A DNA stretch of 60,247 nucleotides from an uncultured Candidatus Saccharibacteria bacterium (GCA_964625065.1 CAZUZL010000006.1:1-60247); one strand, 5' to 3'; shown: positions 1 through 60,247, numbered from the stretch's first letter. Numbers and translations: made by a program. Notes: a model not told the origin generated them from the letters alone.

Positions 1-320
1 CTCCCCTAGGCGTCATAGCCTTGGTAGTCCATTACACTACCAACTAGCTGATACCTGACAGGCTGTTCCCTAAGCGATAAATCTTTACTCCGGAGAGACT
101 ATCGCGTGTTAGCACACCTTTCGGTGCGTTATTCGCGACTTAGGGGTACATTCCTATCTATTACTACCTCGTTCGCCACTAACCAGCGTTTTTCTTCAAA
201 ATATCGCTTCGCTTTGTATTGCTACTCAGCGTTACTTTATCGATCTGAAAAACAAGGTTCGTTCGACTTGCATGCCTTATCCACGCCGCCAGCGTTCATC
301 CTGAGCTAGGATCAAACTCT
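1..320 (-). rRNA. rrs: 16S rRNA, 5' portion (gene continues past window start)
   Basis: Reverse complement of 289-320 reads AGAGTTTGATCCTAGCTCAGGATGAACGCTGG, followed by CGGCGTGGATAAGGCATGCAAGTCGAACG. This is the universal 16S 5' end. Conserved blocks AGTGGCGAACG and CAGCTAGTTGGTAGTGTAATGGACTACCAAGGC lie further in. Confidence 0.9.
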
Positions 321-616
321 TCTTAAAAACATATATTGCTATATATCGCCAAGAACGAAACAAAAGAAAATGTATATCCTCTTTCATGTTGCGAGTTGTG
401 TTTCCTGCTCATTTTTTTGAAATTATTTTCTACTTACTTTTATAGTTATATACTTTGAGACTTGCATCCCCTGCACGATGTGCACAGGGGGTTCTCATAA
501 TTCAATTTAATTGTCGATGTACCGCGCCCATACCCTTTGGTCTAAAACAGTAAATTGCAACATAATAAATTACGTTACTTTTTACCCCTTTAAAACTGAT
601 ATGAGCGATAAGAGCC

Positions 617-644
617 ATTATAGTCAGATCGAAATAAAAGTCAA
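617..644 (-). promoter_or_regulatory. sigma70-like promoter, probable rRNA operon promoter
   Basis: The minus strand reads TTGACT - 16 nt - TATAAT (-35 at 639-644, -10 at 617-622). It lies about 290 nt upstream of the mature 16S 5' end. A bulged GC hairpin at 468-490 sits in the presumed leader. Confidence 0.45.
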
Positions 645-817
645 GTGTTTAGGCCCAGGGCCCAATATGGGGATAATGGGGATTGCTTATCTCCTCCTTT
701 TTGAGGAGGAGTGGTCGTAGACCGAGGTGGTGATTACCTTTTTTAGTCACCACCCCGTCACAGGAGTGCCACCCCTCCTCCACAAGGAGGGGAACAGTTG
801 CCCAAACAAAAAACCAC

Positions 818-1003
818 CTATCGATTGAAGGGTGGTTCGGGTGGTGTATACCCTATTTGTTGCTTAAACTCAGGCATACCTTCGTTTATTTTATTATATA
901 TTTCTTGCGACTCGGCATAGGTGTAGACTTTCACCTCCCCGGCTTCCTGCTTTTGTTCGTAGAACTTTTGCAGATCAAAATTGTGTGTATTTTCTGTTGC
1001 CAT
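818..1003 (-). CDS. small hypothetical protein (61 aa)
   Basis: ORF with an ATG start, followed by a hairpin plus T-run (about 808-836) on the minus strand. I recognise no family. Confidence 0.4.
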   Translation of the reverse strand: MATENTHNFDLQKFYEQKQEAGEVKVYTYAESQEIYNKINEGMPEFKQQIGYTPPEPPFNR

Positions 1004-1043
1004 GATATGTGTTTTTTATACTATAGCATAACGTATAGATAAA

Positions 1044-1082
1044 TATAAAACACCCGGATAGGATCTAAAGTCCTATCTGGGT
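1044..1082 (-). terminator. intrinsic terminator after trmD
   Basis: 12-bp stem ACCCGGATAGGA/TCCTATCTGGGT, followed by a U-rich tract on the minus strand. Confidence 0.6.
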
Positions 1083-1088
1083 ATTTTA

Positions 1089-1871
1089 TTATTTCTTCTT
1101 CCCTCTCCATTCCTCTATTTCCTTATGGTTACCGTTTAGTAGTACTGGTGGTACTTTGTATTTTTTACCATTGTATTCCAACACTTCGGGGCGGGTGTAG
1201 ACTTCTGGACTGGCAACACGTTCTTCTTCACGTGAATCAAAGTTACCCAGCACACCAGGCACCTGGCGGGCCATACAGTCTACCAGCACCATGGCTGGCA
1301 GTTCGCCACCTGTTAAAACATAGTCGCCTATAGACAGTTCGTCTACAATATTCTTGCCATATTCCTTACGTAGTACATCAAATGCGCGGGCGTCGATACC
1401 TTCGTAACGGCCACATATTAAAATAAGGTCTGTGTAATTAGAAACAGATTTTTTTGCATATTCTGTAGTAAATTTTTCTGCAGATGGAACAAAGTTAATA
1501 ATTTTAAACTTCCGAGTTGTCAGTTTAGAGTTTACAGTTGATAGTTTTTTACTGTCCACTGTAACCTGTACACTTTTAACTTTCTTTAAAATACTTGCCA
1601 CCGCCTTTATAACAGGTTCAGCCATAAACACCATGCCTGGGCCACCACCATATGGCCGGTCGTCTACAGTTCGCGACACATTACCGTCGGGCCAAACTTT
1701 TTTATATTTACCACTAGTAAACATACGCGGGTTTACAAAACTCACTTTTATCTTTTTTTCTTTTATTGCCCGGGCAATGATAGATTCGCCCAAATACGAT
1801 GCAAACACATCTGGGAAAATGGTTACAATATGGAAATGGATTGGTTTTGACTTCATAGATATAGTATACAT
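1089..1871 (-). CDS. trmD: tRNA (guanine37-N1)-methyltransferase TrmD
   Basis: FHIVTIFPDVF, DDRPYGGGPGMV, LICGRYEGIDAR and GDYVLTGGELPAMVLVD motifs are typical of the TrmD SPOUT fold. The start could be the internal Met 5 codons downstream. Confidence 0.9.
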   Translation of the reverse strand: MYTISMKSKPIHFHIVTIFPDVFASYLGESIIARAIKEKKIKVSFVNPRMFTSGKYKKVWPDGNVSRTVDDRPYGGGPGMVFMAEPVIKAVASILKKVKSVQVTVDSKKLSTVNSKLTTRKFKIINFVPSAEKFTTEYAKKSVSNYTDLILICGRYEGIDARAFDVLRKEYGKNIVDELSIGDYVLTGGELPAMVLVDCMARQVPGVLGNFDSREEERVASPEVYTRPEVLEYNGKKYKVPPVLLNGNHKEIEEWRGKKK

Positions 1872-1900
1872 AAATATCAGATTTTTTATAAGTAAACAAT

Positions 1901-1927
1901 CAAAAAACCCCGGAAATATTCCGGGGG
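1901..1927 (-). terminator. intrinsic terminator
   Basis: CCCCGG/CCGGGG stem with a T-run on the minus strand, directly after the 1935..2321 ORF. Confidence 0.55.
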
Positions 1928-1934
1928 TTGTTTT

Positions 1935-2321
1935 TTACCATTTCATTACAAGATAATATTTTTTTTCAATCTGCATTACATCGGCATCAAAACCATGATC
2001 TCGTATTTTTTCAAAAAGGATTTTTCCTACATCACCTATTGTATCTCTATAACCTGTATATTTACTACACAAGGGTTCTTTATCAGAACTAACTGAAAAT
2101 ATTGGTAAAAAATTTTTTCCATTTTCAGCAACAGAAAAAAGATTTTTTTCTGTTGCTTTTTCTTTAAAGATTCTTTCAGCTTCTCTTAAGTTTTCTTCGT
2201 GAGCCGTAATTTTTTCTTCAGCATCTTTCTTTTCACTTAATAACTTATTTTCAGTTAATACTTTTTCAGTAGTTTCTCTGAGTTTCTTTAAAAGCTCTGT
2301 TGTATCGGCAGGTATGCTCAT
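1935..2321 (-). CDS. hypothetical protein, N-terminal coiled coil (128 aa)
   Basis: Clean ORF between the KH-protein gene and trmD, in the slot normally held by rimM. It shows no PRC-barrel-like RimM similarity that I can see. Confidence 0.55.
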   Translation of the reverse strand: MSIPADTTELLKKLRETTEKVLTENKLLSEKKDAEEKITAHEENLREAERIFKEKATEKNLFSVAENGKNFLPIFSVSSDKEPLCSKYTGYRDTIGDVGKILFEKIRDHGFDADVMQIEKKYYLVMKW

Positions 2322-2424
2322 AATTATTAAATTTAATTGTTTAGAATATTTTTACCTATAGTACCTGATAATACGCATTGTTGTCAAACACTAAAAATGT
2401 TTCCAAAATTATACTGTAATACGC

Positions 2425-2462
2425 AAAAACAAAACACCTCTATCGAAGGTGTTTTGTTTTTG
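2425..2462 (-). terminator. intrinsic terminator after KH-protein gene
   Basis: AAAACACCT/AGGTGTTTT stem flanked by A- and T-runs. Confidence 0.55.
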
Positions 2463-2465
2463 TAA

Positions 2466-2777
2466 TTATAGATCTGCTTTAAGGTCTGCTATTGCTTCGT
2501 CTACAGATTTTGATGCGCCACCTGTAGAACCTGCTGGTTCGTTAATTTTAAGGTTAACGCGAGCGTTTGTTTTCATACCGATTACACGTAGTAGTGTACG
2601 GATAGCCTTGGCAGTGTTACCTTGGCGGCCGATTATTTTACCCATATCAGCTGGGTTTACGGTAAGGGTTATTAATACACCCATTTCGTCTACAGTTCGG
2701 TCGATGTTTACATCAGCTGGGTTGTCGACTAATGACTTTACTACATATTCTAAGAACTTTGTATCGTCGTTTTGCAT
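2466..2777 (-). CDS. KH-domain RNA-binding protein (YlqC/UPF0109-like)
   Basis: The motif MGKIIGRQGNTAKAIRTLL is the GXXG KH signature. The gene sits next to rpsP, as in the ylqC-type operon. Confidence 0.8.
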   Translation of the reverse strand: MQNDDTKFLEYVVKSLVDNPADVNIDRTVDEMGVLITLTVNPADMGKIIGRQGNTAKAIRTLLRVIGMKTNARVNLKINEPAGSTGGASKSVDEAIADLKADL

Positions 2778-2899
2778 AGTATTGCGGTAATATTTATTAA
2801 TTCAAGCGCTTGACTATACGCCTGCTGTTTTTAATTATACTAAAAATAAATTTAGTGTGCAAATAAAAATAATCACACATTGTGACTATTTTTATTTCT

Positions 2900-3205
2900 C
2901 TATTTCTTTTTAGCTTCTTTGCGGGCTACTGTTTTTGTTTTCTTTGGTAGTACGTTTATTTTTTTACCATCGATTATTTTTTGTTTTACCAAAAAGTTGT
3001 GAACTGTTTCACTTGTAGATGCACCAACTGAAATCCAGTGTTTAATGCGGTCTGCCTTGAATATTACTTCGTTTGATTTAGGTACGTATGAACCAAGTAT
3101 TTCTTTAAATTTGCCACTTTGTGGGCCGTTTTTAGAATCGGTCAAAACCACGCGGTAAGCGGGGTCGTTTTTACGTCCTGTTCTTTGTAGTCGGATTGTT
3201 AACAT
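2900..3205 (-). CDS. rpsP: 30S ribosomal protein S16
   Basis: MLTIRLQRTGRKNDPAYRVVLTDSK is the canonical S16 N-terminus. I trimmed the start to this Met (ATG at 3203-3205). Confidence 0.9.
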   Translation of the reverse strand: MLTIRLQRTGRKNDPAYRVVLTDSKNGPQSGKFKEILGSYVPKSNEVIFKADRIKHWISVGASTSETVHNFLVKQKIIDGKKINVLPKKTKTVARKEAKKK

Positions 3206-3277
3206 ATGTGCCTCTGATAATAGCAAAAACAAACCAATTCGTCAAATGCGTTAAATATGCTATAGTTCATACTATAT

Positions 3278-5218
3278 ATGAATGAAGAAACACACGTGTA
3301 CGAAGGTACTTTAAACATCAGCCCTAAGGGTGCTGGTTATGTTAAGGTAACCGAACTTGAAGAAAGTATAGAAATACAAAACGAACACCTTGCCACAGGT
3401 CTACATGGCGACCGAGTTACAGCAAAAGTTACCGGTAAAAATGAATATGGCAACCCTATCGGCGAAATAACCAGTATCGTTAGTCGTGCCAAAGTTGGCT
3501 TTGCTGGAACATATTTAGAATCAAACCCAGCCACAGATGGCGAGAAAAAGTTTTTCTATGTTCGCCCCAGCGACCCTAAAATGTTATCAGACATTATAGT
3601 ACCAACAGGCCACAGTATGGACGCAAAAGTTGGCCAAAAAGTTTTTGTTATTATAGACAACTGGACAACACAGTCAGAACCACCACGCGGTACTATAACC
3701 CACGTTCTAGGCGCACCACTTGAAAACAATGCTGAAATGTTAGGTATAGCACTAGAAAAAGGTTTCGACAGACATTTCCCTACTGATGTAGATGCCGAAG
3801 CAAATGCATTAGAAAATATTCCAGTATCTGAAGAAGAAATAGCTTCACGTCGTGACATGCGCGGTGTTGCAACATTTACCATCGACCCAGCCGATGCGAA
3901 GGACTTTGACGATGCGCTTTCTTTCCAGACATTACCAAACGGTAATATTGAACTGGGTGTACACATTGCTGATGTGTCGCACTATGTTAAACCTGGCACT
4001 AAACTAGACGACGAAGCTAAAAAACGCAGTACGTCTGTATACCTAGTAGACCGTACTATACCCATGTTGCCTGAGGCACTTTCTAACGACCTTTGTTCGT
4101 TAAATGCAAACACAGATAAACTAACAATGAGTGCGGTTTTTGAACTTGACCTAAACGGCAACATTAAAAACGAATGGTTTGGTAAAACCATAATACATTC
4201 AGACAAACGTTTTGCATATGAAGAAGCCCAAGCCATACTAGATGCCGGTACAGGTATATACCACGACGAACTAAAAACCATGAACGACATTGCGAAGAAA
4301 TTAACCAAAGCCCGCATGGCCGCAGGTGCACTGTCGCTCGACCAAGACGAAGTAAAATTTAAATTAGACGACAATGGTGTACCTATAGCTGTGTACAGAA
4401 AAGTCCGTGGCGACACAAACCGCCTTATCGAAGAATACATGCTAATGGCAAACAGACGTGTAGCAGAATTTATAGCTAAAAAAAGCCAAGTTAAAGAAAA
4501 CATTTTCGTTTACCGTGTACACGATGCACCTGAAAAAGGTAAAATGCAAGACTTGCACGACTTTTTAAAGAAAATAGGCCACCCAATGAAAATGGTAGAT
4601 GGTTATATTCCAGCCCGCGAACTAAATAAACTTCTAGAAGAAATGGAAGGTAAAGACGAAAAAAACACAATACACACTGCCATTATACGTTCAATGGCAA
4701 AGGCTGTTTATTCTACAACTAACATTGGCCACTACGGTTTAGCTTTTGAATTTTACACACATTTTACTTCACCTATACGTCGTTACCCGGACACATTAGT
4801 ACACAGACTGCTGTTCAAATATTTACAAGGCGAAGTGGTTCCTGAAAAAGAATGGTATGAATACCGCGAACAATGCGAATATTCTTCTAAACGTGAAAAG
4901 GAAGCCGCCGATGCTGAACGTGCATCTATAAAATACAAACAAGTCGAATACATGACATACCATGTTGGCGAAGTTTTCAATGGTGTTGTAACAGGTGTTG
5001 GACGTAACGGCGCATTCGTCGAAGACATTGAAACAAAATGTGAAGGTATGATACGTCTGAAAGATTTAGGTGGCGACTTTTTCAAATTCGATGAAAAAGA
5101 AAACACAATAGTTGGTGAAAAAACTAAAAAAACTTACAAACTGGGCGACCATGTAAAAATAAAAGTTGCCAGCGCAGATTTGGTTAAAAAAATAATTGAC
5201 TATGTCGTTGCAGCGTAG
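3278..5218 (+). CDS. rnr: ribonuclease R / RNase II family exoribonuclease
   Basis: RNB domain motifs (FTIDPADAKDFDDALS, SVYLVDRTIPMLP, FTSPIRRYPD) plus a C-terminal S1-like domain (GEVFNGVVTGVGRNGAFVE). Confidence 0.9.
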   Translation: MNEETHVYEGTLNISPKGAGYVKVTELEESIEIQNEHLATGLHGDRVTAKVTGKNEYGNPIGEITSIVSRAKVGFAGTYLESNPATDGEKKFFYVRPSDPKMLSDIIVPTGHSMDAKVGQKVFVIIDNWTTQSEPPRGTITHVLGAPLENNAEMLGIALEKGFDRHFPTDVDAEANALENIPVSEEEIASRRDMRGVATFTIDPADAKDFDDALSFQTLPNGNIELGVHIADVSHYVKPGTKLDDEAKKRSTSVYLVDRTIPMLPEALSNDLCSLNANTDKLTMSAVFELDLNGNIKNEWFGKTIIHSDKRFAYEEAQAILDAGTGIYHDELKTMNDIAKKLTKARMAAGALSLDQDEVKFKLDDNGVPIAVYRKVRGDTNRLIEEYMLMANRRVAEFIAKKSQVKENIFVYRVHDAPEKGKMQDLHDFLKKIGHPMKMVDGYIPARELNKLLEEMEGKDEKNTIHTAIIRSMAKAVYSTTNIGHYGLAFEFYTHFTSPIRRYPDTLVHRLLFKYLQGEVVPEKEWYEYREQCEYSSKREKEAADAERASIKYKQVEYMTYHVGEVFNGVVTGVGRNGAFVEDIETKCEGMIRLKDLGGDFFKFDEKENTIVGEKTKKTYKLGDHVKIKVASADLVKKIIDYVVAA

Positions 5219-6689
5219 AAACGAAATACATATAGGCATACTAATAGCCGCACTAGTTGCGGCTATTGTCGGTGCGTTGTTTACTTATACAAATATAGTT
5301 GCATCAAATGCAAATGTATTCGAAGACATAACAAAACCAATTTCAGAAATAAAAAAATTAGTTAATACAGAACCTATAGCTAAAGGTTTGTTAATGTTCC
5401 GCGGTAACAGCACTCGCAGTTACTATGGCACTGGTCCACTGCCTATAAACCCAGAAGTTTTGTTTACATACCCAGAAAAAGCCATGTGTATGGATTCGAC
5501 AGTTGGTGGCATAACACACCCATGGTGTGGCAGTGGCTGGACCGGCCAACCAGTAGTCTGGGAAAACCCACAGACAAACAAAACAGAAATAATATTTGGT
5601 GCATATGACGGTGCTGTGCATTTTGTTGATGGAGATACAGGTTTAGATGTACGCCCCAAGTTCCAAACTGGCGACATTATTAAAGGGTCGGTTTCTATGG
5701 ACCCAGACGGCTACCCATTAATATATTTTGGTTCACGCGACAACAACATACGTGTCGTAGCACTAGACCGCGATGTACCTACAGAAATATGGCACATAAA
5801 TGCAAACCACGACCGTGGCCTATGGAACAACGACTGGGATGCAAACCCGATAATAGATATGGACATAATGTACGAAGGTGGTGAAAACGGTTATTTTTAT
5901 ATTGTAAAACTAAACCGCAGTTATGGTGCAGATGGCAAAGTTAGCGTAGACCCAAAGTTTTTATTTACCATGCCTAGCTATAACGAAACATTATTAAAAA
6001 ACATTGGCGACACAGATGTAAGTATAGAAAATTCGCCAACTAAATTTGGCGACAGAGTTTACTTTGCTAATTCCGGTGGCAGAATTATTGGTCTAGATGT
6101 GTCGCATGTATTAGACGGTGTTGCGCCGACAGTGTTCGACTACTGGACTGGTGACGACACAGACGCATCTGTAGTGGTAGATAACGAAGGTATGTTATAT
6201 GTAGCCAGCGAAGACGAACGTACAAATACAGCGTCTGTCGAACAGAAAAAAATAAATGGCCAGTTGATGAAACTAAACCCAAACAACTCAACCAACCCAC
6301 TGGTCTGGTCAGTTACTGTACCGCGCGAACATGGCATGGGTGGTGGCATATGGGCCACACCAGCTATAGATGAAAAACATGTATACACTGTTACAAACCC
6401 CGGCGACCTTTTAATAGTCGACAAACAAACTGGTGAAGTTGTAAATAAAAAATATTTTGGTGGGCCACTGTGGTCTTCACCGAACTTAATAGATGGGCAA
6501 CTTGTTATAACTACATGTACTGGGCATGTTATAGCCTACAACATAACAGACATTAAAAATTTGTATGAAATATGGAATATACAAATACCATCTACATCGT
6601 GCATAGAATCTACACCGGCAATCTGGAATGGAAACCTTTATTTCGGTTCCCGTGATGGTTTCTTTTATAAGGTAGGAGATAAGAAATAA
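5196..6689 (+). CDS. membrane-anchored PQQ-like beta-propeller repeat protein
   Basis: N-terminal TM helix (IGILIAALVAAIVGALF) followed by repeated beta-propeller-type blades (YFGSRDNNI, YFANSGGRIIGLD, LYFGSRDGFFY). Confidence 0.7.
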   Translation: MTMSLQRRNEIHIGILIAALVAAIVGALFTYTNIVASNANVFEDITKPISEIKKLVNTEPIAKGLLMFRGNSTRSYYGTGPLPINPEVLFTYPEKAMCMDSTVGGITHPWCGSGWTGQPVVWENPQTNKTEIIFGAYDGAVHFVDGDTGLDVRPKFQTGDIIKGSVSMDPDGYPLIYFGSRDNNIRVVALDRDVPTEIWHINANHDRGLWNNDWDANPIIDMDIMYEGGENGYFYIVKLNRSYGADGKVSVDPKFLFTMPSYNETLLKNIGDTDVSIENSPTKFGDRVYFANSGGRIIGLDVSHVLDGVAPTVFDYWTGDDTDASVVVDNEGMLYVASEDERTNTASVEQKKINGQLMKLNPNNSTNPLVWSVTVPREHGMGGGIWATPAIDEKHVYTVTNPGDLLIVDKQTGEVVNKKYFGGPLWSSPNLIDGQLVITTCTGHVIAYNITDIKNLYEIWNIQIPSTSCIESTPAIWNGNLYFGSRDGFFYKVGDKK

Positions 6690-6722
6690 AAAAACACCTT
6701 ATTTTTATAAGGTGTTTTTTTA
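6689..6722. terminator. bidirectional intrinsic terminator
   Basis: AAACACCTTA/TAAGGTGTTT stem flanked by A-run and T-run, between convergent genes. Confidence 0.6.
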
Positions 6723-8969
6723 TTTCGCGTATTGTTCTGCGTCGCTGAATTTTACTGATAGCAAGCGTGAACCTCCGTCGCCACCAACTGTTACCCCATA
6801 TAGCACTTCGGCGCGCGACATGGTTTCGCGGTTGTGAGTTACAACTATAAGTTGAGAGAATTTTGAAAGTCTTTCTAACATATCGCCATAGCGTTTTGAA
6901 TTTGCTTCGTCCAGGGCTGCGTCTGTTTCGTCCAACACTAAGAATGGTGGTGGGTTAACCTGACTCATAGCAAACAGTAGTGCAATAGATGTTAACGAAC
7001 GTTCACCGCCTGATAGCATATGTAAATCTTTTACTTTTTTATGTGGCAACGAAACATTTATGTCTACACCGTGTTCTAGGTGGAATGCGTGTTGGTCTAT
7101 GTCAGAGGCCACCCCACCTTCATCTTCTTCGTCACGGCGTTTATGTTCTGCAACTATAGACAAAAATGCATGCCCGCCACCGAACATAAGTGCAAAGAAT
7201 TCTTGGAATGCTTTGTTAATGTTTTCAATACCGTTTTTAAATTCCCTATTCAAAGTTTCGCGTAGGTCAACAATAAGCAGTGTAATGTTTTGTATACTGT
7301 TTTCCAAATCTGTCAGTTCGCGTGCTAAAAATGTTTCGCGGTCCTGTATGTCTTCGTATTCTTTTATTATATCTGTTCCACCACCTGCACCCATGTCTTC
7401 TAGGCGAATTTTTAAACGGTCTATTTTACGTTTTAAATCTACCAACACTTCAGGCTGTATAACTTCAAACGTGTCGTTTAAATTACGTAATGCTTCGTAA
7501 CCTATCAGCGCTGTGGCTTCTTGCATTTCTGCAGTTAGTCTTTCTTTACGCGCAACATGTGCTTCCTGTTTTAGGGCCTTGATGCGCATGTCGGCAACCA
7601 GGTCGCTGCGGCGTTGTATTAGGGCAACATAGTCGGCTTGGTTGTAGTTAGTTTTACTACTTGCCTCGGCTAATTGTTTTTTCAGTTCATCTATAGTTGT
7701 AACTAATGTAGCAATCTGTGCATCGATACTGTGTATTTCATCAGTTAACAAAGCAAGTTCGCCTTTGGTGTTTTCTATTTTATGTGTATTTTCTTCTTGG
7801 TCTACAACGTGTGTAGTGTCGTCGTTTGATAAAAAGTAATGTATGTTTTCACGAATACGCACAATGGTTTCGCGTATGTAACCCAGGTCTTCGTTATTTA
7901 AAACGCTTTGTAACATTGTATCTATAGAATCAAGTTCTGCTTTAACAGATTCATAAGACACTTTTTTAACCTGTTTTACTTCTAAAACAGGTCTTTCTAA
8001 AATGTCTAACATGCCTTCTAAACGGCCATGGGCACGGGTAAGTTCGTCGCGTTTTGTGCGGAACTGTTTTATTTCCATCTCGTAGCCATGTATTGCATTT
8101 TGTTCTGCATTATCAGACTGTGCAACTGCATTGTGTTTGTTTTCTATTTCTGCAATTGCATGTTCAACTTGGGCCAAATTGTTTTGGTGTGTAGTGTTTT
8201 CTGTATCTATATCTTGTTTTTCAGTATTTATATAATGCTGTTCGTTTTGTATATATGTACGGTAAAGTCCGCCTAGTTCAATGCGGGCTTCTTCAGCCTT
8301 CTGTATTTTTTCAACTTGTTTTTTTAAGAATTGCACATGTGGCGCCAGTTCGCGTCGTAGCGATGCAACTTCTTTCATATTCGCCCTAGTCTTTTCCAGT
8401 TTACGTTCGCTCTCACGTATACGGTACTGATACATACGTAGACCAAGAGCGTCCTCTATCATACCTCGGCGGTCCTTGGTATTTGCAGAAAGTATTCTGT
8501 CAGCCTCACCCTGGGATATTATGTGGTGGCCGGATGCACCAATGTGCACTGATGCTAACAGTTCGTTAATATCTTTTAAACGAACTTCGACACCGTTTAT
8601 TGTATATGTTGTACCACCATCGCGAAAAACTTCACGGCCAATACGTATTTCGTCGTAGTCTAATGACACACGTTTGTCGTCGCTACTTGTAAATTGAAAT
8701 TTCTTATCTGTGTTATCAAACACCATGGTTACAGATGCACGTGAAAGCTGGCCTAATTCCTTAGACCCTTTAAATATTAAGTCAGCACCTGTTTTTGAAC
8801 GCAATGACTTGTTTGACTGTTCACCGAGCACGAAACGAATAGATTCAACAACATTAGATTTACCCGAACCGTTTGGCCCAACGATAGCCGTAACAGGGGT
8901 ATTAAAAAACAATGTGTGCGTCTTCGCAAACGATTTAAAACCTGTAAGTTCTATCGACTTTAGCTGCAT
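6720..8969 (-). CDS. smc: SMC-family ATPase, unusually short (749 aa) with no recognisable hinge
   Basis: N-terminus MQLKSIELTGFKSF..IVGPNGSGKSNVVESIRFVLGEQS (Walker A). C-terminus LSGGERSLTSIALLFA..FLVLDETDAALD (signature plus Walker B). The middle is heptad-rich. Confidence 0.8.
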   Translation of the reverse strand: MQLKSIELTGFKSFAKTHTLFFNTPVTAIVGPNGSGKSNVVESIRFVLGEQSNKSLRSKTGADLIFKGSKELGQLSRASVTMVFDNTDKKFQFTSSDDKRVSLDYDEIRIGREVFRDGGTTYTINGVEVRLKDINELLASVHIGASGHHIISQGEADRILSANTKDRRGMIEDALGLRMYQYRIRESERKLEKTRANMKEVASLRRELAPHVQFLKKQVEKIQKAEEARIELGGLYRTYIQNEQHYINTEKQDIDTENTTHQNNLAQVEHAIAEIENKHNAVAQSDNAEQNAIHGYEMEIKQFRTKRDELTRAHGRLEGMLDILERPVLEVKQVKKVSYESVKAELDSIDTMLQSVLNNEDLGYIRETIVRIRENIHYFLSNDDTTHVVDQEENTHKIENTKGELALLTDEIHSIDAQIATLVTTIDELKKQLAEASSKTNYNQADYVALIQRRSDLVADMRIKALKQEAHVARKERLTAEMQEATALIGYEALRNLNDTFEVIQPEVLVDLKRKIDRLKIRLEDMGAGGGTDIIKEYEDIQDRETFLARELTDLENSIQNITLLIVDLRETLNREFKNGIENINKAFQEFFALMFGGGHAFLSIVAEHKRRDEEDEGGVASDIDQHAFHLEHGVDINVSLPHKKVKDLHMLSGGERSLTSIALLFAMSQVNPPPFLVLDETDAALDEANSKRYGDMLERLSKFSQLIVVTHNRETMSRAEVLYGVTVGGDGGSRLLSVKFSDAEQYAK

Positions 8970-8998
8970 GATGTATGTATTATATCACACAAATAGTT

Positions 8999-9700
8999 TT
9001 AATCTAACCAACCTTTTTCGGTTATTGCGGCGCGGGCGGCGGCTTGTTCGGCTTCTTGTTTAGACTTACCTTTACCTGTACCAACAAGTTCCTTGCCAAA
9101 GTAAACTCCAACTACGAAAGCTTTGTCGTGGTCTGGACCAGACTCGCTCATAACAGTATACGAAGGTGTGACACTGTGGTGTTCTTGGGCTTTTTCTTGT
9201 ATCAAACTTTTAGCATCACGCCATAGTTTGTCTTTAATAATTAAATCCAGTTTTGGTAGTAATGTGTCTAGTACAAACTGTTTTGCTACATCGTAACCCT
9301 GGTCTATATATACTGCACCCAAGTACGCTTCGTATGTGTTAGCTAAAATATATGTACGGGCTTTACCCATGTCTTTGGCTTCACCCTTGGACAATAGTAA
9401 ATATTCGTTCATGCCAATTTCCTGTGCAACTTCGGCTATAATTATGGCGTTAACTAATGCACTACGGTATGCAGTTAATTCACCTTCGGCTTTGTCAGGA
9501 AACAAACGGAACAAATGATATGTTGTTATCAATTCTAAAACAGCGTCGCCCAAAAATTCTAGGCGTTCGTTGTGGCCAGTTTTTATTTCAGGGTTTTCGT
9601 TTATGTATGAACGGTGTGTAAAAGACTTTTCTAAAAGTCTTTTTTCATTGAAAACAATACCTGTTTTTTCTTCAAAGGTTGTAAAATTTATTTTTGTCAT
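8999..9700 (-). CDS. rnc: ribonuclease III
   Basis: ERLEFLGDAVLEL catalytic signature and a C-terminal dsRBD (GPDHDKAFVV..GKGKSKQEAEQAAA). Confidence 0.9.
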   Translation of the reverse strand: MTKINFTTFEEKTGIVFNEKRLLEKSFTHRSYINENPEIKTGHNERLEFLGDAVLELITTYHLFRLFPDKAEGELTAYRSALVNAIIIAEVAQEIGMNEYLLLSKGEAKDMGKARTYILANTYEAYLGAVYIDQGYDVAKQFVLDTLLPKLDLIIKDKLWRDAKSLIQEKAQEHHSVTPSYTVMSESGPDHDKAFVVGVYFGKELVGTGKGKSKQEAEQAAARAAITEKGWLD

Positions 9701-9717
9701 TTGGAAATATATGTGGC

Positions 9718-10605
9718 CTATGCAGTTATAATACTGATAGCCTTAGTAATAAGAGGTATAACATCTTCGTACATTTTTAGGTTTACTACTTCTGCAACTG
9801 GAAACCAGCGTGCGTCGTCTAGCCCACCTGAAGTCTGTAATGTTAGTGGCTGGTAGTCTGCCTTAGCTAGGTAAATAACAACGACTTTCTTGATCTTACC
9901 TTTTTGTGGGTGAGATGCAACATATTCGTTCAAACCTAGGCTTTCCTCAACAGTTAGTGGTATGCCAAGTTCTTCGGAAACTTCACGGCGAACACCTTCT
10001 TTTTCATCATCAATATCATCTATGCCACCCTTGGCCAGTGTCCAGTAACCGAACACATCGTGCACCATTGCAATATATATTGCATCAGATTCCTTAGCAT
10101 ATACAACTGCCCCACCCTTTTTCTCGGTAGGTATGTTTGTTAAGTCTACAGGTGCCTTTTTCTTAGACATTTGTTCTTTGCCTGGTTCGCCAATTTCTTT
10201 ATAGACAGCACCGATAACGCCGTTTATGAAACGACTTGAGTTTTCACCTCCAAAGTTTTTAGCAAGTTCGATAGATTCGTTTATAGCCACCTTTGGTGGA
10301 ACTTCGTCGCGGTTACCAAACAGTAGTTCAAACAAACCGATACGTAGTATGTTACGGTCTATAATATTTATTTTTTCAAGTGGCCATTCTGGGGCAGCCT
10401 TAGTTATAATGTCGTCTATAACTGTTTGTTTACGTATAACACCTTCGAACAATGTAGCAGTAAATTCGTCGTCTGTAAGTTCTGTACCAAATTCTGCAAT
10501 GTTACGTTTAAGTATGTCCGCACCGGTGTCTGTTTTACAACCACCAAAGTCCCATTCAAAAAGGGTCTGAAGGGTTATTTGTCGTGCAAGGTGTCTGTTT
10601 GCCAT
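9718..10605 (-). CDS. nusB: NusB antitermination factor fused to a C-terminal Nudix hydrolase domain
   Basis: Residues 1-140 are NusB-like (RQITLQTLFEWDF, INESIELAKNFGGENSSRFINGVIG). Residues from about 160 carry a Nudix-box-like GGIDDIDDEKEGVRREVSEELGI. Confidence 0.75.
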   Translation of the reverse strand: MANRHLARQITLQTLFEWDFGGCKTDTGADILKRNIAEFGTELTDDEFTATLFEGVIRKQTVIDDIITKAAPEWPLEKINIIDRNILRIGLFELLFGNRDEVPPKVAINESIELAKNFGGENSSRFINGVIGAVYKEIGEPGKEQMSKKKAPVDLTNIPTEKKGGAVVYAKESDAIYIAMVHDVFGYWTLAKGGIDDIDDEKEGVRREVSEELGIPLTVEESLGLNEYVASHPQKGKIKKVVVIYLAKADYQPLTLQTSGGLDDARWFPVAEVVNLKMYEDVIPLITKAISIITA

Positions 10606-10646
10606 ATGTTTTTATTAGAAGAACTTAAAATTAATTAGTGAGTAAA

Positions 10647-10853
10647 CTATTTCTTTTTAGATTTAGCTTGTTTTTTAACTACCTTTTTAACAGTGTCAAT
10701 AATCTTTTTACCACGGTATGTACCTGTAGTAAGTGAAGCTCGGTGGCGCATACGCATAACGCCTGATTCAGGTGTTAGTGTTTGTGCCGCTAGGGCGTGG
10801 TGCGAACGACGGTTAGCCGTATGCGCGCGAGTGTGTCTCATTCGTACTGTCAT
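10647..10853 (-). CDS. rpmF: 50S ribosomal protein L32 (Cys-less form)
   Basis: N-terminus MTVRMRHTRAHTANRRSHHAL matches the L32 pattern (RK.S....RR.H.AL), with a basic C-terminal tail and no zinc-knuckle cysteines. Confidence 0.7.
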   Translation of the reverse strand: MTVRMRHTRAHTANRRSHHALAAQTLTPESGVMRMRHRASLTTGTYRGKKIIDTVKKVVKKQAKSKKK

Positions 10854-10930
10854 AATATATACAATATAACCTATAAAGACTTTTTTTGCAAGTGTGGAAA
10901 TATATCACATGTTTGTGCTATACTCGATAC

Positions 10931-12688
10931 ATGAAAGAAGAAAAAAATCTGGCCCCATTGCGCCATTCACTAGCACATTTACTTGGCGCAGCAGTCAAGG
11001 AAATATACCCCAACGCACACTTAACCTTGGGCCCGGCTATAGACGATGGTTTCTATTACGATGTTGATTTTGGTACTGAAAAAGTTACCGAATCTGACCT
11101 GGCTATAATTGAACAAAAAATGCGCGACATGGCAAAAACTTGGACTACATTTACCCATGCAGATAAAACTTATGAAGAAGCAATATCTATATATACTGGC
11201 AACCCATACAAAACAGAACTGATAAATGAAATAAACGAAAAAGGTGAAAAAATAAGTTTATACACTTCAGGTAAATTTACCGACCTTTGTCGTGGTGGAC
11301 ATATAGACGACTTTTCAACTATAGATATGGCCGGCTGGAAACTAGACCGCATAGCAGGTGCATACTGGCGTGGTAATGCAGAAAACAAAATGCTTACACG
11401 CATATATGGTTTGGCATTCGAAAACAAAACTGACCTTGATGCATACATAACAATGCAAGAAGAAGCCATAAAACGCGACCACCGCAAACTGGCGAAAGAA
11501 TTAAAACTTTTTACCATATCAGACCTTGTTGGTTCAGGTTTACCATTATGGCAACCAAACGGTAACATACTTCGCCGTGAACTTACCGAATACCTTTGGA
11601 ACCTGCACAAAGACCGTGGTTACCAATGGGTATGGACTCCGCATTTAGCAAAAGAAACACTTTACGAAACTTCTGGCCATGCCGGACACTATATGGACGA
11701 CATGTTTTCTGTATTTGGCGGTACTAGTAAAGAAAAGTTTTATGTTAAACCAATGAACTGCCCACACCACATGCAGTTGTTTGCTGCAGAACAGTGGAGT
11801 TACCGTGACATGCCTGTACGTTATTTCGAACCTGCAACAGTATACCGAGACGAAAAAACTGGACAACTAAGTGGACTAACACGTGTACGTTCTATAACAC
11901 AAGACGACGGACATTTGTTCTGCCGACAAACACAAATACATAACGAAGTTTCAACTATAGTAGAAATAATAAAAGACTTCTATACAACCATGGGCATGAT
12001 AGACGGTTACCGTGTACGTCTATCTTTACGCGACCCAGCAAGTAACAACTACCTAGGTAGCGACGAAGTTTGGCATACAGCAGAAGCCGCACTAACAGAA
12101 GTTTGTGACGCACAAAATTTGCCGTATTTTATTGGTATAGGTGAAGCAGCTTTTTATGGACCTAAATTAGACTTTATGTTTAAAGACGCCATCGGACGTG
12201 AACATCAACTAGCAACAGTACAACTAGACTTTAACCTACCAGAACGTTTTGACTTATCGTTTATAAACGAAGACAACAAACCAGAACGCCCTGTTGTTAT
12301 ACACCGAGCTATTTCAGGTTCTTTAGAACGTTTCTTAGGTGTGGCTATAGAACACTTTGCCGGCGCATTTCCAGTATGGATGGCCCCTGTACAAGTTGCC
12401 ATACTACCTATATCTAGCGAAAACCACCAAGATTTTGCTGACAAAATACATGCACAACTACGTGCACTAAACATACGCACAGTTATGTTAACAGAAGATT
12501 CGTTAGGTAAACGTATACGCCATGCAAAAACTAATAAAATTCCATACCAAATAATAATCGGCGACAAAGAGCGTGATGGTGGTGTCATAACAGTAGAAGG
12601 CCGTAACAATACAAAACTAGAACTAGTTACACTTGAAATGTTTATTGAACAAATTACAAATGAAATCAAAAATCGCACCAACAACTAA
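10931..12688 (+). CDS. thrS: threonyl-tRNA synthetase lacking the N-terminal TGS domain
   Basis: The protein starts at the editing-domain HxxxH (LRHSLAHLL). Class II motifs are present (MNCPHHMQLF, FEPATVYRDE, RVRSITQDDGHLF), as is a C-terminal anticodon-binding domain. I trimmed the start to ATG at 10931. Confidence 0.9.
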   Translation: MKEEKNLAPLRHSLAHLLGAAVKEIYPNAHLTLGPAIDDGFYYDVDFGTEKVTESDLAIIEQKMRDMAKTWTTFTHADKTYEEAISIYTGNPYKTELINEINEKGEKISLYTSGKFTDLCRGGHIDDFSTIDMAGWKLDRIAGAYWRGNAENKMLTRIYGLAFENKTDLDAYITMQEEAIKRDHRKLAKELKLFTISDLVGSGLPLWQPNGNILRRELTEYLWNLHKDRGYQWVWTPHLAKETLYETSGHAGHYMDDMFSVFGGTSKEKFYVKPMNCPHHMQLFAAEQWSYRDMPVRYFEPATVYRDEKTGQLSGLTRVRSITQDDGHLFCRQTQIHNEVSTIVEIIKDFYTTMGMIDGYRVRLSLRDPASNNYLGSDEVWHTAEAALTEVCDAQNLPYFIGIGEAAFYGPKLDFMFKDAIGREHQLATVQLDFNLPERFDLSFINEDNKPERPVVIHRAISGSLERFLGVAIEHFAGAFPVWMAPVQVAILPISSENHQDFADKIHAQLRALNIRTVMLTEDSLGKRIRHAKTNKIPYQIIIGDKERDGGVITVEGRNNTKLELVTLEMFIEQITNEIKNRTNN

Positions 12689-12728
12689 ATAGTGTATAAT
12701 ATTTGTATTACTAGTAAACAGAATCAAA

Positions 12729-12923
12729 ATGAAAAACAACAACCTATACAACATGATGCACCAACTAACCCAAGAACAAAAAAGTCTATGGCGTTTACAG
12801 GGCGACTATACTAAGGACGCAGCTAAAAACCCAACATTAAAAAAATTCTGGGCCCAACTAGCTAAAGAAAAACAACAACACATTACAGACTTAGCCGCAA
12901 TGATAAAGGCAGAAATGAAATAA
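12729..12923 (+). CDS. small hypothetical protein (64 aa)
   Basis: ORF followed immediately by a strong terminator. No family recognised. Confidence 0.45.
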   Translation: MKNNNLYNMMHQLTQEQKSLWRLQGDYTKDAAKNPTLKKFWAQLAKEKQQHITDLAAMIKAEMK

Positions 12924-12926
12924 TAG

Positions 12927-12956
12927 AAACCCCGCATTTGCGGGGCTTTTATTTTT
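12927..12956 (+). terminator. intrinsic terminator
   Basis: CCCCGC-ATTT-GCGGGG followed by a T-run. Confidence 0.65.
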
Positions 12957-13437
12957 AAAGGTAGCTAATTTTAATGCCAAGTTCTATGGCTTTTTTATGT
13001 TCCCAAGTAGCACCTTTTGAACTTTGCCAATTAGTCATAAAGTAAAATTCAGAAATGTACCCTGAATCAAAAATCGGAAGATAAAAATCTGTAAGTATAG
13101 ATTCTGGATAAACACCCATTTCTAATTTAAACTTCATCGCTTGCATAGGCCACTCGAAAGGCATTTGATCAAAAACATTCAAACCTTTTGCTTGTAGTTT
13201 TTTTATTTCTGAATCAAAAGCTTCAAGGTTATCTTTTGGGTTACCTAGGCCACCGGTACCAATTGGTCCACAAACCTGAACTATCGGTTTGGGCATTCTT
13301 GCAAGAATCCTTTCTGCTACTAAATACAGATCTTTAAAATCTTTTGCATATTTAATAGCTTCACGGTCAGCTTCTGACCAGTATTTCATTGTTATTGAAC
13401 TATGTTCCATGATTAAATATTTTTCTGTATTATACAC
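12955..13437 (-). CDS. DUF4406 / nucleoside 2-deoxyribosyltransferase-like protein
   Basis: VCGPIGTGG near the N-terminus and C-terminal NWQSSKGATWEHKKAIELG resemble the DUF4406 pattern (GW..S.GA..E...A). This is recalled from memory, not searched. Confidence 0.5.
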   Translation of the reverse strand: MYNTEKYLIMEHSSITMKYWSEADREAIKYAKDFKDLYLVAERILARMPKPIVQVCGPIGTGGLGNPKDNLEAFDSEIKKLQAKGLNVFDQMPFEWPMQAMKFKLEMGVYPESILTDFYLPIFDSGYISEFYFMTNWQSSKGATWEHKKAIELGIKISYL

Positions 13438-13554
13438 ATTTAAACCAAAAAAGGTAGTCCGAAAATATAAGTATAATTATATCTAAAAACTAAAAGGTAT
13501 GACTTACTTTGACAAGATATAAAACTAATGCTAGATTGAATAAAAATATTCATT

Positions 13555-14244
13555 ATGGCTATATATACTGTCGGAATTTTCATTTACGATCAAATTAAAA
13601 AAAGGATCAAAAAACCTTATTTGATGGAATCATCGCACATTTGTAAAAATTGCGGTGAAAAACTCTATGCGACCTACGAAACAAAAGAAACAGATAATGA
13701 CCGAAAAGGTTGGTTTGGATCTGTACCAGACTACCAACGTAGACATGAAACTTATTTTAAGGTAAAGTTCAGAAACTTCAGATGCATCAACCAAACATGT
13801 AAACAGTTCTGTATGGTCATCGATTACCCTAAACCTAGTTTAAAAGACCTCGAAAAAGCTGAAAATTTTTACCTCGGTACGACTTTTAAAGTAAAACCAA
13901 ATTCAGTTTATTACGACAAAAATAAAGTTGAACACCCTCTGAATGTTGGAGTTGTTTATTTCCATTGGAATAACCACCGTGGAGATCAAAAAATGGACAT
14001 TTTGCGATCACTTGCACCTTTAACTAAAAAAGAAAACTCAGTGGTTTTTAATTCATTGAAAAACTTTGGGTTGAGGTTATCCTTTTCATATGATGAACCT
14101 AAATCAATTATTGTACCAATAGATATGATAGATTTTGGAACAAAACCTGAAACACATCCGGACTTGGTTAATGCTATTTCCCAAAACAAATCGTCCGATC
14201 AGAAATTACTTGAAATGGGCGAAACAAAGTACCTTACCTGTTAA
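13555..14244 (+). CDS. hypothetical protein with CxxC...CxxxC zinc-ribbon-like N-terminal region
   Basis: CKNCGEK and CINQTCKQFC motifs. A TTGACA-17-TAGATT promoter-like sequence lies at 13509-13537, and a terminator follows at 14262-14289. Confidence 0.55.
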   Translation: MAIYTVGIFIYDQIKKRIKKPYLMESSHICKNCGEKLYATYETKETDNDRKGWFGSVPDYQRRHETYFKVKFRNFRCINQTCKQFCMVIDYPKPSLKDLEKAENFYLGTTFKVKPNSVYYDKNKVEHPLNVGVVYFHWNNHRGDQKMDILRSLAPLTKKENSVVFNSLKNFGLRLSFSYDEPKSIIVPIDMIDFGTKPETHPDLVNAISQNKSSDQKLLEMGETKYLTC

Positions 14245-14261
14245 GGTATACAAATTTAAAA

Positions 14262-14289
14262 AACGGAGCCGGAACTCCGTTTTTTTTTA
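14262..14289 (+). terminator. intrinsic terminator
   Basis: CGGAG-CCGGAA-CTCCG followed by T9. Confidence 0.6.
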
Positions 14290-14666
14290 TTTACCTAAAT
14301 ACTTATATTGTATCTAATACTGTATTTATATATCCAAATTAATTTCTTTAACGTAAGAATATCGGTACTAGGACTTACCTTTTACGAATTTCAAAAATGA
14401 AATAAAAGTAAAACATTTTTAGATTAATTATAATATTTACAAGTAAGAATTTCTTGCAAGAGTATTAGTATTACATATATAAAAAGATTAGTTACGTACA
14501 TAGTGATGTTTTTATTGTAAGTGATAGATAACAATACACAACTATTGACTTTTTAATTTGTAAATGAGAGACTTGTATTTAAAAGGTAACTTTAATCAGA
14601 TGCATTAAATCGTATATTTGCAACCATAAAAAATAAACAAAAAAAAACCCTAAACTAATTAACAAT

Positions 14667-14864
14667 ATGAAAGTAGGTACTGTAATCGCTAAAACTGTCA
14701 ATGGGAAAGTTATTGTGGAGGTAAAAAACATTAAAGAAATAAAAGACATTACTCATGCTCCTGGTTTTAAAAAAAATCAAGGAATTCTAAGCAAACAAAG
14801 ACAATTAATTAAAAAATCTCGAGTAATTGATCGAGAGTCTCTAGAAATAGTATTTAATATTTAA
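14667..14864 (+). CDS. small conserved hypothetical protein (65 aa), paralog of 54778..54993
   Basis: It shares MK(V/I)G, V(K/E)NIKE(I/V)K, KK...IL.KQR..I..SR..DR..L..VF with the island ORF. The nucleotide stretch tctcgag.a.ttgatcgaga.t.tctaga..tagtatt is also shared. Confidence 0.55.
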   Translation: MKVGTVIAKTVNGKVIVEVKNIKEIKDITHAPGFKKNQGILSKQRQLIKKSRVIDRESLEIVFNI

Positions 14865-14886
14865 TTTTCTTTGCAAAAACACATTA

Positions 14887-14916
14887 CCCACTTGAAATTT
14901 TCAAGTGGTTTTTTTA
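14887..14916 (+). terminator. intrinsic terminator
   Basis: CCACTTGA/TCAAGTGG stem plus T-run. Confidence 0.6.
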
Positions 14917-15007
14917 TTAAAAAAACAAATAATGAAAATATCTGAAAACAGGAGAATTCTTAACAAGCACTCGAAACAATAGAAATCTAACCATGGGATA
15001 TTCTAAA

Positions 15008-15047
15008 CAAAAAACCTCTTGAATTAATTCAAGAGGTTTTTCTTTTT
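15008..15047. terminator. bidirectional terminator downstream of gyrB
   Basis: 13-bp stem AACCTCTTGAATT/AATTCAAGAGGTT with flanking A- and T-runs. Confidence 0.6.
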
Positions 15048-15060
15048 CTAAACGTTCAAA

Positions 15061-17145
15061 CTATATATCCAGATTTGCTTCTTTTGCATACGACTGTATA
15101 AATGACTTACGTGGAGCAACTTCAGAACCCATCAACATATCAAACACTCGGTTGGCTTCTTCGGCATCGTTTACGCCAACTTGTTTAAGTATGCGTTTAT
15201 TAATGTCCATTGTTGTTTCCTTCAACTCTTCGGCGTTCATTTCACCCAGACCTTTGTAGCGTTGTATTACCCATTTAGCATTTTTTGCTTTGCCACCTTT
15301 TGTTTCTTCTTCACCCTCTTCATCTGTCTCTACATTTTCTACAGCGTCAGATTCGATAACAATTGCATCCTCTGGTGCTACGTCGCCAACTATTTTTATT
15401 TTTTCTTCGTCAGTATATGCGTAGAATATTTCTTTGCCACGTTTTATTTTATATAGTGGTGGTTGGGCAATGTATACATAACCCGCATCCAGTATTTGTG
15501 GGAAATAGCGGAAAAATAGTGTAAGTATAAGTGTACGAATGTGTGCACCGTCCACATCGGCATCTGTTGCAAGTATTATTTTCTTGTAACGAATTTTAGA
15601 TAGATCAAAAGTGTCCCCAATAGATGTACCCATAGCAATAACAAGGTTTTTAATTTGTTCAGAACCTAGCATACGGTCTAGACGGGCACGTTCAACGTTT
15701 AGTATTTTACCGCGAAGTGGCAATATAGCCTGTGTACGACGATCGCGACCAGCTTTGGCTGTACCACCTGCAGAGTCCCCTTCCACAATAAACAGTTCGG
15801 CTTCGTCGGCATTACGTATCTGACAGTCAGCAAGTTTACCAGGCAAAGACATACCTTCTAGTGCACCTTTACGTAGTATAGAGTCTTTAGCAGCCTTGGC
15901 AGCTTTACGTGCACGAAGTGCCATTACAGCTTTACCTATAATTGCCTTGGCTTCGTCTGGGTTTTCTTCAAAGAACATGTTTAATGCTTCGCCGAAAACA
16001 ACAGCAGTTGCACCTTGGGCTTCTGTAGAACCTAGTTTTGCTTTGGTCTGACCTTCGAACTGAATTTCACGTAATTTAACAGACACAACAGCTACTATAC
16101 CTTCTAGAACGTCTTCACCTGTAAAACCACCTTCGGCTTCTTTGATCAGATTATTCTTTTTAGCGTAAGTGTTAATAACACGAGTCAAAGCAGTTTTAAA
16201 ACCACTAATATGTGTACCACCTTCTGGTGTGTAAATGTTGTTTGCAAAAGGTACAATTTTAGTACCAATGTCGTCTACATAACGTAGAGCAATTTCAACA
16301 TCAACACCGTCTGTTTCTTTTTCAACATAAAATATTTTTTCTTGAACAGCTTTTTGGTGTTTAGTATAAAGTTCAACTAGTGAAATTATTCCACCCTCGA
16401 AATAGTAACTTATACTTGGTGTTTCTATACCAAGGTCTGCAAACCAGTATTCCTTTGTTAAATCAATTTTTTCTGTGCATTCACGTGCATCTATAATAGT
16501 AACGCGAAGTTTTTTAACCAAATATGCTTGTTGTTCTAGTCGGTGGCAGATGGTGTTCCAGTCAAATGCAATTTCTTTAAATATTAATGCGTCTGGTTCG
16601 AAAGTTATAACAGTACCACTGTTTTTTGTACTGCCAACTTTTTTAACAGCAGCCTTGGTTTTACCTTGGCTGTATTCCTGTGCATATACACCACCGTCTT
16701 TGTGTACTTCAGCGCGTGTATAAATAGAAAGTGCGTTAACAACAGATGCGCCCACACCGTGAAGACCGCCCGAAACTTTATATCCAGATTCATCTCCACC
16801 GAATTTACCACCGGCGTGTAGAACTGTCATAACAGTTTCGAGTGCAGAAACTTTTGTTTTAGGATGTATGTCTACAGGTATACCACGGCCATTGTCGGCA
16901 ACGCGAACACGGTTGCCAGGTAGCATTACAACTTCAATATGGTCTGCATAACCACCCATGGCTTCGTCACGAGAGTTATCAAATATTTCCCATATAAGGT
17001 GGTGTAGACCTTCGATACCAGTACCACCGATGTACATACCCGGTCTACGACGTACAGGTTCTAGACCTTCCAATACTGAAATAGATTCAGCACCGTAATT
17101 GTCCTTTTTCTTGCTGTTTTTTAGGAGGTTTTCTTCTTTTGCCAT
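15061..17145 (-). CDS. gyrB: DNA gyrase subunit B
   Basis: GHKL ATPase motifs (LEGLEPVRRRPGMYIG, HHLIWEIFDNSRDE, GLHGVGASVVNALS), Toprim (ELFIVEGDSAGG, PLRGKILNV, DADVDGAHI) and the tail QRYKGLGEMN. Confidence 0.95.
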   Translation of the reverse strand: MAKEENLLKNSKKKDNYGAESISVLEGLEPVRRRPGMYIGGTGIEGLHHLIWEIFDNSRDEAMGGYADHIEVVMLPGNRVRVADNGRGIPVDIHPKTKVSALETVMTVLHAGGKFGGDESGYKVSGGLHGVGASVVNALSIYTRAEVHKDGGVYAQEYSQGKTKAAVKKVGSTKNSGTVITFEPDALIFKEIAFDWNTICHRLEQQAYLVKKLRVTIIDARECTEKIDLTKEYWFADLGIETPSISYYFEGGIISLVELYTKHQKAVQEKIFYVEKETDGVDVEIALRYVDDIGTKIVPFANNIYTPEGGTHISGFKTALTRVINTYAKKNNLIKEAEGGFTGEDVLEGIVAVVSVKLREIQFEGQTKAKLGSTEAQGATAVVFGEALNMFFEENPDEAKAIIGKAVMALRARKAAKAAKDSILRKGALEGMSLPGKLADCQIRNADEAELFIVEGDSAGGTAKAGRDRRTQAILPLRGKILNVERARLDRMLGSEQIKNLVIAMGTSIGDTFDLSKIRYKKIILATDADVDGAHIRTLILTLFFRYFPQILDAGYVYIAQPPLYKIKRGKEIFYAYTDEEKIKIVGDVAPEDAIVIESDAVENVETDEEGEEETKGGKAKNAKWVIQRYKGLGEMNAEELKETTMDINKRILKQVGVNDAEEANRVFDMLMGSEVAPRKSFIQSYAKEANLDI

Positions 17146-17192
17146 GCGTATATTATAGCAAATTTAGGCCTATATTGCAAAGTAAATACAAG

Positions 17193-17222
17193 CAAAAAAC
17201 CTTTACATTATAAAGGTTTTAT
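17193..17222 (-). terminator. intrinsic terminator after fibre gene
   Basis: AACCTTTA/TAAAGGTT stem with a T-run on the minus strand. Confidence 0.5.
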
Positions 17223-17244
17223 TGTGCTTTTTGAGTTTTTAGTG

Positions 17245-18888
17245 TTAGTTTACAATATCTGTATTAACGGGCACTTCAGTGGTGGTATTTGTAGTGTTTT
17301 CAGTTGTATTTTGTGTATTATCTGGTGTCGGTATTTGTGTATCTGTAATTGTGTTTTCAGTTGTTACGGGTACATTTGCCGGTGTTGTATTTTGGTTATT
17401 ATGGGCAGTTTCGATAAGTGCACGAATGTCAGCTTCGTTTAGACAAGTGTTTTCGTCTACACAAATTTGTTTTGTGGTTATTTTATTTGTAAAAATATTT
17501 TCAAGCATGTTTGCACTGCTTGCTAAAAAGTTTTTAATCAAATAACCTAACGTACCAGTTGTGTTTGTGTCTAAAGACTCTAATGGTTCAATTTTTAAAT
17601 TTAATTCTCTTATTGCTTGTACTAATATAGGTGTCATACCGCCATATGAAACTGTTTTAAAACCACCAGGTGAATTTGAAACTATTTCTGGAAAATATTG
17701 TTCTAAATCCTGTGCAAGGAAACCTATTTGTCTAGATTTTTCAGGGTAGTTTAACCAGTTATACGACACTGTTTTTATTTGTAAAACTTTGTCTAATACA
17801 TCTGAATTTAAATTTGTTATATTTGTTTTTAATCTTTCATCAGAAGAACATGACGGCGAAGCAACTGTAACATCTAGAACACAAGTGTTTCCACTGGCTC
17901 CAGTTAGCACTAATGTGTTTATCGGTCTTGTAGTAGAACCTATCATGAACTGGTTAGAGCCAGTATTTGTAGCGTATTTACCTAATGCAATAGAGTTACT
18001 AAAACCACCGGTACCTGTTTCGTCACCTATTAATATAGAATAGTCCCATGGAGTTGCACTGTTATCTACAATGTCACCATTACCTGCATTGTTACCTATA
18101 AATATAGAATTGTTGGCATTTACAGCGTCCATACCTGCAGACAAACCGATAAAGTTTGAATACGCAGCATTTTCAGCACCACTACCAGCAACAGCACCGA
18201 TAAAGTTTGAACTAGCCGCACCAAATGCACTTTGCCCGGTATTATTACCTAAAAACAACGAATAACTTGCGTCAGTTGCAAGTTTCCCAGCGCCGTCACC
18301 TATGAATATTGATTCTGCTGCATTAGCTGCATTTAAGCCTGCTTGTTTTCCAATAAAGTTTGAAAGCGGGGCATTGTTTGCGCCTTTACCAGCTTCGTTA
18401 CCTATAAAGTTTGCATCGTTTGCATACCATGCATTATAACCCGCATTAAGACCTATTATATTAGACCTAGTAGCTGACATAGTTCCTAAACCTGCGTTTT
18501 CACCTATAAAAACAGCGTTAGATACAGTTCCTCCCGCACCTAATCCTAGATATATAGAATTACCATTATCTGATGAAGTAATTCTACCAACTTGTGTATT
18601 GTTAACTTTAATTACAAAGTCTTGCATATCCGTAGTACCTATAAAATCTGTACCGGGTGTAGTACCTGCATTACCCGTAAGACCCCAGCCCGAACCAGCA
18701 GCAACACTACAATTTGTAGACCCTGGTACACATGTTGGGTTTAATGTTTCAGCTGGGTTGTATTGTGTGGTAGGTGGTGTAGCAAAAACTTTTACACTAA
18801 TTCCGAACAATATAAAAAACACAAAACATGACAAAACCAGTTTGTATGCATTTAAAGGCATGTATTTTTTTACATTTTTCCCATCCAT
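17245..18888 (-). CDS. surface fibre protein: signal anchor, YadA-head-like SNFIGxxAG repeats, C-terminal intramolecular chaperone (Peptidase S74-like) domain
   Basis: N-terminal TM helix, then the conserved ATPPTTQYNPAETLNPTCVPGSTNC. At least 10 repeats of about 14 aa follow (SNFIG..AG..A). Then come CSSDERLKTNI..VSYNW..IGFLAQDLEQYFPE, typical of tail-fibre/endosialidase chaperone domains, and a Thr/Asn/Pro-rich tail. Confidence 0.75.
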   Translation of the reverse strand: MDGKNVKKYMPLNAYKLVLSCFVFFILFGISVKVFATPPTTQYNPAETLNPTCVPGSTNCSVAAGSGWGLTGNAGTTPGTDFIGTTDMQDFVIKVNNTQVGRITSSDNGNSIYLGLGAGGTVSNAVFIGENAGLGTMSATRSNIIGLNAGYNAWYANDANFIGNEAGKGANNAPLSNFIGKQAGLNAANAAESIFIGDGAGKLATDASYSLFLGNNTGQSAFGAASSNFIGAVAGSGAENAAYSNFIGLSAGMDAVNANNSIFIGNNAGNGDIVDNSATPWDYSILIGDETGTGGFSNSIALGKYATNTGSNQFMIGSTTRPINTLVLTGASGNTCVLDVTVASPSCSSDERLKTNITNLNSDVLDKVLQIKTVSYNWLNYPEKSRQIGFLAQDLEQYFPEIVSNSPGGFKTVSYGGMTPILVQAIRELNLKIEPLESLDTNTTGTLGYLIKNFLASSANMLENIFTNKITTKQICVDENTCLNEADIRALIETAHNNQNTTPANVPVTTENTITDTQIPTPDNTQNTTENTTNTTTEVPVNTDIVN

Positions 18889-18945
18889 ATTTATAGTCTT
18901 AATTATACCATGAATTATGTTTTACAAATGTAGTTTTGCACAAAT

Positions 18946-21546
18946 TTATATTGTAGGTGCTGGTTCTGTATTGGGTGTAATATTTACAGGTTCGTCAGTA
19001 GGTACAGGGTCAGGTGTTGGTGCCAGATCAGAATTTGTTATTGAGTCTGGTGTCTGTGGTGCTGGTGTTACATTACCACCGTTTTGGTTTACCATTTGTA
19101 AAAACTGGGCTTCAGTAATACATGTACTACCTACACATAGTTCTTTGGTTTCTATTTTGTCTGCATGTACTATTTTGGCGTACAAATCTGAAATTGTATT
19201 TTCAGTGTCAGCTAAGAAGTTTTTGACAATGTAACCAAAAGTTCCAGAAGTATTTGTATCTAATGAATTCAAATTTTGAATTTTCAAATCCATAGCACTT
19301 GTTTTTTCAATTAACTTTTGCAAACCTAACCATTCTGCCATAGACACGTCTTGGCCGTTTACGTGTTTGTCGTCACCGTGTTCTAATACAGGGTAGAATT
19401 CTTCGGCAATAAAACCGATTTTATTTAAACATTGTGGGCCATCACAGTATTCTGGTTTCCAGTCGTAACGGCGTACTGGAGTTGAAGCAATTAGTTCAAG
19501 TATATTTTCTTTTTCTATTGTTGTTATATTGTCTTTCCATATTCGTGACGAATTTGCAGTAAATGTGGTGTCACCGGCGGCGTTTAGGTACGACCCTGCG
19601 CCAGTGTTACAACCTGTACCTGTACCACCAATTTCTAACAAGTGGTCTGCATCGGCACACGATATTCCAACATTATTTGAAAATTGAAATGTCGGACTTG
19701 TTCCAGTTAATGCAAGTGTTGTTGAACCAGTACTACCAGTAGTGAACGAAAGGTAATTGGTTTGGTTATACCCCACTCTTAGTTGTTCTGTTGTAGAAAT
19801 AATATGTAATTTAGCTGAAGGTACAACTGCATCTGCCACACCTATACCTACTTTTAAAGTAGCATTATCAAAACTCATTAATGTATTACTATACGTTGGG
19901 GCACTATTAGTGTGGTCTGCCTTCAGTGTAAGTAATCGGTTAACTGACTTTAATTGCCATTCATACCCTGCGGAACTATCTGCAAACTGAAAACCTCCGG
20001 TAGATGTTCTATAACTAGTTGCAGATGTTAAACCATCGTAATTAACACTGAACTTTTCTAAACCCCCGACTTGAAAATCAGCAAGGTGTCCAACTGAACC
20101 AGTTGTTAAATTAATTGCTAAAACAGTTCCAGTAGAAACACCTGCGAATTTACCGGCTGACGCACCGTCGAACGCACCATTGCCTATAGAAATCAATCCA
20201 TAGTTAGTTGATGCGGTTTGGGCTCTAGGAATAGATAGGTACGAATTTACTGAAGGAGTGACACCGCCGATACCAACTGCTTGACTTAAACTAAAAGTAG
20301 GACTTGTTCCAGTTAATGCAAGTGTTGTTGAACCCGTTGAACTAACAGTTGTGGACATATAGTTAGATGCGTCGTAACCCAAACGCAATTGTTCAGTTAT
20401 ACCCAAAACATGCACAAAAGCAGCTGGACTGGCAGTGCCTATACCTAACCTATTTGTTGTATCGTCCCAAAACAAATTTGTATTGTCTTGGGATGTTGTT
20501 GTGCCGTTTGAAAACAAAACTGAACCCGTTGTAAGTGAAGGCAGTGTAAATGTACCCTTTGCATTTAATTGTGTTTGTATTGCCGATGTAACACCTGAAA
20601 GGTAACCAAGTTCAGTAGATGTAGTTGCACTAGAAACAAGGTTTTTAGAAGCATCTGTTGCTAGTGCAGTACTTGCTGTTAAACCTGAAAAATTTATAGT
20701 GCCCGAAGAAGTTATGCCAGTAGCTGCAGCTATGGCCCCACTAGAGTTAACACGAAAACCTGCACTAGTACCCACGTTAAACATCGATGTTGTAGTAGCG
20801 GAACCAATTGTAACGTTTGTAGTTCCATCTTCTCCAAGTCTGATTGCGCCATTACTAACAATTCGGAATTTATATTTATGGTCAACAGAGTCGTAAACTA
20901 TAAACGAGTCGTCTGTTTGTTTTCCAAAAAACCAAACTTCTTGTGGGCCGTTGTTAAAAGTAAATGCAGCTTGGTATGTACCTTCGCGTGCTTGGAATCT
21001 ACCATATACACCGTCGTCAAAACTTGTAACATCTAGGGCAACCTGTGGTGTTGCTGTACCTATACCAAGCCTGTTGTTAACTTCATCATACGCACTGTTA
21101 CCAAATATTATTTTGCCTTTTGTTGAATTAGTTGTTGAATTTAAAGTTAGTGTGTCGCCTGCATCAATGCCGCCATAAATATCTTGCCCACCAGACACAC
21201 CAGTAGACAAATCGTTTGTTACAGTTCCAGATGTATTTGTTAGACCGGTAGAAAAAGTGTTTTGGGTTACATCGCCCCACGAAACAGTACTACCATCTGT
21301 TGTTAAATATTTTCCATTATTACCTGTTTGGTCAGGCAGTATACCTACAGCACAGTTTGTAGACCCAGGTGCACATGTAGGGTTTAGGGTTTCGCCGGCA
21401 TTGTATGTAGATACTGGTGGTGTAGCGAACACACTAACTGCAAAAGAAAATAGTATAAAAAACACGAACATAGAAAAAGCAAGGCCGTGTCGTGCGACAA
21501 AACGCCCCATTTCTTTTGCTTTTCGAATAAGGAAAATGGTGTTCAT
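18946..21546 (-). CDS. surface fibre protein, larger paralog with the same N- and C-terminal modules
   Basis: It has the same ATPPVSTYNAGETLNPTCAPGSTNC module. Two internal copies of a TLALTGTSPTF..(A/N)VGI block are present. The chaperone-like region reads SSRIWKDNI..RRYDW..IGFIAEEFYPV, and the C-terminal LDTNTSGTFGYIVKNFLA block matches LDTNTTGTLGYLIKNFLA in the neighbour. Confidence 0.75.
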   Translation of the reverse strand: MNTIFLIRKAKEMGRFVARHGLAFSMFVFFILFSFAVSVFATPPVSTYNAGETLNPTCAPGSTNCAVGILPDQTGNNGKYLTTDGSTVSWGDVTQNTFSTGLTNTSGTVTNDLSTGVSGGQDIYGGIDAGDTLTLNSTTNSTKGKIIFGNSAYDEVNNRLGIGTATPQVALDVTSFDDGVYGRFQAREGTYQAAFTFNNGPQEVWFFGKQTDDSFIVYDSVDHKYKFRIVSNGAIRLGEDGTTNVTIGSATTTSMFNVGTSAGFRVNSSGAIAAATGITSSGTINFSGLTASTALATDASKNLVSSATTSTELGYLSGVTSAIQTQLNAKGTFTLPSLTTGSVLFSNGTTTSQDNTNLFWDDTTNRLGIGTASPAAFVHVLGITEQLRLGYDASNYMSTTVSSTGSTTLALTGTSPTFSLSQAVGIGGVTPSVNSYLSIPRAQTASTNYGLISIGNGAFDGASAGKFAGVSTGTVLAINLTTGSVGHLADFQVGGLEKFSVNYDGLTSATSYRTSTGGFQFADSSAGYEWQLKSVNRLLTLKADHTNSAPTYSNTLMSFDNATLKVGIGVADAVVPSAKLHIISTTEQLRVGYNQTNYLSFTTGSTGSTTLALTGTSPTFQFSNNVGISCADADHLLEIGGTGTGCNTGAGSYLNAAGDTTFTANSSRIWKDNITTIEKENILELIASTPVRRYDWKPEYCDGPQCLNKIGFIAEEFYPVLEHGDDKHVNGQDVSMAEWLGLQKLIEKTSAMDLKIQNLNSLDTNTSGTFGYIVKNFLADTENTISDLYAKIVHADKIETKELCVGSTCITEAQFLQMVNQNGGNVTPAPQTPDSITNSDLAPTPDPVPTDEPVNITPNTEPAPTI

Positions 21547-21599
21547 GTATTTTATAGAAAATTCAATTTCTATATGGGTATTATACCATTTTTAAATAG

Positions 21600-21632
21600 A
21601 AAAATCGCCTAATTTTTAAGCGATTTTTCTGT
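21600..21632 (-). terminator. intrinsic terminator after pheS-like gene
   Basis: ATCGCCTAA/TTAAGCGAT imperfect stem with T-runs. Confidence 0.45.
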
Positions 21633-21653
21633 GCAAAACTTTTTATTTTTTAA

Positions 21654-22871
21654 TTAAGCTGCATAACCCCCTACACCTTGGTGTAGTTTTGCATATGCAT
21701 CTGTATACATATCTGCTGCTTCTGGTTTTGTTAGTGTTTTGTCGGGGTGCCGTAAGATTATTCTAACTAGAACGTTGTCTTGACCCTCTTTTGCACCAAG
21801 GCGCTGTCGTGCAACTTCTGGAAGCTTTTCGTATGGTGTTCTGTCTAGTATTTTGACTTCTTCTAACATGTCGGCATTGTTTCCAAATACATTTCGAATG
21901 TTTTCACAAATGTCTTCTTCGGTGTCGTCTTTGCTTACAGTATACGACATGTCGCGTGTCATGGCAGGTTGGTCAGAAACAGATTTGTATTTTTCTATAT
22001 TTGTCATCTGTTTTATTATGCGTGGGTCGGTTGAACGTATCAGACGTATGTCGGGTAAACTTTTTCGTGCCATTATTAAACGTTCTATACCCATACCTAA
22101 TGCAAGCCCATTAACACGCTCTGGGTCTAAACCTGAATTAATTAAAACTTGTGGGTTTACTAAACCAGCCTCGAAAACTTCAATTTGTTTGCCATCGGCT
22201 TCTGCATAAACTTCTATACCGTCAACAGTGTACGGGTGTTTAGCTTCTAGTACAACCATTTTTGCATCTGGGCAGGCAGCTTCGAAAACAGTTTTTGCAA
22301 GGTTTAATAAATCTTCTCTTGTAGGTTTGCCATATTTAGAAACGTCTTGTAGTGTCCACACATCTATCTGGTGGAAAACATCAAGGTGCCGTGGGTCTAT
22401 AACGTCACGTCTGTAAACAAGTCCAGGTAAAACAAAAGTAGTTTTATCTATTTCTGCATCTTTTATTTTTTCGTATGTTTGTGGTATTAGTGCTGAAGTA
22501 TGTGTACGTAAAACATGGTCTTCATCTGTGTAGCGTGTATATGTAGCAGAACGACCAGGGTTACCTGGTGTAAAAAGTAGTTTGTCGAAGTTGTCTTTAG
22601 CTTCAACTATTGGGTTACCACGAACAATGGTAATGTTCTGAAAATTATTTTGTTTGAGTTTTTCTACAACAGCGTCGAAAACTTTACCGATAATATTTCG
22701 TGTACTTGGGTCAGCACTTTCGGCAGTTAGGTCTGTAACTTCTAAAAGCTTTTCAATGGTTTCCTTGGGTGTTACTTCGAACTTCAGACGCATTGGTAAA
22801 TCAGGGTTTTCCTTCAAAACCTCTACCTCTGCCCTTTTTAAAGCTGTATTTTCCATTACCCCAATATACAC
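21654..22871 (-). CDS. pheS: single-chain phenylalanyl-tRNA synthetase (PheS catalytic core fused to an FDX-ACB anticodon-binding domain)
   Basis: The class II core reads NFDKLLF, VLRTHTSA, GLVYRRDVIDPRHLDVFHQ and GLALGMGIERLIMARKSLPDIRLIRSTDPRIIKQ. About 95 aa then follow (SDQPAMTRDMSYTV...LVRIILRHPDKTLTKPEA) that look like the ferredoxin-fold anticodon-binding domain normally at the PheT C-terminus. The start may be Met6. Confidence 0.8.
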   Translation of the reverse strand: MYIGVMENTALKRAEVEVLKENPDLPMRLKFEVTPKETIEKLLEVTDLTAESADPSTRNIIGKVFDAVVEKLKQNNFQNITIVRGNPIVEAKDNFDKLLFTPGNPGRSATYTRYTDEDHVLRTHTSALIPQTYEKIKDAEIDKTTFVLPGLVYRRDVIDPRHLDVFHQIDVWTLQDVSKYGKPTREDLLNLAKTVFEAACPDAKMVVLEAKHPYTVDGIEVYAEADGKQIEVFEAGLVNPQVLINSGLDPERVNGLALGMGIERLIMARKSLPDIRLIRSTDPRIIKQMTNIEKYKSVSDQPAMTRDMSYTVSKDDTEEDICENIRNVFGNNADMLEEVKILDRTPYEKLPEVARQRLGAKEGQDNVLVRIILRHPDKTLTKPEAADMYTDAYAKLHQGVGGYAA

Positions 22872-22906
22872 TTTTTAAGTAGTATTTTCAATGGTATAAT
22901 ATATAC

Positions 22907-23011
22907 ATGACAAAAAATACCAAGTACATACTAATATTAGCGCTGGTAACACTATTAGCACTTGGTTTTTACTTGGGTTGGTTAGATAACGGAACAAAAC
23001 CTTTATTTTAA
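22907..23011 (+). CDS. possible 34-aa single-TM peptide (not in supplied ORF track)
   Basis: ATG at 22907 lies 6 nt after a TATAAT (22895-22900), which suggests a leaderless mRNA. Translation: MTKNTKYILILALVTLLALGFYLGWLDNGTKPLF. Confidence 0.3.
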   Translation: MTKNTKYILILALVTLLALGFYLGWLDNGTKPLF

Positions 23012-23012
23012 A

Positions 23013-23726
23013 TTACCAACGTTTTTCTAAATACAGTATCATTGAACGGCGTTTACCGTGTGATATGTGTTTGTGTGATTTTTCTATTTTATGAATATCA
23101 AAATAAGGTTCCATTACCCTTTTAACTTCGGCTTCAGTATAAACATATTCGTACACATTCATTTCTGGGTGTATGTATGCACCTGGTTCGTCAGCGGGGC
23201 GTTCTTGTAAAAGTTTTTTAACATGCAGGTCCTCATCAGCCAAAAATGTTTTAAATATATAAAATCCACCAGGGCGTAACATTCTATAAACTTCTTTTAT
23301 TAACACTTCCCTTTCTGCTGAACGCAAAAAATGCGACACCATCATGTCTAAAACCATGTCTACAGATTCGTCCGCAATGTCTGGGTATGTACCTGCAACA
23401 CTGCGAACTTCGTATGCTAAATCAAGTTTTGTTTTGCCAACTACAGAAGCTTTTTTAGCTTGTGCTATTGCTGATTCTGAAATATCGCACCCATAACCAT
23501 GCACACCAGCATTAGTTGAAATGTAAATAATATTACGTCCATTACCACAACCCAGGTCTACAACAAAAGACTTTCTGTCTAAAACAAGTGGTTCCTTTTG
23601 TCTTTCATTCCAACGGAAAAACTTTAACAAGTCACCCGAAGGCACGGTAGAAAGTTTTAAATGTCTTGGGTCAGAATATTCTTGTTCCCAGAATTTTTTA
23701 TTTATTTTTTTAGATATTTTTGCCAT
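23013..23726 (-). CDS. class I SAM-dependent methyltransferase
   Basis: VVDLGCGNGRN (motif I) and LRPGGFYIF (post-II) motifs. Confidence 0.8.
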   Translation of the reverse strand: MAKISKKINKKFWEQEYSDPRHLKLSTVPSGDLLKFFRWNERQKEPLVLDRKSFVVDLGCGNGRNIIYISTNAGVHGYGCDISESAIAQAKKASVVGKTKLDLAYEVRSVAGTYPDIADESVDMVLDMMVSHFLRSAEREVLIKEVYRMLRPGGFYIFKTFLADEDLHVKKLLQERPADEPGAYIHPEMNVYEYVYTEAEVKRVMEPYFDIHKIEKSHKHISHGKRRSMILYLEKRW

Positions 23727-23769
23727 TCTGATTTTCTGAATTAAAATTTATAACTTTCTACTTTCAACT

Positions 23770-24240
23770 TTATAACTTACTTTTATGCGGTAGTGGGTGT
23801 AAATGTGCGGCAATACCAATTGCAGTTGCAATAATAACTAGGTTTTTAATTATGTATTGACCTTCTAATGTTGGTACCATAAAACCAGACCATGTTTCTG
23901 TGGGTAGTAAAAATAGTGGCCCAAAAGTGGTTACCATGTGCACAAACAACATTGGTATAACAACACGTTCAAAACCACGAACTAAAAACAAAATACCGAT
24001 AACACATTCAAATATACCAAACCCAATTAAAAATGAATGAAAAGAAATAAAAGGTACAGTGTTTTCAAAAAGCCTTTGTACTAGACCAGATGCTGGTGAA
24101 AGACCAATAACCTTCAAAAAACCGAACCAGAAAAACACCACGAAAAGCCCAAACCGCGCAACAGGTACAGAAACCCTGCGGAAAAAATGTATAAGCTTTG
24201 CATCTAATATGTCTATTTTCATAAAATCAGTATAACACAA
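23770..24240 (-). CDS. integral membrane protein (4 predicted TM helices)
   Basis: Hydrophobic segments FGLFVVFFWFGFLKVIGL, FLIGFGIFECVIGILFLV, MLFVHMVTTFGPLFLL and LVIIATAIGIAA. The start is possibly the Met at 24222. Confidence 0.65.
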   Translation of the reverse strand: MCYTDFMKIDILDAKLIHFFRRVSVPVARFGLFVVFFWFGFLKVIGLSPASGLVQRLFENTVPFISFHSFLIGFGIFECVIGILFLVRGFERVVIPMLFVHMVTTFGPLFLLPTETWSGFMVPTLEGQYIIKNLVIIATAIGIAAHLHPLPHKSKL

Positions 24241-24268
24241 AACACCCCATATGGGGTGTTTTGATTTG

Positions 24269-24342
24269 CGCGGTCGAGCGGACTTGAACCGCCAACCTCC
24301 CGCGTGACAGGCGGGTGCTCTAACCAGTTGAGCTACGACCGC
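24269..24342 (-). tRNA. tRNA-Asp (GTC)
   Basis: The minus strand folds as GCGGTCG-TA-GCTC..GAGC-A-CCCGC-CTGTCAC-GCGGG-AGGTT-GGCGG-TTCAAGT-CCGCT-CGACCGC-G. CCA is not encoded. Confidence 0.85.
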
Positions 24343-24428
24343 AAATGTGGTCTATGTCCTGTAATCTATTGGACTATTGTATTATACATATTTTTGTATA
24401 AAATCCAAGCCCTATATTGCATTTTCTG

Positions 24429-24502
24429 TGTCGGTAACAAGAGTTGCACTTGTGACCTTCGCTTTATGAGTGCGATGCTCTAACTACCTGAGCTATACCG
24501 AC
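24429..24502 (-). tRNA. tRNA with CAT anticodon (elongator Met or Ile2), non-canonical T-loop
   Basis: It folds as GTCGGTA-TA-GCTC-AGGTAGTTA-GAGC-A-TCGCA-CTCATAA-AGCGA-AGGTC-ACAAG-TGCAACT-CTTGT-TACCGAC-A. The 1:72 pair is G:C. There is an A31:A39 mismatch, and the T-loop reads TGCAACT instead of TTCRANY. Confidence 0.65.
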
Positions 24503-24511
24503 AATGCATAC

Positions 24512-24540
24512 ACATTAGCACAAAAAATATAAAATTTCAA
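24512..24540 (-). promoter_or_regulatory. sigma70-like promoter for the tRNA-Met/tRNA-Asp pair
   Basis: The minus strand reads TTGAAA - 17 nt - TAATGT, ending about 10 nt before the tRNA 5' end. Confidence 0.45.
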
Positions 24541-24608
24541 ATTTTTATAGATATTTGCCCTAATTTGGTAAAATGACTTTTCCACATATATGTTTTCTGG
24601 GGCCATAC

Positions 24609-24637
24609 TTGCATTATATTTCTATATAATATATAAT
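24609..24637 (+). promoter_or_regulatory. sigma70-like promoter for the initiator-like tRNA
   Basis: TTGCAT - 17 nt - TATAAT, ending 14 nt before the tRNA 5' end. Confidence 0.5.
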
Positions 24638-24651
24638 GAGTTTCTACCGTT

Positions 24652-24722
24652 AGCGGGTTAGAGGAACGGTACCTCATCAGGCTCATAACCTGAGGAAGCC
24701 AGTTCGACTCTGGCACCCGCCA
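24652..24722 (+). tRNA. initiator-type tRNA-Met (CAT)
   Basis: It folds as AGCGGGT-TA-GAGG-AACGGTA-CCTC-A-TCAGG-CTCATAA-CCTGA-GGAA-GCCAG-TTCGACT-CTGGC-ACCCGCC-A. Positions 1:72 are unpaired (A:C). The A11:U24 pair is the bacterial initiator hallmark. Two G:C pairs close the anticodon stem. Confidence 0.7.
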
Positions 24723-24729
24723 CAATAAC

Positions 24730-24760
24730 AAAACACCCCGTTTGAAAGGGGTGTTTTGTA
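24730..24760. terminator. intrinsic terminator
   Basis: ACACCCC/GGGGTGT stem followed by a T-run. It lies between the tRNA and a convergent membrane-protein gene. Confidence 0.6.
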
Positions 24761-24821
24761 TTACAAAATCATCTAAAATTTTTGGCCGCGCCTATAGGAC
24801 TCTTACGCGGCCCGAATTCGT

Positions 24822-25520
24822 TCACAATTTGCCTGCCTCCCTAAACACCTTTTCATACAAACCGATAACACGTGTGGCTTCACGGCGGTCTATGGTGTAC
24901 GACAGTCCGGCATGGGCAATGTTGTTACGTACCTTGTGGGCTTCCCAGGCGTCTTGGACATAGCGCATGTCACCTGTGTCTAGATTCTTCAATCTTTCCC
25001 CTAGTGTTTCGCCACTGGTTTTCCAACCACGAGATATTTCTTCTAGAACTGTGTCGGCTTCAATAATAGCTAAACGCCAGTCGTTTGGGTTGTCAGAATC
25101 TGCATGACTTTTGATAAGTTCCCACCTTGCATTTGTTTTCTGTGCTGGGGTTGCAACAACTACAACTTTTTCAGCATCAGCCTTGGCTTTGTTTTCTTTT
25201 TGTATTTCCCACAAACGAACCAAAGAATATAAAATAATAGCAATAAGAAAAATAGAAATAATAGAAACTATTATTACATAACCATGCAAAATAGTGTCAG
25301 CAACAACAAGAGAATGTTTTTTAGTAACCACGTCGCCTGCTATATACATATACTGACCAAGCCAAGAATCAGGAGAAATATTAAAACCAAGTAGTCTAGC
25401 TACAAATGCAATTATAACAATAAAAAAACGAAAAACTTGATAGAAAACATAGTCCAAACTTAAAAATGTTGGAGTAAACGTAGGTATATTTTGTATTTGT
25501 TGTGGCAACTGTGGGCCCAT
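24822..25520 (-). CDS. membrane protein with C-terminal soluble domain, unknown function
   Basis: Two or three TM helices in the first 110 aa, then a charged helical domain (DWRLAIIEADTVLEE..AHKVRNNIAHAG). TGA stop. Confidence 0.65.
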   Translation of the reverse strand: MGPQLPQQIQNIPTFTPTFLSLDYVFYQVFRFFIVIIAFVARLLGFNISPDSWLGQYMYIAGDVVTKKHSLVVADTILHGYVIIVSIISIFLIAIILYSLVRLWEIQKENKAKADAEKVVVVATPAQKTNARWELIKSHADSDNPNDWRLAIIEADTVLEEISRGWKTSGETLGERLKNLDTGDMRYVQDAWEAHKVRNNIAHAGLSYTIDRREATRVIGLYEKVFREAGKL

Positions 25521-25575
25521 GTGTATATTGTACTTTATTTATAGTACTAATGAAAGACTTTCTGTAGTAGAAAAT

Positions 25576-26994
25576 TTATTTAAAAATTTCTTCACACTTT
25601 TTACCAATTTCAAAAAGAAGGTTTTCACCAAAATGTGGTGCCATAAACTGTATACTATGTACCAGATTATTTTCTGCAGGACCTGATGGTATAGATATAC
25701 CAGGTATACCAGCCACGTTTGCAGACACAGTAAACAAGTCAGACAACTTCATGGCCATTGGGTCGTTCATTTTTTCGCCGAATTTAAATGCTAATGTAGG
25801 TGCGGTTGGTGTCATTATTACATCTACTTTTTCAAATACATTTGCAATTTCTTTTCTGATTGCATTCTGAACTTTTATAGCAGAACCATAATATGCGTCG
25901 TAGTAACCATGACTAAGCACATATGTACCCAACATAATACGTCGGCGAACTTCTTTACCGAAACCAACACCACGAGTTTTAGTGTATGTTTCTAATAAAT
26001 TTTTACCAGGCAATGAAAGACCGTAACGCATACCGTCGTAACGTGCTAAGTTACTTGAAGCTTCGGCTGGTAATATAATATAGTAAACAGCTAACGAATG
26101 TTCAGTTAGAGGTAAATCAATATCCACCAGTTCGTAACCAGCATTTTTTAATTTTGTGCAAGTTTCGTCAAAATTTTTCTTAATAGATTCTTCTATACCT
26201 TCACCCTTTACCCAACTAGTTGGTATACCAATTTTTTTTACATTTGTTTTTTTACAAATTCTTTTTTCCATCGGTACACTAGTACTGTCCATACCATCAT
26301 AAACATTTGTTGCATTAAAAAGTATTTCAGTGTCTGCAACTGTTTTTGTTACTGGACCAATCTGGTCAAAAGACGAAGCCAGTGCCATAAGTCCGTAACG
26401 TGACACAGTTCCGTATGTTGGCTTTAAACCAACTAAACCCGTGTATGCTGCTGGCTGGCGTATAGAACCACCTGTGTCTGATGCAAACGCTGCCAGTGCC
26501 CCGTCCATAGCAACTGATGCAACTGGACCACCTGACGAACCACCTGGTACACGGTCTGTTGCCAATGGGTTTTTTGTAGGACCATAACAAGATGTTTCAG
26601 TAGAAGACCCCATGGCACTGTCGTCCATGTTTGTTCTACCCAACAATACCGCACCCGACTTTTTAAGTTCGGAAATTACAGTGCCGTCGTATATAGATAT
26701 GTGGCCTTTTAATATGTCAGACCCACCGGTTGATTCTTTGCCTTTAACCAGCATGTTGTCTTTAACTGAAATTGGAATACCAGTTAGTAAAGTTGCGGTA
26801 CCGTTTTTAAACATTTCTTCAGCATGTTTAGCCTGGTCCAGCACATCTGTAAAAACTTCTACATATGCGTTTATGTCGGCGTTTTTTTCGGAAATTACAT
26901 TTAGGTATGCTTGTGCCAGTTCTGTTGCAGTGTAAACACCAGATACTAGATCTGCATGAGCTTTTTCAATTGTTAGGTTTTTCAGGTCAATCAT
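25576..26994 (-). CDS. gatA: Asp/Glu-tRNA amidotransferase subunit A
   Basis: Amidase signature GGSSGGPVASVA..SDTGGSIRQPA. Translationally coupled to gatC. Confidence 0.95.
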   Translation of the reverse strand: MIDLKNLTIEKAHADLVSGVYTATELAQAYLNVISEKNADINAYVEVFTDVLDQAKHAEEMFKNGTATLLTGIPISVKDNMLVKGKESTGGSDILKGHISIYDGTVISELKKSGAVLLGRTNMDDSAMGSSTETSCYGPTKNPLATDRVPGGSSGGPVASVAMDGALAAFASDTGGSIRQPAAYTGLVGLKPTYGTVSRYGLMALASSFDQIGPVTKTVADTEILFNATNVYDGMDSTSVPMEKRICKKTNVKKIGIPTSWVKGEGIEESIKKNFDETCTKLKNAGYELVDIDLPLTEHSLAVYYIILPAEASSNLARYDGMRYGLSLPGKNLLETYTKTRGVGFGKEVRRRIMLGTYVLSHGYYDAYYGSAIKVQNAIRKEIANVFEKVDVIMTPTAPTLAFKFGEKMNDPMAMKLSDLFTVSANVAGIPGISIPSGPAENNLVHSIQFMAPHFGENLLFEIGKKCEEIFK

Positions 26995-26995
26995 A

Positions 26996-27283
26996 TTACA
27001 AAATCTTTTTTACCTTAATAAAGTTACCGTCATGGTCGGGGGCATTAGCAACAACAGCGTCTGTATAAACACCTTCGGGCAATGTGCCAGTGTCTGCACG
27101 CATAACGTTAGTTAGTGTTAATTCAGGGTTTCCGTCAGCTTCTGGTATGGACGCGGCAACGGCCCGTATTTGGTCTACATAGGCCAAAACAGAGTCCATA
27201 TCACGTGCAACAGACTCTAGTTCTGTTTGGTCCATATCTATACGTATAAGGTCGGCAAGCTTTTGTACTTCAGTTAATGTCAT
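26996..27283 (-). CDS. gatC: Asp/Glu-tRNA amidotransferase subunit C
   Basis: 95 aa with a LADLIRIDM..ELE..D...VL.YVDQI pattern, immediately upstream of gatA. Confidence 0.85.
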   Translation of the reverse strand: MTLTEVQKLADLIRIDMDQTELESVARDMDSVLAYVDQIRAVAASIPEADGNPELTLTNVMRADTGTLPEGVYTDAVVANAPDHDGNFIKVKKIL

Positions 27284-27306
27284 GGGTAAACTATAGCAAA
27301 AAAGCC

Positions 27307-29316
27307 TTATTTTATCAATTTTAGAAATTCTACTTCGTCTATAATCTGCACGCCTAGTTTCTGTGCATCTTTGTATTTTGTACCTGGTTCAGTGCCAGCT
27401 AGTACATAACTGGTTTTAGTAGATACAGATCCAGAAACTTTACCGCCGTTGTCTTGTATCAACTGTTTCGCCTGGTCGCGTGCCAATGTTGGTAGCGTGC
27501 CAGTAATAACAAAAGTTTTATTGTCTAGTTTGTTACTACTTTTTACAACTTCATTTATTGTTAGTTCTTTTAATAAATTTTTATATAGTTCTACATTAAC
27601 ATCTTCAGACAGCCAGTCTAAAACACTATCGGCAACTGTGCCACCTATACCATCTACTGCAACTAAACTATCTACATCTAAATGTAAAAAGTCATTTGGT
27701 TTTGAACATGTGTTTGCAATTAACATTGCGGTTTCTTCACCAACATGGCTTATACCCAAACCATATATTAACCGTGCCAATGTTGTAGTACGTGATTGTG
27801 CAATAGATGCCAAAGTATTATCTGCACTTTTGTCGCCAAATTTTTCTAGGTCTACAAGGTTAGATTTTTTTAATTTAAATATATCTAATGCAGTAGAAAT
27901 TATGTTTTCTTCTAGTAGTTTTTCTATTATTCTGTCCCCTAGTCCAACAATGTTTAGACCTTTTTTACTTACAAAATGTATTAACTGGCCCAGTATTTGT
28001 GCAGGGCAGTTTTTATTAGGGCAGTAATATGCCACAGACTGTTCACCTACACTATTTGTTTTTTGCACAATTTCTTTACCACATTCGGGGCACTTTTTAG
28101 GCATGTGAAATGTTTTTTCTTTGCCACCACGTAATTCGGGTAATACACGAATTATTTCCGGTATAACGTCTCCGGCTTTTTTAAGTATTACAGTGTCGCC
28201 TATTTTTAAATTCAAACGATTTATTTCGTCTATGTTATGCAGTGTTGCACGCGCAACTGTAGACCCAGCCACTAATACTGGACGCATGTGTGCAACTGGT
28301 GTTATGGCGCCGGTACGGCCAACCTGAACTGCAATGTCTTCTACCACTGTAGTAACTTCTTCTGCAGGAAATTTATATGCAACAGAAAAACGCGGGGCCT
28401 TGGCAGTGTAACCAACACGTTCTGACAAAACCAAGTCTTCGAATTTTATAACAACTCCATCTACACCGTATTCGAAACTGTCGCGTATTGGTATGTATTT
28501 CTGATAGTATTTTTCTATATCATTTATACTATTTAAAAGTTTTGTTTTTTCGTTTACAGAAAAACCATTTTCTTTTAGCCATGCCAATGAACCACTTTGT
28601 GTGTTCGGGTGTATGTTTTTACCACTAATTTCTAATTTATCTATAGTATAAATAAAAGTTTGTATATTACGACCACGTGTTACATTGGCATCAAGTTGAC
28701 GTAGCGACCCTGCCGCAGCATTGCGTGTGTTTGCAAATAACTGTTCATTGTTTTTAGCACGTTCTGCATTTATTTTTTCTAAATCAGATTTTTTCATCCA
28801 GGCTTCACCCACAACAATTACATCAAAGGCGTCTGTAAGTTTTTTAGGTATGCTTTTTATTTCCAATATGTTGTGTGTTATATCTTCACCCACAGAACCA
28901 TCGCCGCGGGTTGCAGCTTGAACCAACAAACCCCTTTCGTAAGTTAATATAATTTTAAGTCCGTCTATTTTTAGTTCTGCTGTATATGTACGCGGACCTG
29001 TATAGCCAACACCACTTAAAAAACGTTCAAGTTTTTCGTCCCACTTTGTAAGTTCATCAAAATTAAAAACATTGTCATAAGACCATTGCGGTGTTTGGTG
29101 TTTTATTTTTTTAAATTTTTCTATTATAGCACCACCTATTTTCTGTGTTGGTGTGTCTGAATTTAAACCAGAATTTTGCTCTAAATTTAAAAGTTCTCGA
29201 ACAAGCGCATCGTAAGCCTCGTCAGAAATTAGAGGGGTATCGTCAGTATGGTAAAGACCCCTGTGGTAGTCCACCAGGGCACGTAACTGTTCAATTCTTT
29301 TCTTGCCAGTTGTCAT
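27307..29316 (-). CDS. ligA: NAD-dependent DNA ligase
   Basis: Adenylation motif ELKIDGL, an OB fold, the Zn finger CPECG..CPNKNCPAQ, HhH repeats and a C-terminal BRCT (FVITGTL..RDQAK..I...GGKVSGSVS). Confidence 0.95.
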   Translation of the reverse strand: MTTGKKRIEQLRALVDYHRGLYHTDDTPLISDEAYDALVRELLNLEQNSGLNSDTPTQKIGGAIIEKFKKIKHQTPQWSYDNVFNFDELTKWDEKLERFLSGVGYTGPRTYTAELKIDGLKIILTYERGLLVQAATRGDGSVGEDITHNILEIKSIPKKLTDAFDVIVVGEAWMKKSDLEKINAERAKNNEQLFANTRNAAAGSLRQLDANVTRGRNIQTFIYTIDKLEISGKNIHPNTQSGSLAWLKENGFSVNEKTKLLNSINDIEKYYQKYIPIRDSFEYGVDGVVIKFEDLVLSERVGYTAKAPRFSVAYKFPAEEVTTVVEDIAVQVGRTGAITPVAHMRPVLVAGSTVARATLHNIDEINRLNLKIGDTVILKKAGDVIPEIIRVLPELRGGKEKTFHMPKKCPECGKEIVQKTNSVGEQSVAYYCPNKNCPAQILGQLIHFVSKKGLNIVGLGDRIIEKLLEENIISTALDIFKLKKSNLVDLEKFGDKSADNTLASIAQSRTTTLARLIYGLGISHVGEETAMLIANTCSKPNDFLHLDVDSLVAVDGIGGTVADSVLDWLSEDVNVELYKNLLKELTINEVVKSSNKLDNKTFVITGTLPTLARDQAKQLIQDNGGKVSGSVSTKTSYVLAGTEPGTKYKDAQKLGVQIIDEVEFLKLIK

Positions 29317-29331
29317 ACTATACAGATTACA

Positions 29332-29847
29332 CTACTGGAAAAATACTTGCAAAGTACGTTCTAAGTGTCTGGGCGATGATGTGTCGCATGTACTATACCC
29401 GCGTACTTTTGCTGAAATAAACATATTTGTGGCGTCGAAAATTGGTTCTATGGTAAAACATGCATTATTGTTACCAATACGACCACTGTCTACATACTGA
29501 CTGTTTGCTACTGTTGGGCCATGGTTTTGGGTAAGACTAAGTATACCTAATGTAGACGTAGGTGCTGGATCTAAACAAACTATAGGTGTGTTTTGCGCAC
29601 TAACTTCAGACAAAGAATACAGACTGCATTCCATACCCGAATCTGCCATATAAAAAGCTTTGCCAGAATCTATAGCTACAGATGTAAGTAGTTTTTGTTT
29701 ATATATAATACTAGCTAAACCAAATGCAATACTAGCAATAACACTTATTATTAATATGGAAAACAACAATGCAAATCCATGGTTTACATTTTTAGTAAAC
29801 AATGTTTTATAAAACATATTAGGTTTTTTGTTTAAAATATTTTTCAT
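29332..29847 (-). CDS. minor pseudopilin-like protein lacking Glu5 (PilX/GspK-like position)
   Basis: I trimmed the start to ATG at 29847, which abuts the upstream stop. The N-terminus reads NHGFALLFSILIISVIASIAF, a prepilin-like hydrophobic segment with no E at +5. Confidence 0.5.
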   Translation of the reverse strand: MKNILNKKPNMFYKTLFTKNVNHGFALLFSILIISVIASIAFGLASIIYKQKLLTSVAIDSGKAFYMADSGMECSLYSLSEVSAQNTPIVCLDPAPTSTLGILSLTQNHGPTVANSQYVDSGRIGNNNACFTIEPIFDATNMFISAKVRGYSTCDTSSPRHLERTLQVFFQ

Positions 29848-29848
29848 A

Positions 29849-30601
29849 TTACAATTTCCAATTATAAAGTGTTTCAGTAAAAACTTTAGACCGCATACTT
29901 GCACCGTTATGCCACGACACTGTAACTTCAACCAACAACACGTCAGACCCATTTGCAAAAGAAGTTCCTGTTGGTTGTTTTAGTCTGATAGTACGTACAA
30001 AACTTGTTGGTGTACCAGTTGTACTGTGGTTTATAGTGTAGTATGGCATGCCCCCAGAAAAAGATTTTTTAACCTCAGTACAACCCAAAACGCATCCACG
30101 AACAAATGGTGCAATACCTGGTGAATTCAAACCAAAAACATCTAGTTCGCAACCTGACTGACTGTAACAGTCTACCCCACCAGCAGGGTCGCCAAATTCG
30201 TTTACTAGATTACTGTCTATACCGCGCAAAAAATCGTTCCATGTTGTGGTTGTTGTACCTTGGTGTAGTTGTGTGTCACGAATATTTCGGAAATAGTCCA
30301 ATGCTTCCTGCCCCATATATGTTGCAGTTATGTCGTTTTTACCATACGTTGCAGATGTAACACTATCTGAAACCAATGTTAATAACGCTGCAACTGTAAA
30401 AGACAGCAACAAAACAGCAACTAGAACTTCTAGTAATGTAAATGCTCTAAATCCCATCCTGCCTGAGGAGGTGAGCTTGGGATGGGACCCAAGTGCAAGA
30501 CCTTGAGTAATGGAATTGCGAAAGGTATACCGCTTCTGTAAGAAGTGGTTGAAAGCCGGGGTGGTGGGAGGTTTTTTAAAAATAGTATTCATATTATTCA
30601 A
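29849..30601 (-). CDS. pseudopilin with prepilin-type N-terminal motif; long (53 aa) leader or misplaced start
   Basis: The motif GFRA-FTLLEVLVAVLLLSF is present. An alternative start at 30457 would give a 5-aa leader, MGFRA. Confidence 0.65.
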   Translation of the reverse strand: MNNMNTIFKKPPTTPAFNHFLQKRYTFRNSITQGLALGSHPKLTSSGRMGFRAFTLLEVLVAVLLLSFTVAALLTLVSDSVTSATYGKNDITATYMGQEALDYFRNIRDTQLHQGTTTTTWNDFLRGIDSNLVNEFGDPAGGVDCYSQSGCELDVFGLNSPGIAPFVRGCVLGCTEVKKSFSGGMPYYTINHSTTGTPTSFVRTIRLKQPTGTSFANGSDVLLVEVTVSWHNGASMRSKVFTETLYNWKL

Positions 30602-31229
30602 ATTGACGTTGCGACACTAGTGTCTGAATAAAAAATTGGGTTTGCTCAGTCGACGCATTAGCAGTGCCTTCCATAATAATTTTTACTGAAGGTTGTATAC
30701 CATCTGCAATATCAGACCCGTTTACTATAGTAATAAACTTTGTTACATCAATATCAGGCGATGTAACTGCACTACAATCTGAACCTTTTAATGTTACAGC
30801 CAGACTACCCCGTGTTATACATCTATATATAGCGCCCCGACTTGTACTGGTAGTACCTAAATAGAAAGCGTACCCGTCGGTTATTTTAGTTATAGGGTCG
30901 TACAGACCAAAAGCAAAACCTGTACCACCTGCAGAACAGTCCCCACCTACAATGTTCAACGTTGTAGTACCAGTTGAACTAATACATGTATATAATGAAC
31001 CCAATCTACCAGAACGTGTTATAGATTCTAATGTAAATTGTACATTATCTAATGCACTACGTATTGCTTGGCCTTTTTTAGATGAACGTTGTGATGCAAG
31101 CAAAGAAGTAACAGCAACTAACATAATAACTATAAAAATAGTTGTAGCCACAAGAACCTCTACTAGAGTAAAACCTTTTTTGTTTATTTTATTTTTATAA
31201 AATATTGTAGGCATATATTTATTGTACAT
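30594..31229 (-). CDS. pseudopilin (prepilin-type N-terminal cleavage/methylation domain)
   Basis: KKG-FTLVEVLVATTIFIVIMLVAV. Confidence 0.75.
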   Translation of the reverse strand: MYNKYMPTIFYKNKINKKGFTLVEVLVATTIFIVIMLVAVTSLLASQRSSKKGQAIRSALDNVQFTLESITRSGRLGSLYTCISSTGTTTLNIVGGDCSAGGTGFAFGLYDPITKITDGYAFYLGTTSTSRGAIYRCITRGSLAVTLKGSDCSAVTSPDIDVTKFITIVNGSDIADGIQPSVKIIMEGTANASTEQTQFFIQTLVSQRQFE

Positions 31230-31827
31230 TTATTTGGCCATTATTCCATACATTTACTACATACAGTCTGCCTTTTGTAGACGAAACTGTAATATGTGCA
31301 ACACTAGCTAGTGTGTATGTACATCCACCCATACCACCTGTTTGTACACAGAAATATACTTCACCTGTTGGTTTTGTAAACAAAATGGACAAACTGTCGC
31401 CCGGAGCAAGTGTGGTTGTACCACTAGTAGTATCTATACTAACTTGGCTTATACGGTCTTTGGTTTTTATTACTGTTTGTTCAATACATTCATCGATATG
31501 AGAAAACACACCACAACCAGAAGTGTGTGTGTACGTTTGGTCGTAGGGTTCTGTTTCGCCGTATAGTATAAACGAATCCCCCACACCGGCTACTATATTT
31601 ATACCGTAACCTTTTACATTAACACCTGTTGGAGTTTGTGGAACCTGAAACCCTAATGTATATGCGTTTGCTTTTCTAACTGCCAGCGCTATGTCTTGTG
31701 CTAAATTAGAAGCAGTTATACTAGAGTCAAAAGAATTAGACTGAAAAAGTACCACACTAGTAATTCCAACAAAAATGGCAATAACTACCATTAATTCTAC
31801 CAAAGTAAAGCCTTTTTTGTTTTTCAT
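31219..31827 (-). CDS. pseudopilin (prepilin-type N-terminal cleavage/methylation domain)
   Basis: MKNKKG-FTLVELMVVIAIFVGI. I set the start to the ATG that overlaps the pilD stop (TAATG). Confidence 0.75.
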   Translation of the reverse strand: MKNKKGFTLVELMVVIAIFVGITSVVLFQSNSFDSSITASNLAQDIALAVRKANAYTLGFQVPQTPTGVNVKGYGINIVAGVGDSFILYGETEPYDQTYTHTSGCGVFSHIDECIEQTVIKTKDRISQVSIDTTSGTTTLAPGDSLSILFTKPTGEVYFCVQTGGMGGCTYTLASVAHITVSSTKGRLYVVNVWNNGQINVQ

Positions 31828-32633
31828 TATGCAAACCATTCTATTATTGTAGGTAGTGTCCAACCCATTAGATAAACTACAAATAAAGCAATCAATAAAA
31901 ATGGTCCGAAAGGTAGAGCAGATTTTAAGTTTAAAGTTTTTCTGTTTTTTATTTTACCAATTAGCATAACCATAATTCCATATATTGCACCTATCCAAAA
32001 TGCTAACATTAAAGCTGTCAAACCTTTTGAAAAACCCAGCACTGTACCCATTAATATTGCAATTAACACGTCGCCAAAACCCATCCATCTTTCTTTAGAC
32101 AAAAAGTACAACAACCATAGTGGCAACGCCACTACAACTATACATATTAATATGTTTGTTATCGGTGCACCTGATACAACACGTAACACAAAAGCAAGAG
32201 CAATAGACAAATATACGAACAAACTTGGTATCATTTTATGGCGTATGTCATACACAGCCATAACAACACACAATGACCACAAAAACATGTAGCCTACTAA
32301 GTACATGACAAATACAGAAGAATCGAAACTATACATAGTGCCTAGGTGGTATGTAGTCAATAAAAATATTACAGCTGTTAATAGTTCTACAATTGGGTAT
32401 TGCCATGCTATACGGCTTTTACAGTTTCTGCATCGGCCTAACTGTATAATAAAAGATACCAGTGGTATAAGTTCGTACCATTCTAGTTTTTTACTACAAG
32501 AAAAACACATTGAACGACCTTCGTCGAAACGCATACCTGTATTAAAACGGTATATTACTACGTTTAGAAAACTACCTATAGTGGTGCCTAAACAAAGTAT
32601 AAATGCATAAAAAATGATTCCGTATATGTCCAT
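31827..32633 (-). CDS. pilD: prepilin peptidase (A24 family)
   Basis: N-terminal CxxC..CxxC zinc motif (CFSCSKKL..CRNCKSRI), WQYPIVELLTA, the catalytic Asp context GFGDV, and a polytopic membrane profile. Confidence 0.9.
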   Translation of the reverse strand: MDIYGIIFYAFILCLGTTIGSFLNVVIYRFNTGMRFDEGRSMCFSCSKKLEWYELIPLVSFIIQLGRCRNCKSRIAWQYPIVELLTAVIFLLTTYHLGTMYSFDSSVFVMYLVGYMFLWSLCVVMAVYDIRHKMIPSLFVYLSIALAFVLRVVSGAPITNILICIVVVALPLWLLYFLSKERWMGFGDVLIAILMGTVLGFSKGLTALMLAFWIGAIYGIMVMLIGKIKNRKTLNLKSALPFGPFLLIALFVVYLMGWTLPTIIEWFA

Positions 32634-32681
32634 AGTATTATTATACTATTTTTTCAGGAAAAGACACAGTAGAAACGTAAA

Positions 32682-33140
32682 CTATTTACAGTTTGTGCCT
32701 ACAAATGCAGTAGACGCATCACCTGCTGTAACTGCAACTATTTTACCAGCATTGTTAGCATCTATACAGTAGGCTTTGGCAGAATTTGTTTTTAAAACAG
32801 AAGCAATAGCAAACGAACCAGGTGTTGCTACACAACTTATACTTTTTAGTGTTGTTCCGTTTTGGTCGTCTATTTGTTTTATTTCTGCGGCTATAGTTAC
32901 ATCCGCAAACAATGTACCGGTAGTTGGCAAACATACTGATGTCGCTGTACCGTAGCCTAGATACTTGTCGTTATAAATCTGTGCTTGAGTTCTGGCATTA
33001 ACCAAACTACTTTTTATAGCGGCATCAACACTGGTTGCACGACCTGAATTTAAAGACCCAGTTATAACCGCTGCTAGTACAGATATAATACCTATTACTA
33101 CCAGTAATTCCATCAACGTAAATGCTTGTAATTTTTTCAT
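32682..33140 (-). CDS. type IV pilin, Ala at the -1 cleavage position
   Basis: MKKLQA-FTLMELLVVIGIISVLAAV. A C-terminal Cys pair (C..C) is present, as in the two neighbouring pilins. Confidence 0.8.
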   Translation of the reverse strand: MKKLQAFTLMELLVVIGIISVLAAVITGSLNSGRATSVDAAIKSSLVNARTQAQIYNDKYLGYGTATSVCLPTTGTLFADVTIAAEIKQIDDQNGTTLKSISCVATPGSFAIASVLKTNSAKAYCIDANNAGKIVAVTAGDASTAFVGTNCK

Positions 33141-33179
33141 ATATTTTAATTATACCTATTGTATAAATTTAAACAATCG

Positions 33180-33214
33180 GATAAAACAAATAACTGCGCA
33201 AGGCAGTTATTTGT
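33180..33214 (-). terminator. intrinsic terminator after pilin gene
   Basis: ACAAATAACTGC/GCAGTTATTTGT stem. Confidence 0.55.
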
Positions 33215-33244
33215 TAAAACTATTTAAAAAACTAAAGACATTGT

Positions 33245-33718
33245 TTATAAACAAAGTGAACCAGAGATAGCCGAAGCCGAGTCACCAGCAGTAGAAACAA
33301 CTTCGATTTTTCCTTTACCATTTGAATCTATACAGTACACATTTTTTGCACCATTACTTTTTAATGCTGAAGCAATAGCATAATTGTCGGAGGTTGAAGA
33401 ACAACTAACATTATATGCACCATTTTGTGTTTCAACCTGAGCAATTGCTGCGGCAATAGTTGGGTCTAAAAATAACGAAGACGCACCACTACAAGTAGTT
33501 GAAGGTGTTCCGTAACTCCAAGTATGGTCGTCATAATAAAGCGCGGCTTGCGAACGAATATTTGCCAAATTAGCTTTAATAGATGCATCTGAACCCTTAC
33601 CTCTGGCAGAATTCAAAGAAGCCAAAACCACACTGGCAAGAATACCGATAATTGCGATAACAACCAACAATTCGATAAGTGTAAAACCTTTACTATTATT
33701 TATATTCGTTTTCTTCAT
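33245..33718 (-). CDS. type IV pilin (major-pilin candidate)
   Basis: SKG-FTLIELLVVIAIIGILASVVLASLNSARGKG, and conserved C-terminal disulfide cysteines. Confidence 0.85.
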   Translation of the reverse strand: MKKTNINNSKGFTLIELLVVIAIIGILASVVLASLNSARGKGSDASIKANLANIRSQAALYYDDHTWSYGTPSTTCSGASSLFLDPTIAAAIAQVETQNGAYNVSCSSTSDNYAIASALKSNGAKNVYCIDSNGKGKIEVVSTAGDSASAISGSLCL

Positions 33719-33742
33719 TCTGTAATTATACTCTATATTTAA

Positions 33743-33775
33743 AAAAACAAAAACCGCTAATAGCGGTTTTTGTTT
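33743..33775 (-). terminator. intrinsic terminator after pilin gene
   Basis: AAACCGCT/AGCGGTTT stem with T-run. Confidence 0.6.
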
Positions 33776-33789
33776 AAGCTTTATAAAAA

Positions 33790-34263
33790 TTATTTACAAA
33801 GTCCTGTTGTTGTACTAATAGCGTCTGAAGCTACTCCAGATGCTACAGCTTCTTCTTTACCTACACCGTTTGAGTCTACACAGTATGCTTTAAGAGGATT
33901 AGTTTTTAGAACTGCTGCTACTGAATATGTAGAACTTGTTGAATTACAACTAATATCGCCAACTACTGTACCGTTTTGATTATCAGCTTGAGTAATTGCG
34001 GCTGCAATAGTTGAGTCGCCGAACAATGTGCCAGCTGTTGCTGTACATGCAGTTGCTGCTGTACCATAACTTGGTGAAGTTTGATCATCATAGAACAATG
34101 CTGCTTGCGCACGAACGTTTGCTAAGTTAGCTTTAATAGCTGCGTCGGCACCTTTATTACGTGCACTGTTTAGAGATGCAAGAACTACTGATGCTAAAAT
34201 ACCGATGATGGCAATAACAACCAACAATTCGATAAGTGTAAAACCTTTGTTTTGAGTTTTCAT
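33790..34263 (-). CDS. type IV pilin (major-pilin candidate), paralog of 33245..33718
   Basis: NKG-FTLIELLVVIAIIGILASVVLASLNSARNKG. The N-terminal 45 aa are almost identical to the neighbour. Confidence 0.85.
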   Translation of the reverse strand: MKTQNKGFTLIELLVVIAIIGILASVVLASLNSARNKGADAAIKANLANVRAQAALFYDDQTSPSYGTAATACTATAGTLFGDSTIAAAITQADNQNGTVVGDISCNSTSSTYSVAAVLKTNPLKAYCVDSNGVGKEEAVASGVASDAISTTTGLCK

Positions 34264-34417
34264 GAATTAAATTTAAAATTATTAATATTTGATAATTATC
34301 ACTGTTAGTGTAAGTGGCATACATACACACGACCTGATAATACACATATTTTACCATGCTTATTATGCAAAACACAATGTATTATTACAATATGTGGATA
34401 ACTGTCAATATTAGAAA

Positions 34418-34450
34418 ACAAAAAAACACTTTTTAAAAGTGTTTTTTTGT
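34418..34450 (-). terminator. intrinsic terminator after pilC
   Basis: AACACTTTT/AAAAGTGTT stem flanked by A- and T-runs. Confidence 0.55.
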
Positions 34451-34453
34451 TTT

Positions 34454-35656
34454 CTAGCTTACACCCCCCGCAATGTTGTATATCGGCATTAAAACTGAAG
34501 TTAGTAGTATACCTACGCCTAGACCTAGGCCGACTATCATTACAGGTTCTATCAACCCAACTAATGTGTCTACTGCGTCGTCGACTTCGCGTTTGTAGAA
34601 ACGTGCAAGTGTTTTTAGTATCTGCCCCATTGAACCTGTTTCTTCACCAACTTTAATCATCTGAATTAAAATTTGTGGTACGTAAACCGAACCAGATATA
34701 CCAGCAGAAAAAGTACTACCACTTTTAACACGATCACTGGCTGTTTTAAGTATGTCTTCGTAGACAGAGTTACCAACAACGTTACCTGTAATTTCTATTG
34801 CACGAATTATGGGTATACCAGAGGCCAACATTGTGTCCATGTTGTCAGCTATTCTAGCCAAATAAACTTTTTTATAAAGTGGGCCAATTATAGGAACTGT
34901 AATTTTTATTTTATCTAAATATTTTTTACCTACTGGTTGGTTTAGTAGTACTGCCAAGTAAACACCTATTGCCACAACTGCAATCAGCATAAATATACCG
35001 TAATGCACCATGCCATTAGAAAGGCCTATAATTATTTTTGTATAGAAAGGTACGTCTTGGCCTGACTGTTCTATAATGGCTGAAAGTTTTGGTATAACCA
35101 TAACAAACATTAGAACCATAACAGTTATAAAAACACCAACGACAAAGGCCGGGTATATAAGTGCGTTTTTAGTTTTACTATTTAATGCATATTGGCGGTC
35201 AAGGTATTCTGATAAATATAGAAAAACTTCTATTAATTTACCAGATTCTTCACCAGCACGGACCATAGCAATATAAAAGGGAGAAAACACAGTTGGGTGT
35301 TTTGCCAAAGATTCTGATATTGATGTACCCGCCTGCAAGTCTTCGGCTACGCGAGCAAGTTTTTTACCCAGCGAAGGGTTTTCAGTATTTGTTGCTAAAA
35401 GTTGAAAAGCTTTCAATGCAGAAACCTGCGCTTCGAACAAGGTTGAAATCTGACGCGACATTATAACAATGTCTTTCATGGGTATTCTTTCGAACAAAAC
35501 AATCGACAAACCTTTTTTTTCTTCTACGTCGTGTATTGTTGTTACTATCAAACCACGTCGGCCAAGTGCAGACAAAGCCAAATCTCGACTTGGTGCTTCT
35601 ACAACACCTTCGGTTCTTGCACCTTTTTCATCTACTGCTTGGTAACGATAGTTCAT
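34454..35656 (-). CDS. pilC: type IV pilus platform protein PilC (GspF family)
   Basis: Two GspF-type repeats, 3 TM segments and 400 aa. Typical motifs include LATLLEAQV-like LSTLFEAQVS and GEETGSMGQIL. Confidence 0.9.
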   Translation of the reverse strand: MNYRYQAVDEKGARTEGVVEAPSRDLALSALGRRGLIVTTIHDVEEKKGLSIVLFERIPMKDIVIMSRQISTLFEAQVSALKAFQLLATNTENPSLGKKLARVAEDLQAGTSISESLAKHPTVFSPFYIAMVRAGEESGKLIEVFLYLSEYLDRQYALNSKTKNALIYPAFVVGVFITVMVLMFVMVIPKLSAIIEQSGQDVPFYTKIIIGLSNGMVHYGIFMLIAVVAIGVYLAVLLNQPVGKKYLDKIKITVPIIGPLYKKVYLARIADNMDTMLASGIPIIRAIEITGNVVGNSVYEDILKTASDRVKSGSTFSAGISGSVYVPQILIQMIKVGEETGSMGQILKTLARFYKREVDDAVDTLVGLIEPVMIVGLGLGVGILLTSVLMPIYNIAGGVS

Positions 35657-35693
35657 ATTTGTTTAGTATAACACAATGTGTTTTTAAAATTTA

Positions 35694-36737
35694 TTATTGT
35701 AAACCACGTGGGTTAGGTGAATATTGCAATGCAGATTCCATGGTAATCTGACCGGTTTTAACCAGTTCCATCAAAGAACGGTTCATGTCTACCATGCCTG
35801 ATTCAAATGAAGTTTCTACAACAACTCCTATTTCATGTGTACGTTTTTCGCGGATTAAGTTAGCTATCGCAGGTGTGTTTATTAACAGTTCATATGCTGG
35901 TACACGACCACCAGTTATACATGGTATAAGTCTTTGTGAAAATATACCTAGCAATGACGAAGATAGTTGTAAACGAACTTGGTCTTGTTGTTCTGCTGGG
36001 AACGAATCTATAATACGGTCAATGGTTTGTGCAGCATTGTTGGTGTGTAGTGTAGCTAACACCAGGTGGCCTGTTTCAGCTGCGGTTACAGCAGTGGCAA
36101 TGGTTTCTTTGTCGCGCATTTCGCCTATTAATATAACGTTTACATCTTCACGGAAAGCTGCGTTTAATGCTGTTGGAAAACTTACAGTATCTATACCGGC
36201 TTCACGTTGATGTATCAAAGATTTCTTTTGTGTGTAGATATATTCTATTGGGTCTTCTACTGTTAGTATATGTGCTGCACGTTTTGTGTTTATTATTTCT
36301 ACCATCGCAGCTAGTGTTGTAGATTTACCTTGGCCAACTGGACCAACAACAAGAAAAAACCCTTGTCTAGCCATAGCAAAGTTTTCTATGGTTGGTGGCA
36401 GTTGCAAGTCTTTTAAAGTTTTAACTTCTGGTATTAAACGAAGTGTAAAACAAGGTATACCCTTTTGTATAAAAGCGTTTCCACGTAAACGCCATTTTTC
36501 TTTATGTGTGTATGCAAAATCTGCTTCATTTGTTTCAGTAAACTTTTTATAAATACGTTCACCACAAAGTAACGCTAAAATAGAATTTGTAGTTTCTAGA
36601 TCAAGCACAGGTGCATCAGACATGTTTGTAAGTTCACCGTTTATACGCAACAGTGGTTGCATACCAACAGAAAAATGTATGTCCGAAGCCCCTTGGGCTA
36701 TCATAGTATCTATAAGTTTACTAATTATGCTTTCCAT
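35694..36737 (-). CDS. pilT: type IV pilus retraction ATPase PilT
   Basis: GASDIHF, Walker A GPVGQGKST, Asp box, Walker B ILIGEMRD, His box TGHLVLATLHTN and the AIANLIREKR PilT signature. Confidence 0.9.
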   Translation of the reverse strand: MESIISKLIDTMIAQGASDIHFSVGMQPLLRINGELTNMSDAPVLDLETTNSILALLCGERIYKKFTETNEADFAYTHKEKWRLRGNAFIQKGIPCFTLRLIPEVKTLKDLQLPPTIENFAMARQGFFLVVGPVGQGKSTTLAAMVEIINTKRAAHILTVEDPIEYIYTQKKSLIHQREAGIDTVSFPTALNAAFREDVNVILIGEMRDKETIATAVTAAETGHLVLATLHTNNAAQTIDRIIDSFPAEQQDQVRLQLSSSLLGIFSQRLIPCITGGRVPAYELLINTPAIANLIREKRTHEIGVVVETSFESGMVDMNRSLMELVKTGQITMESALQYSPNPRGLQ

Positions 36738-36738
36738 A

Positions 36739-37131
36739 CTATGAAGTTAGTTTTTTAGTTATAATACCTTCGACGTGTGTAACTACGTCTGTTGGTATAA
36801 TGTTTGCTTTTATAAGGTACCCGTCGGCATGTAGTTCTTCGCTTCTGGCTATGTCTGAAGCCTGCCCGCGGTTAGACAAGTAAACTTTTATTGCATTGTC
36901 TGCAAGGTGTTCAGTGTTTATTTTTTCTAATAGTTCAAAGCCATCCATGCCGGGCATCATTATGTCCATTAGTAATACAGCTGGTTTTAAACCATTTTTT
37001 AATTTTTCTAAAGCTGATTCTGCTGACAGTGCTGTGTCTACATTGTAGCCAGCCTGGGTAAAACGCAATGCATACATGTCTAGCAAAAAACTGTCGTCGT
37101 CGATTATAAGTATAGTGTGTTGTTCTATCAT
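36739..37131 (-). CDS. stand-alone CheY-like response-regulator receiver domain
   Basis: ILIIDDD..., the phospho-acceptor context LLMDIMMPGMDG, and the conserved Lys in GYLIKA. I trimmed the start to ATG at 37131. Confidence 0.8.
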   Translation of the reverse strand: MIEQHTILIIDDDSFLLDMYALRFTQAGYNVDTALSAESALEKLKNGLKPAVLLMDIMMPGMDGFELLEKINTEHLADNAIKVYLSNRGQASDIARSEELHADGYLIKANIIPTDVVTHVEGIITKKLTS

Positions 37132-37186
37132 AATATATAGTATACCCTGTATTAAAATTATTACAAAATAATAATACAAAAATATG

Positions 37187-38923
37187 TTAATCTCTGTCGT
37201 CGGCTAAGTTAAACACTTCTGTCATTGGTATTTCGCCTTGTAGACTTTTCAGAAAACCGTCTTCGCGCATGGTTATAAAGCCTTTTGTTCTGGCTAGTTT
37301 ATATATGTCCGAGTCTGATGGTGTTTTAAGTATCAAGCTCTGCATGTCGCGATCTATTTTAAACACTTCATGTACACCGACACGGCCTTTTGTTCCAGTC
37401 GGAGATTCAGGTGAAGGTACCGTGTCTATTATAGTAGCCGGTAGTGGGTAGTCTTTTTTATATTGTTCGGGTAAGTCTGCAAAGTATTTTTCATACTGTT
37501 CTGCAACTACAGGTAACATAGGTACTTCTTTACGGGCTGATGGGTGTGTGTGTCTAACTAGACGTTGTGCCATAGCTAGTATCAAAGTTGGGCCAATTAG
37601 GTATGGGTCTACACCCATGTCTATTAAACGTGGCACTACACCGGCCGCACTGTTGGTGTGCAGTGTAGACAAAACCAGGTGTCCAGTTAGTGCAGCTTGA
37701 ATAGCCAGCTGGGCTGTTTCTTTGTCGCGTATTTCCCCCACCATTATAATGTTTGGGTCCTGGCGTAGTATTGAACGTAGTCCTGACGCAAATGTGTAAC
37801 CGATATCCGGCATAACTTGCGACTGGTTTACCATAGGTATGTTGTATTCTACTGGGTCTTCTAATGAAACAACGTTAAGTTTTTCGCGGTCTAGTTCGTT
37901 TAACATTGAATACAATGTTGTAGATTTACCTGAACCTGTAGGGCCAGTTATTAAAATCAAACCGTATGGTTTTGTTAGTGCTTCTCTAACTAAACTTAAA
38001 TTTCTAGCTGACAGACCTATAGAATCTAAGGCCTTAACACCCTGGTCACTGTCTAGAATACGTATAACAATTTTTTCACCATAAACTGCTGGAAATGTAG
38101 ACACACGGAAGTCTACTTTGCGTCCATCAATTTTAGTTGAAAAAGACCCATCTTGTGGTTTACGTTTTTCGTCTAAACGTAGTTTAGATAAAATTTTAAT
38201 TCTGGCTATAACACCACTGTATGTGTTTAATGGTAGTACTAACGAAGTATGCAGTATGCCGTCTACACGGAAACGTACTAGAACTTTTTCTCCGCTGTTT
38301 TCTATGTGTATGTCAGAAGCGTCGCCCTCTATAGCGTGGCGTAGTATAACTGCAACAATTTTTATTATCGGAGCGTCTTCGACTATTTTGTTCTGATCAG
38401 TGGCAATGTTTTTCTGACTACCAACTTCGTTTGAAGCCGCAGCTAGTTCGCCGTCTATAGAATCGAAATCTGTCAGCGCTTGACCAACTTCACCAGTCAG
38501 GCCACTGTACCTTTTTAAAACCAAAGACAGGTCGTCTGAAGTAATAAGAAAAATTTTAAAAGCAAAACCTTCTTTACTAGCTATAAACTGTAGTGCATTT
38601 GAAGCCTCGGTATGGTCTGGGTCTGTCATTCCGACTTCCAAAATACCGTCTTTCATATCTATAGGTACTATGTGGTAGTGTTCAGCAGACTCGATAGGTA
38701 TGTATTTTAAAATTTCGTCAGTTATATTTTTTAAATCTACATTTTTAGTTGGTATACCAAAATACGCACCTTTTGCGTCGCGTAGTGCATATGGGTCTAC
38801 ACCTGCATCTACCAGAGCAACATCTAAAGTGTCGATACCTTCAGTACCAATTTTAGATTGAGCTTCCTGAATTTGCGATTCAGTTGCCTTTTTTTGTTCT
38901 AGAAGAGTGTCGATGTAACTCAT
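37187..38923 (-). CDS. pilB: type IV pilus assembly ATPase PilB (GspE family)
   Basis: N-terminal GspII_E-like domain, ASDIHIE, Walker A GPTGSGKSTT, IMVGEIRD and TGHLVLSTLHTN. Confidence 0.9.
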   Translation of the reverse strand: MSYIDTLLEQKKATESQIQEAQSKIGTEGIDTLDVALVDAGVDPYALRDAKGAYFGIPTKNVDLKNITDEILKYIPIESAEHYHIVPIDMKDGILEVGMTDPDHTEASNALQFIASKEGFAFKIFLITSDDLSLVLKRYSGLTGEVGQALTDFDSIDGELAAASNEVGSQKNIATDQNKIVEDAPIIKIVAVILRHAIEGDASDIHIENSGEKVLVRFRVDGILHTSLVLPLNTYSGVIARIKILSKLRLDEKRKPQDGSFSTKIDGRKVDFRVSTFPAVYGEKIVIRILDSDQGVKALDSIGLSARNLSLVREALTKPYGLILITGPTGSGKSTTLYSMLNELDREKLNVVSLEDPVEYNIPMVNQSQVMPDIGYTFASGLRSILRQDPNIIMVGEIRDKETAQLAIQAALTGHLVLSTLHTNSAAGVVPRLIDMGVDPYLIGPTLILAMAQRLVRHTHPSARKEVPMLPVVAEQYEKYFADLPEQYKKDYPLPATIIDTVPSPESPTGTKGRVGVHEVFKIDRDMQSLILKTPSDSDIYKLARTKGFITMREDGFLKSLQGEIPMTEVFNLADDRD

Positions 38924-38925
38924 AA

Positions 38926-39369
38926 TTATTTCTTCTTAGTAGTTTTAGTGGTTGGTAATGCAGCCGGTGGTGTAGTACTTGGTGTGGTGTTATTTTGTAT
39001 TGTAGTGTCTACAGCTGGAGTAGTTATGTTTATTAGATCAGAATCTAACGGTGCAAAAGGGTTAGCACGGCCTATCAAAGAAGAATCTTGTAGAACTATA
39101 GACTGTGTGTAGTCTTGTAAACTTTTATAAACTGAGTTTTCAAAAAAACTAGTTGCCAGTGTTATGTTTTTTATTTTTGACAGCGATGCTAAAAACTGTT
39201 GGCTAAGTTCGTTGGTGGTATCTGTTGATGTATTTTGCACATCGACAACACTTGTTGTTGTTAGATTAGTTGTGTTTGTTGTGTCTTTTTTGAAAAATGC
39301 AAAATATGCAACACCGCCGACAAGGGCAATTATTATTATGAATATAATACTGTTTCTAAATGTTTTCAT
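38926..39369 (-). CDS. single-pass membrane protein, Thr-rich (PilP-position protein)
   Basis: N-terminal TM helix (IIFIIIIALVGGVAYFAF), Thr/Asn-rich linkers, and a position between pilO-like and pilB. No family recognised. Confidence 0.5.
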   Translation of the reverse strand: MKTFRNSIIFIIIIALVGGVAYFAFFKKDTTNTTNLTTTSVVDVQNTSTDTTNELSQQFLASLSKIKNITLATSFFENSVYKSLQDYTQSIVLQDSSLIGRANPFAPLDSDLINITTPAVDTTIQNNTTPSTTPPAALPTTKTTKKK

Positions 39370-39372
39370 ATA

Positions 39373-39966
39373 TTAATTCTTAAGCCAATATGTTTGGGCA
39401 GTTACTGCAAATTCGTAAACGTCCGGTGGTGTTTTGCCGTCTGTTTTATCAGGGGGTGTACCAAATGCAACATTTGTAACATCTAATATACGTAAACTAC
39501 GTTCTACTGCTTGTAAAAATGTAACAAAATTCTGGTATGTACCTGTCATGGTAAAACGTATAACATACGAACCGTACGGCAACATGTCTGCCGGGTTTGT
39601 AGATACAGGAGTGCCGGCTTGTGTGTCGACTTTTTTAGTTAACTGGTCTGGGTTATAGTCAACTTTTTTTAAAGTCATACCGGAAATTGCTATTATTTCA
39701 CTCATGTCTTTTATTAGACGAACTGTTTCAACTGAATCAGGCACAAGGGTTTTAAGTCTAGACACTTGTGTTTGGTCTATAGACTGGTATTTAGTAGTTA
39801 AGTCTGAGCCCAGTATTTTATATTGTTTTGCATTATCTAATGCTTCGTTCAACGAAACTTGTTTTAGTTGCAACGAGTTCAATGCTTGGTATTGACCATT
39901 AGTAAAGAAAACATACAGTAGTACGGCACATGCGGCTATTATTATGGCTGAAATTGTTTTTAGCAT
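39373..39966 (-). CDS. pilO: PilO-like pilus assembly protein
   Basis: N-terminal TM helix, then a coiled coil, then an alpha/beta domain. The position after the PilN-like gene supports the call, which rests mostly on context. Confidence 0.5.
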   Translation of the reverse strand: MLKTISAIIIAACAVLLYVFFTNGQYQALNSLQLKQVSLNEALDNAKQYKILGSDLTTKYQSIDQTQVSRLKTLVPDSVETVRLIKDMSEIIAISGMTLKKVDYNPDQLTKKVDTQAGTPVSTNPADMLPYGSYVIRFTMTGTYQNFVTFLQAVERSLRILDVTNVAFGTPPDKTDGKTPPDVYEFAVTAQTYWLKN

Positions 39967-39967
39967 A

Positions 39968-40561
39968 TTATTTTGTTATATGGTTACTATATTTCATATA
40001 AGACGGGTCGACCGTAAATGATAAGTCAAAACCAATGTTACCGTCTATTGTAGGTACAAGGTTTGAAAAAATAGGGTCGCGTATAAAACGGTTTTTAGCA
40101 AACATGTCAGACTGCAGGGCTATAGCATCGTAGCTTTTTGCTACACCTGAAATTTTAATTGTAACTAACGCGCCTGCCCCTACTGTTTGTTCTGCGTTAA
40201 ATTTTGTATACCTAATGGTTTTTAAAGTAGATTCGCCCAAAGTTACAAGTAATGGTGAAAATGAAACGTGGTTACCAAGTATTTCTTGGGCTACAGAAAG
40301 CCTGCGGTTTGTGTCTTCTATTGTAAAAGCTAAGTCTGCATCAAAAGAAACACTGGACTGTTCTAGTTGCTTTTGCATATCTACAACCTTTGCATCTACT
40401 GTAGAACGGTAAACATACATACCACCCGCTAATGCAACGGAAACAACCAACAATATAGTTGCTAACAAAACCAAAATACTAACACCCCCATTTTGTTGGT
40501 TGTTACTGGTTTCCACCAAAGGTTTTTTAGGTATAAATGTTGTTTGAAATGTTGGTTCCAT
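39968..40561 (-). CDS. pilN: PilN-like pilus assembly protein
   Basis: A short cytoplasmic N-terminus, one TM helix (ILVLLATILLVVSVALAGG) and a periplasm-side domain, directly after pilM. The call rests mostly on context. Confidence 0.5.
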   Translation of the reverse strand: MEPTFQTTFIPKKPLVETSNNQQNGGVSILVLLATILLVVSVALAGGMYVYRSTVDAKVVDMQKQLEQSSVSFDADLAFTIEDTNRRLSVAQEILGNHVSFSPLLVTLGESTLKTIRYTKFNAEQTVGAGALVTIKISGVAKSYDAIALQSDMFAKNRFIRDPIFSNLVPTIDGNIGFDLSFTVDPSYMKYSNHITK

Positions 40562-40571
40562 GGTTTATAAA

Positions 40572-41681
40572 TTATGAACGAAGAAGTCTTAATGCTGCAC
40601 CTATAGCACCTACAAATTCTGGGCCGATGTTTTTTAAAGTTGGTGCTAAGAATTCTGGTGAATCCATTTTATTAAAAGGTTCTGCATATGCAACGTCGCA
40701 TCTAAATGCATTTTCTGCTTCTTGTGCAAAACCTTTTATTCTAGACGAACCGCCGTACATTATAACCTTACTGACTGCTTTATTATACTTCTTTTCATAC
40801 TCTAAAACTACCGAATTAGCTTCAGACAAAATATAATCTGTGGATAACCGTACTAAATCTGAAACATAAGAAAATTCAGGTGTACTTTGCAAACCGTGTG
40901 TAATTTTAAGTTCTTCGGCTCTGGCAAATGTTATACCTTTTGATGTTGCTATAGATTGTGTAATATCTGCACCACCTTTGTTTATTATGTGCACATGCCA
41001 CACTACACCGTATTCGACTATTGTTAGTTTTGTTTTAGACGCACCCATGTCTATAAGTAAAACTGGGGAAAGTTCCCTACCAAGCACAGCCCTCACTGCA
41101 CTAAAAATTTCTACTTCTAAAAACTGCGATTCTAGTTTAGTTGGCATTATAATGTTTTGAAAACGTTTTACAGTGTCGCCTAAAACAGCAACAACTAATA
41201 TTTCTTTTTTGTTTTGTGTTGGGTCTTGGCCAACTAAATCTAGGCCTTCACGTTTTGGTATAACAAACCAGTCTAGTGTTACGTCTGCTATTGCAACAGG
41301 TATATGCGAACGGGCTTCGTTTTTTACAACTTCTGGTAGTTCAGATTCGCCTATTGCGTCGGGTAGCTCTAAAATAAATACCAATGCATTTTGACTTGGT
41401 AGTACAAAAGCCGCAGTTGCAGTGCTACTTTTCATTTCGTTTACTATATCTACTACTGCACCAGCTACAACTGCTGGTTCTAGGTTAGTTACAGTACCGT
41501 GGTCTGTTTTGTTATATGTACCCAACGACAATGCACCATAAGTTTCTAGTATAGCTTTGCCATCGACAAGCTTAGCTTGAACAGCCTTTATCGATGCAGA
41601 ACCTATATCAATACCAATAACACTACCAACTTTGGCTTTACCGAAAATTGAATTGAAAAATTCAGAAATACTATTGCTCAT
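40572..41681 (-). CDS. pilM: PilM, actin-like pilus assembly ATPase
   Basis: The motifs VIGIDIGSASIKAV and LLIDMGASKTKLTIV are actin/Hsp70-fold phosphate motifs. Also IMYGGSSRIKGF. Confidence 0.8.
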   Translation of the reverse strand: MSNSISEFFNSIFGKAKVGSVIGIDIGSASIKAVQAKLVDGKAILETYGALSLGTYNKTDHGTVTNLEPAVVAGAVVDIVNEMKSSTATAAFVLPSQNALVFILELPDAIGESELPEVVKNEARSHIPVAIADVTLDWFVIPKREGLDLVGQDPTQNKKEILVVAVLGDTVKRFQNIIMPTKLESQFLEVEIFSAVRAVLGRELSPVLLIDMGASKTKLTIVEYGVVWHVHIINKGGADITQSIATSKGITFARAEELKITHGLQSTPEFSYVSDLVRLSTDYILSEANSVVLEYEKKYNKAVSKVIMYGGSSRIKGFAQEAENAFRCDVAYAEPFNKMDSPEFLAPTLKNIGPEFVGAIGAALRLLRS

Positions 41682-41711
41682 ATATACAAATAGTATACCA
41701 TATATGTATAT

Positions 41712-42386
41712 ATGAAGTCATTACTATACAAAGTAATTTCGTTCTTATTACCCCACTATTGTTTGGGCTGTAAAAGACACGGCCCGATTATATGCAAAAA
41801 ATGCCTACTAACAATACCCCCACCAGAACGCGACCTGCCACGCGGTATATATGCACTGTTTGACTACCGTGACCCGATAATTAAAAAAGCTTTATGGAAT
41901 TTAAAATATGCCAATGTACCTGAACTAGCTAATATTGTTGCACCGCAAATGCACGAAACTATTTTAGAAATACTTTCCGAAGAATATGCTCTGGTCGAAG
42001 CAAATAAAATAATTATAATACCAATACCAACTTCGGGCGACAAGACCAAAAAAAGAACATACAACCATGCATACAAAATAGCACAAGCTGTGGTGGCATA
42101 TCAGAATAAAATAATTGAGCAACACTGGCAACTGACGGACCCTTTAATAAAAATCAAAAAAACTGAACGTCAGGCAATGGTCAAAGGCCGTGACAAACGT
42201 ATTAAAAACATTCAGGGGGCTTTCGACGTTAAAAGAGAATTCCTAAATTATTCACAGGGACTTGAAAATGCGTTTTTTATAATAGTAGACGACATTACCA
42301 CCACAGGTGCCAGTATTTCAGAAGCTATGCGCGCATTAAAACCATTAAAGCCCCGCCATATGTTTGGCATTACAATTGCGCACTAG
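41712..42386 (+). CDS. comF: ComF-family phosphoribosyltransferase-domain protein
   Basis: N-terminal CLGC..CKKC zinc motif, and the C-terminal PRTase signature FFIIVDDITTTGASI. Confidence 0.8.
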   Translation: MKSLLYKVISFLLPHYCLGCKRHGPIICKKCLLTIPPPERDLPRGIYALFDYRDPIIKKALWNLKYANVPELANIVAPQMHETILEILSEEYALVEANKIIIIPIPTSGDKTKKRTYNHAYKIAQAVVAYQNKIIEQHWQLTDPLIKIKKTERQAMVKGRDKRIKNIQGAFDVKREFLNYSQGLENAFFIIVDDITTTGASISEAMRALKPLKPRHMFGITIAH

Positions 42387-42392
42387 ATATTT

Positions 42393-42854
42393 TTAATTAA
42401 CATCTATACCTTTTTCTATTAATATTTTTTTAATACTAACATACATTGAAACTAGTCGCCCTAAGAAAACACCCGCTAAAAAAGCAAAAGCAAATGCAGT
42501 TACAAGTGGTGCCCGAACAAACTGTTCAAATATTTTAGTGCGTAATATTGTAAACACAGAATACAAAACCAATATTACAGTACCCATTCTGTCTATACGA
42601 AAAGCCACCTTAGCATGCGATTCATGCCAATGAATATTAAAAATGCGACTTGTTATAAAACCAGTACCCAGCCCAAGCAGAAAACCCACAATGGCTAATA
42701 CTGGGCCAATAGTACCGTCTGTAATGTCGTAAGCTATTAAACACACCATGGGTACTAAAATTATAAAAAACAGCCTTATGCGGTTCATTAGTGGTTTGTC
42801 CAGATACGTGCGGGCAAGTTCGTTGGTTTTACGTATTGAGAATAAATTAAACAT
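42393..42854 (-). CDS. integral membrane protein, unknown function
   Basis: Four hydrophobic helices. No family recognised. Confidence 0.6.
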   Translation of the reverse strand: MFNLFSIRKTNELARTYLDKPLMNRIRLFFIILVPMVCLIAYDITDGTIGPVLAIVGFLLGLGTGFITSRIFNIHWHESHAKVAFRIDRMGTVILVLYSVFTILRTKIFEQFVRAPLVTAFAFAFLAGVFLGRLVSMYVSIKKILIEKGIDVN

Positions 42855-42915
42855 ATATATCTATACATTATATATTATAATTACTTTTTTTATAATATTA
42901 TAGTATTATAAACTT

Positions 42916-43569
42916 ATGAATTCAGAAATAACAGAATCTATACCAGTTATCCAAACTGGCCCCAAAGAAATTTTTGTACAGATATTTTTAATTTTTATAC
43001 TACCCATTGTACTTATAAACCTTGGAATTATACCTATACAGTACAGAGTTATACTAATAGTGGCCATTGTAACTGCATTAGTTTTACTTTTGTTAAAAGA
43101 AAAATGGACATGGCACACACTGGGCATAGGTAACAAAACATTTAAAAAGTATTTTTTACCTTACTTATTATTTACCGCTATCAGTGTGGTTTGTGTTAGT
43201 TTTTTTAGCGAAAAGATTGGCCAAGAAGAAATAGCCCGTTGGTGGACATACAAACATTTTATATATGGGTTTTTTGTAGTATCTTTATTCCAAGAAGTTG
43301 CATACCGTGCGTATTTAATACCCGCCCTAGCCAAACTTACTAGCCGACCAGCAATAATACTTCTGACAAACACATTGTTGTTTACGTTTTTGCACACTAT
43401 ATTTCCAAACCCAGTTTTTGGACTACCATTAGCATTTGCAGGCGGTATAGGTTTTGCCCTAATGTATATGCGTTTTCCAAACTTACCTTTGATAGTTCTA
43501 AGCCATGCAATATTAAACTTTACAGTAGTGTTGTACGGGTTTTTTGTAATACCTGGTGTTACACACTAA
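42916..43569 (+). CDS. CPBP-family intramembrane glutamic protease (CAAX protease/Abi)
   Basis: Motifs FQEVAYRAYL (EExxxR variant) and FTFLHT (FxxxH) in a polytopic protein. Confidence 0.75.
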   Translation: MNSEITESIPVIQTGPKEIFVQIFLIFILPIVLINLGIIPIQYRVILIVAIVTALVLLLLKEKWTWHTLGIGNKTFKKYFLPYLLFTAISVVCVSFFSEKIGQEEIARWWTYKHFIYGFFVVSLFQEVAYRAYLIPALAKLTSRPAIILLTNTLLFTFLHTIFPNPVFGLPLAFAGGIGFALMYMRFPNLPLIVLSHAILNFTVVLYGFFVIPGVTH

Positions 43570-43585
43570 ATTTATAAACTAAATA

Positions 43586-43618
43586 AAAACAGCCTTTAAT
43601 ATAAAGGCTGTTTTTATT
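43586..43618. terminator. bidirectional intrinsic terminator
   Basis: ACAGCCTTTA/TAAAGGCTGT stem between convergent genes. Confidence 0.6.
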
Positions 43619-43630
43619 TATTAAATACCA

Positions 43631-45490
43631 CTACCAACTGCCACCGCCCCCACCTCCGCCACCACCACCTGACGAACCAGAAGATGACCCTGAAGACGAA
43701 CCCGACGACATAAATGCAGAATTGTTACCCATACCAGAGACCATAGGTATAGTGGTGTTAGACAAATGCGACATGCTTTGCATCAGTGCCATAGAAGTAA
43801 ACCTTGCATTGTACGAATCTACATACCATGTTGGTTCTGTTGTATATATACCTTCAAATTCTTTTGCCCATTTTTGCTCTAGCCCGAACACCATTGCATA
43901 TGGTAAAAGTTTTTCAAAAAGTTCAGGTGTCTTAGCCGGCGCATTGTGGAATTTAATTCTATCTGCTTCGGCAACGCTAATATACAATTTTAAACCAAGT
44001 AATTTACGTTCTGCCTCTAGGCCATCTATATTTAGTCTGTTTTTACGTGGCTTTATTATAGTGTAAATAAGGCCAATCAAAATACATGACGCAGAAAAAA
44101 TTAAACCAATCTGTTTACCCAAAAACAACCATACAAACACACCGGGGTTTATAGCAAGGAAAATAGATAGAAATACTGCAAATGAATAAAAGTTGCTGTT
44201 CTTACTTGAGAAACTGATTTTATTAATAATTTTTTTAGAAGCCAATGAACTAGTAACATTTTCTATTATTTCTTTAACCGTTATATTAAAACCGTCTGCT
44301 AGTTCTGATTCAGTTTTGCCAGCTATACCGGATAGAAGTGTTTTATAAGTTTTACTTAAACCTGTTGTGTCTTTGTTTGTTTTATTAAAAACATACTGGT
44401 CGTCGACTCTACTAATAACAATATGGCCCTGTATTGCTAGGTCTACTATCTGTGCAGATATGTTTTTATTTAAAATATTTCCGTACACAATACCAGCGGC
44501 CTCTAGCGGGTCTAAACCATATGCACCATATTCGGCTATAATAGTATTGTTTTTGTAGAACCGTCTACGTTCTAACCAGTAAGCAAGCGACTTTCTAAAC
44601 CACAAAAAACTAACTAATATAGGAAGCGGCAAAACCCAGTATTTATGTAAAAATTTATATACATAATCAGTTTTAGTTGGGTATGCAACTATGTTTTTAG
44701 GAAAAGCTGTGGCTATAGTCAAACCTTCCTCTGTGTCTAGGTACGAGTCTGATGCACTAGAAAAATATATTTTTGTAGTATTGTTAGCAACATTGTAATT
44801 ATAAACACTTTTACCACACACATCTTTACTTCCTGAAATACCGCAGTACGAAGCCAAATGTAAACTAGATTCTGGTATATTGCCCGGCAATGTTACATAC
44901 GCCTCGGCATGCCATATTGGCACCTGCCATCCGTTACCGGTTACATTCCAGTATATTTCTGTTCTGTCGTCGAAATACCCCAATGCGTTTTTCAAGTCAT
45001 AAGAAATAACGTATGTATGTAAACCAGATATGGTTTTGTCTGCGTCACCTATTTTAAGACTAACCTGTTTACTGCCAAAAATAGCATTTCCGCCACTTTG
45101 TTCAAATGTATATACCGTACCGTTTTCGTCTGTTACATTTATATTTTTAATTTGCAAAGTGTCAAAACTACCAACTACGTCTGTTAGTGGTATTTTTCGC
45201 AATATGCCGTGTTTTTCATTGTCTTTAAAATCATATTGTATTGTTTCAGTTACATGTACAGATGCATCAGTGTTTACAACAATATCAGATTTGAAGTTTT
45301 TAATTATTTCTGAAAAGTCGTCTACTGTTAACGTGTCGGGGTAATCTTCTGTTGTAACACTGGTTTGTGTTTCTGGAACAACATTATTTATCTGTTTAGA
45401 ATTATTAGCAAAAACAGGTTGGGTACTTATAAAAACCAATGTAATTAAACATAGGAAAGTTGCTGTATAAATATTTACTTTTTTATTCAT
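43631..45490 (-). CDS. DUF2207-like membrane protein
   Basis: Signal sequence, a large extracytoplasmic N-terminal domain, several TM helices and a C-terminal Ser/Gly tail (SSGSSSGSSSGSSGGGGGGGGGGSW), as typical of DUF2207 proteins. Confidence 0.7.
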   Translation of the reverse strand: MNKKVNIYTATFLCLITLVFISTQPVFANNSKQINNVVPETQTSVTTEDYPDTLTVDDFSEIIKNFKSDIVVNTDASVHVTETIQYDFKDNEKHGILRKIPLTDVVGSFDTLQIKNINVTDENGTVYTFEQSGGNAIFGSKQVSLKIGDADKTISGLHTYVISYDLKNALGYFDDRTEIYWNVTGNGWQVPIWHAEAYVTLPGNIPESSLHLASYCGISGSKDVCGKSVYNYNVANNTTKIYFSSASDSYLDTEEGLTIATAFPKNIVAYPTKTDYVYKFLHKYWVLPLPILVSFLWFRKSLAYWLERRRFYKNNTIIAEYGAYGLDPLEAAGIVYGNILNKNISAQIVDLAIQGHIVISRVDDQYVFNKTNKDTTGLSKTYKTLLSGIAGKTESELADGFNITVKEIIENVTSSLASKKIINKISFSSKNSNFYSFAVFLSIFLAINPGVFVWLFLGKQIGLIFSASCILIGLIYTIIKPRKNRLNIDGLEAERKLLGLKLYISVAEADRIKFHNAPAKTPELFEKLLPYAMVFGLEQKWAKEFEGIYTTEPTWYVDSYNARFTSMALMQSMSHLSNTTIPMVSGMGNNSAFMSSGSSSGSSSGSSGGGGGGGGGGSW

Positions 45491-45529
45491 ATAAACATTA
45501 TACTACATAAAACAAACACATTGCGAATG

Positions 45530-46147
45530 CTAAATTTTATTTACTATTGTTATGTCAAAAATATTGTTCAAGCCACCATTACTGCTGTATTCGCTATAAA
45601 TATACGACACGCCAGTTTTATTATTTTTAGCATTATAGTGTGTTTCCATACCACCTGGTACACCGGGTTCGGTTTCGTAACTAGATACAGTTTTGGTAGA
45701 TTCGTCTATAGTTATAGTATTGTTAATATTTGTAAAATATTCTACATCAACTTCTTTGCCGTTATATGTATATTTAAAAACAGCATTTTCTAAAATATTA
45801 GTTTGTGTATAAGGAACTTTAGAATTACTGATAATGTTTTTAACCATAAAACCAACCATAACAATAATAGGCACACACGCCACCACAGCCCATACAATAG
45901 AGTTATATTTTCTAGATAAAATAATACCCACAACTACCAATACTGGGTACAACAACATTGAAACACCACTGACTAAGCCTGTTGCAGACTTTGTAACCCC
46001 AGGCACGGCAAAAACCATCAATGCAGAAACAAACATTACCGGGTAAACAATAATAGGTGTTGCTGAAATTATATTTAGTACTGTTATAACTGTTTTAGGC
46101 ATTGTGTAGATTAAATTAATTTTTATAATAATATAATTATACAGCAA
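45530..46147 (-). CDS. membrane protein, unknown function
   Basis: Three TM helices, then a soluble C-terminal domain of about 90 aa. The start is possibly the Met at 46102. Confidence 0.55.
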   Translation of the reverse strand: MLYNYIIIKINLIYTMPKTVITVLNIISATPIIVYPVMFVSALMVFAVPGVTKSATGLVSGVSMLLYPVLVVVGIILSRKYNSIVWAVVACVPIIVMVGFMVKNIISNSKVPYTQTNILENAVFKYTYNGKEVDVEYFTNINNTITIDESTKTVSSYETEPGVPGGMETHYNAKNNKTGVSYIYSEYSSNGGLNNIFDITIVNKI

Positions 46148-46167
46148 CTGTAAAATTATAGAAATAA

Positions 46168-47565
46168 TTAAGAAACATAACTGTGTTGTATAGAAATGTC
46201 TGTACTTATTACTTCTTTCATATACAGGTCTTTACGCATATTAATACTGTCGAAATGTGTTAGCTCGCCCATAAAACCAACTATGGTTTCTGCGTCGCGC
46301 ATGGCATTGAACAGACATACACTGGCCCCCGGCGAAGGAGTCATGTTAAATATTGCATTGTCGCCTATTATTTTACCTTCGCCCAGTAACATTTCTTTAG
46401 TATTAGTATTAACACGCTGTAGGCGCATACCACCGTAACCCTTGGCCATTGTTACATCGTGCGCTGTTATAGTTGGTACAATTTTACGTACGTTTTTAAT
46501 AAACATACGTGTACCAATATAAGGCAGTTCGTATAGCATGTTTTCTAACAAATATTTAAAACGGATTGGGTCAAGTAAAATTTTGAAAAAGCTCAACCAT
46601 GTTTTACCACGTGCCAAACCAGAAGACTTAAAAAAGTCTTTCATTGTACTGAAATTTCTAGCTTCTAAAACCGGGTGGAAACGTGCTGTTGGACCCCAAC
46701 GTGTTTGACCAGGAACATTAACATCTGGGTCGCCATGTACAGCTGCAAATGGCAACTTTGGTTCCTGTACAGTGTAAACCTTTCCATTCAGAACTTGTTT
46801 TGAAAAATAAAAACTTCCAGCAATAGGTATTAAAGAAAATTCTTTGCCATAACCTAGTTGTTGGGCTAGTAGTAAACTGTACGAATCTGCATCGACAACT
46901 AAAATTTTAGTTTCTATGTTTGTGCCGTCTTTCATTATTAACTTATACCCTGTTTTATTTTTTACAATTTTAACTACATTATGTTCAAAAAGTGTATCTA
47001 TATTTGTGTTGTTTTTAACTGCATTGTTAATTAAAGACATTGCAAGTTTTTCAAAGTCTACCGCGTAACCTGTAGTTGTATACAGTGCCAGTAGTGGCAC
47101 AGATGCATCACGGCCCTGCACCACTGCAGGTTCAACAGACGCTATACCAGCCCGGTCTAGTTTTTGTAAGTCTGGGAAAAGAGGCTTTAAATCTGCATAA
47201 CGTTTTTCCAGTATAGCAACTTCGTGTGCACCAACAGCCAACACCATTTTAGTTGTTGGAAACAAAAATATGTTTCTTTCAGTTTCTGGCAACATATGTG
47301 CATAGTGTGCCACCATCATGGACGCTGGGTGTACGTCTTTAACTTTTTCTAAACTGTAGTTAGTTTCGATGTCGCCCACATGTAGTGTTTGGCTGTTGTT
47401 AGTTGCCTTCGAATTTACCTGCCCTGGTTTGGAGTATTTTTCTACCAGTGCAATATTTTCTATATTTGTATAAGTTGCCAATGTGTACAACAAAGCCGCC
47501 CCACTGGCCCCTGCCCCGATAATGGTTACGTCATATGGCTGTTTTGTTGTATTTAATGTAGACAT
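46168..47565 (-). CDS. mqo: FAD-dependent oxidoreductase of the malate:quinone oxidoreductase (Mqo) family
   Basis: DVTIIGAGASGAAL dinucleotide fold, NNSQTLHVGDIETNY (compare Mqo NNAGTGHSALCELNY), AAVHGDP and the SPGAS block near the C-terminus. Confidence 0.6.
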   Translation of the reverse strand: MSTLNTTKQPYDVTIIGAGASGAALLYTLATYTNIENIALVEKYSKPGQVNSKATNNSQTLHVGDIETNYSLEKVKDVHPASMMVAHYAHMLPETERNIFLFPTTKMVLAVGAHEVAILEKRYADLKPLFPDLQKLDRAGIASVEPAVVQGRDASVPLLALYTTTGYAVDFEKLAMSLINNAVKNNTNIDTLFEHNVVKIVKNKTGYKLIMKDGTNIETKILVVDADSYSLLLAQQLGYGKEFSLIPIAGSFYFSKQVLNGKVYTVQEPKLPFAAVHGDPDVNVPGQTRWGPTARFHPVLEARNFSTMKDFFKSSGLARGKTWLSFFKILLDPIRFKYLLENMLYELPYIGTRMFIKNVRKIVPTITAHDVTMAKGYGGMRLQRVNTNTKEMLLGEGKIIGDNAIFNMTPSPGASVCLFNAMRDAETIVGFMGELTHFDSINMRKDLYMKEVISTDISIQHSYVS

Positions 47566-47630
47566 GTACTTATAGTAACATGTTTTGTGTTTTGATGCGG
47601 AACGCCTTAATTTAATACAAAATTTTTACA

Positions 47631-50600
47631 TTAGTTACCACTTGCGTTCATCATTGCTTTTGTTTTTGCACCAATCAATCCATCGGCTACAAGTCCATGA
47701 GATTTTTGCCATTTTTTGATTATGGCAATTGTATTTCTACCTAAGATTCCATCAATTTTTAAATTGGTTTTTAAATTAGCATTTAGAAATCTTTGTAGTT
47801 CTTTAACGGCAATACCCCTGCTTCCATTTTTCAGAGTTGTAGTACCAAAGTTGTAATAAATTTTATTAGAAATATTGTTTACAGTCGGAACTAATGTATT
47901 TGTTTTGATAGATACAGGTATTGGGTGACCTCCGCTACTTGTAGTAGCACTAACTGGGTCTACAGCAAATGTTGCCGATATAGTATGGTCAGTCGTAACG
48001 TTTGTAAACGTGTACGGACTACTAGCAGAAACAGCTACAGAGTCTACTGTAACAGTATCAATATGGTACCCAGAAATTGGTGTGATAGTAAATACTTGGT
48101 CGCTTCCTTCGTTAACAGAAACAGCACCTGAAGGAGTAATAGACCCGTTAGACCCACTAGATGCAGTGATAGTATGAGTAGGTATAGGATTAACTGTAAA
48201 AGTGGCTTCAGAAGATGAAACAGAATTGTAATTTGAATCAGCGGCCCGGGTAGCAGTAACCCCACAAGTACCATCTGTTGTATATGAAAGTGTGGTACCA
48301 GATATTGAACAACCTGCTGTGCCTGCTGTAGTAACGGCATAAGTTACCGCACCAGTTCCACTACCACCTGTAGTCGAAAGACTTGCGAAGGCTGCAGGAG
48401 ATGTAACAGTTTGTCCTGTAAATGTTAAGGCTGATTGACTAGCTGTACTAATAGTGAAGTTTCCGGCTGAAGCACCAGTAAGTGAGTTGTAGATTACAGA
48501 ATCTGTCGGGGCAAAATCTGCAGTAATTGCATACGTGCCGACATCAGTTGGAACAGTAGCTGTAGAGTTGTACTGAATATTACTTACAGTACCCGCAACA
48601 GAACCTGAAACTGTTGCTGATTGCGGAGACGCATTGTAGGTTACAGGCGAATTAGTAACTGAAATAGTTGGGTTAGTTGCAATAGCGGATTGAATTCCTG
48701 ACGCAACCAAAGTACGCAACTGTGCATGACCAGCAACATTGGGGTGTAGCCCGTCATATGAATATGTTGGTATTGTCGTTGAATAAGTAACACCATTTGA
48801 ACCTAGATTTATTAAAAATGCATTTGCATCTGAAGACCCTGATATATATGAATTAAAACCTGATGTTATATTTGCAAGTCCACCTTGATTAAAAGGTATG
48901 AGTACAAATATTTTTGCAGATGACCCAGCGGCAGTTCTAAGTAATGTAAGCCAATTAGTTACCACAGAAGCACTACTAAGACCACCGTTTGTACCCATGT
49001 TAACTACAATATAATCTGGAACTGGAGAAAATAAACCTGAAACTAATCTACTATTCGTTGAGTAATAATAATTCCAAGCACTCGGAAACAATGGAATATC
49101 TGCATTGAATGCTGTTTCCCAAGATTGACCACCAAAAGCAATATTTCCATATTCGGCATTTAGGTCGCTTGCAAGACCATATGAATATGACGATACGGAT
49201 TCTTCGTAGTTAGAATAATTTGTTAAGTCTGTGTGGTCGCCCAGTATCCATGCGCCTTCTGTTATCGAGTCACCGAAAACGAGCAACCTCTTCGTTAGAA
49301 GTGTCGGCGCTGAAGTACTGAACCCTTCGTCTAAAACCAAACCTGTTATTTTTAGAGAAGTGTGCCCATTCCATCTAGATATATATGCATCAGATGACAG
49401 GAACCATACCACCAATGTGTGTGTTGTAAGTGATAGGTTTTGTCCTAGAGTAATTTGGGTGTCTCCAGATAAAAGCTGGTAATCCACCGTGGCACCTCCA
49501 TCAATACTATACCGTATTCGTGGCAACTGTTTAGCCACACCAGCAAGACTAGAAGTGTCCACAGCAAGTTTTACTGTAGTACCTGTAAAATTAACTTTGA
49601 AATATGCACCAGGGTTTACCGCTTGGGCATATGTACTATTACCTACAATATTGTTTGCGCCTAGCGAACCGTTACCATTAGAATACCAACCATACGGACT
49701 GAATTTCCAGTTACTGTCAGTAACTGCTGTTGTTGCATACGAATGCACAACAGTAACAGAAGTAGTAGCACTAGTCGATGGGTCAGTTATAGTCAAAGCT
49801 CCAGTTGCACTGCCGGCATTAAGAGTAATTGTTGCGTGCGTAGCATCAGTTATAGTCTGACTTGTTATAGATGCCCCTGTTCCACCTGAAAGAGTAAACG
49901 TAGGTGTGCCCGGTGTTCCTGCGGTCCATGATGTACCAGTTCCTGATAAAGTTATAACGTTACCAGTAATGTTCATATTTACAGTTGTTGGAAAAGCATT
50001 AATAGGAAAACCTTCATTGTATAGATCAGTAACATTTTGCGATGATAAACTCCAGTTAAATATACGCATGTCGTCCATAGAGCCGTCCATTTTAACAACG
50101 TTGTCAGGTCTTAAACCAATACGAATATTAGCATTAGTTCCGGTCGGTGCCCCTGAAATACTACAACTACCTGCGTCTACACCTGTAGTGGCTACACCGT
50201 TAACATAGAACGTAGGGGGCACATTCACATTTGCCCCTGCTACAACAACATAATGCGCCCATGCATTGAGGTTTACACTCGGACCATTATAATTACACAG
50301 AGTCGAATCATTCGCTCTAGTGAAAACAAGTGTTGGGGTTGCAGCATTGTTTGTTCTAAATTCAAAAGGAGTTCTAGTAGAACTGTCATTAGCATTTTTA
50401 GTTACGAATTCTCTAAACCCACCGCCGGTGTCTATTTTTGCCCATACGGCTATAGTAGTTGCGCCAAGGTAATTACTATCTGAAACAGCAGCCGTAACAT
50501 AGTCAGTAGTATTAAAATCTAATGCACCAGAAATTTGTCCGGCTACCCACTGGGAATTGTCTCCGGGGAAATTAGTTAGTGTACCATTGACCCCACCTGT

Positions 50601-51791
50601 ACTATCTACCGCTGTTAAGCCAGATGCGTCGTCAAACTTCCACCAGTTAATGGGTGTATCTACAGAACATGCACTGGTTGAAAAAGTTTGGTCTGCTGAT
50701 GTACCCGTACCCGCCAAGTTCGTTGCATACGCTTGGTAATGGTAGACCGTGCCACATATTAAACCTGTTAGACTGGCTGTATACGCACCAGTACTGTACG
50801 TACCAGAGGTTGATGTTGTTGAACCATACGATGAAGTTAGACCATAATTAAAACCGCGTACTGTGGGTGAAGCATTTCCATCTACCGTAATGTTACCGTT
50901 TAATGTTGCTGAAATACTTGTTACAGACGATGCGGCCTGTACTGTAACTGTCGGGGTAGACACTTCTACACCTGTATACAAAGTGGTTACATCAAGTGAC
51001 GACAGCGCGCGGTTATATATACGTAGTTCATCTAGCGGTCCGTTCATTTTAACAGCTCCGTCAGGTCTTCTACCGATATATATAGACGCACTGTTTCCAG
51101 TCGGTGCACCTGATGTAGCACAACTACCAGTACCAGTAGTTGCTACACCGTTTATATAAAAAGTCGGCGCAACACTTATGTCAGCACTGGCAACAACTGC
51201 ATAATGAGTTAGCGTGTTAAGTGTAACGGCTGGACCACTAAATGAACACAGTATGGTGTTGTTCGATCTAGCGAACACTAGTGTAGGCGTTGCAGCGTTG
51301 TTTGTTCTGAATTCAAAAGGCGTCCTAGTAGAGCCGTCGCCAGAACCTTTACTTACAAAATGTCTAAAACCACTACCTGTAGTAATGTTTGCCCAAACTG
51401 AAATGGTTAAAGCCCCGAGGTAGTTAGTATCTGCCACAGTTGCTGTTACAGAGTTGGTTGTAGTAGATGAAAAATTCAAGGCACCATTTAAGTGTCCGGC
51501 TACCCACTGGGAATTGTCTCCAGGGAAATTTAAAAGTGTACCATTGGCACCCCCTGCACTATCTACTGCTGTCAGACCAGTCGCGTCGTCAAATGACCAG
51601 TAGTTTAACAAATTAGTAGTTATGTCTGCGTGTACTGGTTTCGGGTTAAACAATAAACCAAGTGAAATAAAGCAAGTAAAAAGCAATACAGAAAAATACA
51701 GACCTGTTTTCTGTCTTTTTCCTCGTACCATATTTTTAGAAGTAGTTTCTACCCTACCTTTATCCATTCCGCCTATAAAATTCAATATCAT
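47631..51791 (-). CDS. 1386-aa secreted/anchored multidomain protein: 2x LamG-like, SGNH/GDSL hydrolase, Ig-like repeats, C-terminal peptidoglycan-binding domain
   Basis: The signal anchor is followed by two duplicated blocks of about 210 aa (LNYWSFDDATGLTAVDS..DELRIYNRALS and INWWKFDDASGLTAVDS..DDMRIFNWSLS). Then come LVFGDSITEG with a later DGLHPN (SGNH blocks I and V), and the tail RGIAVKELQRFLN..IDGILGRNT..WQKSHGLVADGLIG (PG_binding_1-like). Confidence 0.75.
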   Translation of the reverse strand: MILNFIGGMDKGRVETTSKNMVRGKRQKTGLYFSVLLFTCFISLGLLFNPKPVHADITTNLLNYWSFDDATGLTAVDSAGGANGTLLNFPGDNSQWVAGHLNGALNFSSTTTNSVTATVADTNYLGALTISVWANITTGSGFRHFVSKGSGDGSTRTPFEFRTNNAATPTLVFARSNNTILCSFSGPAVTLNTLTHYAVVASADISVAPTFYINGVATTGTGSCATSGAPTGNSASIYIGRRPDGAVKMNGPLDELRIYNRALSSLDVTTLYTGVEVSTPTVTVQAASSVTSISATLNGNITVDGNASPTVRGFNYGLTSSYGSTTSTSGTYSTGAYTASLTGLICGTVYHYQAYATNLAGTGTSADQTFSTSACSVDTPINWWKFDDASGLTAVDSTGGVNGTLTNFPGDNSQWVAGQISGALDFNTTDYVTAAVSDSNYLGATTIAVWAKIDTGGGFREFVTKNANDSSTRTPFEFRTNNAATPTLVFTRANDSTLCNYNGPSVNLNAWAHYVVVAGANVNVPPTFYVNGVATTGVDAGSCSISGAPTGTNANIRIGLRPDNVVKMDGSMDDMRIFNWSLSSQNVTDLYNEGFPINAFPTTVNMNITGNVITLSGTGTSWTAGTPGTPTFTLSGGTGASITSQTITDATHATITLNAGSATGALTITDPSTSATTSVTVVHSYATTAVTDSNWKFSPYGWYSNGNGSLGANNIVGNSTYAQAVNPGAYFKVNFTGTTVKLAVDTSSLAGVAKQLPRIRYSIDGGATVDYQLLSGDTQITLGQNLSLTTHTLVVWFLSSDAYISRWNGHTSLKITGLVLDEGFSTSAPTLLTKRLLVFGDSITEGAWILGDHTDLTNYSNYEESVSSYSYGLASDLNAEYGNIAFGGQSWETAFNADIPLFPSAWNYYYSTNSRLVSGLFSPVPDYIVVNMGTNGGLSSASVVTNWLTLLRTAAGSSAKIFVLIPFNQGGLANITSGFNSYISGSSDANAFLINLGSNGVTYSTTIPTYSYDGLHPNVAGHAQLRTLVASGIQSAIATNPTISVTNSPVTYNASPQSATVSGSVAGTVSNIQYNSTATVPTDVGTYAITADFAPTDSVIYNSLTGASAGNFTISTASQSALTFTGQTVTSPAAFASLSTTGGSGTGAVTYAVTTAGTAGCSISGTTLSYTTDGTCGVTATRAADSNYNSVSSSEATFTVNPIPTHTITASSGSNGSITPSGAVSVNEGSDQVFTITPISGYHIDTVTVDSVAVSASSPYTFTNVTTDHTISATFAVDPVSATTSSGGHPIPVSIKTNTLVPTVNNISNKIYYNFGTTTLKNGSRGIAVKELQRFLNANLKTNLKIDGILGRNTIAIIKKWQKSHGLVADGLIGAKTKAMMNASGN

Positions 51792-51900
51792 ATATACTCT
51801 ATTATAGCACGGGCTTTATTTATCGAACAAACTTGTTTTATCTATAGTGAAAGTTTTCGGCGTACCTCCAACATATTCATATTCAGAATATGTGTATTTT

Positions 51901-52359
51901 TCACCATTTTTTATATATATTGTTTTGCGTATTTATTTTAAAAGTAAATGTATTTGGGTCACTTGTAACATAGGTAATTGTATAACTACCCCAAACTACT
52001 GTGTCACCATTTTTTTGTGTGTCAGTAAAACTGATAGCACCTTCGTTATTACCTATTTTTAATGAAAAACTATACACAGTGGCACCACCACCTTTTGAAT
52101 AAGATCTAGAAACAGCACCTGTGTATGAAATTATTAAACCACTTTTTGTGGTTATAGGTGTTTTGTTTTTATTTACAATAACAGTTTCGGTTGGATAGCT
52201 TATACTACTTTGCATAGCATTATCTACCTTTGTTATTGGTGAATCTGAAACTGAGCCCTTTATATTGGGTGTATATTTTATATATGCCAACATACATATA
52301 CCAACAACGATAAATACAATTGCAACAATGTTCATATTTTTTCTCAGACTTAAATTCAT
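51901..52359 (-). CDS. hypothetical membrane-anchored protein (152 aa)
   Basis: N-terminal TM helix, then a beta-rich domain. TGA stop. Confidence 0.55.
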   Translation of the reverse strand: MNLSLRKNMNIVAIVFIVVGICMLAYIKYTPNIKGSVSDSPITKVDNAMQSSISYPTETVIVNKNKTPITTKSGLIISYTGAVSRSYSKGGGATVYSFSLKIGNNEGAISFTDTQKNGDTVVWGSYTITYVTSDPNTFTFKINTQNNIYKKW

Positions 52360-52393
52360 ATATTAATACACGTATTGTACCATATACTTTTGA

Positions 52394-52409
52394 GGAACGG
52401 CTGGATTCG
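52394..52409 (-). repeat. degenerate copy of tRNA-Ser 3' end (distal att-like site)
   Basis: GGAAC-GGCTGGATTCG compared with GGAACCGGCTGGATTCG in the tRNA gene. It coincides with the composition break. Confidence 0.5.
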
Positions 52410-52470
52410 GCTTCGAATATGATTACTATTTGCTTTACTTTAGTTTTAATGTAATATTTACATGTAATTT

Positions 52471-53214
52471 ATGGAATCACAAGAATTTAAAAATAAAATA
52501 TTTAATACGAGTTGGATTACATATTCTTGTATGGAGTTTTTCTCGTTAGAGATTACCATGTCATTATATGAAGATCTTGGGTTGTTTTTTAAGGTTAAGA
52601 ACTCATTGCATTTATTTATTAAGAATAAGCTCAATGAAGATAAAGAAATTTACGCTCTTTTATTGAATAATAGTGTTTGGGAGGAAGCAATGTTTAAAAG
52701 GATTATTGAAGAATATAGTAAAACTAACCCTGAAGATTACAATATATTAAAATCATGGATTCTTTCGCGTTTTACTCTACATTTTACAGATCAACCACAC
52801 TGGATGGCATGGCTTGATATCTGTGAATATATAACAGATAAAAAACATAAGGAAACTAAGTGGGTGGATTTTAGATTTAGAAACAAAGAATTCGTTGAGA
52901 ATTTTTTGTTGTCACAAAATACTAGTGAATTTGAAAATAAAATTGACTCACTAAATGAGGAATTGTTATCAGATTGGGATCTTAATTTATTTGCAAATTT
53001 CGAGTATGTTTCTTTGTATTCTGCAGTTTTTATGCTTCAAACCTACAGGATATTTAAATTTCAGGAATTTATTTCTAAAACAATACCAACTTTACTTATT
53101 AAAGACATAAATACATTAAATACTCATGCTGAAAATTACATAAAAGTGAATAATATGGAATTACAATTTAAACCTAACGATGTTTTAATTAAAATTAATT
53201 TCTTAAAAAATTAA
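52471..53214 (+). CDS. hypothetical protein (247 aa)
   Basis: Long ORF in very AT-rich DNA, forming a two-gene unit with 53218..53583 (3-nt spacer). No family recognised. Confidence 0.55.
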   Translation: MESQEFKNKIFNTSWITYSCMEFFSLEITMSLYEDLGLFFKVKNSLHLFIKNKLNEDKEIYALLLNNSVWEEAMFKRIIEEYSKTNPEDYNILKSWILSRFTLHFTDQPHWMAWLDICEYITDKKHKETKWVDFRFRNKEFVENFLLSQNTSEFENKIDSLNEELLSDWDLNLFANFEYVSLYSAVFMLQTYRIFKFQEFISKTIPTLLIKDINTLNTHAENYIKVNNMELQFKPNDVLIKINFLKN

Positions 53215-53217
53215 GTT

Positions 53218-53583
53218 ATGAAAATCAAAAATGATCAACTTAAGAAAATAGAACTTATTTTTGATGCTAACAGGGCTAAGGAATTATTGCTAAATTTAGA
53301 TCAGAAGGTATTCAAGTGTACAATACCTAAGGAGAAATTAATTACCTTAGTTGATATGGTATTGAGCGATGAAAGGCTTAATAAAGAATCAAATAATATA
53401 CTTGTTAGGTATATTGATCTTTCTGTTAAATGTTCGCTATATATAAAGAAAGATAATTATTTTTTATGGAATATAGTTAAAAAGATACTCGAAATTAAAA
53501 ATGATGAAATTAATATGGAGATGAAATTGACTTTTTTAGAAAAACAAGTTTTACCACGTTTTAAAGCGAAATTACTTAAATAA
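53218..53583 (+). CDS. hypothetical protein (121 aa)
   Basis: Tightly coupled to the upstream ORF. No family recognised. Confidence 0.5.
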   Translation: MKIKNDQLKKIELIFDANRAKELLLNLDQKVFKCTIPKEKLITLVDMVLSDERLNKESNNILVRYIDLSVKCSLYIKKDNYFLWNIVKKILEIKNDEINMEMKLTFLEKQVLPRFKAKLLK

Positions 53584-53603
53584 AAAATATACTGTTTTTT
53601 AAA

Positions 53604-54170
53604 TCACTGAGAATATTTAAACCAATAACGATCAATTGCAATCTTTGGTTCACTTTCATCATAATATTCAGGGTATACTTCTGATAAATACTGTAAGAAA
53701 TTTAAAATACATTTCCCCTGCTGTTGAGTAAATCCATTCATCCTTTTTATAAAAGAATCTGCAATTTTTGTGCTATTTTTCAGCTCAGTTAAAATAAATT
53801 CATCCTTTCCTTCGTGTATATTACTATTCTTTGAAATATAATCTATCAAACACTTTTGGTCAGCTTCAAGTGGTAAAGTAAGCTGATTAACAACACTACT
53901 TGCAACAATATCGGATTCATATAAATTATTTATTAGAAGTAACATATATGTCGGCAAATAATACCTGAAAGCATCATCTGTCAAAAATCCGAGTGCACTA
54001 TTATGAAAAATAATATCAGGATTTAATACTTGATCCCATTTTTTTGAAATAAAAATATCTTTTATTTCTATAGCTTCGCCAGAATTACTACTTACAATAT
54101 TGTTTGCATTCGGCATATTTGAAATACTAAATGCACTAAAAATCATTTTTATGAGTAAATCTTTTGTCAT
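53604..54170 (-). CDS. hypothetical cytoplasmic protein, immunity-protein-like
   Basis: 188 aa with no TM or signal sequence. The motif LTDDAFRYYLPTYML reminds me of small orphan proteins seen in immunity-gene neighbourhoods. This is memory-based and unverified. Confidence 0.5.
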   Translation of the reverse strand: MTKDLLIKMIFSAFSISNMPNANNIVSSNSGEAIEIKDIFISKKWDQVLNPDIIFHNSALGFLTDDAFRYYLPTYMLLLINNLYESDIVASSVVNQLTLPLEADQKCLIDYISKNSNIHEGKDEFILTELKNSTKIADSFIKRMNGFTQQQGKCILNFLQYLSEVYPEYYDESEPKIAIDRYWFKYSQ

Positions 54171-54258
54171 ATTATTTTATTATTGAGATATAATACACAT
54201 TAAAATATTTAAAAACACACTAATATTATAACATATACACCATGGCATGAGTATTCCA

Positions 54259-54362
54259 TAAATAGATATTTGTGACCATTCAGTGTATATACCTAGTTTC
54301 AATTTTCAGATGATATGATAACACCTGAAACACAGTCCCGACCTCCTTTTCCTCGGTAGTGC
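54259..54362. repeat. copy A of a roughly 105-nt dispersed repeat upstream of a minus-strand gene
   Basis: AAATAGATATTTGTGACC.TT..GTGTATATACCTA.TTT.AATTTT ... TGAAACACAG.CCC.A.CT..CTTTTCCTCGGTA is shared with 55768-55880. Confidence 0.7.
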
Positions 54363-54473
54363 AAACTTATGAAATATATTAATATATATTCATTAAATGC
54401 ATCAGTCTAAAAGGTTTTATAATGTAAATATGTTAAAAATACCTATACCAAAATCAAAACATGAACAAGTACT

Positions 54474-54515
54474 TATAAAAACAGGACTCAATATATAAAT
54501 ATAATTGAATCCTGT
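54474..54515 (-). terminator. intrinsic terminator after 54540..54770
   Basis: ACAGGATTCAA/TTGAGTCCTGT stem (one mismatch) plus a T-run on the minus strand. Confidence 0.5.
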
Positions 54516-54539
54516 GTAAACATAGTTATAGAATTTTTA

Positions 54540-54770
54540 TTATTTACTATCTCTAGAAAGGATAGCTGAAATAATAGATAGAAGAAAGCAAGCAATAGAA
54601 TATGCACCAAATAATGCGAATTCATCTTGCCACTCAACAGCATTTATAGCTCTAGATTCTGCTGAAATACTACACCAGATACCCAAACTAATTTTCAAAA
54701 AAAAGTAAAACACGATTGAGCCACAAATTAAACAAATTAAAGAAAACCAAATAAGAAATAACTTTGCCAT
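54540..54770 (-). CDS. small two-TM membrane protein (76 aa)
   Basis: Two hydrophobic helices, 8 nt downstream of 54778..54993. Confidence 0.5.
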   Translation of the reverse strand: MAKLFLIWFSLICLICGSIVFYFFLKISLGIWCSISAESRAINAVEWQDEFALFGAYSIACFLLSIISAILSRDSK

Positions 54771-54777
54771 GATACTT

Positions 54778-54993
54778 TTAGTTAAAGGTTTTAGCTGAAT
54801 GTTTGAATACTAAGTCTAGACAATCTCGATCAACTTCTCGAGATAGCCTGATCATCTTCCTCTGCTTTTTTAATATAGCTTCTCTTTTTTTATTGCTAGA
54901 TATGTCATTAAAACCTTTTACTTCTTTTATGTTCTCTACAGTAAAAGTACAATTTCCGTCACTTACATGTGATTTGAGATTTCCGATTTTCAT
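54778..54993 (-). CDS. small conserved hypothetical protein (71 aa), paralog of 14667..14864
   Basis: See 14667..14864. About 40 percent identity by eye, with the strongest match in the C-terminal KKQRKMIRLSREVDRDCLDLVF. Confidence 0.55.
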   Translation of the reverse strand: MKIGNLKSHVSDGNCTFTVENIKEVKGFNDISSNKKREAILKKQRKMIRLSREVDRDCLDLVFKHSAKTFN

Positions 54994-55114
54994 ATCAAAT
55001 AGTATTAAATTGTTGTAGATACAGTATTACTACTGCTATGAATTATTTTTATATATTATACATTAAATTTTATTTTTAGCAAACTGCCTTAATTGACCCA
55101 TTATAAAACCGAGG

Positions 55115-55145
55115 CAAGATAAAACCCCTCCTAAAACAGGAGGGG
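55115..55145 (-). terminator. intrinsic terminator after 55185..55733
   Basis: CCCCTCC-TGTTTTA-GGAGGGG followed by TTTTAT on the minus strand. Confidence 0.6.
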
Positions 55146-55184
55146 TTAAGTCTATTAACTTCAAATTAGATTTTAGAATTGAAG

Positions 55185-55733
55185 TTATTTCTGAATATTT
55201 AGTAATTCTGTTTTTACATCTTCAGGTAGTAAGTCTAAAATTTTCGGGTTAGGAGTATTTTCATCTTTTGCACCTCTTTTTGTAAAATTTTCTATGAATC
55301 TTATAAATTCTTCGTCTTTTATAATATTCTCTCTGGTTTTTTGATCTGCATGTCCAAGTCTAGATAGAACGGCAGATAAAGTTAATGGTTCACTTTGTGT
55401 TTTCCCCAGAACATAATCTTTTGAATATTTTATAAATTCTTCGTCTTTTATAATATTTTCCCTAATTTTTTGATTCACTTGTCCTAGTCTAAATTGAACA
55501 GCTGACAAAGTTATTGGTTCACTTTGTGTTTTCCCTAACACATAATCTAACGAATATTTTATAAACTCATTATTTTCAAGAATATCTAATTGTTCTTCTT
55601 CAGACAAATTTTTTAGCCTTGCATTTATAGCTGAATAAGTAATATATCCCTCCTTCTTTCCAAGAATATAGTCGACTTTATTTTGATTATTCTCAATATT
55701 GTTACCTTTATTAAATATATTATTTTCATTCAT
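55185..55733 (-). CDS. hypothetical protein built from three 43-aa tandem repeats
   Basis: The repeat is DY(I/V)LGK...(I/L)T.SA...RLG.....R.NIIKDEEFI(K/R)(Y/F), three times. A TATAAT lies only about 8 nt upstream of the ATG. Confidence 0.6.
   Translation of the reverse strand: MNENNIFNKGNNIENNQNKVDYILGKKEGYITYSAINARLKNLSEEEQLDILENNEFIKYSLDYVLGKTQSEPITLSAVQFRLGQVNQKIRENIIKDEEFIKYSKDYVLGKTQSEPLTLSAVLSRLGHADQKTRENIIKDEEFIRFIENFTKRGAKDENTPNPKILDLLPEDVKTELLNIQK
55301..55687. repeat. 3 x 129-nt tandem repeat (coding)
   Basis: Units start at 55301, 55430 and 55559. The first two are about 80 percent identical at the nucleotide level. Confidence 0.8.
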
Positions 55734-55767
55734 ATTGACTATTATAACATACCTAGATTTTATTTAA

Positions 55768-55880
55768 AATAGATATTTGTGACCTTTCTGTGTATATACC
55801 TACTTTTAATTTTGTAGCTGGTATGGTACCATATGAAACACAGCCCCAATCTACTTTTCCTACTTTTCCTCGGTATTGGG
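55768..55880. repeat. copy B of the roughly 105-nt dispersed repeat
   Basis: Aligns with 54259-54362 and carries an 11-nt internal duplication (CTACTTTTCCTACTTTTCC). Confidence 0.7.
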
Positions 55881-55898
55881 ATCCTGTAAACTCGATTA

Positions 55899-55927
55899 AG
55901 TGCAAGTTCCCGCTTGCACTTTTTTTA
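55899..55927. terminator. hairpin at the 3' end of 55931..56674; the T-run is on the plus strand
   Basis: AGTGCAAG-TTCCCG-CTTGCACT followed by T7 on the plus strand, with an A-run on the other side. Confidence 0.45.
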
Positions 55928-55930
55928 TTG

Positions 55931-56674
55931 TTATTTTATAAGTGCGAAATCTACAAGATCTTTTGGGTAAAATGGCATTTCCCGAAAAAGACTGTTTTCA
56001 ATTTTGAATAAATAACTTATTGCTGCAGCTTCAAAACACCAATATCCAAAATATCCACCTCCATCTGGCCCCTTGTGGTTATCATACCAATAGCACTCCT
56101 CCATATTTTTATACCAATTCGTCAAGAAATCTTTTACGTTCATTTGGGCCTCATCAGGATTTAGTAATGTGGCTTCAAGCAAGAAGCTAAATTTACTTTC
56201 ATAACATAAGGTTTTATTGCTAACAACAATTATATTATTAAAATATTTCGCAACAATCGTGTCATATAAGGCATCAACTCCTTCGTTCTTTATGCATTTT
56301 AATAATCGATTAAAAATATCTACTTCTACTTTTAATAAAACTCCTAGGGAAATCAGCCACAGTGCTCTCTCATAATCATCAAATGAATCTGCAAAATAAA
56401 AACCATCACTATTAGGTTGCTTTTGATATTCCTCTAAACTTATTACTATTTTATTAAAATCAACATTAAGAATTGATAGATCGTATCCAGCAGAGTATTT
56501 TGCAATTAATATTTCAATATTGTTTACGAATATAAAATGGTATAACAACTCTATTCTTGAGTATTGTTCTGGTATATTTTTTATATCATTACTAAAATTA
56601 GAATTTTCAATTTCAATGAAATTTATTCTTTCATTAAAGTAGTTCAAATCCATTAATTTATCTCTTGTATTCAT
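55931..56674 (-). CDS. DUF1911/PoNi-like immunity-type protein (tentative)
   Basis: C-terminal NWYKNMEECYWYDNHKGPDGGGYFGYWCFEAAAISYL resembles the WY..H....Y.GYW.FEAAA signature I associate with PoNe-immunity (DUF1911) proteins. Unverified. Confidence 0.45.
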   Translation of the reverse strand: MNTRDKLMDLNYFNERINFIEIENSNFSNDIKNIPEQYSRIELLYHFIFVNNIEILIAKYSAGYDLSILNVDFNKIVISLEEYQKQPNSDGFYFADSFDDYERALWLISLGVLLKVEVDIFNRLLKCIKNEGVDALYDTIVAKYFNNIIVVSNKTLCYESKFSFLLEATLLNPDEAQMNVKDFLTNWYKNMEECYWYDNHKGPDGGGYFGYWCFEAAAISYLFKIENSLFREMPFYPKDLVDFALIK

Positions 56675-56700
56675 TGTGTTATTCCTTATATTATAACATA

Positions 56701-56728
56701 GGTATGCAATAGAAAGGATGTTACGCGA
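56701..56728. repeat. promoter-proximal motif, copy 1 (most diverged)
   Basis: GGTATGCAATAGAAAGGATGTTACGCGA lies 6 nt from an extended -10 (TGTTATAAT on the minus strand, TATAAT hexamer at 56690-56695) of gene 55931..56674. Confidence 0.55.
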
Positions 56729-56751
56729 TTGCTTAAAATTTTACGTTTCCA

Positions 56752-56781
56752 ATAAAAAACCCGCTGGAATGGACCAGCGGG
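56752..56781 (-). terminator. intrinsic terminator
   Basis: CCCGCTGG/CCAGCGGG stem followed by T6 on the minus strand. Confidence 0.65.
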
Positions 56782-57015
56782 TCGAAAAGTTACGAGATTT
56801 TTTGTCATGTTAACCAGTAGGAGGAACAGACTTAGCCGGTATGAATCCTTCAGACGAGTTATTTAAAAGCAAAAGTACAAATTTACAATAATTTGACAAA
56901 ATAGATTTCTGACGCTTTTTCAAGTCCATTCTATCAAAGTAGTTGACTGATTGTCAATGTTTTATCTTCTTAAAATCAATACTTTAAAAAACAGGATATG
57001 AAGATTATTTTAGTT

Positions 57016-57048
57016 ACACAAGCATGCTACAAAGAGGATGTTGTGCGA
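57016..57048. repeat. promoter-proximal motif, copy 2
   Basis: ACACAAGCATGCTACAAAGAGGATGTTGTGCGA matches copy 3 at 30 of 33 positions. Confidence 0.7.
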
Positions 57049-57069
57049 CGCTTTTTAGGTATTACTTTA

Positions 57070-57405
57070 CTATGTAATAGACTTTAGTTCATCACATATT
57101 TCGAATATGTTTTTCCAGTTTGGGGAATTTCGGAATGCAACCAAAGTCCACTCGTTTGTGTTTTGTAAATCAATTATTTTATTTCTCAATAGGCTACTCA
57201 TTGCCATCTTTTTATTAGATATAAGGCCGGCATTTAATAGTTTAGTTAAGCTGTTAGAATGTAAAAATGTCACAACTTCTATACCAAACTCTTCAAATAT
57301 TTCATATTCTATTGTTTCATCATCTGCCTCTAATAAATACCTCCCACATCTATTTAAAGTGTTTAAATAAAGTTCGTATAATTCCGATATAGATATTTCG
57401 TTCAT
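57070..57405 (-). CDS. hypothetical cytoplasmic protein (111 aa), immunity-protein-like size and context
   Basis: Clean ORF flanked by motif copies 2 and 3. A TATAAT at 57424-57429 (minus strand) precedes it. No family recognised. Confidence 0.55.
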   Translation of the reverse strand: MNEISISELYELYLNTLNRCGRYLLEADDETIEYEIFEEFGIEVVTFLHSNSLTKLLNAGLISNKKMAMSSLLRNKIIDLQNTNEWTLVAFRNSPNWKNIFEICDELKSIT

Positions 57406-57437
57406 GTTATTAATTATTTTTTTATTATATTAGTACT

Positions 57438-57470
57438 ACACAAGCATGTTGTAAAGAGGATGTTGTGCGA
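57438..57470. repeat. promoter-proximal motif, copy 3
   Basis: ACACAAGCATGTTGTAAAGAGGATGTTGTGCGA lies 8 nt from the -10 of gene 57070..57405. Confidence 0.7.
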
Positions 57471-57490
57471 TAATTTTTTGGAGACTTTCT

Positions 57491-57523
57491 CAAAAAAACC
57501 CAGCCGACATAGTGTCAACCGGG
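57491..57523 (-). terminator. intrinsic terminator
   Basis: CCCGGTTGAC-ACTAT-GTCGGCTGGG (with G:U pairs) followed by T7 on the minus strand. Confidence 0.6.
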
Positions 57524-57721
57524 TTCTAAGGTATTATATTACCCTAAGTAACAAATTTCAGAAGAAAGGTAAGTCGTGCGTGGGGGGATGAGCCAATCTT
57601 CTATTACAAAATAAGAACTGAGTTAATATTAGCAAGGTACTCGATAAATAGCAAATTACGGGTATGACTTAGAGAGGCTGGCTATTCTAAATCTTTAAAT
57701 TTTTATTTAATATGCATAATT

Positions 57722-57754
57722 ACGTAAGTGTACCGTAAAGAGGGTTTTGTACGA
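57722..57754. repeat. promoter-proximal motif, copy 4 (diverged)
   Basis: ACGTAAGTGTACCGTAAAGAGGGTTTTGTACGA shares the central GTAAAGAGG and the terminal TTGT.CGA. Confidence 0.5.
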
Positions 57755-57768
57755 TAAATTAAGTTCAA

Positions 57769-57797
57769 TTGACATTATTTCATTTACCTATTATAGT
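57769..57797 (+). promoter_or_regulatory. sigma70-like promoter for 57828..58013
   Basis: TTGACA - 17 nt - TATAGT. Confidence 0.5.
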
Positions 57798-57827
57798 AAA
57801 ATTAACTCATAAATAGTTATTTTTAAT

Positions 57828-58013
57828 ATGTTAACATCTAAATTTATTGAACGATTGATAATTACTTCGTTCATTTTTCTTGAACTTTGTTTTATTGCTG
57901 CCGTATTTCCACAATTAAATAAATTCCGTATTGAAATATTTATCAGTGGGATTATTTCATTTCTAATCATAGTTATTTCATGGAATTATGCCCTCTATAA
58001 AGAGTACACATAA
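57828..58013 (+). CDS. small two-TM membrane protein (61 aa)
   Basis: Hydrophobic ORF between a consensus promoter and a terminator. Confidence 0.5.
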   Translation: MLTSKFIERLIITSFIFLELCFIAAVFPQLNKFRIEIFISGIISFLIIVISWNYALYKEYT

Positions 58014-58047
58014 TTTATATGAAATTAAACAACAAAAAATCAACTAG

Positions 58048-58076
58048 GGTCCAGTAATATTTGCTGGACCTTTTTA
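58048..58076 (+). terminator. intrinsic terminator
   Basis: GGTCCAG/CTGGACC stem plus T5. Confidence 0.6.
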
Positions 58077-58115
58077 AAATTACTGTGTTATGATAGGTTA
58101 AATATCTTTATAATT

Positions 58116-58460
58116 ATGAATACAATTATTTACAGCAAACGGTCAAATACTTATATTTACGCTCTTTTTATCAACATCCTGTATATAGTTGACAAGGCTA
58201 AAAATAAGAGAAACAGAAAATGTTCATATTTACCTAACAAAACCATTGTGTCATCTGAAGAACTAAGGTCGTATATTGACCTTAAGTTTAAGTCCATAGA
58301 AAAGAGAATGGACAATTTAGAGAAAAACATTAATGATTTTAAAGGTAGGCAGGAAAATTTAACTAAAAAACTTGATGCGATGACAAGAGATATCAAGCAA
58401 ATAAAAAATCAAATTACAGAATTGAATGAATTATTAGTTAATGATTCTGTCAGAGATTGA
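58116..58460 (+). CDS. hypothetical coiled-coil protein
   Basis: The C-terminal 70 aa are heptad-rich (IEKRMDNLEKNINDFKGRQENLTKKLDAMTRDIKQIKNQITELNELL). The true start is uncertain. Confidence 0.45.
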   Translation: MNTIIYSKRSNTYIYALFINILYIVDKAKNKRNRKCSYLPNKTIVSSEELRSYIDLKFKSIEKRMDNLEKNINDFKGRQENLTKKLDAMTRDIKQIKNQITELNELLVNDSVRD

Positions 58461-58475
58461 ACTCAAGTTTTTGTA

Positions 58476-58516
58476 AACCTAGAATATTGAAATGGTATTC
58501 TAGGTTTTATTTTTTA
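58476..58516 (+). terminator. intrinsic terminator
   Basis: AACCTAGAATA/TATTCTAGGTT stem plus T-run. Confidence 0.6.
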
Positions 58517-58591
58517 TAAGAAACATATTTGACATAAATTCGCAATCCCTTTATAGTATATTAGAACAACCTAACAAATCTTTAAATTAAT

Positions 58592-58786
58592 ATGATACAA
58601 GAAATTAGTAAATCAGACCGGCACAAAGAAAGAATTAAAGATAGAGATGGAATAAGTTCAATAAAACCAGAACATGATAATATCATTCTGGAGGTTAATA
58701 AAGAACTGGAAGAATTCCGCAGAGAATATAGAATTAAGAACAGAAAATCACAAATTTCTGCTGCTAATATCATTCTTACTGCTTAA
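58592..58786 (+). CDS. small charged hypothetical protein (64 aa)
   Basis: ORF followed by a terminator. No family recognised. Confidence 0.4.
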   Translation: MIQEISKSDRHKERIKDRDGISSIKPEHDNIILEVNKELEEFRREYRIKNRKSQISAANIILTA

Positions 58787-58796
58787 TTGTGCTTAA

Positions 58797-58835
58797 AAGC
58801 CCGTAATTATTTAAATTAATGGGCTTTTTAATTTT
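58797..58835 (+). terminator. intrinsic terminator
   Basis: AAGCCC...GGGCTT stem plus T-run. Confidence 0.55.
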
Positions 58836-58907
58836 GATTCTCAATCTTGTAAATATACTACCCTATTAAATAAAAAAGGGGGGTTACTCCCACCTTGTTT
58901 TATTTAT

Positions 58908-58926
58908 GCGGAACCGGCTGGATTCG
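58908..58926 (-). repeat. exact 19-nt copy of the tRNA-Ser 3' end (att-like)
   Basis: GCGGAACCGGCTGGATTCG is identical to 59127-59145. Confidence 0.85.
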
Positions 58927-59083
58927 CCCGCGCCTCTCGCCTCGTCGGACCACTCGACTCGGACTGGGCACCGCCTCACGATTTTTCTTGCTAGAAAAAT
59001 ATCGTTCCGGCGTTCGAAACCAGCACACAAGCCAACCCAGTAGGTCATTTTGAGAAATGAGCAGTTTACTTGTTCGGTTCCGC
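58908..59083 (-). ncRNA. GC-rich tRNA-like element / decayed tRNA-Ser copy with an insertion in the T-loop
   Basis: On the minus strand a 9-bp terminal helix forms (GCGGAACCG ... CGGTTCCGC). The T-stem halves GCTGG and CCAGC are separated by about 85 nt of hairpins that are flanked by CGAA duplications. The 5' half has the length of a class II tRNA, but no cloverleaf is recognisable. Confidence 0.35.
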
Positions 59084-59127
59084 GAACAAAAATGACCCGA
59101 CCAAAGTCGAGCTCGTTTTTGTAATCG

Positions 59128-59214
59128 CGGAACCGGCTGGATTCGAACCAGCGAGGGTTTTAACACCCTACATCTTTAGCAAAGATGGACCTTCAACCAC
59201 TCAGACACGGTTCC
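59128..59214 (-). tRNA. tRNA-Ser (GCT), class II
   Basis: It folds as GGAACCG-TG-..-CATCT-TTGCTAA-AGATG-long variable arm (GGGT-GTTAAA-ACCC)-GCTGG-TTCGAAT-CCAGC-CGGTTCC-G. A short hairpin plus T-run follows at about 59093-59120. Confidence 0.85.
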
Positions 59215-59226
59215 AAAAAGACTAAT

Positions 59227-59859
59227 TTACTTTAGCATACTTTTGTATTTTTTCCAGTCATTTATTTTTTGTAGATGTTTGTCGTTATTTGTGCCTATTT
59301 CTTGGATATATTTTAGAACATGTTCACTATTCTCAATTCGTACATCTTTTTTATCTTTTGTTATTCTTGCCTTATAACCAAATTCATTCAACGTATTTAA
59401 AACCGAAGAAATAAGAGGTTTAGATGCACTAGTGAAAGCAATTTTTAAGTATTTGTATTTCTTACCATTAGAAAAATATGTATTTGTATAAAAACACCCG
59501 TCTGTATCTATAAGACCACGCAGACATTCTTTAGAAAATTCTTTGTTTTCTTTTATCCAAATTGGTACATCTATTTGTTGCTTTACTTTATTACCTAAAA
59601 CTAAACCAATACTTTGGCAAAAATCAACAAGTTGCTTTCTTTGAACAACAATATCTATTGCGTTAGCATATTTTAATTTATGAATTTTTGGGTCAATTCT
59701 GAATAAGTGCTTAATTAATTTAACTATGTAATTTTTATATTTTACTTCTTTGTTTGAAAGAGTAATGTGTATGTGGTAAGGTGCCACACCACCGTCACCC
59801 AACATAATGCCTGTAAAGGAAGCTAGAAAATTATCTTTTTTAGGGATTCTTATTGGCAT
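59227..59859 (-). CDS. LAGLIDADG-family homing endonuclease domain protein
   Basis: Two LAGLIDADG-type motifs are present, FTGIMLGDGG and LRGLIDTDGCFY. The ORF is in frame with the upstream HTH ORF, across a single TGA. Confidence 0.75.
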   Translation of the reverse strand: MPIRIPKKDNFLASFTGIMLGDGGVAPYHIHITLSNKEVKYKNYIVKLIKHLFRIDPKIHKLKYANAIDIVVQRKQLVDFCQSIGLVLGNKVKQQIDVPIWIKENKEFSKECLRGLIDTDGCFYTNTYFSNGKKYKYLKIAFTSASKPLISSVLNTLNEFGYKARITKDKKDVRIENSEHVLKYIQEIGTNNDKHLQKINDWKKYKSMLK

Positions 59860-59907
59860 TAAAGACTGAAACCCGCGTGGATTTTTCTTGTATTTACCTG
59901 TTTGTTC

Positions 59908-60207
59908 TCACCATTCTTTCCATTTAGTTTTTCTATATTCTTCGTTTAATGCGACTTTGCCGTAAATTTTGATTCTATTTTTACCGCCCTTTCTGCCACT
60001 TTTTCTTAAACGTTCTTTTGTGTCTGTAATTGTATATGATGCAGGTATTGGTATTTTTGCTATTTTAGATATTTGTTTTACTGTGTTGTATGGTATTGTA
60101 AATTTTTCTCTTTTCCAATCAGAAACAGTTCTTGTGCTTATGCCAAGTTTTTCAGATAACTGGATGTTGTTTAAACCAGAATGTTCAATTACTTTTTCAA
60201 TAAACAT
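59908..60207 (-). CDS. helix-turn-helix DNA-binding protein, possibly the N-terminal part of the LAGLIDADG protein
   Basis: The motif LNNIQLSEKLGISTRTVSDWKREK is HTH-like. It ends at a TGA that is in frame with 59227..59859, 16 sense codons upstream of that ORF's Met. Confidence 0.6.
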   Translation of the reverse strand: MFIEKVIEHSGLNNIQLSEKLGISTRTVSDWKREKFTIPYNTVKQISKIAKIPIPASYTITDTKERLRKSGRKGGKNRIKIYGKVALNEEYRKTKWKEW

Positions 60208-60247
60208 TTTCTGAACGCCTTTTTTATCAAATTTTACCCTTTTATAT

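Follow-up and report, generated by a model that had tools for sequence, protein, structure and literature searches.

Two probably unrelated layers downstream of a tRNA-Ser gene

In a Candidatus Nomurabacteria-like (Patescibacteria) genome, the tRNA-Ser(GCU) gene is followed by two unrelated layers of DNA: an AT-rich accessory islet of 6.5 kb with ~11 small genes on both strands (52410..58865), and a GC-rich palindromic insert of 200 nt (58927..59126, minus strand), which is the one unexplained element. Taken as a whole, we lean towards an account in which an ordinary decayed tRNA-Ser(GCU) island later received the palindromic insert. The window, that is, the whole stretch analysed, is one metagenomic contig of 60,247 nt that constitutes the entire record and stops 1 kb past the tRNA. 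The tRNA (59128..59214, minus strand; Rfam tRNA score of 45.4 bits) is intact and of class II with a long variable arm; ARAGORN placed its ends at 59127-59214 (minus strand), versus 59128-59214 with Infernal. Directly upstream of its promoter lies an HTH and LAGLIDADG homing-endonuclease reading frame (59227..60207, minus strand; Pfam), the translation of which contains one in-frame TGA.

Copies of the tRNA 3′ end

The 19-mer repeat GCGGAACCGGCTGGATTCG has just two exact occurrences in the window, both on the minus strand: at the tRNA itself (59127..59145; copy 1, attL-like) and as a displaced tRNA 3′ fragment (58908..58926; copy 2). It comprises 18 nt of the tRNA, from T-loop C56 to the discriminator, and one flanking base. 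A reading made from the sequence alone had noticed this recurrence correctly but assigned 19 nt to the tRNA. There is no third site in the window at up to 3 mismatches, where the chance expectation is none, and an exact 19-nt repeat arose in 0 of 100 shuffles. The same reading had named repeats at many sites as a finding that would count against an island; the window shows no such scatter of the 19-mer.

A decayed third fragment, GAGGAACGGCTGGATTCG (52392..52409, minus strand; copy 3), differs from the 19-mer by one deletion and one substitution. It had been placed at 52394-52409 with a deletion only; the copy is real, but the substitution had been missed. We assessed its chance occurrence by 17-mer matches with ≤1 error in block-shuffled windows; ~0.003 are expected per window, and 0.3% of the shuffled windows contained one. 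Copy 3 has the orientation and strand of tRNA-Ser(GCU) and lies 32 nt upstream of the ATG of gene 51901-52359, and copies 2 and 3 are both downstream of the tRNA 3′ end on the tRNA strand. The orientation and side of these tDNA fragments, exact or decayed, are those of an island and argue for one. All sense fragments, in the window and in the compared sequences L051 and L069, share the C56 start. Integrase crossovers in tRNA genes are classed by sublocation (anticodon loop, T loop and T/acceptor junction), and tyrosine integrases canonically use the T loop as one such sublocation, giving a T-loop/J class of att sites (PMC4383910). The C56-to-3′-end fragments fit this class.

After copy 2 comes what resembles a native tRNA trailer, GCATAAATAAAACAAGG (58866..58907, minus strand), which reads GCATAAA, a small hairpin and a T-run. 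Its GCATAAATAA also follows the intact tRNA in a close relative (L021), and L068 and L011 have a similar trailer and terminator. The trailer is not obviously island DNA, which weakens the island reading.

Comparison with a near-identical relative

Both layers are absent from L021, a Ca. Nomurabacteria MAG (Kiruna_bin-09228) with a tRNA 100% identical to that of the window and a neighbouring FAD-oxidoreductase gene that is 98% identical. In the alignment, L021 also lacks the LAGLIDADG gene and has a second tRNA (anticodon ACU) in that place. In place of the insert, exactly the tRNA plus GCATAAATAA remains, as expected if a 219-bp unit with the 19-nt repeat at its bounds is present in one genome and missing from the other. 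In place of the 6.5-kb islet, the tRNA lies 49 nt upstream of the homologue of gene 51901..52359. This ORF (minus strand; GC 0.30) flanks the islet in the window and encodes a membrane-anchored protein of 152 aa, the C-terminal domain of which is 31% identical to the product of the 327-aa gene abutting the tRNA in L021. Relative to this flanking gene, copy 3 occupies the position of the intact tRNA in L021. Both this position and the islandless allele, next to the same tRNA sequence and an FAD gene with 98% identity, favour the island reading.

The empty site that had been predicted, with the tRNA next to the 51901..52359 homologue and no island, does exist in L021, but the breakpoint is not at the repeat. 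The difference between the two genomes spans from the inside of a 1386-aa gene (~47757), of which L021 has just a ~125-nt 3′ remnant, to the tRNA, and the far breakpoint of the islet does not coincide with copy 3. Homology restarts exactly at the tRNA and stops ~3 nt beyond its 5′ end. Because the difference starts inside the 1386-aa gene and the flanking genes are 31% identical, homologous recombination of a larger block explains the absence in L021 equally well. Strains may have exchanged a flexible block between the end of the FAD/PG-binding gene and the tRNA through homologous recombination in conserved flanks, with the tRNA-end copies being palindrome or template-switch by-products near the tRNA terminator and not att scars. 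We consider this possible but doubtful. Both breakpoints point to a swap, as does the 31% identity of the 152-aa and 327-aa genes versus 98% for the FAD genes, whereas a T-loop crossover predicts the C56 start that three genomes share.

Composition and gene content of the islet

The GC content of the islet (52410-58865) is 0.279 versus 0.374 for positions 1-47565, within which the lowest 6.5-kb window has 0.348. That the islet falls below every such window favours the island reading. The GC3 of the islet genes (0.16-0.30) overlaps that of the host genes (0.18-0.35), a host-like value that weakens the island reading and is consistent with a block swap. The AT-rich stretch that had been described is therefore real, but it does not begin at copy 3: GC starts to fall at ~51.6-51.8 kb, where the 1386-aa gene ends, ~600 nt ahead of copy 3. 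Past the tRNA (59215-60247), GC is likewise low, at 0.289. The islet had also been described as tiny units with their own promoters and terminators. Terminator-like hairpins are enriched (10 found versus 2.1 expected), and promoter-like hexamers are not (53 versus 47.5).

Two islet genes have Pfam matches: a PoNi_N and PoNi_C immunity protein gene (55931-56674, minus strand; E = 1.6e-19 and 5.3e-25) and a DUF6714 gene (53604-54170, minus strand; E = 1.2e-14). The remaining ORF calls are at 52471-53214, 53218-53583, 58116-58460 and 58592-58786 (64 aa) on the plus strand and at 54540-54770, 54778-54993, 55185-55733 (with a 129-nt internal tandem repeat) and 57070-57405 (111 aa) on the minus strand. 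These other islet genes had no family match in Pfam, NCBIfam, PHROGs or PADLOC (Pfam alone for the 64-aa ORF), PHROGs giving weak coiled-coil noise only; the 111-aa protein and a 247-aa protein are near-ORFans, and structure prediction had no informative outcome. PoNi is a documented immunity family (PoNe/PoNi; PMC6688995). We found no literature on DUF6714, an uncharacterised family, and no toxin domain in the ORFs scanned. The cargo likely gives protection from the polymorphic nuclease toxins of neighbours, together with surface or accessory functions; that only one islet gene belongs to a firm immunity family and two others are near-ORFans weakens the immunity part.

The profile scans bore out the earlier claim that the island has no recombinase, transposase or phage gene. 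None was detected in ten island-region ORFs with Pfam, NCBIfam, PHROGs and PADLOC; the eleventh ORF (64 aa, 58592-58786) had no recombinase match in Pfam, the one database used for it. The other scanned ORFs of the window also had no integrase, and both the 19-mer and the insert motif were absent from 2.9 million viral contigs (IMG/VR). These absences weaken the island reading. We rejected a prophage or phage satellite, given that these scans gave no phage structural, replication or packaging gene and that the 19-mer and the insert motif had no match among the viral contigs.

The islet contains internal repeats. A ~125-nt module lies upstream of the DUF6714 gene (54260..54382, minus strand) and of gene 55185-55733 (55767-55899); its copies are 73-91% identical, with no convincing shared fold. 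A 45-nt promoter-containing module with -10 boxes is present in three copies (56695-56739, 57015-57059 and 57437-57481, minus strand; 60-84% identity) that bracket the 111-aa gene and precede the PoNi gene. These are two plus three copies of promoter-like modules and not one per cassette. An integron or cassette array, which would have an IntI integrase and an attC site at each cassette boundary, was rejected because the scanned ORFs include no integrase and the internal repeats do not follow this pattern.

The palindromic insert and its relatives

The insert has a GC content of 51.5%, a fold z of -3.2 and a detected inverted repeat, and is laid out as sense, antisense and sense copies of the tRNA end. 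From the tRNA outward it contains a terminator-like hairpin (59095-59112), the 3′ strand of the tRNA acceptor copied in antisense (59075-59084), a window-specific hairpin insertion (~59025-59074), an antisense T arm (59012-59024; match p = 0.018), an AT hairpin with an AGCA loop (58980-59003) and, on the plus strand, CACCGCCTC (58969-58977), which is complementary to the 3′ terminus of the neighbouring tRNA(ACU) type. It had no Rfam match at E ≤ 1 and no blastn match among phages or plasmids. Group I introns have a conserved catalytic core, their exon ending in U and the intron in G. A group I intron, like any other Rfam RNA, was rejected because there is no Rfam match, the upstream tRNA is already complete, and the base before the distal repeat is G in the window and C in both L051 and L069. 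The stretch that separates copies 1 and 2 is likewise not left over from an island that carried genes; it is a tRNA-end palindrome, and relatives have homologues.

A homologue occurs in L051 (639-842; 61/66 then 40/59 positions identical), where the islet is absent, and an analogue in L071 follows tRNA-Ser(CGA) (14702-14860), with an uninterrupted helix of ~33 bp plus 12 bp that is all Watson-Crick on inspection. The insert in L069, a looser analogue, also has an exact 19-nt repeat, and L011 has a minimal 7-nt form. The antisense blocks match each cognate Ser tRNA, in separate lineages.

These elements bear on the block swap. Inverted local copies of the tRNA end centred on a terminator hairpin, which in L071 form the long helix, suggest templated copying at the DNA level, and the minimal form in L011 also fits a swap. 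Although template switching accounts for the antisense blocks, it does not account for 19 nt being repeated directly and exactly at a distance of 200 nt, and it leaves unexplained a third, decayed copy in the same orientation 6.5 kb away.

The elements after the Patescibacteria Ser tRNAs (window, L051 and L071, more loosely L069) might instead form an undescribed class, either mini mobile elements or folded sites of recombination, which mimic or copy the target from T loop to 3′ end, and at which recombinase-less cassettes accrete; we hold this to be unlikely. More doubtful still is an active cassette system, independent of a recombinase or served by one in trans, in which the palindromes would be attC-like folded sites or miniature mobile elements that target Ser-tRNA T loops and nucleate the accretion of promoter-bearing cassettes. 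The recurrence of sense-antisense-sense elements with cognate antisense blocks, the exact repeat in L069 and the short self-contained units of the islet, some between 45-nt direct repeats, are consistent with it. However, neither an integron-type nor any other recombinase is encoded by the scanned ORFs of the window, the internal repeats resemble promoters and lie beside a few genes rather than every cassette, L051 has the element without any islet, and the element was not found in scans of JGI metagenomes or viral contigs.

Chance repeats or an assembly artefact, such as a chimera joined at the tRNA or a fold-back from MDA, are hardly credible. Amplification can produce palindromic structures, and the locus lies on a single contig that ends just beyond the tRNA. 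Against this stand the shuffling results for the exact and decayed copies, the independent assembly of parts of the islet in Logan contigs L001 and L070 from two runs, the diverged homologue of the insert in another genome and an analogue in three independent assemblies.

Known systems and proposed history

In Islander-type islands, an intact tDNA and a displaced tDNA fragment mark the ends, and a tyrosine integrase is present. The locus resembles them in its intact tRNA with same-orientation 3′ fragments downstream that run from T loop to 3′ end, in their tandem arrangement, in its atypical GC and in being missing from a close relative; the fragments are cognate and have the canonical C56 start. 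It differs in that the islet is small (6.5 kb) with no integrase or mobility module, the distal fragment is decayed, and the far breakpoint against L021 is off the fragment.

CIMEs of streptococci are decayed or cis-mobilisable integrative elements. As in CIMEs and the degenerate tycheposon remnants of Prochlorococcus islands (10.1101/2020.12.28.424599), att-type repeats flank DNA without integration and transfer genes, newer insertions would have moved older ones away from the tRNA, and small niche or defence cargo genes reside in a streamlined genome; unlike these, the host is a CPR bacterium, with no intact partner element or integrase seen in the lineage. When tycheposons integrate in series, older elements are moved outward, and partial tRNAs and degenerate remnants stay behind (10.1101/2020.12.28.424599, preprint). 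Integrase-less islands bounded by tDNA fragments, such as decayed islands, CIMEs and tycheposon remnants, are a known end state, and the proposal of a new kind of integrase-free island was unwarranted. The stand-alone PoNi_N and PoNi_C gene, with no adjacent toxin and surrounded by unrelated small genes in a variable region, recalls orphan-immunity or polyimmunity loci (T6SS and T7SS arrays; PoNe/PoNi, PMC6688995), but there is one firm immunity family among ORFans and no secretion-system context known for the organism.

For the insert, we compared two further systems, templated duplications at quasipalindromes or fold-backs and the folded attC-type sites of integrons. Like them, the insert is an inverted copy of adjacent sequence around a hairpin, with perfectly complementary arms in L071; the palindrome is long and imperfect, and its single-stranded DNA could fold. 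Unlike them, it also ends in a direct tRNA-end copy (in L051, that of the neighbouring tRNA), its hairpin insertions sit exactly at the acceptor/T-stem junction, and no IntI-type integrase is present.

We return to the decayed island with a later insert. The repeats, the absence of both layers from L021, the gene content and the lack of a recombinase are observations, and from them we infer the integrase mechanism, the succession of events and a role in immunity. Its first layer (52410-58865) would be an old integrase-less islet of foreign or paralogous small genes, most likely carried in by one or more tyrosine-integrase elements that crossed over at the tRNA T loop or T/acceptor junction. 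Each integration would regenerate the tRNA and shift the earlier 3′ end outward, making copy 3 the oldest displaced end, now decayed and still beside the gene that it first neighboured. The genes for the integrase and for mobility may since have been lost, or may never have been on the piece (CIME-like and trans-mobilised). The leftover cargo, the PoNi-type immunity gene, the DUF6714 gene and lineage-specific ORFans, was probably enlarged by local duplication of promoter-plus-gene modules. The second layer (58927-59126) would be a later 219-bp event at the same tRNA position, in which an element was inserted, or made in situ, from sense and antisense T-loop-to-3′-end copies, displacing the then-current 3′ end and trailer to give copy 2 and 58866-58907. 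The serial integration into a tRNA gene that had been proposed is thus partly supported, by the tDNA fragments, the empty site and the C56 starts, and needs correction as to the insert, the trailer, the breakpoint and the composition.

The locus indicates that very small CPR genomes, too, keep a tRNA-anchored flexible locus. Near-identical strains differ by >10 kb at tRNA-Ser(GCU), and one of them has an orphan toxin-immunity gene. This bears on how epibionts survive interbacterial warfare and on how CPR epibionts with few recognisable mobile elements acquire genes. The palindromic element derived from the tRNA end offers a well-defined and inexpensive target for follow-up.

Copies of the tRNA-Ser(GCU) 3' end

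We located a class-II tRNA-Ser(GCU) gene on the minus strand at 59127-59214 according to ARAGORN and at 59128-59214 according to Infernal. The 19-mer GCGGAACCGGCTGGATTCG (plus strand) spans C56 of its T loop to the discriminator base plus one flanking base, and the tRNA-end fragment reads CGAATCCAGCCGGTTCCGC. Two exact matches of the 19-mer occur in the window, at 59127-59145 (copy 1) and 58908-58926 (copy 2); no other match with ≤3 mismatches was found window-wide, and 100 shuffles gave none. The exact recurrence noted in the sequence-only reading is thus real, and the 19-mer is not scattered over unrelated sites of the window. That reading also described a third copy with a single-base deletion. 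The copy is present at 52392-52409 (GAGGAACGGCTGGATTCG), but it carries one substitution as well as the deletion; matches of this quality were obtained in 0.3% of block-shuffled windows. Copies 1, 2 and 3 are on the strand of the tRNA and lie downstream of its 3' end. A 200-nt insert (58927-59126) separates copies 1 and 2 and, with one 19-nt repeat, makes a 219-bp unit; between copies 2 and 3 lies an AT-rich islet of 6.5 kb (52410-58865).

A genome-collection scan with the 18-mer CGAATCCAGCCGGTTCCG placed 3 of 57 loci in the CPR. This 18-mer was found once each in about 54 genomes of unrelated phyla (L002-L058), where about 17 chance matches are expected by a hand estimate; the matches in unrelated phyla are presumably tRNAs with an identical T arm and acceptor.

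Comparison with related genomes

The nearest relative, the Ca. Nomurabacteria MAG Kiruna_bin-09228 (locus L021), has an identical tRNA-Ser(GCU), a FAD-dependent oxidoreductase 98% identical to that at 46168-47565, and the gene order of the window between 43.6 and 47.6 kb. It has neither the islet nor the 200-nt insert, and the homing-endonuclease gene is absent too. The C-terminal 90 residues of a 327-aa gene in L021 are 31% identical to the product of 51901-52359, and the tRNA lies 49 nt beyond that gene. Copy 3 is 32 nt upstream of the ATG of 51901-52359, the spot that holds the intact tRNA in L021. In L021 the octamer GCATAAATAA comes immediately after the tRNA, just as it comes after copy 2 in the window, and a similar trailer and terminator are found 3' of the tRNA at loci L068 and L011. 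Copy 2 together with 58866-58907 therefore resembles a former tRNA end and native trailer that the 219-bp unit has displaced.

The empty site predicted by the sequence-only reading was only partly recovered. L021 lacks the islet and has the tRNA beside a homologue of 51901-52359, but that flank is just 31% identical and the far breakpoint is inside the gene for a 1386-aa protein, not at copy 3. Of this gene (47631-51791, minus strand) L021 retains the last ~125 nt, so the gene is also strain-variable. The differing alleles measure 11.4 kb in the window and 1.0 kb in L021. On the 5' side of the tRNA, homology stops about 3 nt past the tRNA end; the window continues with an HTH-LAGLIDADG frame and L021 with a second, divergently oriented class-II tRNA. 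The internal breakpoint and the divergent flanking genes favor the main rival to tRNA-directed integration: replacement of the whole block from strain to strain by homologous recombination in conserved flanks, with the tRNA-end copies arising locally. We consider this rival possible but rather unlikely.

Relatives whose FAD-dependent oxidoreductase gene is 70-87% identical are not syntenic at this locus. The window is the entire contig, which ends at 60247, and exact-protein look-ups for a contig extension or alternative junctions returned only short Logan contigs or no record.

The 1386-aa protein is a surface protein with two Laminin_G_3 domains, CE2_N, a GDSL lipase domain, an MBG domain and a C-terminal PG_binding_1; the GC of its gene (0.41) is higher than the contig mean. 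Directly upstream of the tRNA-Ser promoter, 59227-60207 (minus strand) is a free-standing, AT-rich gene, missing from L021, that combines Xre-type HTH and LAGLIDADG_3 homing-endonuclease domains in one frame with a single in-frame TGA (KWKEW*EQTGK). In every relative examined, tRNA-Ser(GCU) is head-to-head with a second 88-nt class-II tRNA 80-130 nt away (L011 1548-1635, L021 6066-6153, L051 341-428; also L067 and L068); the window contig stops short of the expected site. ARAGORN assigned this tRNA the anticodon ACU (L011, L021 and L051), and the loop was read directly as UUACUAA in L021 and L051. An A34 serine tRNA for AGU would be unusual in bacteria.

Composition and gene content of the islet

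The GC content of 52410-58865 is 27.9%, compared with 37.4% for the rest of the contig, where the lowest 6.5-kb window has 34.8%. The islet is thus more AT-rich, as had been noted, but the composition does not switch at copy 3: the fall starts at ~51.7 kb, at the end of the 1386-aa gene, and includes gene 51901-52359. The kilobase past the tRNA is as AT-rich as the islet. Further AT-rich patches (GC 0.30-0.33) occur at 12955-14244 and 44000-46150, so low GC by itself is not distinctive of the islet. The GC3 values of island genes overlap those of host genes, and much of the GC deviation therefore comes from amino-acid composition and intergenic DNA. Host-like GC3 is also a point in favor of block replacement.

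About eleven ORFs, 64-247 aa long, are spread over the two strands of the islet. The sequence-only reading had seen no recombinase, transposase or phage gene among them, and profile searches agreed: ten island-region ORFs gave no match to a recombinase, transposase, phage family or defense system in Pfam, NCBIfam, PHROGs and PADLOC, and the 64-aa ORF at 58592-58786 gave no recombinase, transposase or phage match in Pfam. The most interpretable cargo is an orphan immunity gene at 55931-56674, which encodes a full-length PoNi_N plus PoNi_C protein (E = 1.6e-19 and 5.3e-25); PoNe DNase toxins have PoNi proteins as their immunity partners (PMC6688995). A DUF6714 gene lies at 53604-54170, and we found no literature on this domain. 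Searched against libraries of 5.8 and 1.8 billion sequences, the 111-aa and 247-aa proteins proved to be near-ORFans. PDB sequence searches came back empty, two AlphaFold single-sequence models had pLDDT 66 and 40, and a Foldseek search yielded no match at E < 1. Within gene 55185-55733, positions 55298-55555 hold a 129-nt (43-aa) tandem duplication (83% identity), whose repeated peptide includes FIKYSxDYVLGKTQSEPxTLSAV.

A non-coding module of ~125 nt is duplicated upstream of two genes (54260-54382 and 55767-55899); we rejected a riboswitch since the copies share no convincing fold. A 45-nt module with a -10 element is present in three copies (56695-56739, 57015-57059 and 57437-57481), which bracket the 111-aa gene and also lie upstream of the PoNi gene. 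The proposal that the islet consists of small transcription units with their own signals held for terminator-like hairpins, which are enriched, but not for promoter-like hexamers, which are not. Two gene-poor stretches, 56755-56957 and 57495-57700 (both minus strand), have ORFs of only 39-40 aa. Terminators and a strong promoter-like site (TTGACA-18-TAGAAT with TG) lie within them, and small RNAs or micro-proteins are conceivable products.

A probable decayed array at a tRNA integration hotspot

The interval as a whole is most simply explained as a tandem array that formed at a tRNA hotspot of integration and has since decayed, an account we consider somewhat likelier than not. Copy 3 would be the oldest displaced tRNA end, the islet would be cargo without an integrase, and the 219-bp unit would be the latest event. 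The pattern matches Islander-type islands, in which a regenerated tDNA is combined with a displaced fragment and the crossover falls in the anticodon loop, T loop or T/acceptor junction (PMC4383910). In Prochlorococcus tycheposons, successive integrations push older elements into the island and leave partial tRNAs and degenerate remnants (10.1101/2020.12.28.424599). Serial site-specific integration, as first proposed, is consistent with the displaced tRNA-end copies and with L021 lacking the islet, but the ORFs scanned include no integrase and the far breakpoint is away from copy 3. Since an integrase is defining for Islander-type islands, the interval cannot be counted among the active ones; it agrees with the end state known for tRNA islands, or with a CIME-like piece. 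The suggestion of an island of a new kind was not borne out, as tycheposon remnants illustrate the same end state; the accessory islet, anchored at a tRNA and free of an integrase, adds a CPR example to a known kind of object.

A sense-antisense-sense element

The 200-nt insert has a GC content of 51.5% in a 37% genome and folds better than shuffled sequences (z = -3.2). In tRNA strand order, it consists of a terminator-like hairpin at 59095-59112, an antisense copy of the tRNA acceptor 3' strand (GCGGAACCG), a hairpin insertion, an antisense T arm (GCTGGTTTCGAAC; p = 0.018 in the window and 0.006 in L051), ~85 nt of other sequence and a sense fragment of the tRNA end. The homologous element at L051, a genome with an 87% identical FAD-dependent oxidoreductase gene, also follows tRNA-Ser(GCU). 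It matches the window element at 61/66 and then 40/59 positions, followed by an unalignable distal 41 nt. It ends in the last 20 nt of the neighboring tRNA(ACU) rather than in the Ser(GCU) end, and this tRNA(ACU) end is paired with GAGGTGGTGA inside the element (z = -7.2).

A covariance model built on the conserved stretch of the element retrieved an analogue after tRNA-Ser(CGA) in three assemblies (L071 14702-14860; also L072 and L073), a nearly perfect long palindrome. Its antisense blocks GCGGAAGCG and GAGAGATTTGAA are complements of the acceptor strand and T arm of its own tRNA. The L071 palindrome starts in the T loop of the tRNA, continues through the trailer to the loop of the terminator and then returns (MFE -112.7 kcal/mol, z = -9.7). 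Its helix of ~33 bp plus 12 bp comprises the antisense blocks, trailer and terminator, with a GC hairpin at the acceptor/T-stem junction as its sole interruption, and on direct reading has only Watson-Crick pairs. These apparently mismatch-free arms argue for templated copying at the DNA level over selection on an RNA helix. The palindromic nature of the insert family also favors block replacement with locally arising copies. In the minimal form, at L011, the terminator stem reaches 7 nt into the acceptor strand. At L069, which has another tRNA-Ser(GCU) variant, the insert is GC-rich and 155 nt long and comes with an exact 19-nt repeat starting at C56; we found no clear antisense block in this insert. 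That the sense fragments always start at C56 argues for a crossover in the T loop.

We weighed several other identities for the insert. A group I or other intron in the T loop was rejected because the tRNA upstream is already complete, L051 and L069 do not obey the U...G splice rule, and no Rfam match was obtained. The window element and its analogues matched no Rfam family, which also removes tmRNA, 6S, SRP and other known sRNAs. The 9-bp closing stem predicted in the window insert is not conserved in L051. Degenerate sense tRNA pseudogenes were dismissed as sense similarity to the 5' two-thirds of the tRNA does not exceed shuffle level (p = 0.27-0.92); only the antisense T arm and acceptor blocks do. 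A guide-RNA-like element (omega-RNA or bridge-RNA scaffold with a 19-nt guide) is no more than a remote idea; the ORFs scanned include no TnpB, IscB, IS110 or Cas gene. A phage or plasmid origin was set aside after viral, PHROGs and phage/plasmid searches: the element matched no phage or plasmid record, the 19-mer and the 21-mer motif shared by the window and L051 were absent from the viral contigs searched, and the 21-mer, the most conserved part of the insert, was absent from JGI metagenome contigs.

The elements may be att relics that include an inverted site, palindromes extended by template switching, or small mobile elements. The sense-antisense-sense tRNA-end element is the one feature that we could not assign to a known family. 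It is a small, rare element, perhaps a by-product of mutation, and its interest would be considerable if it turned out to be a mobile element or a site of recombination.
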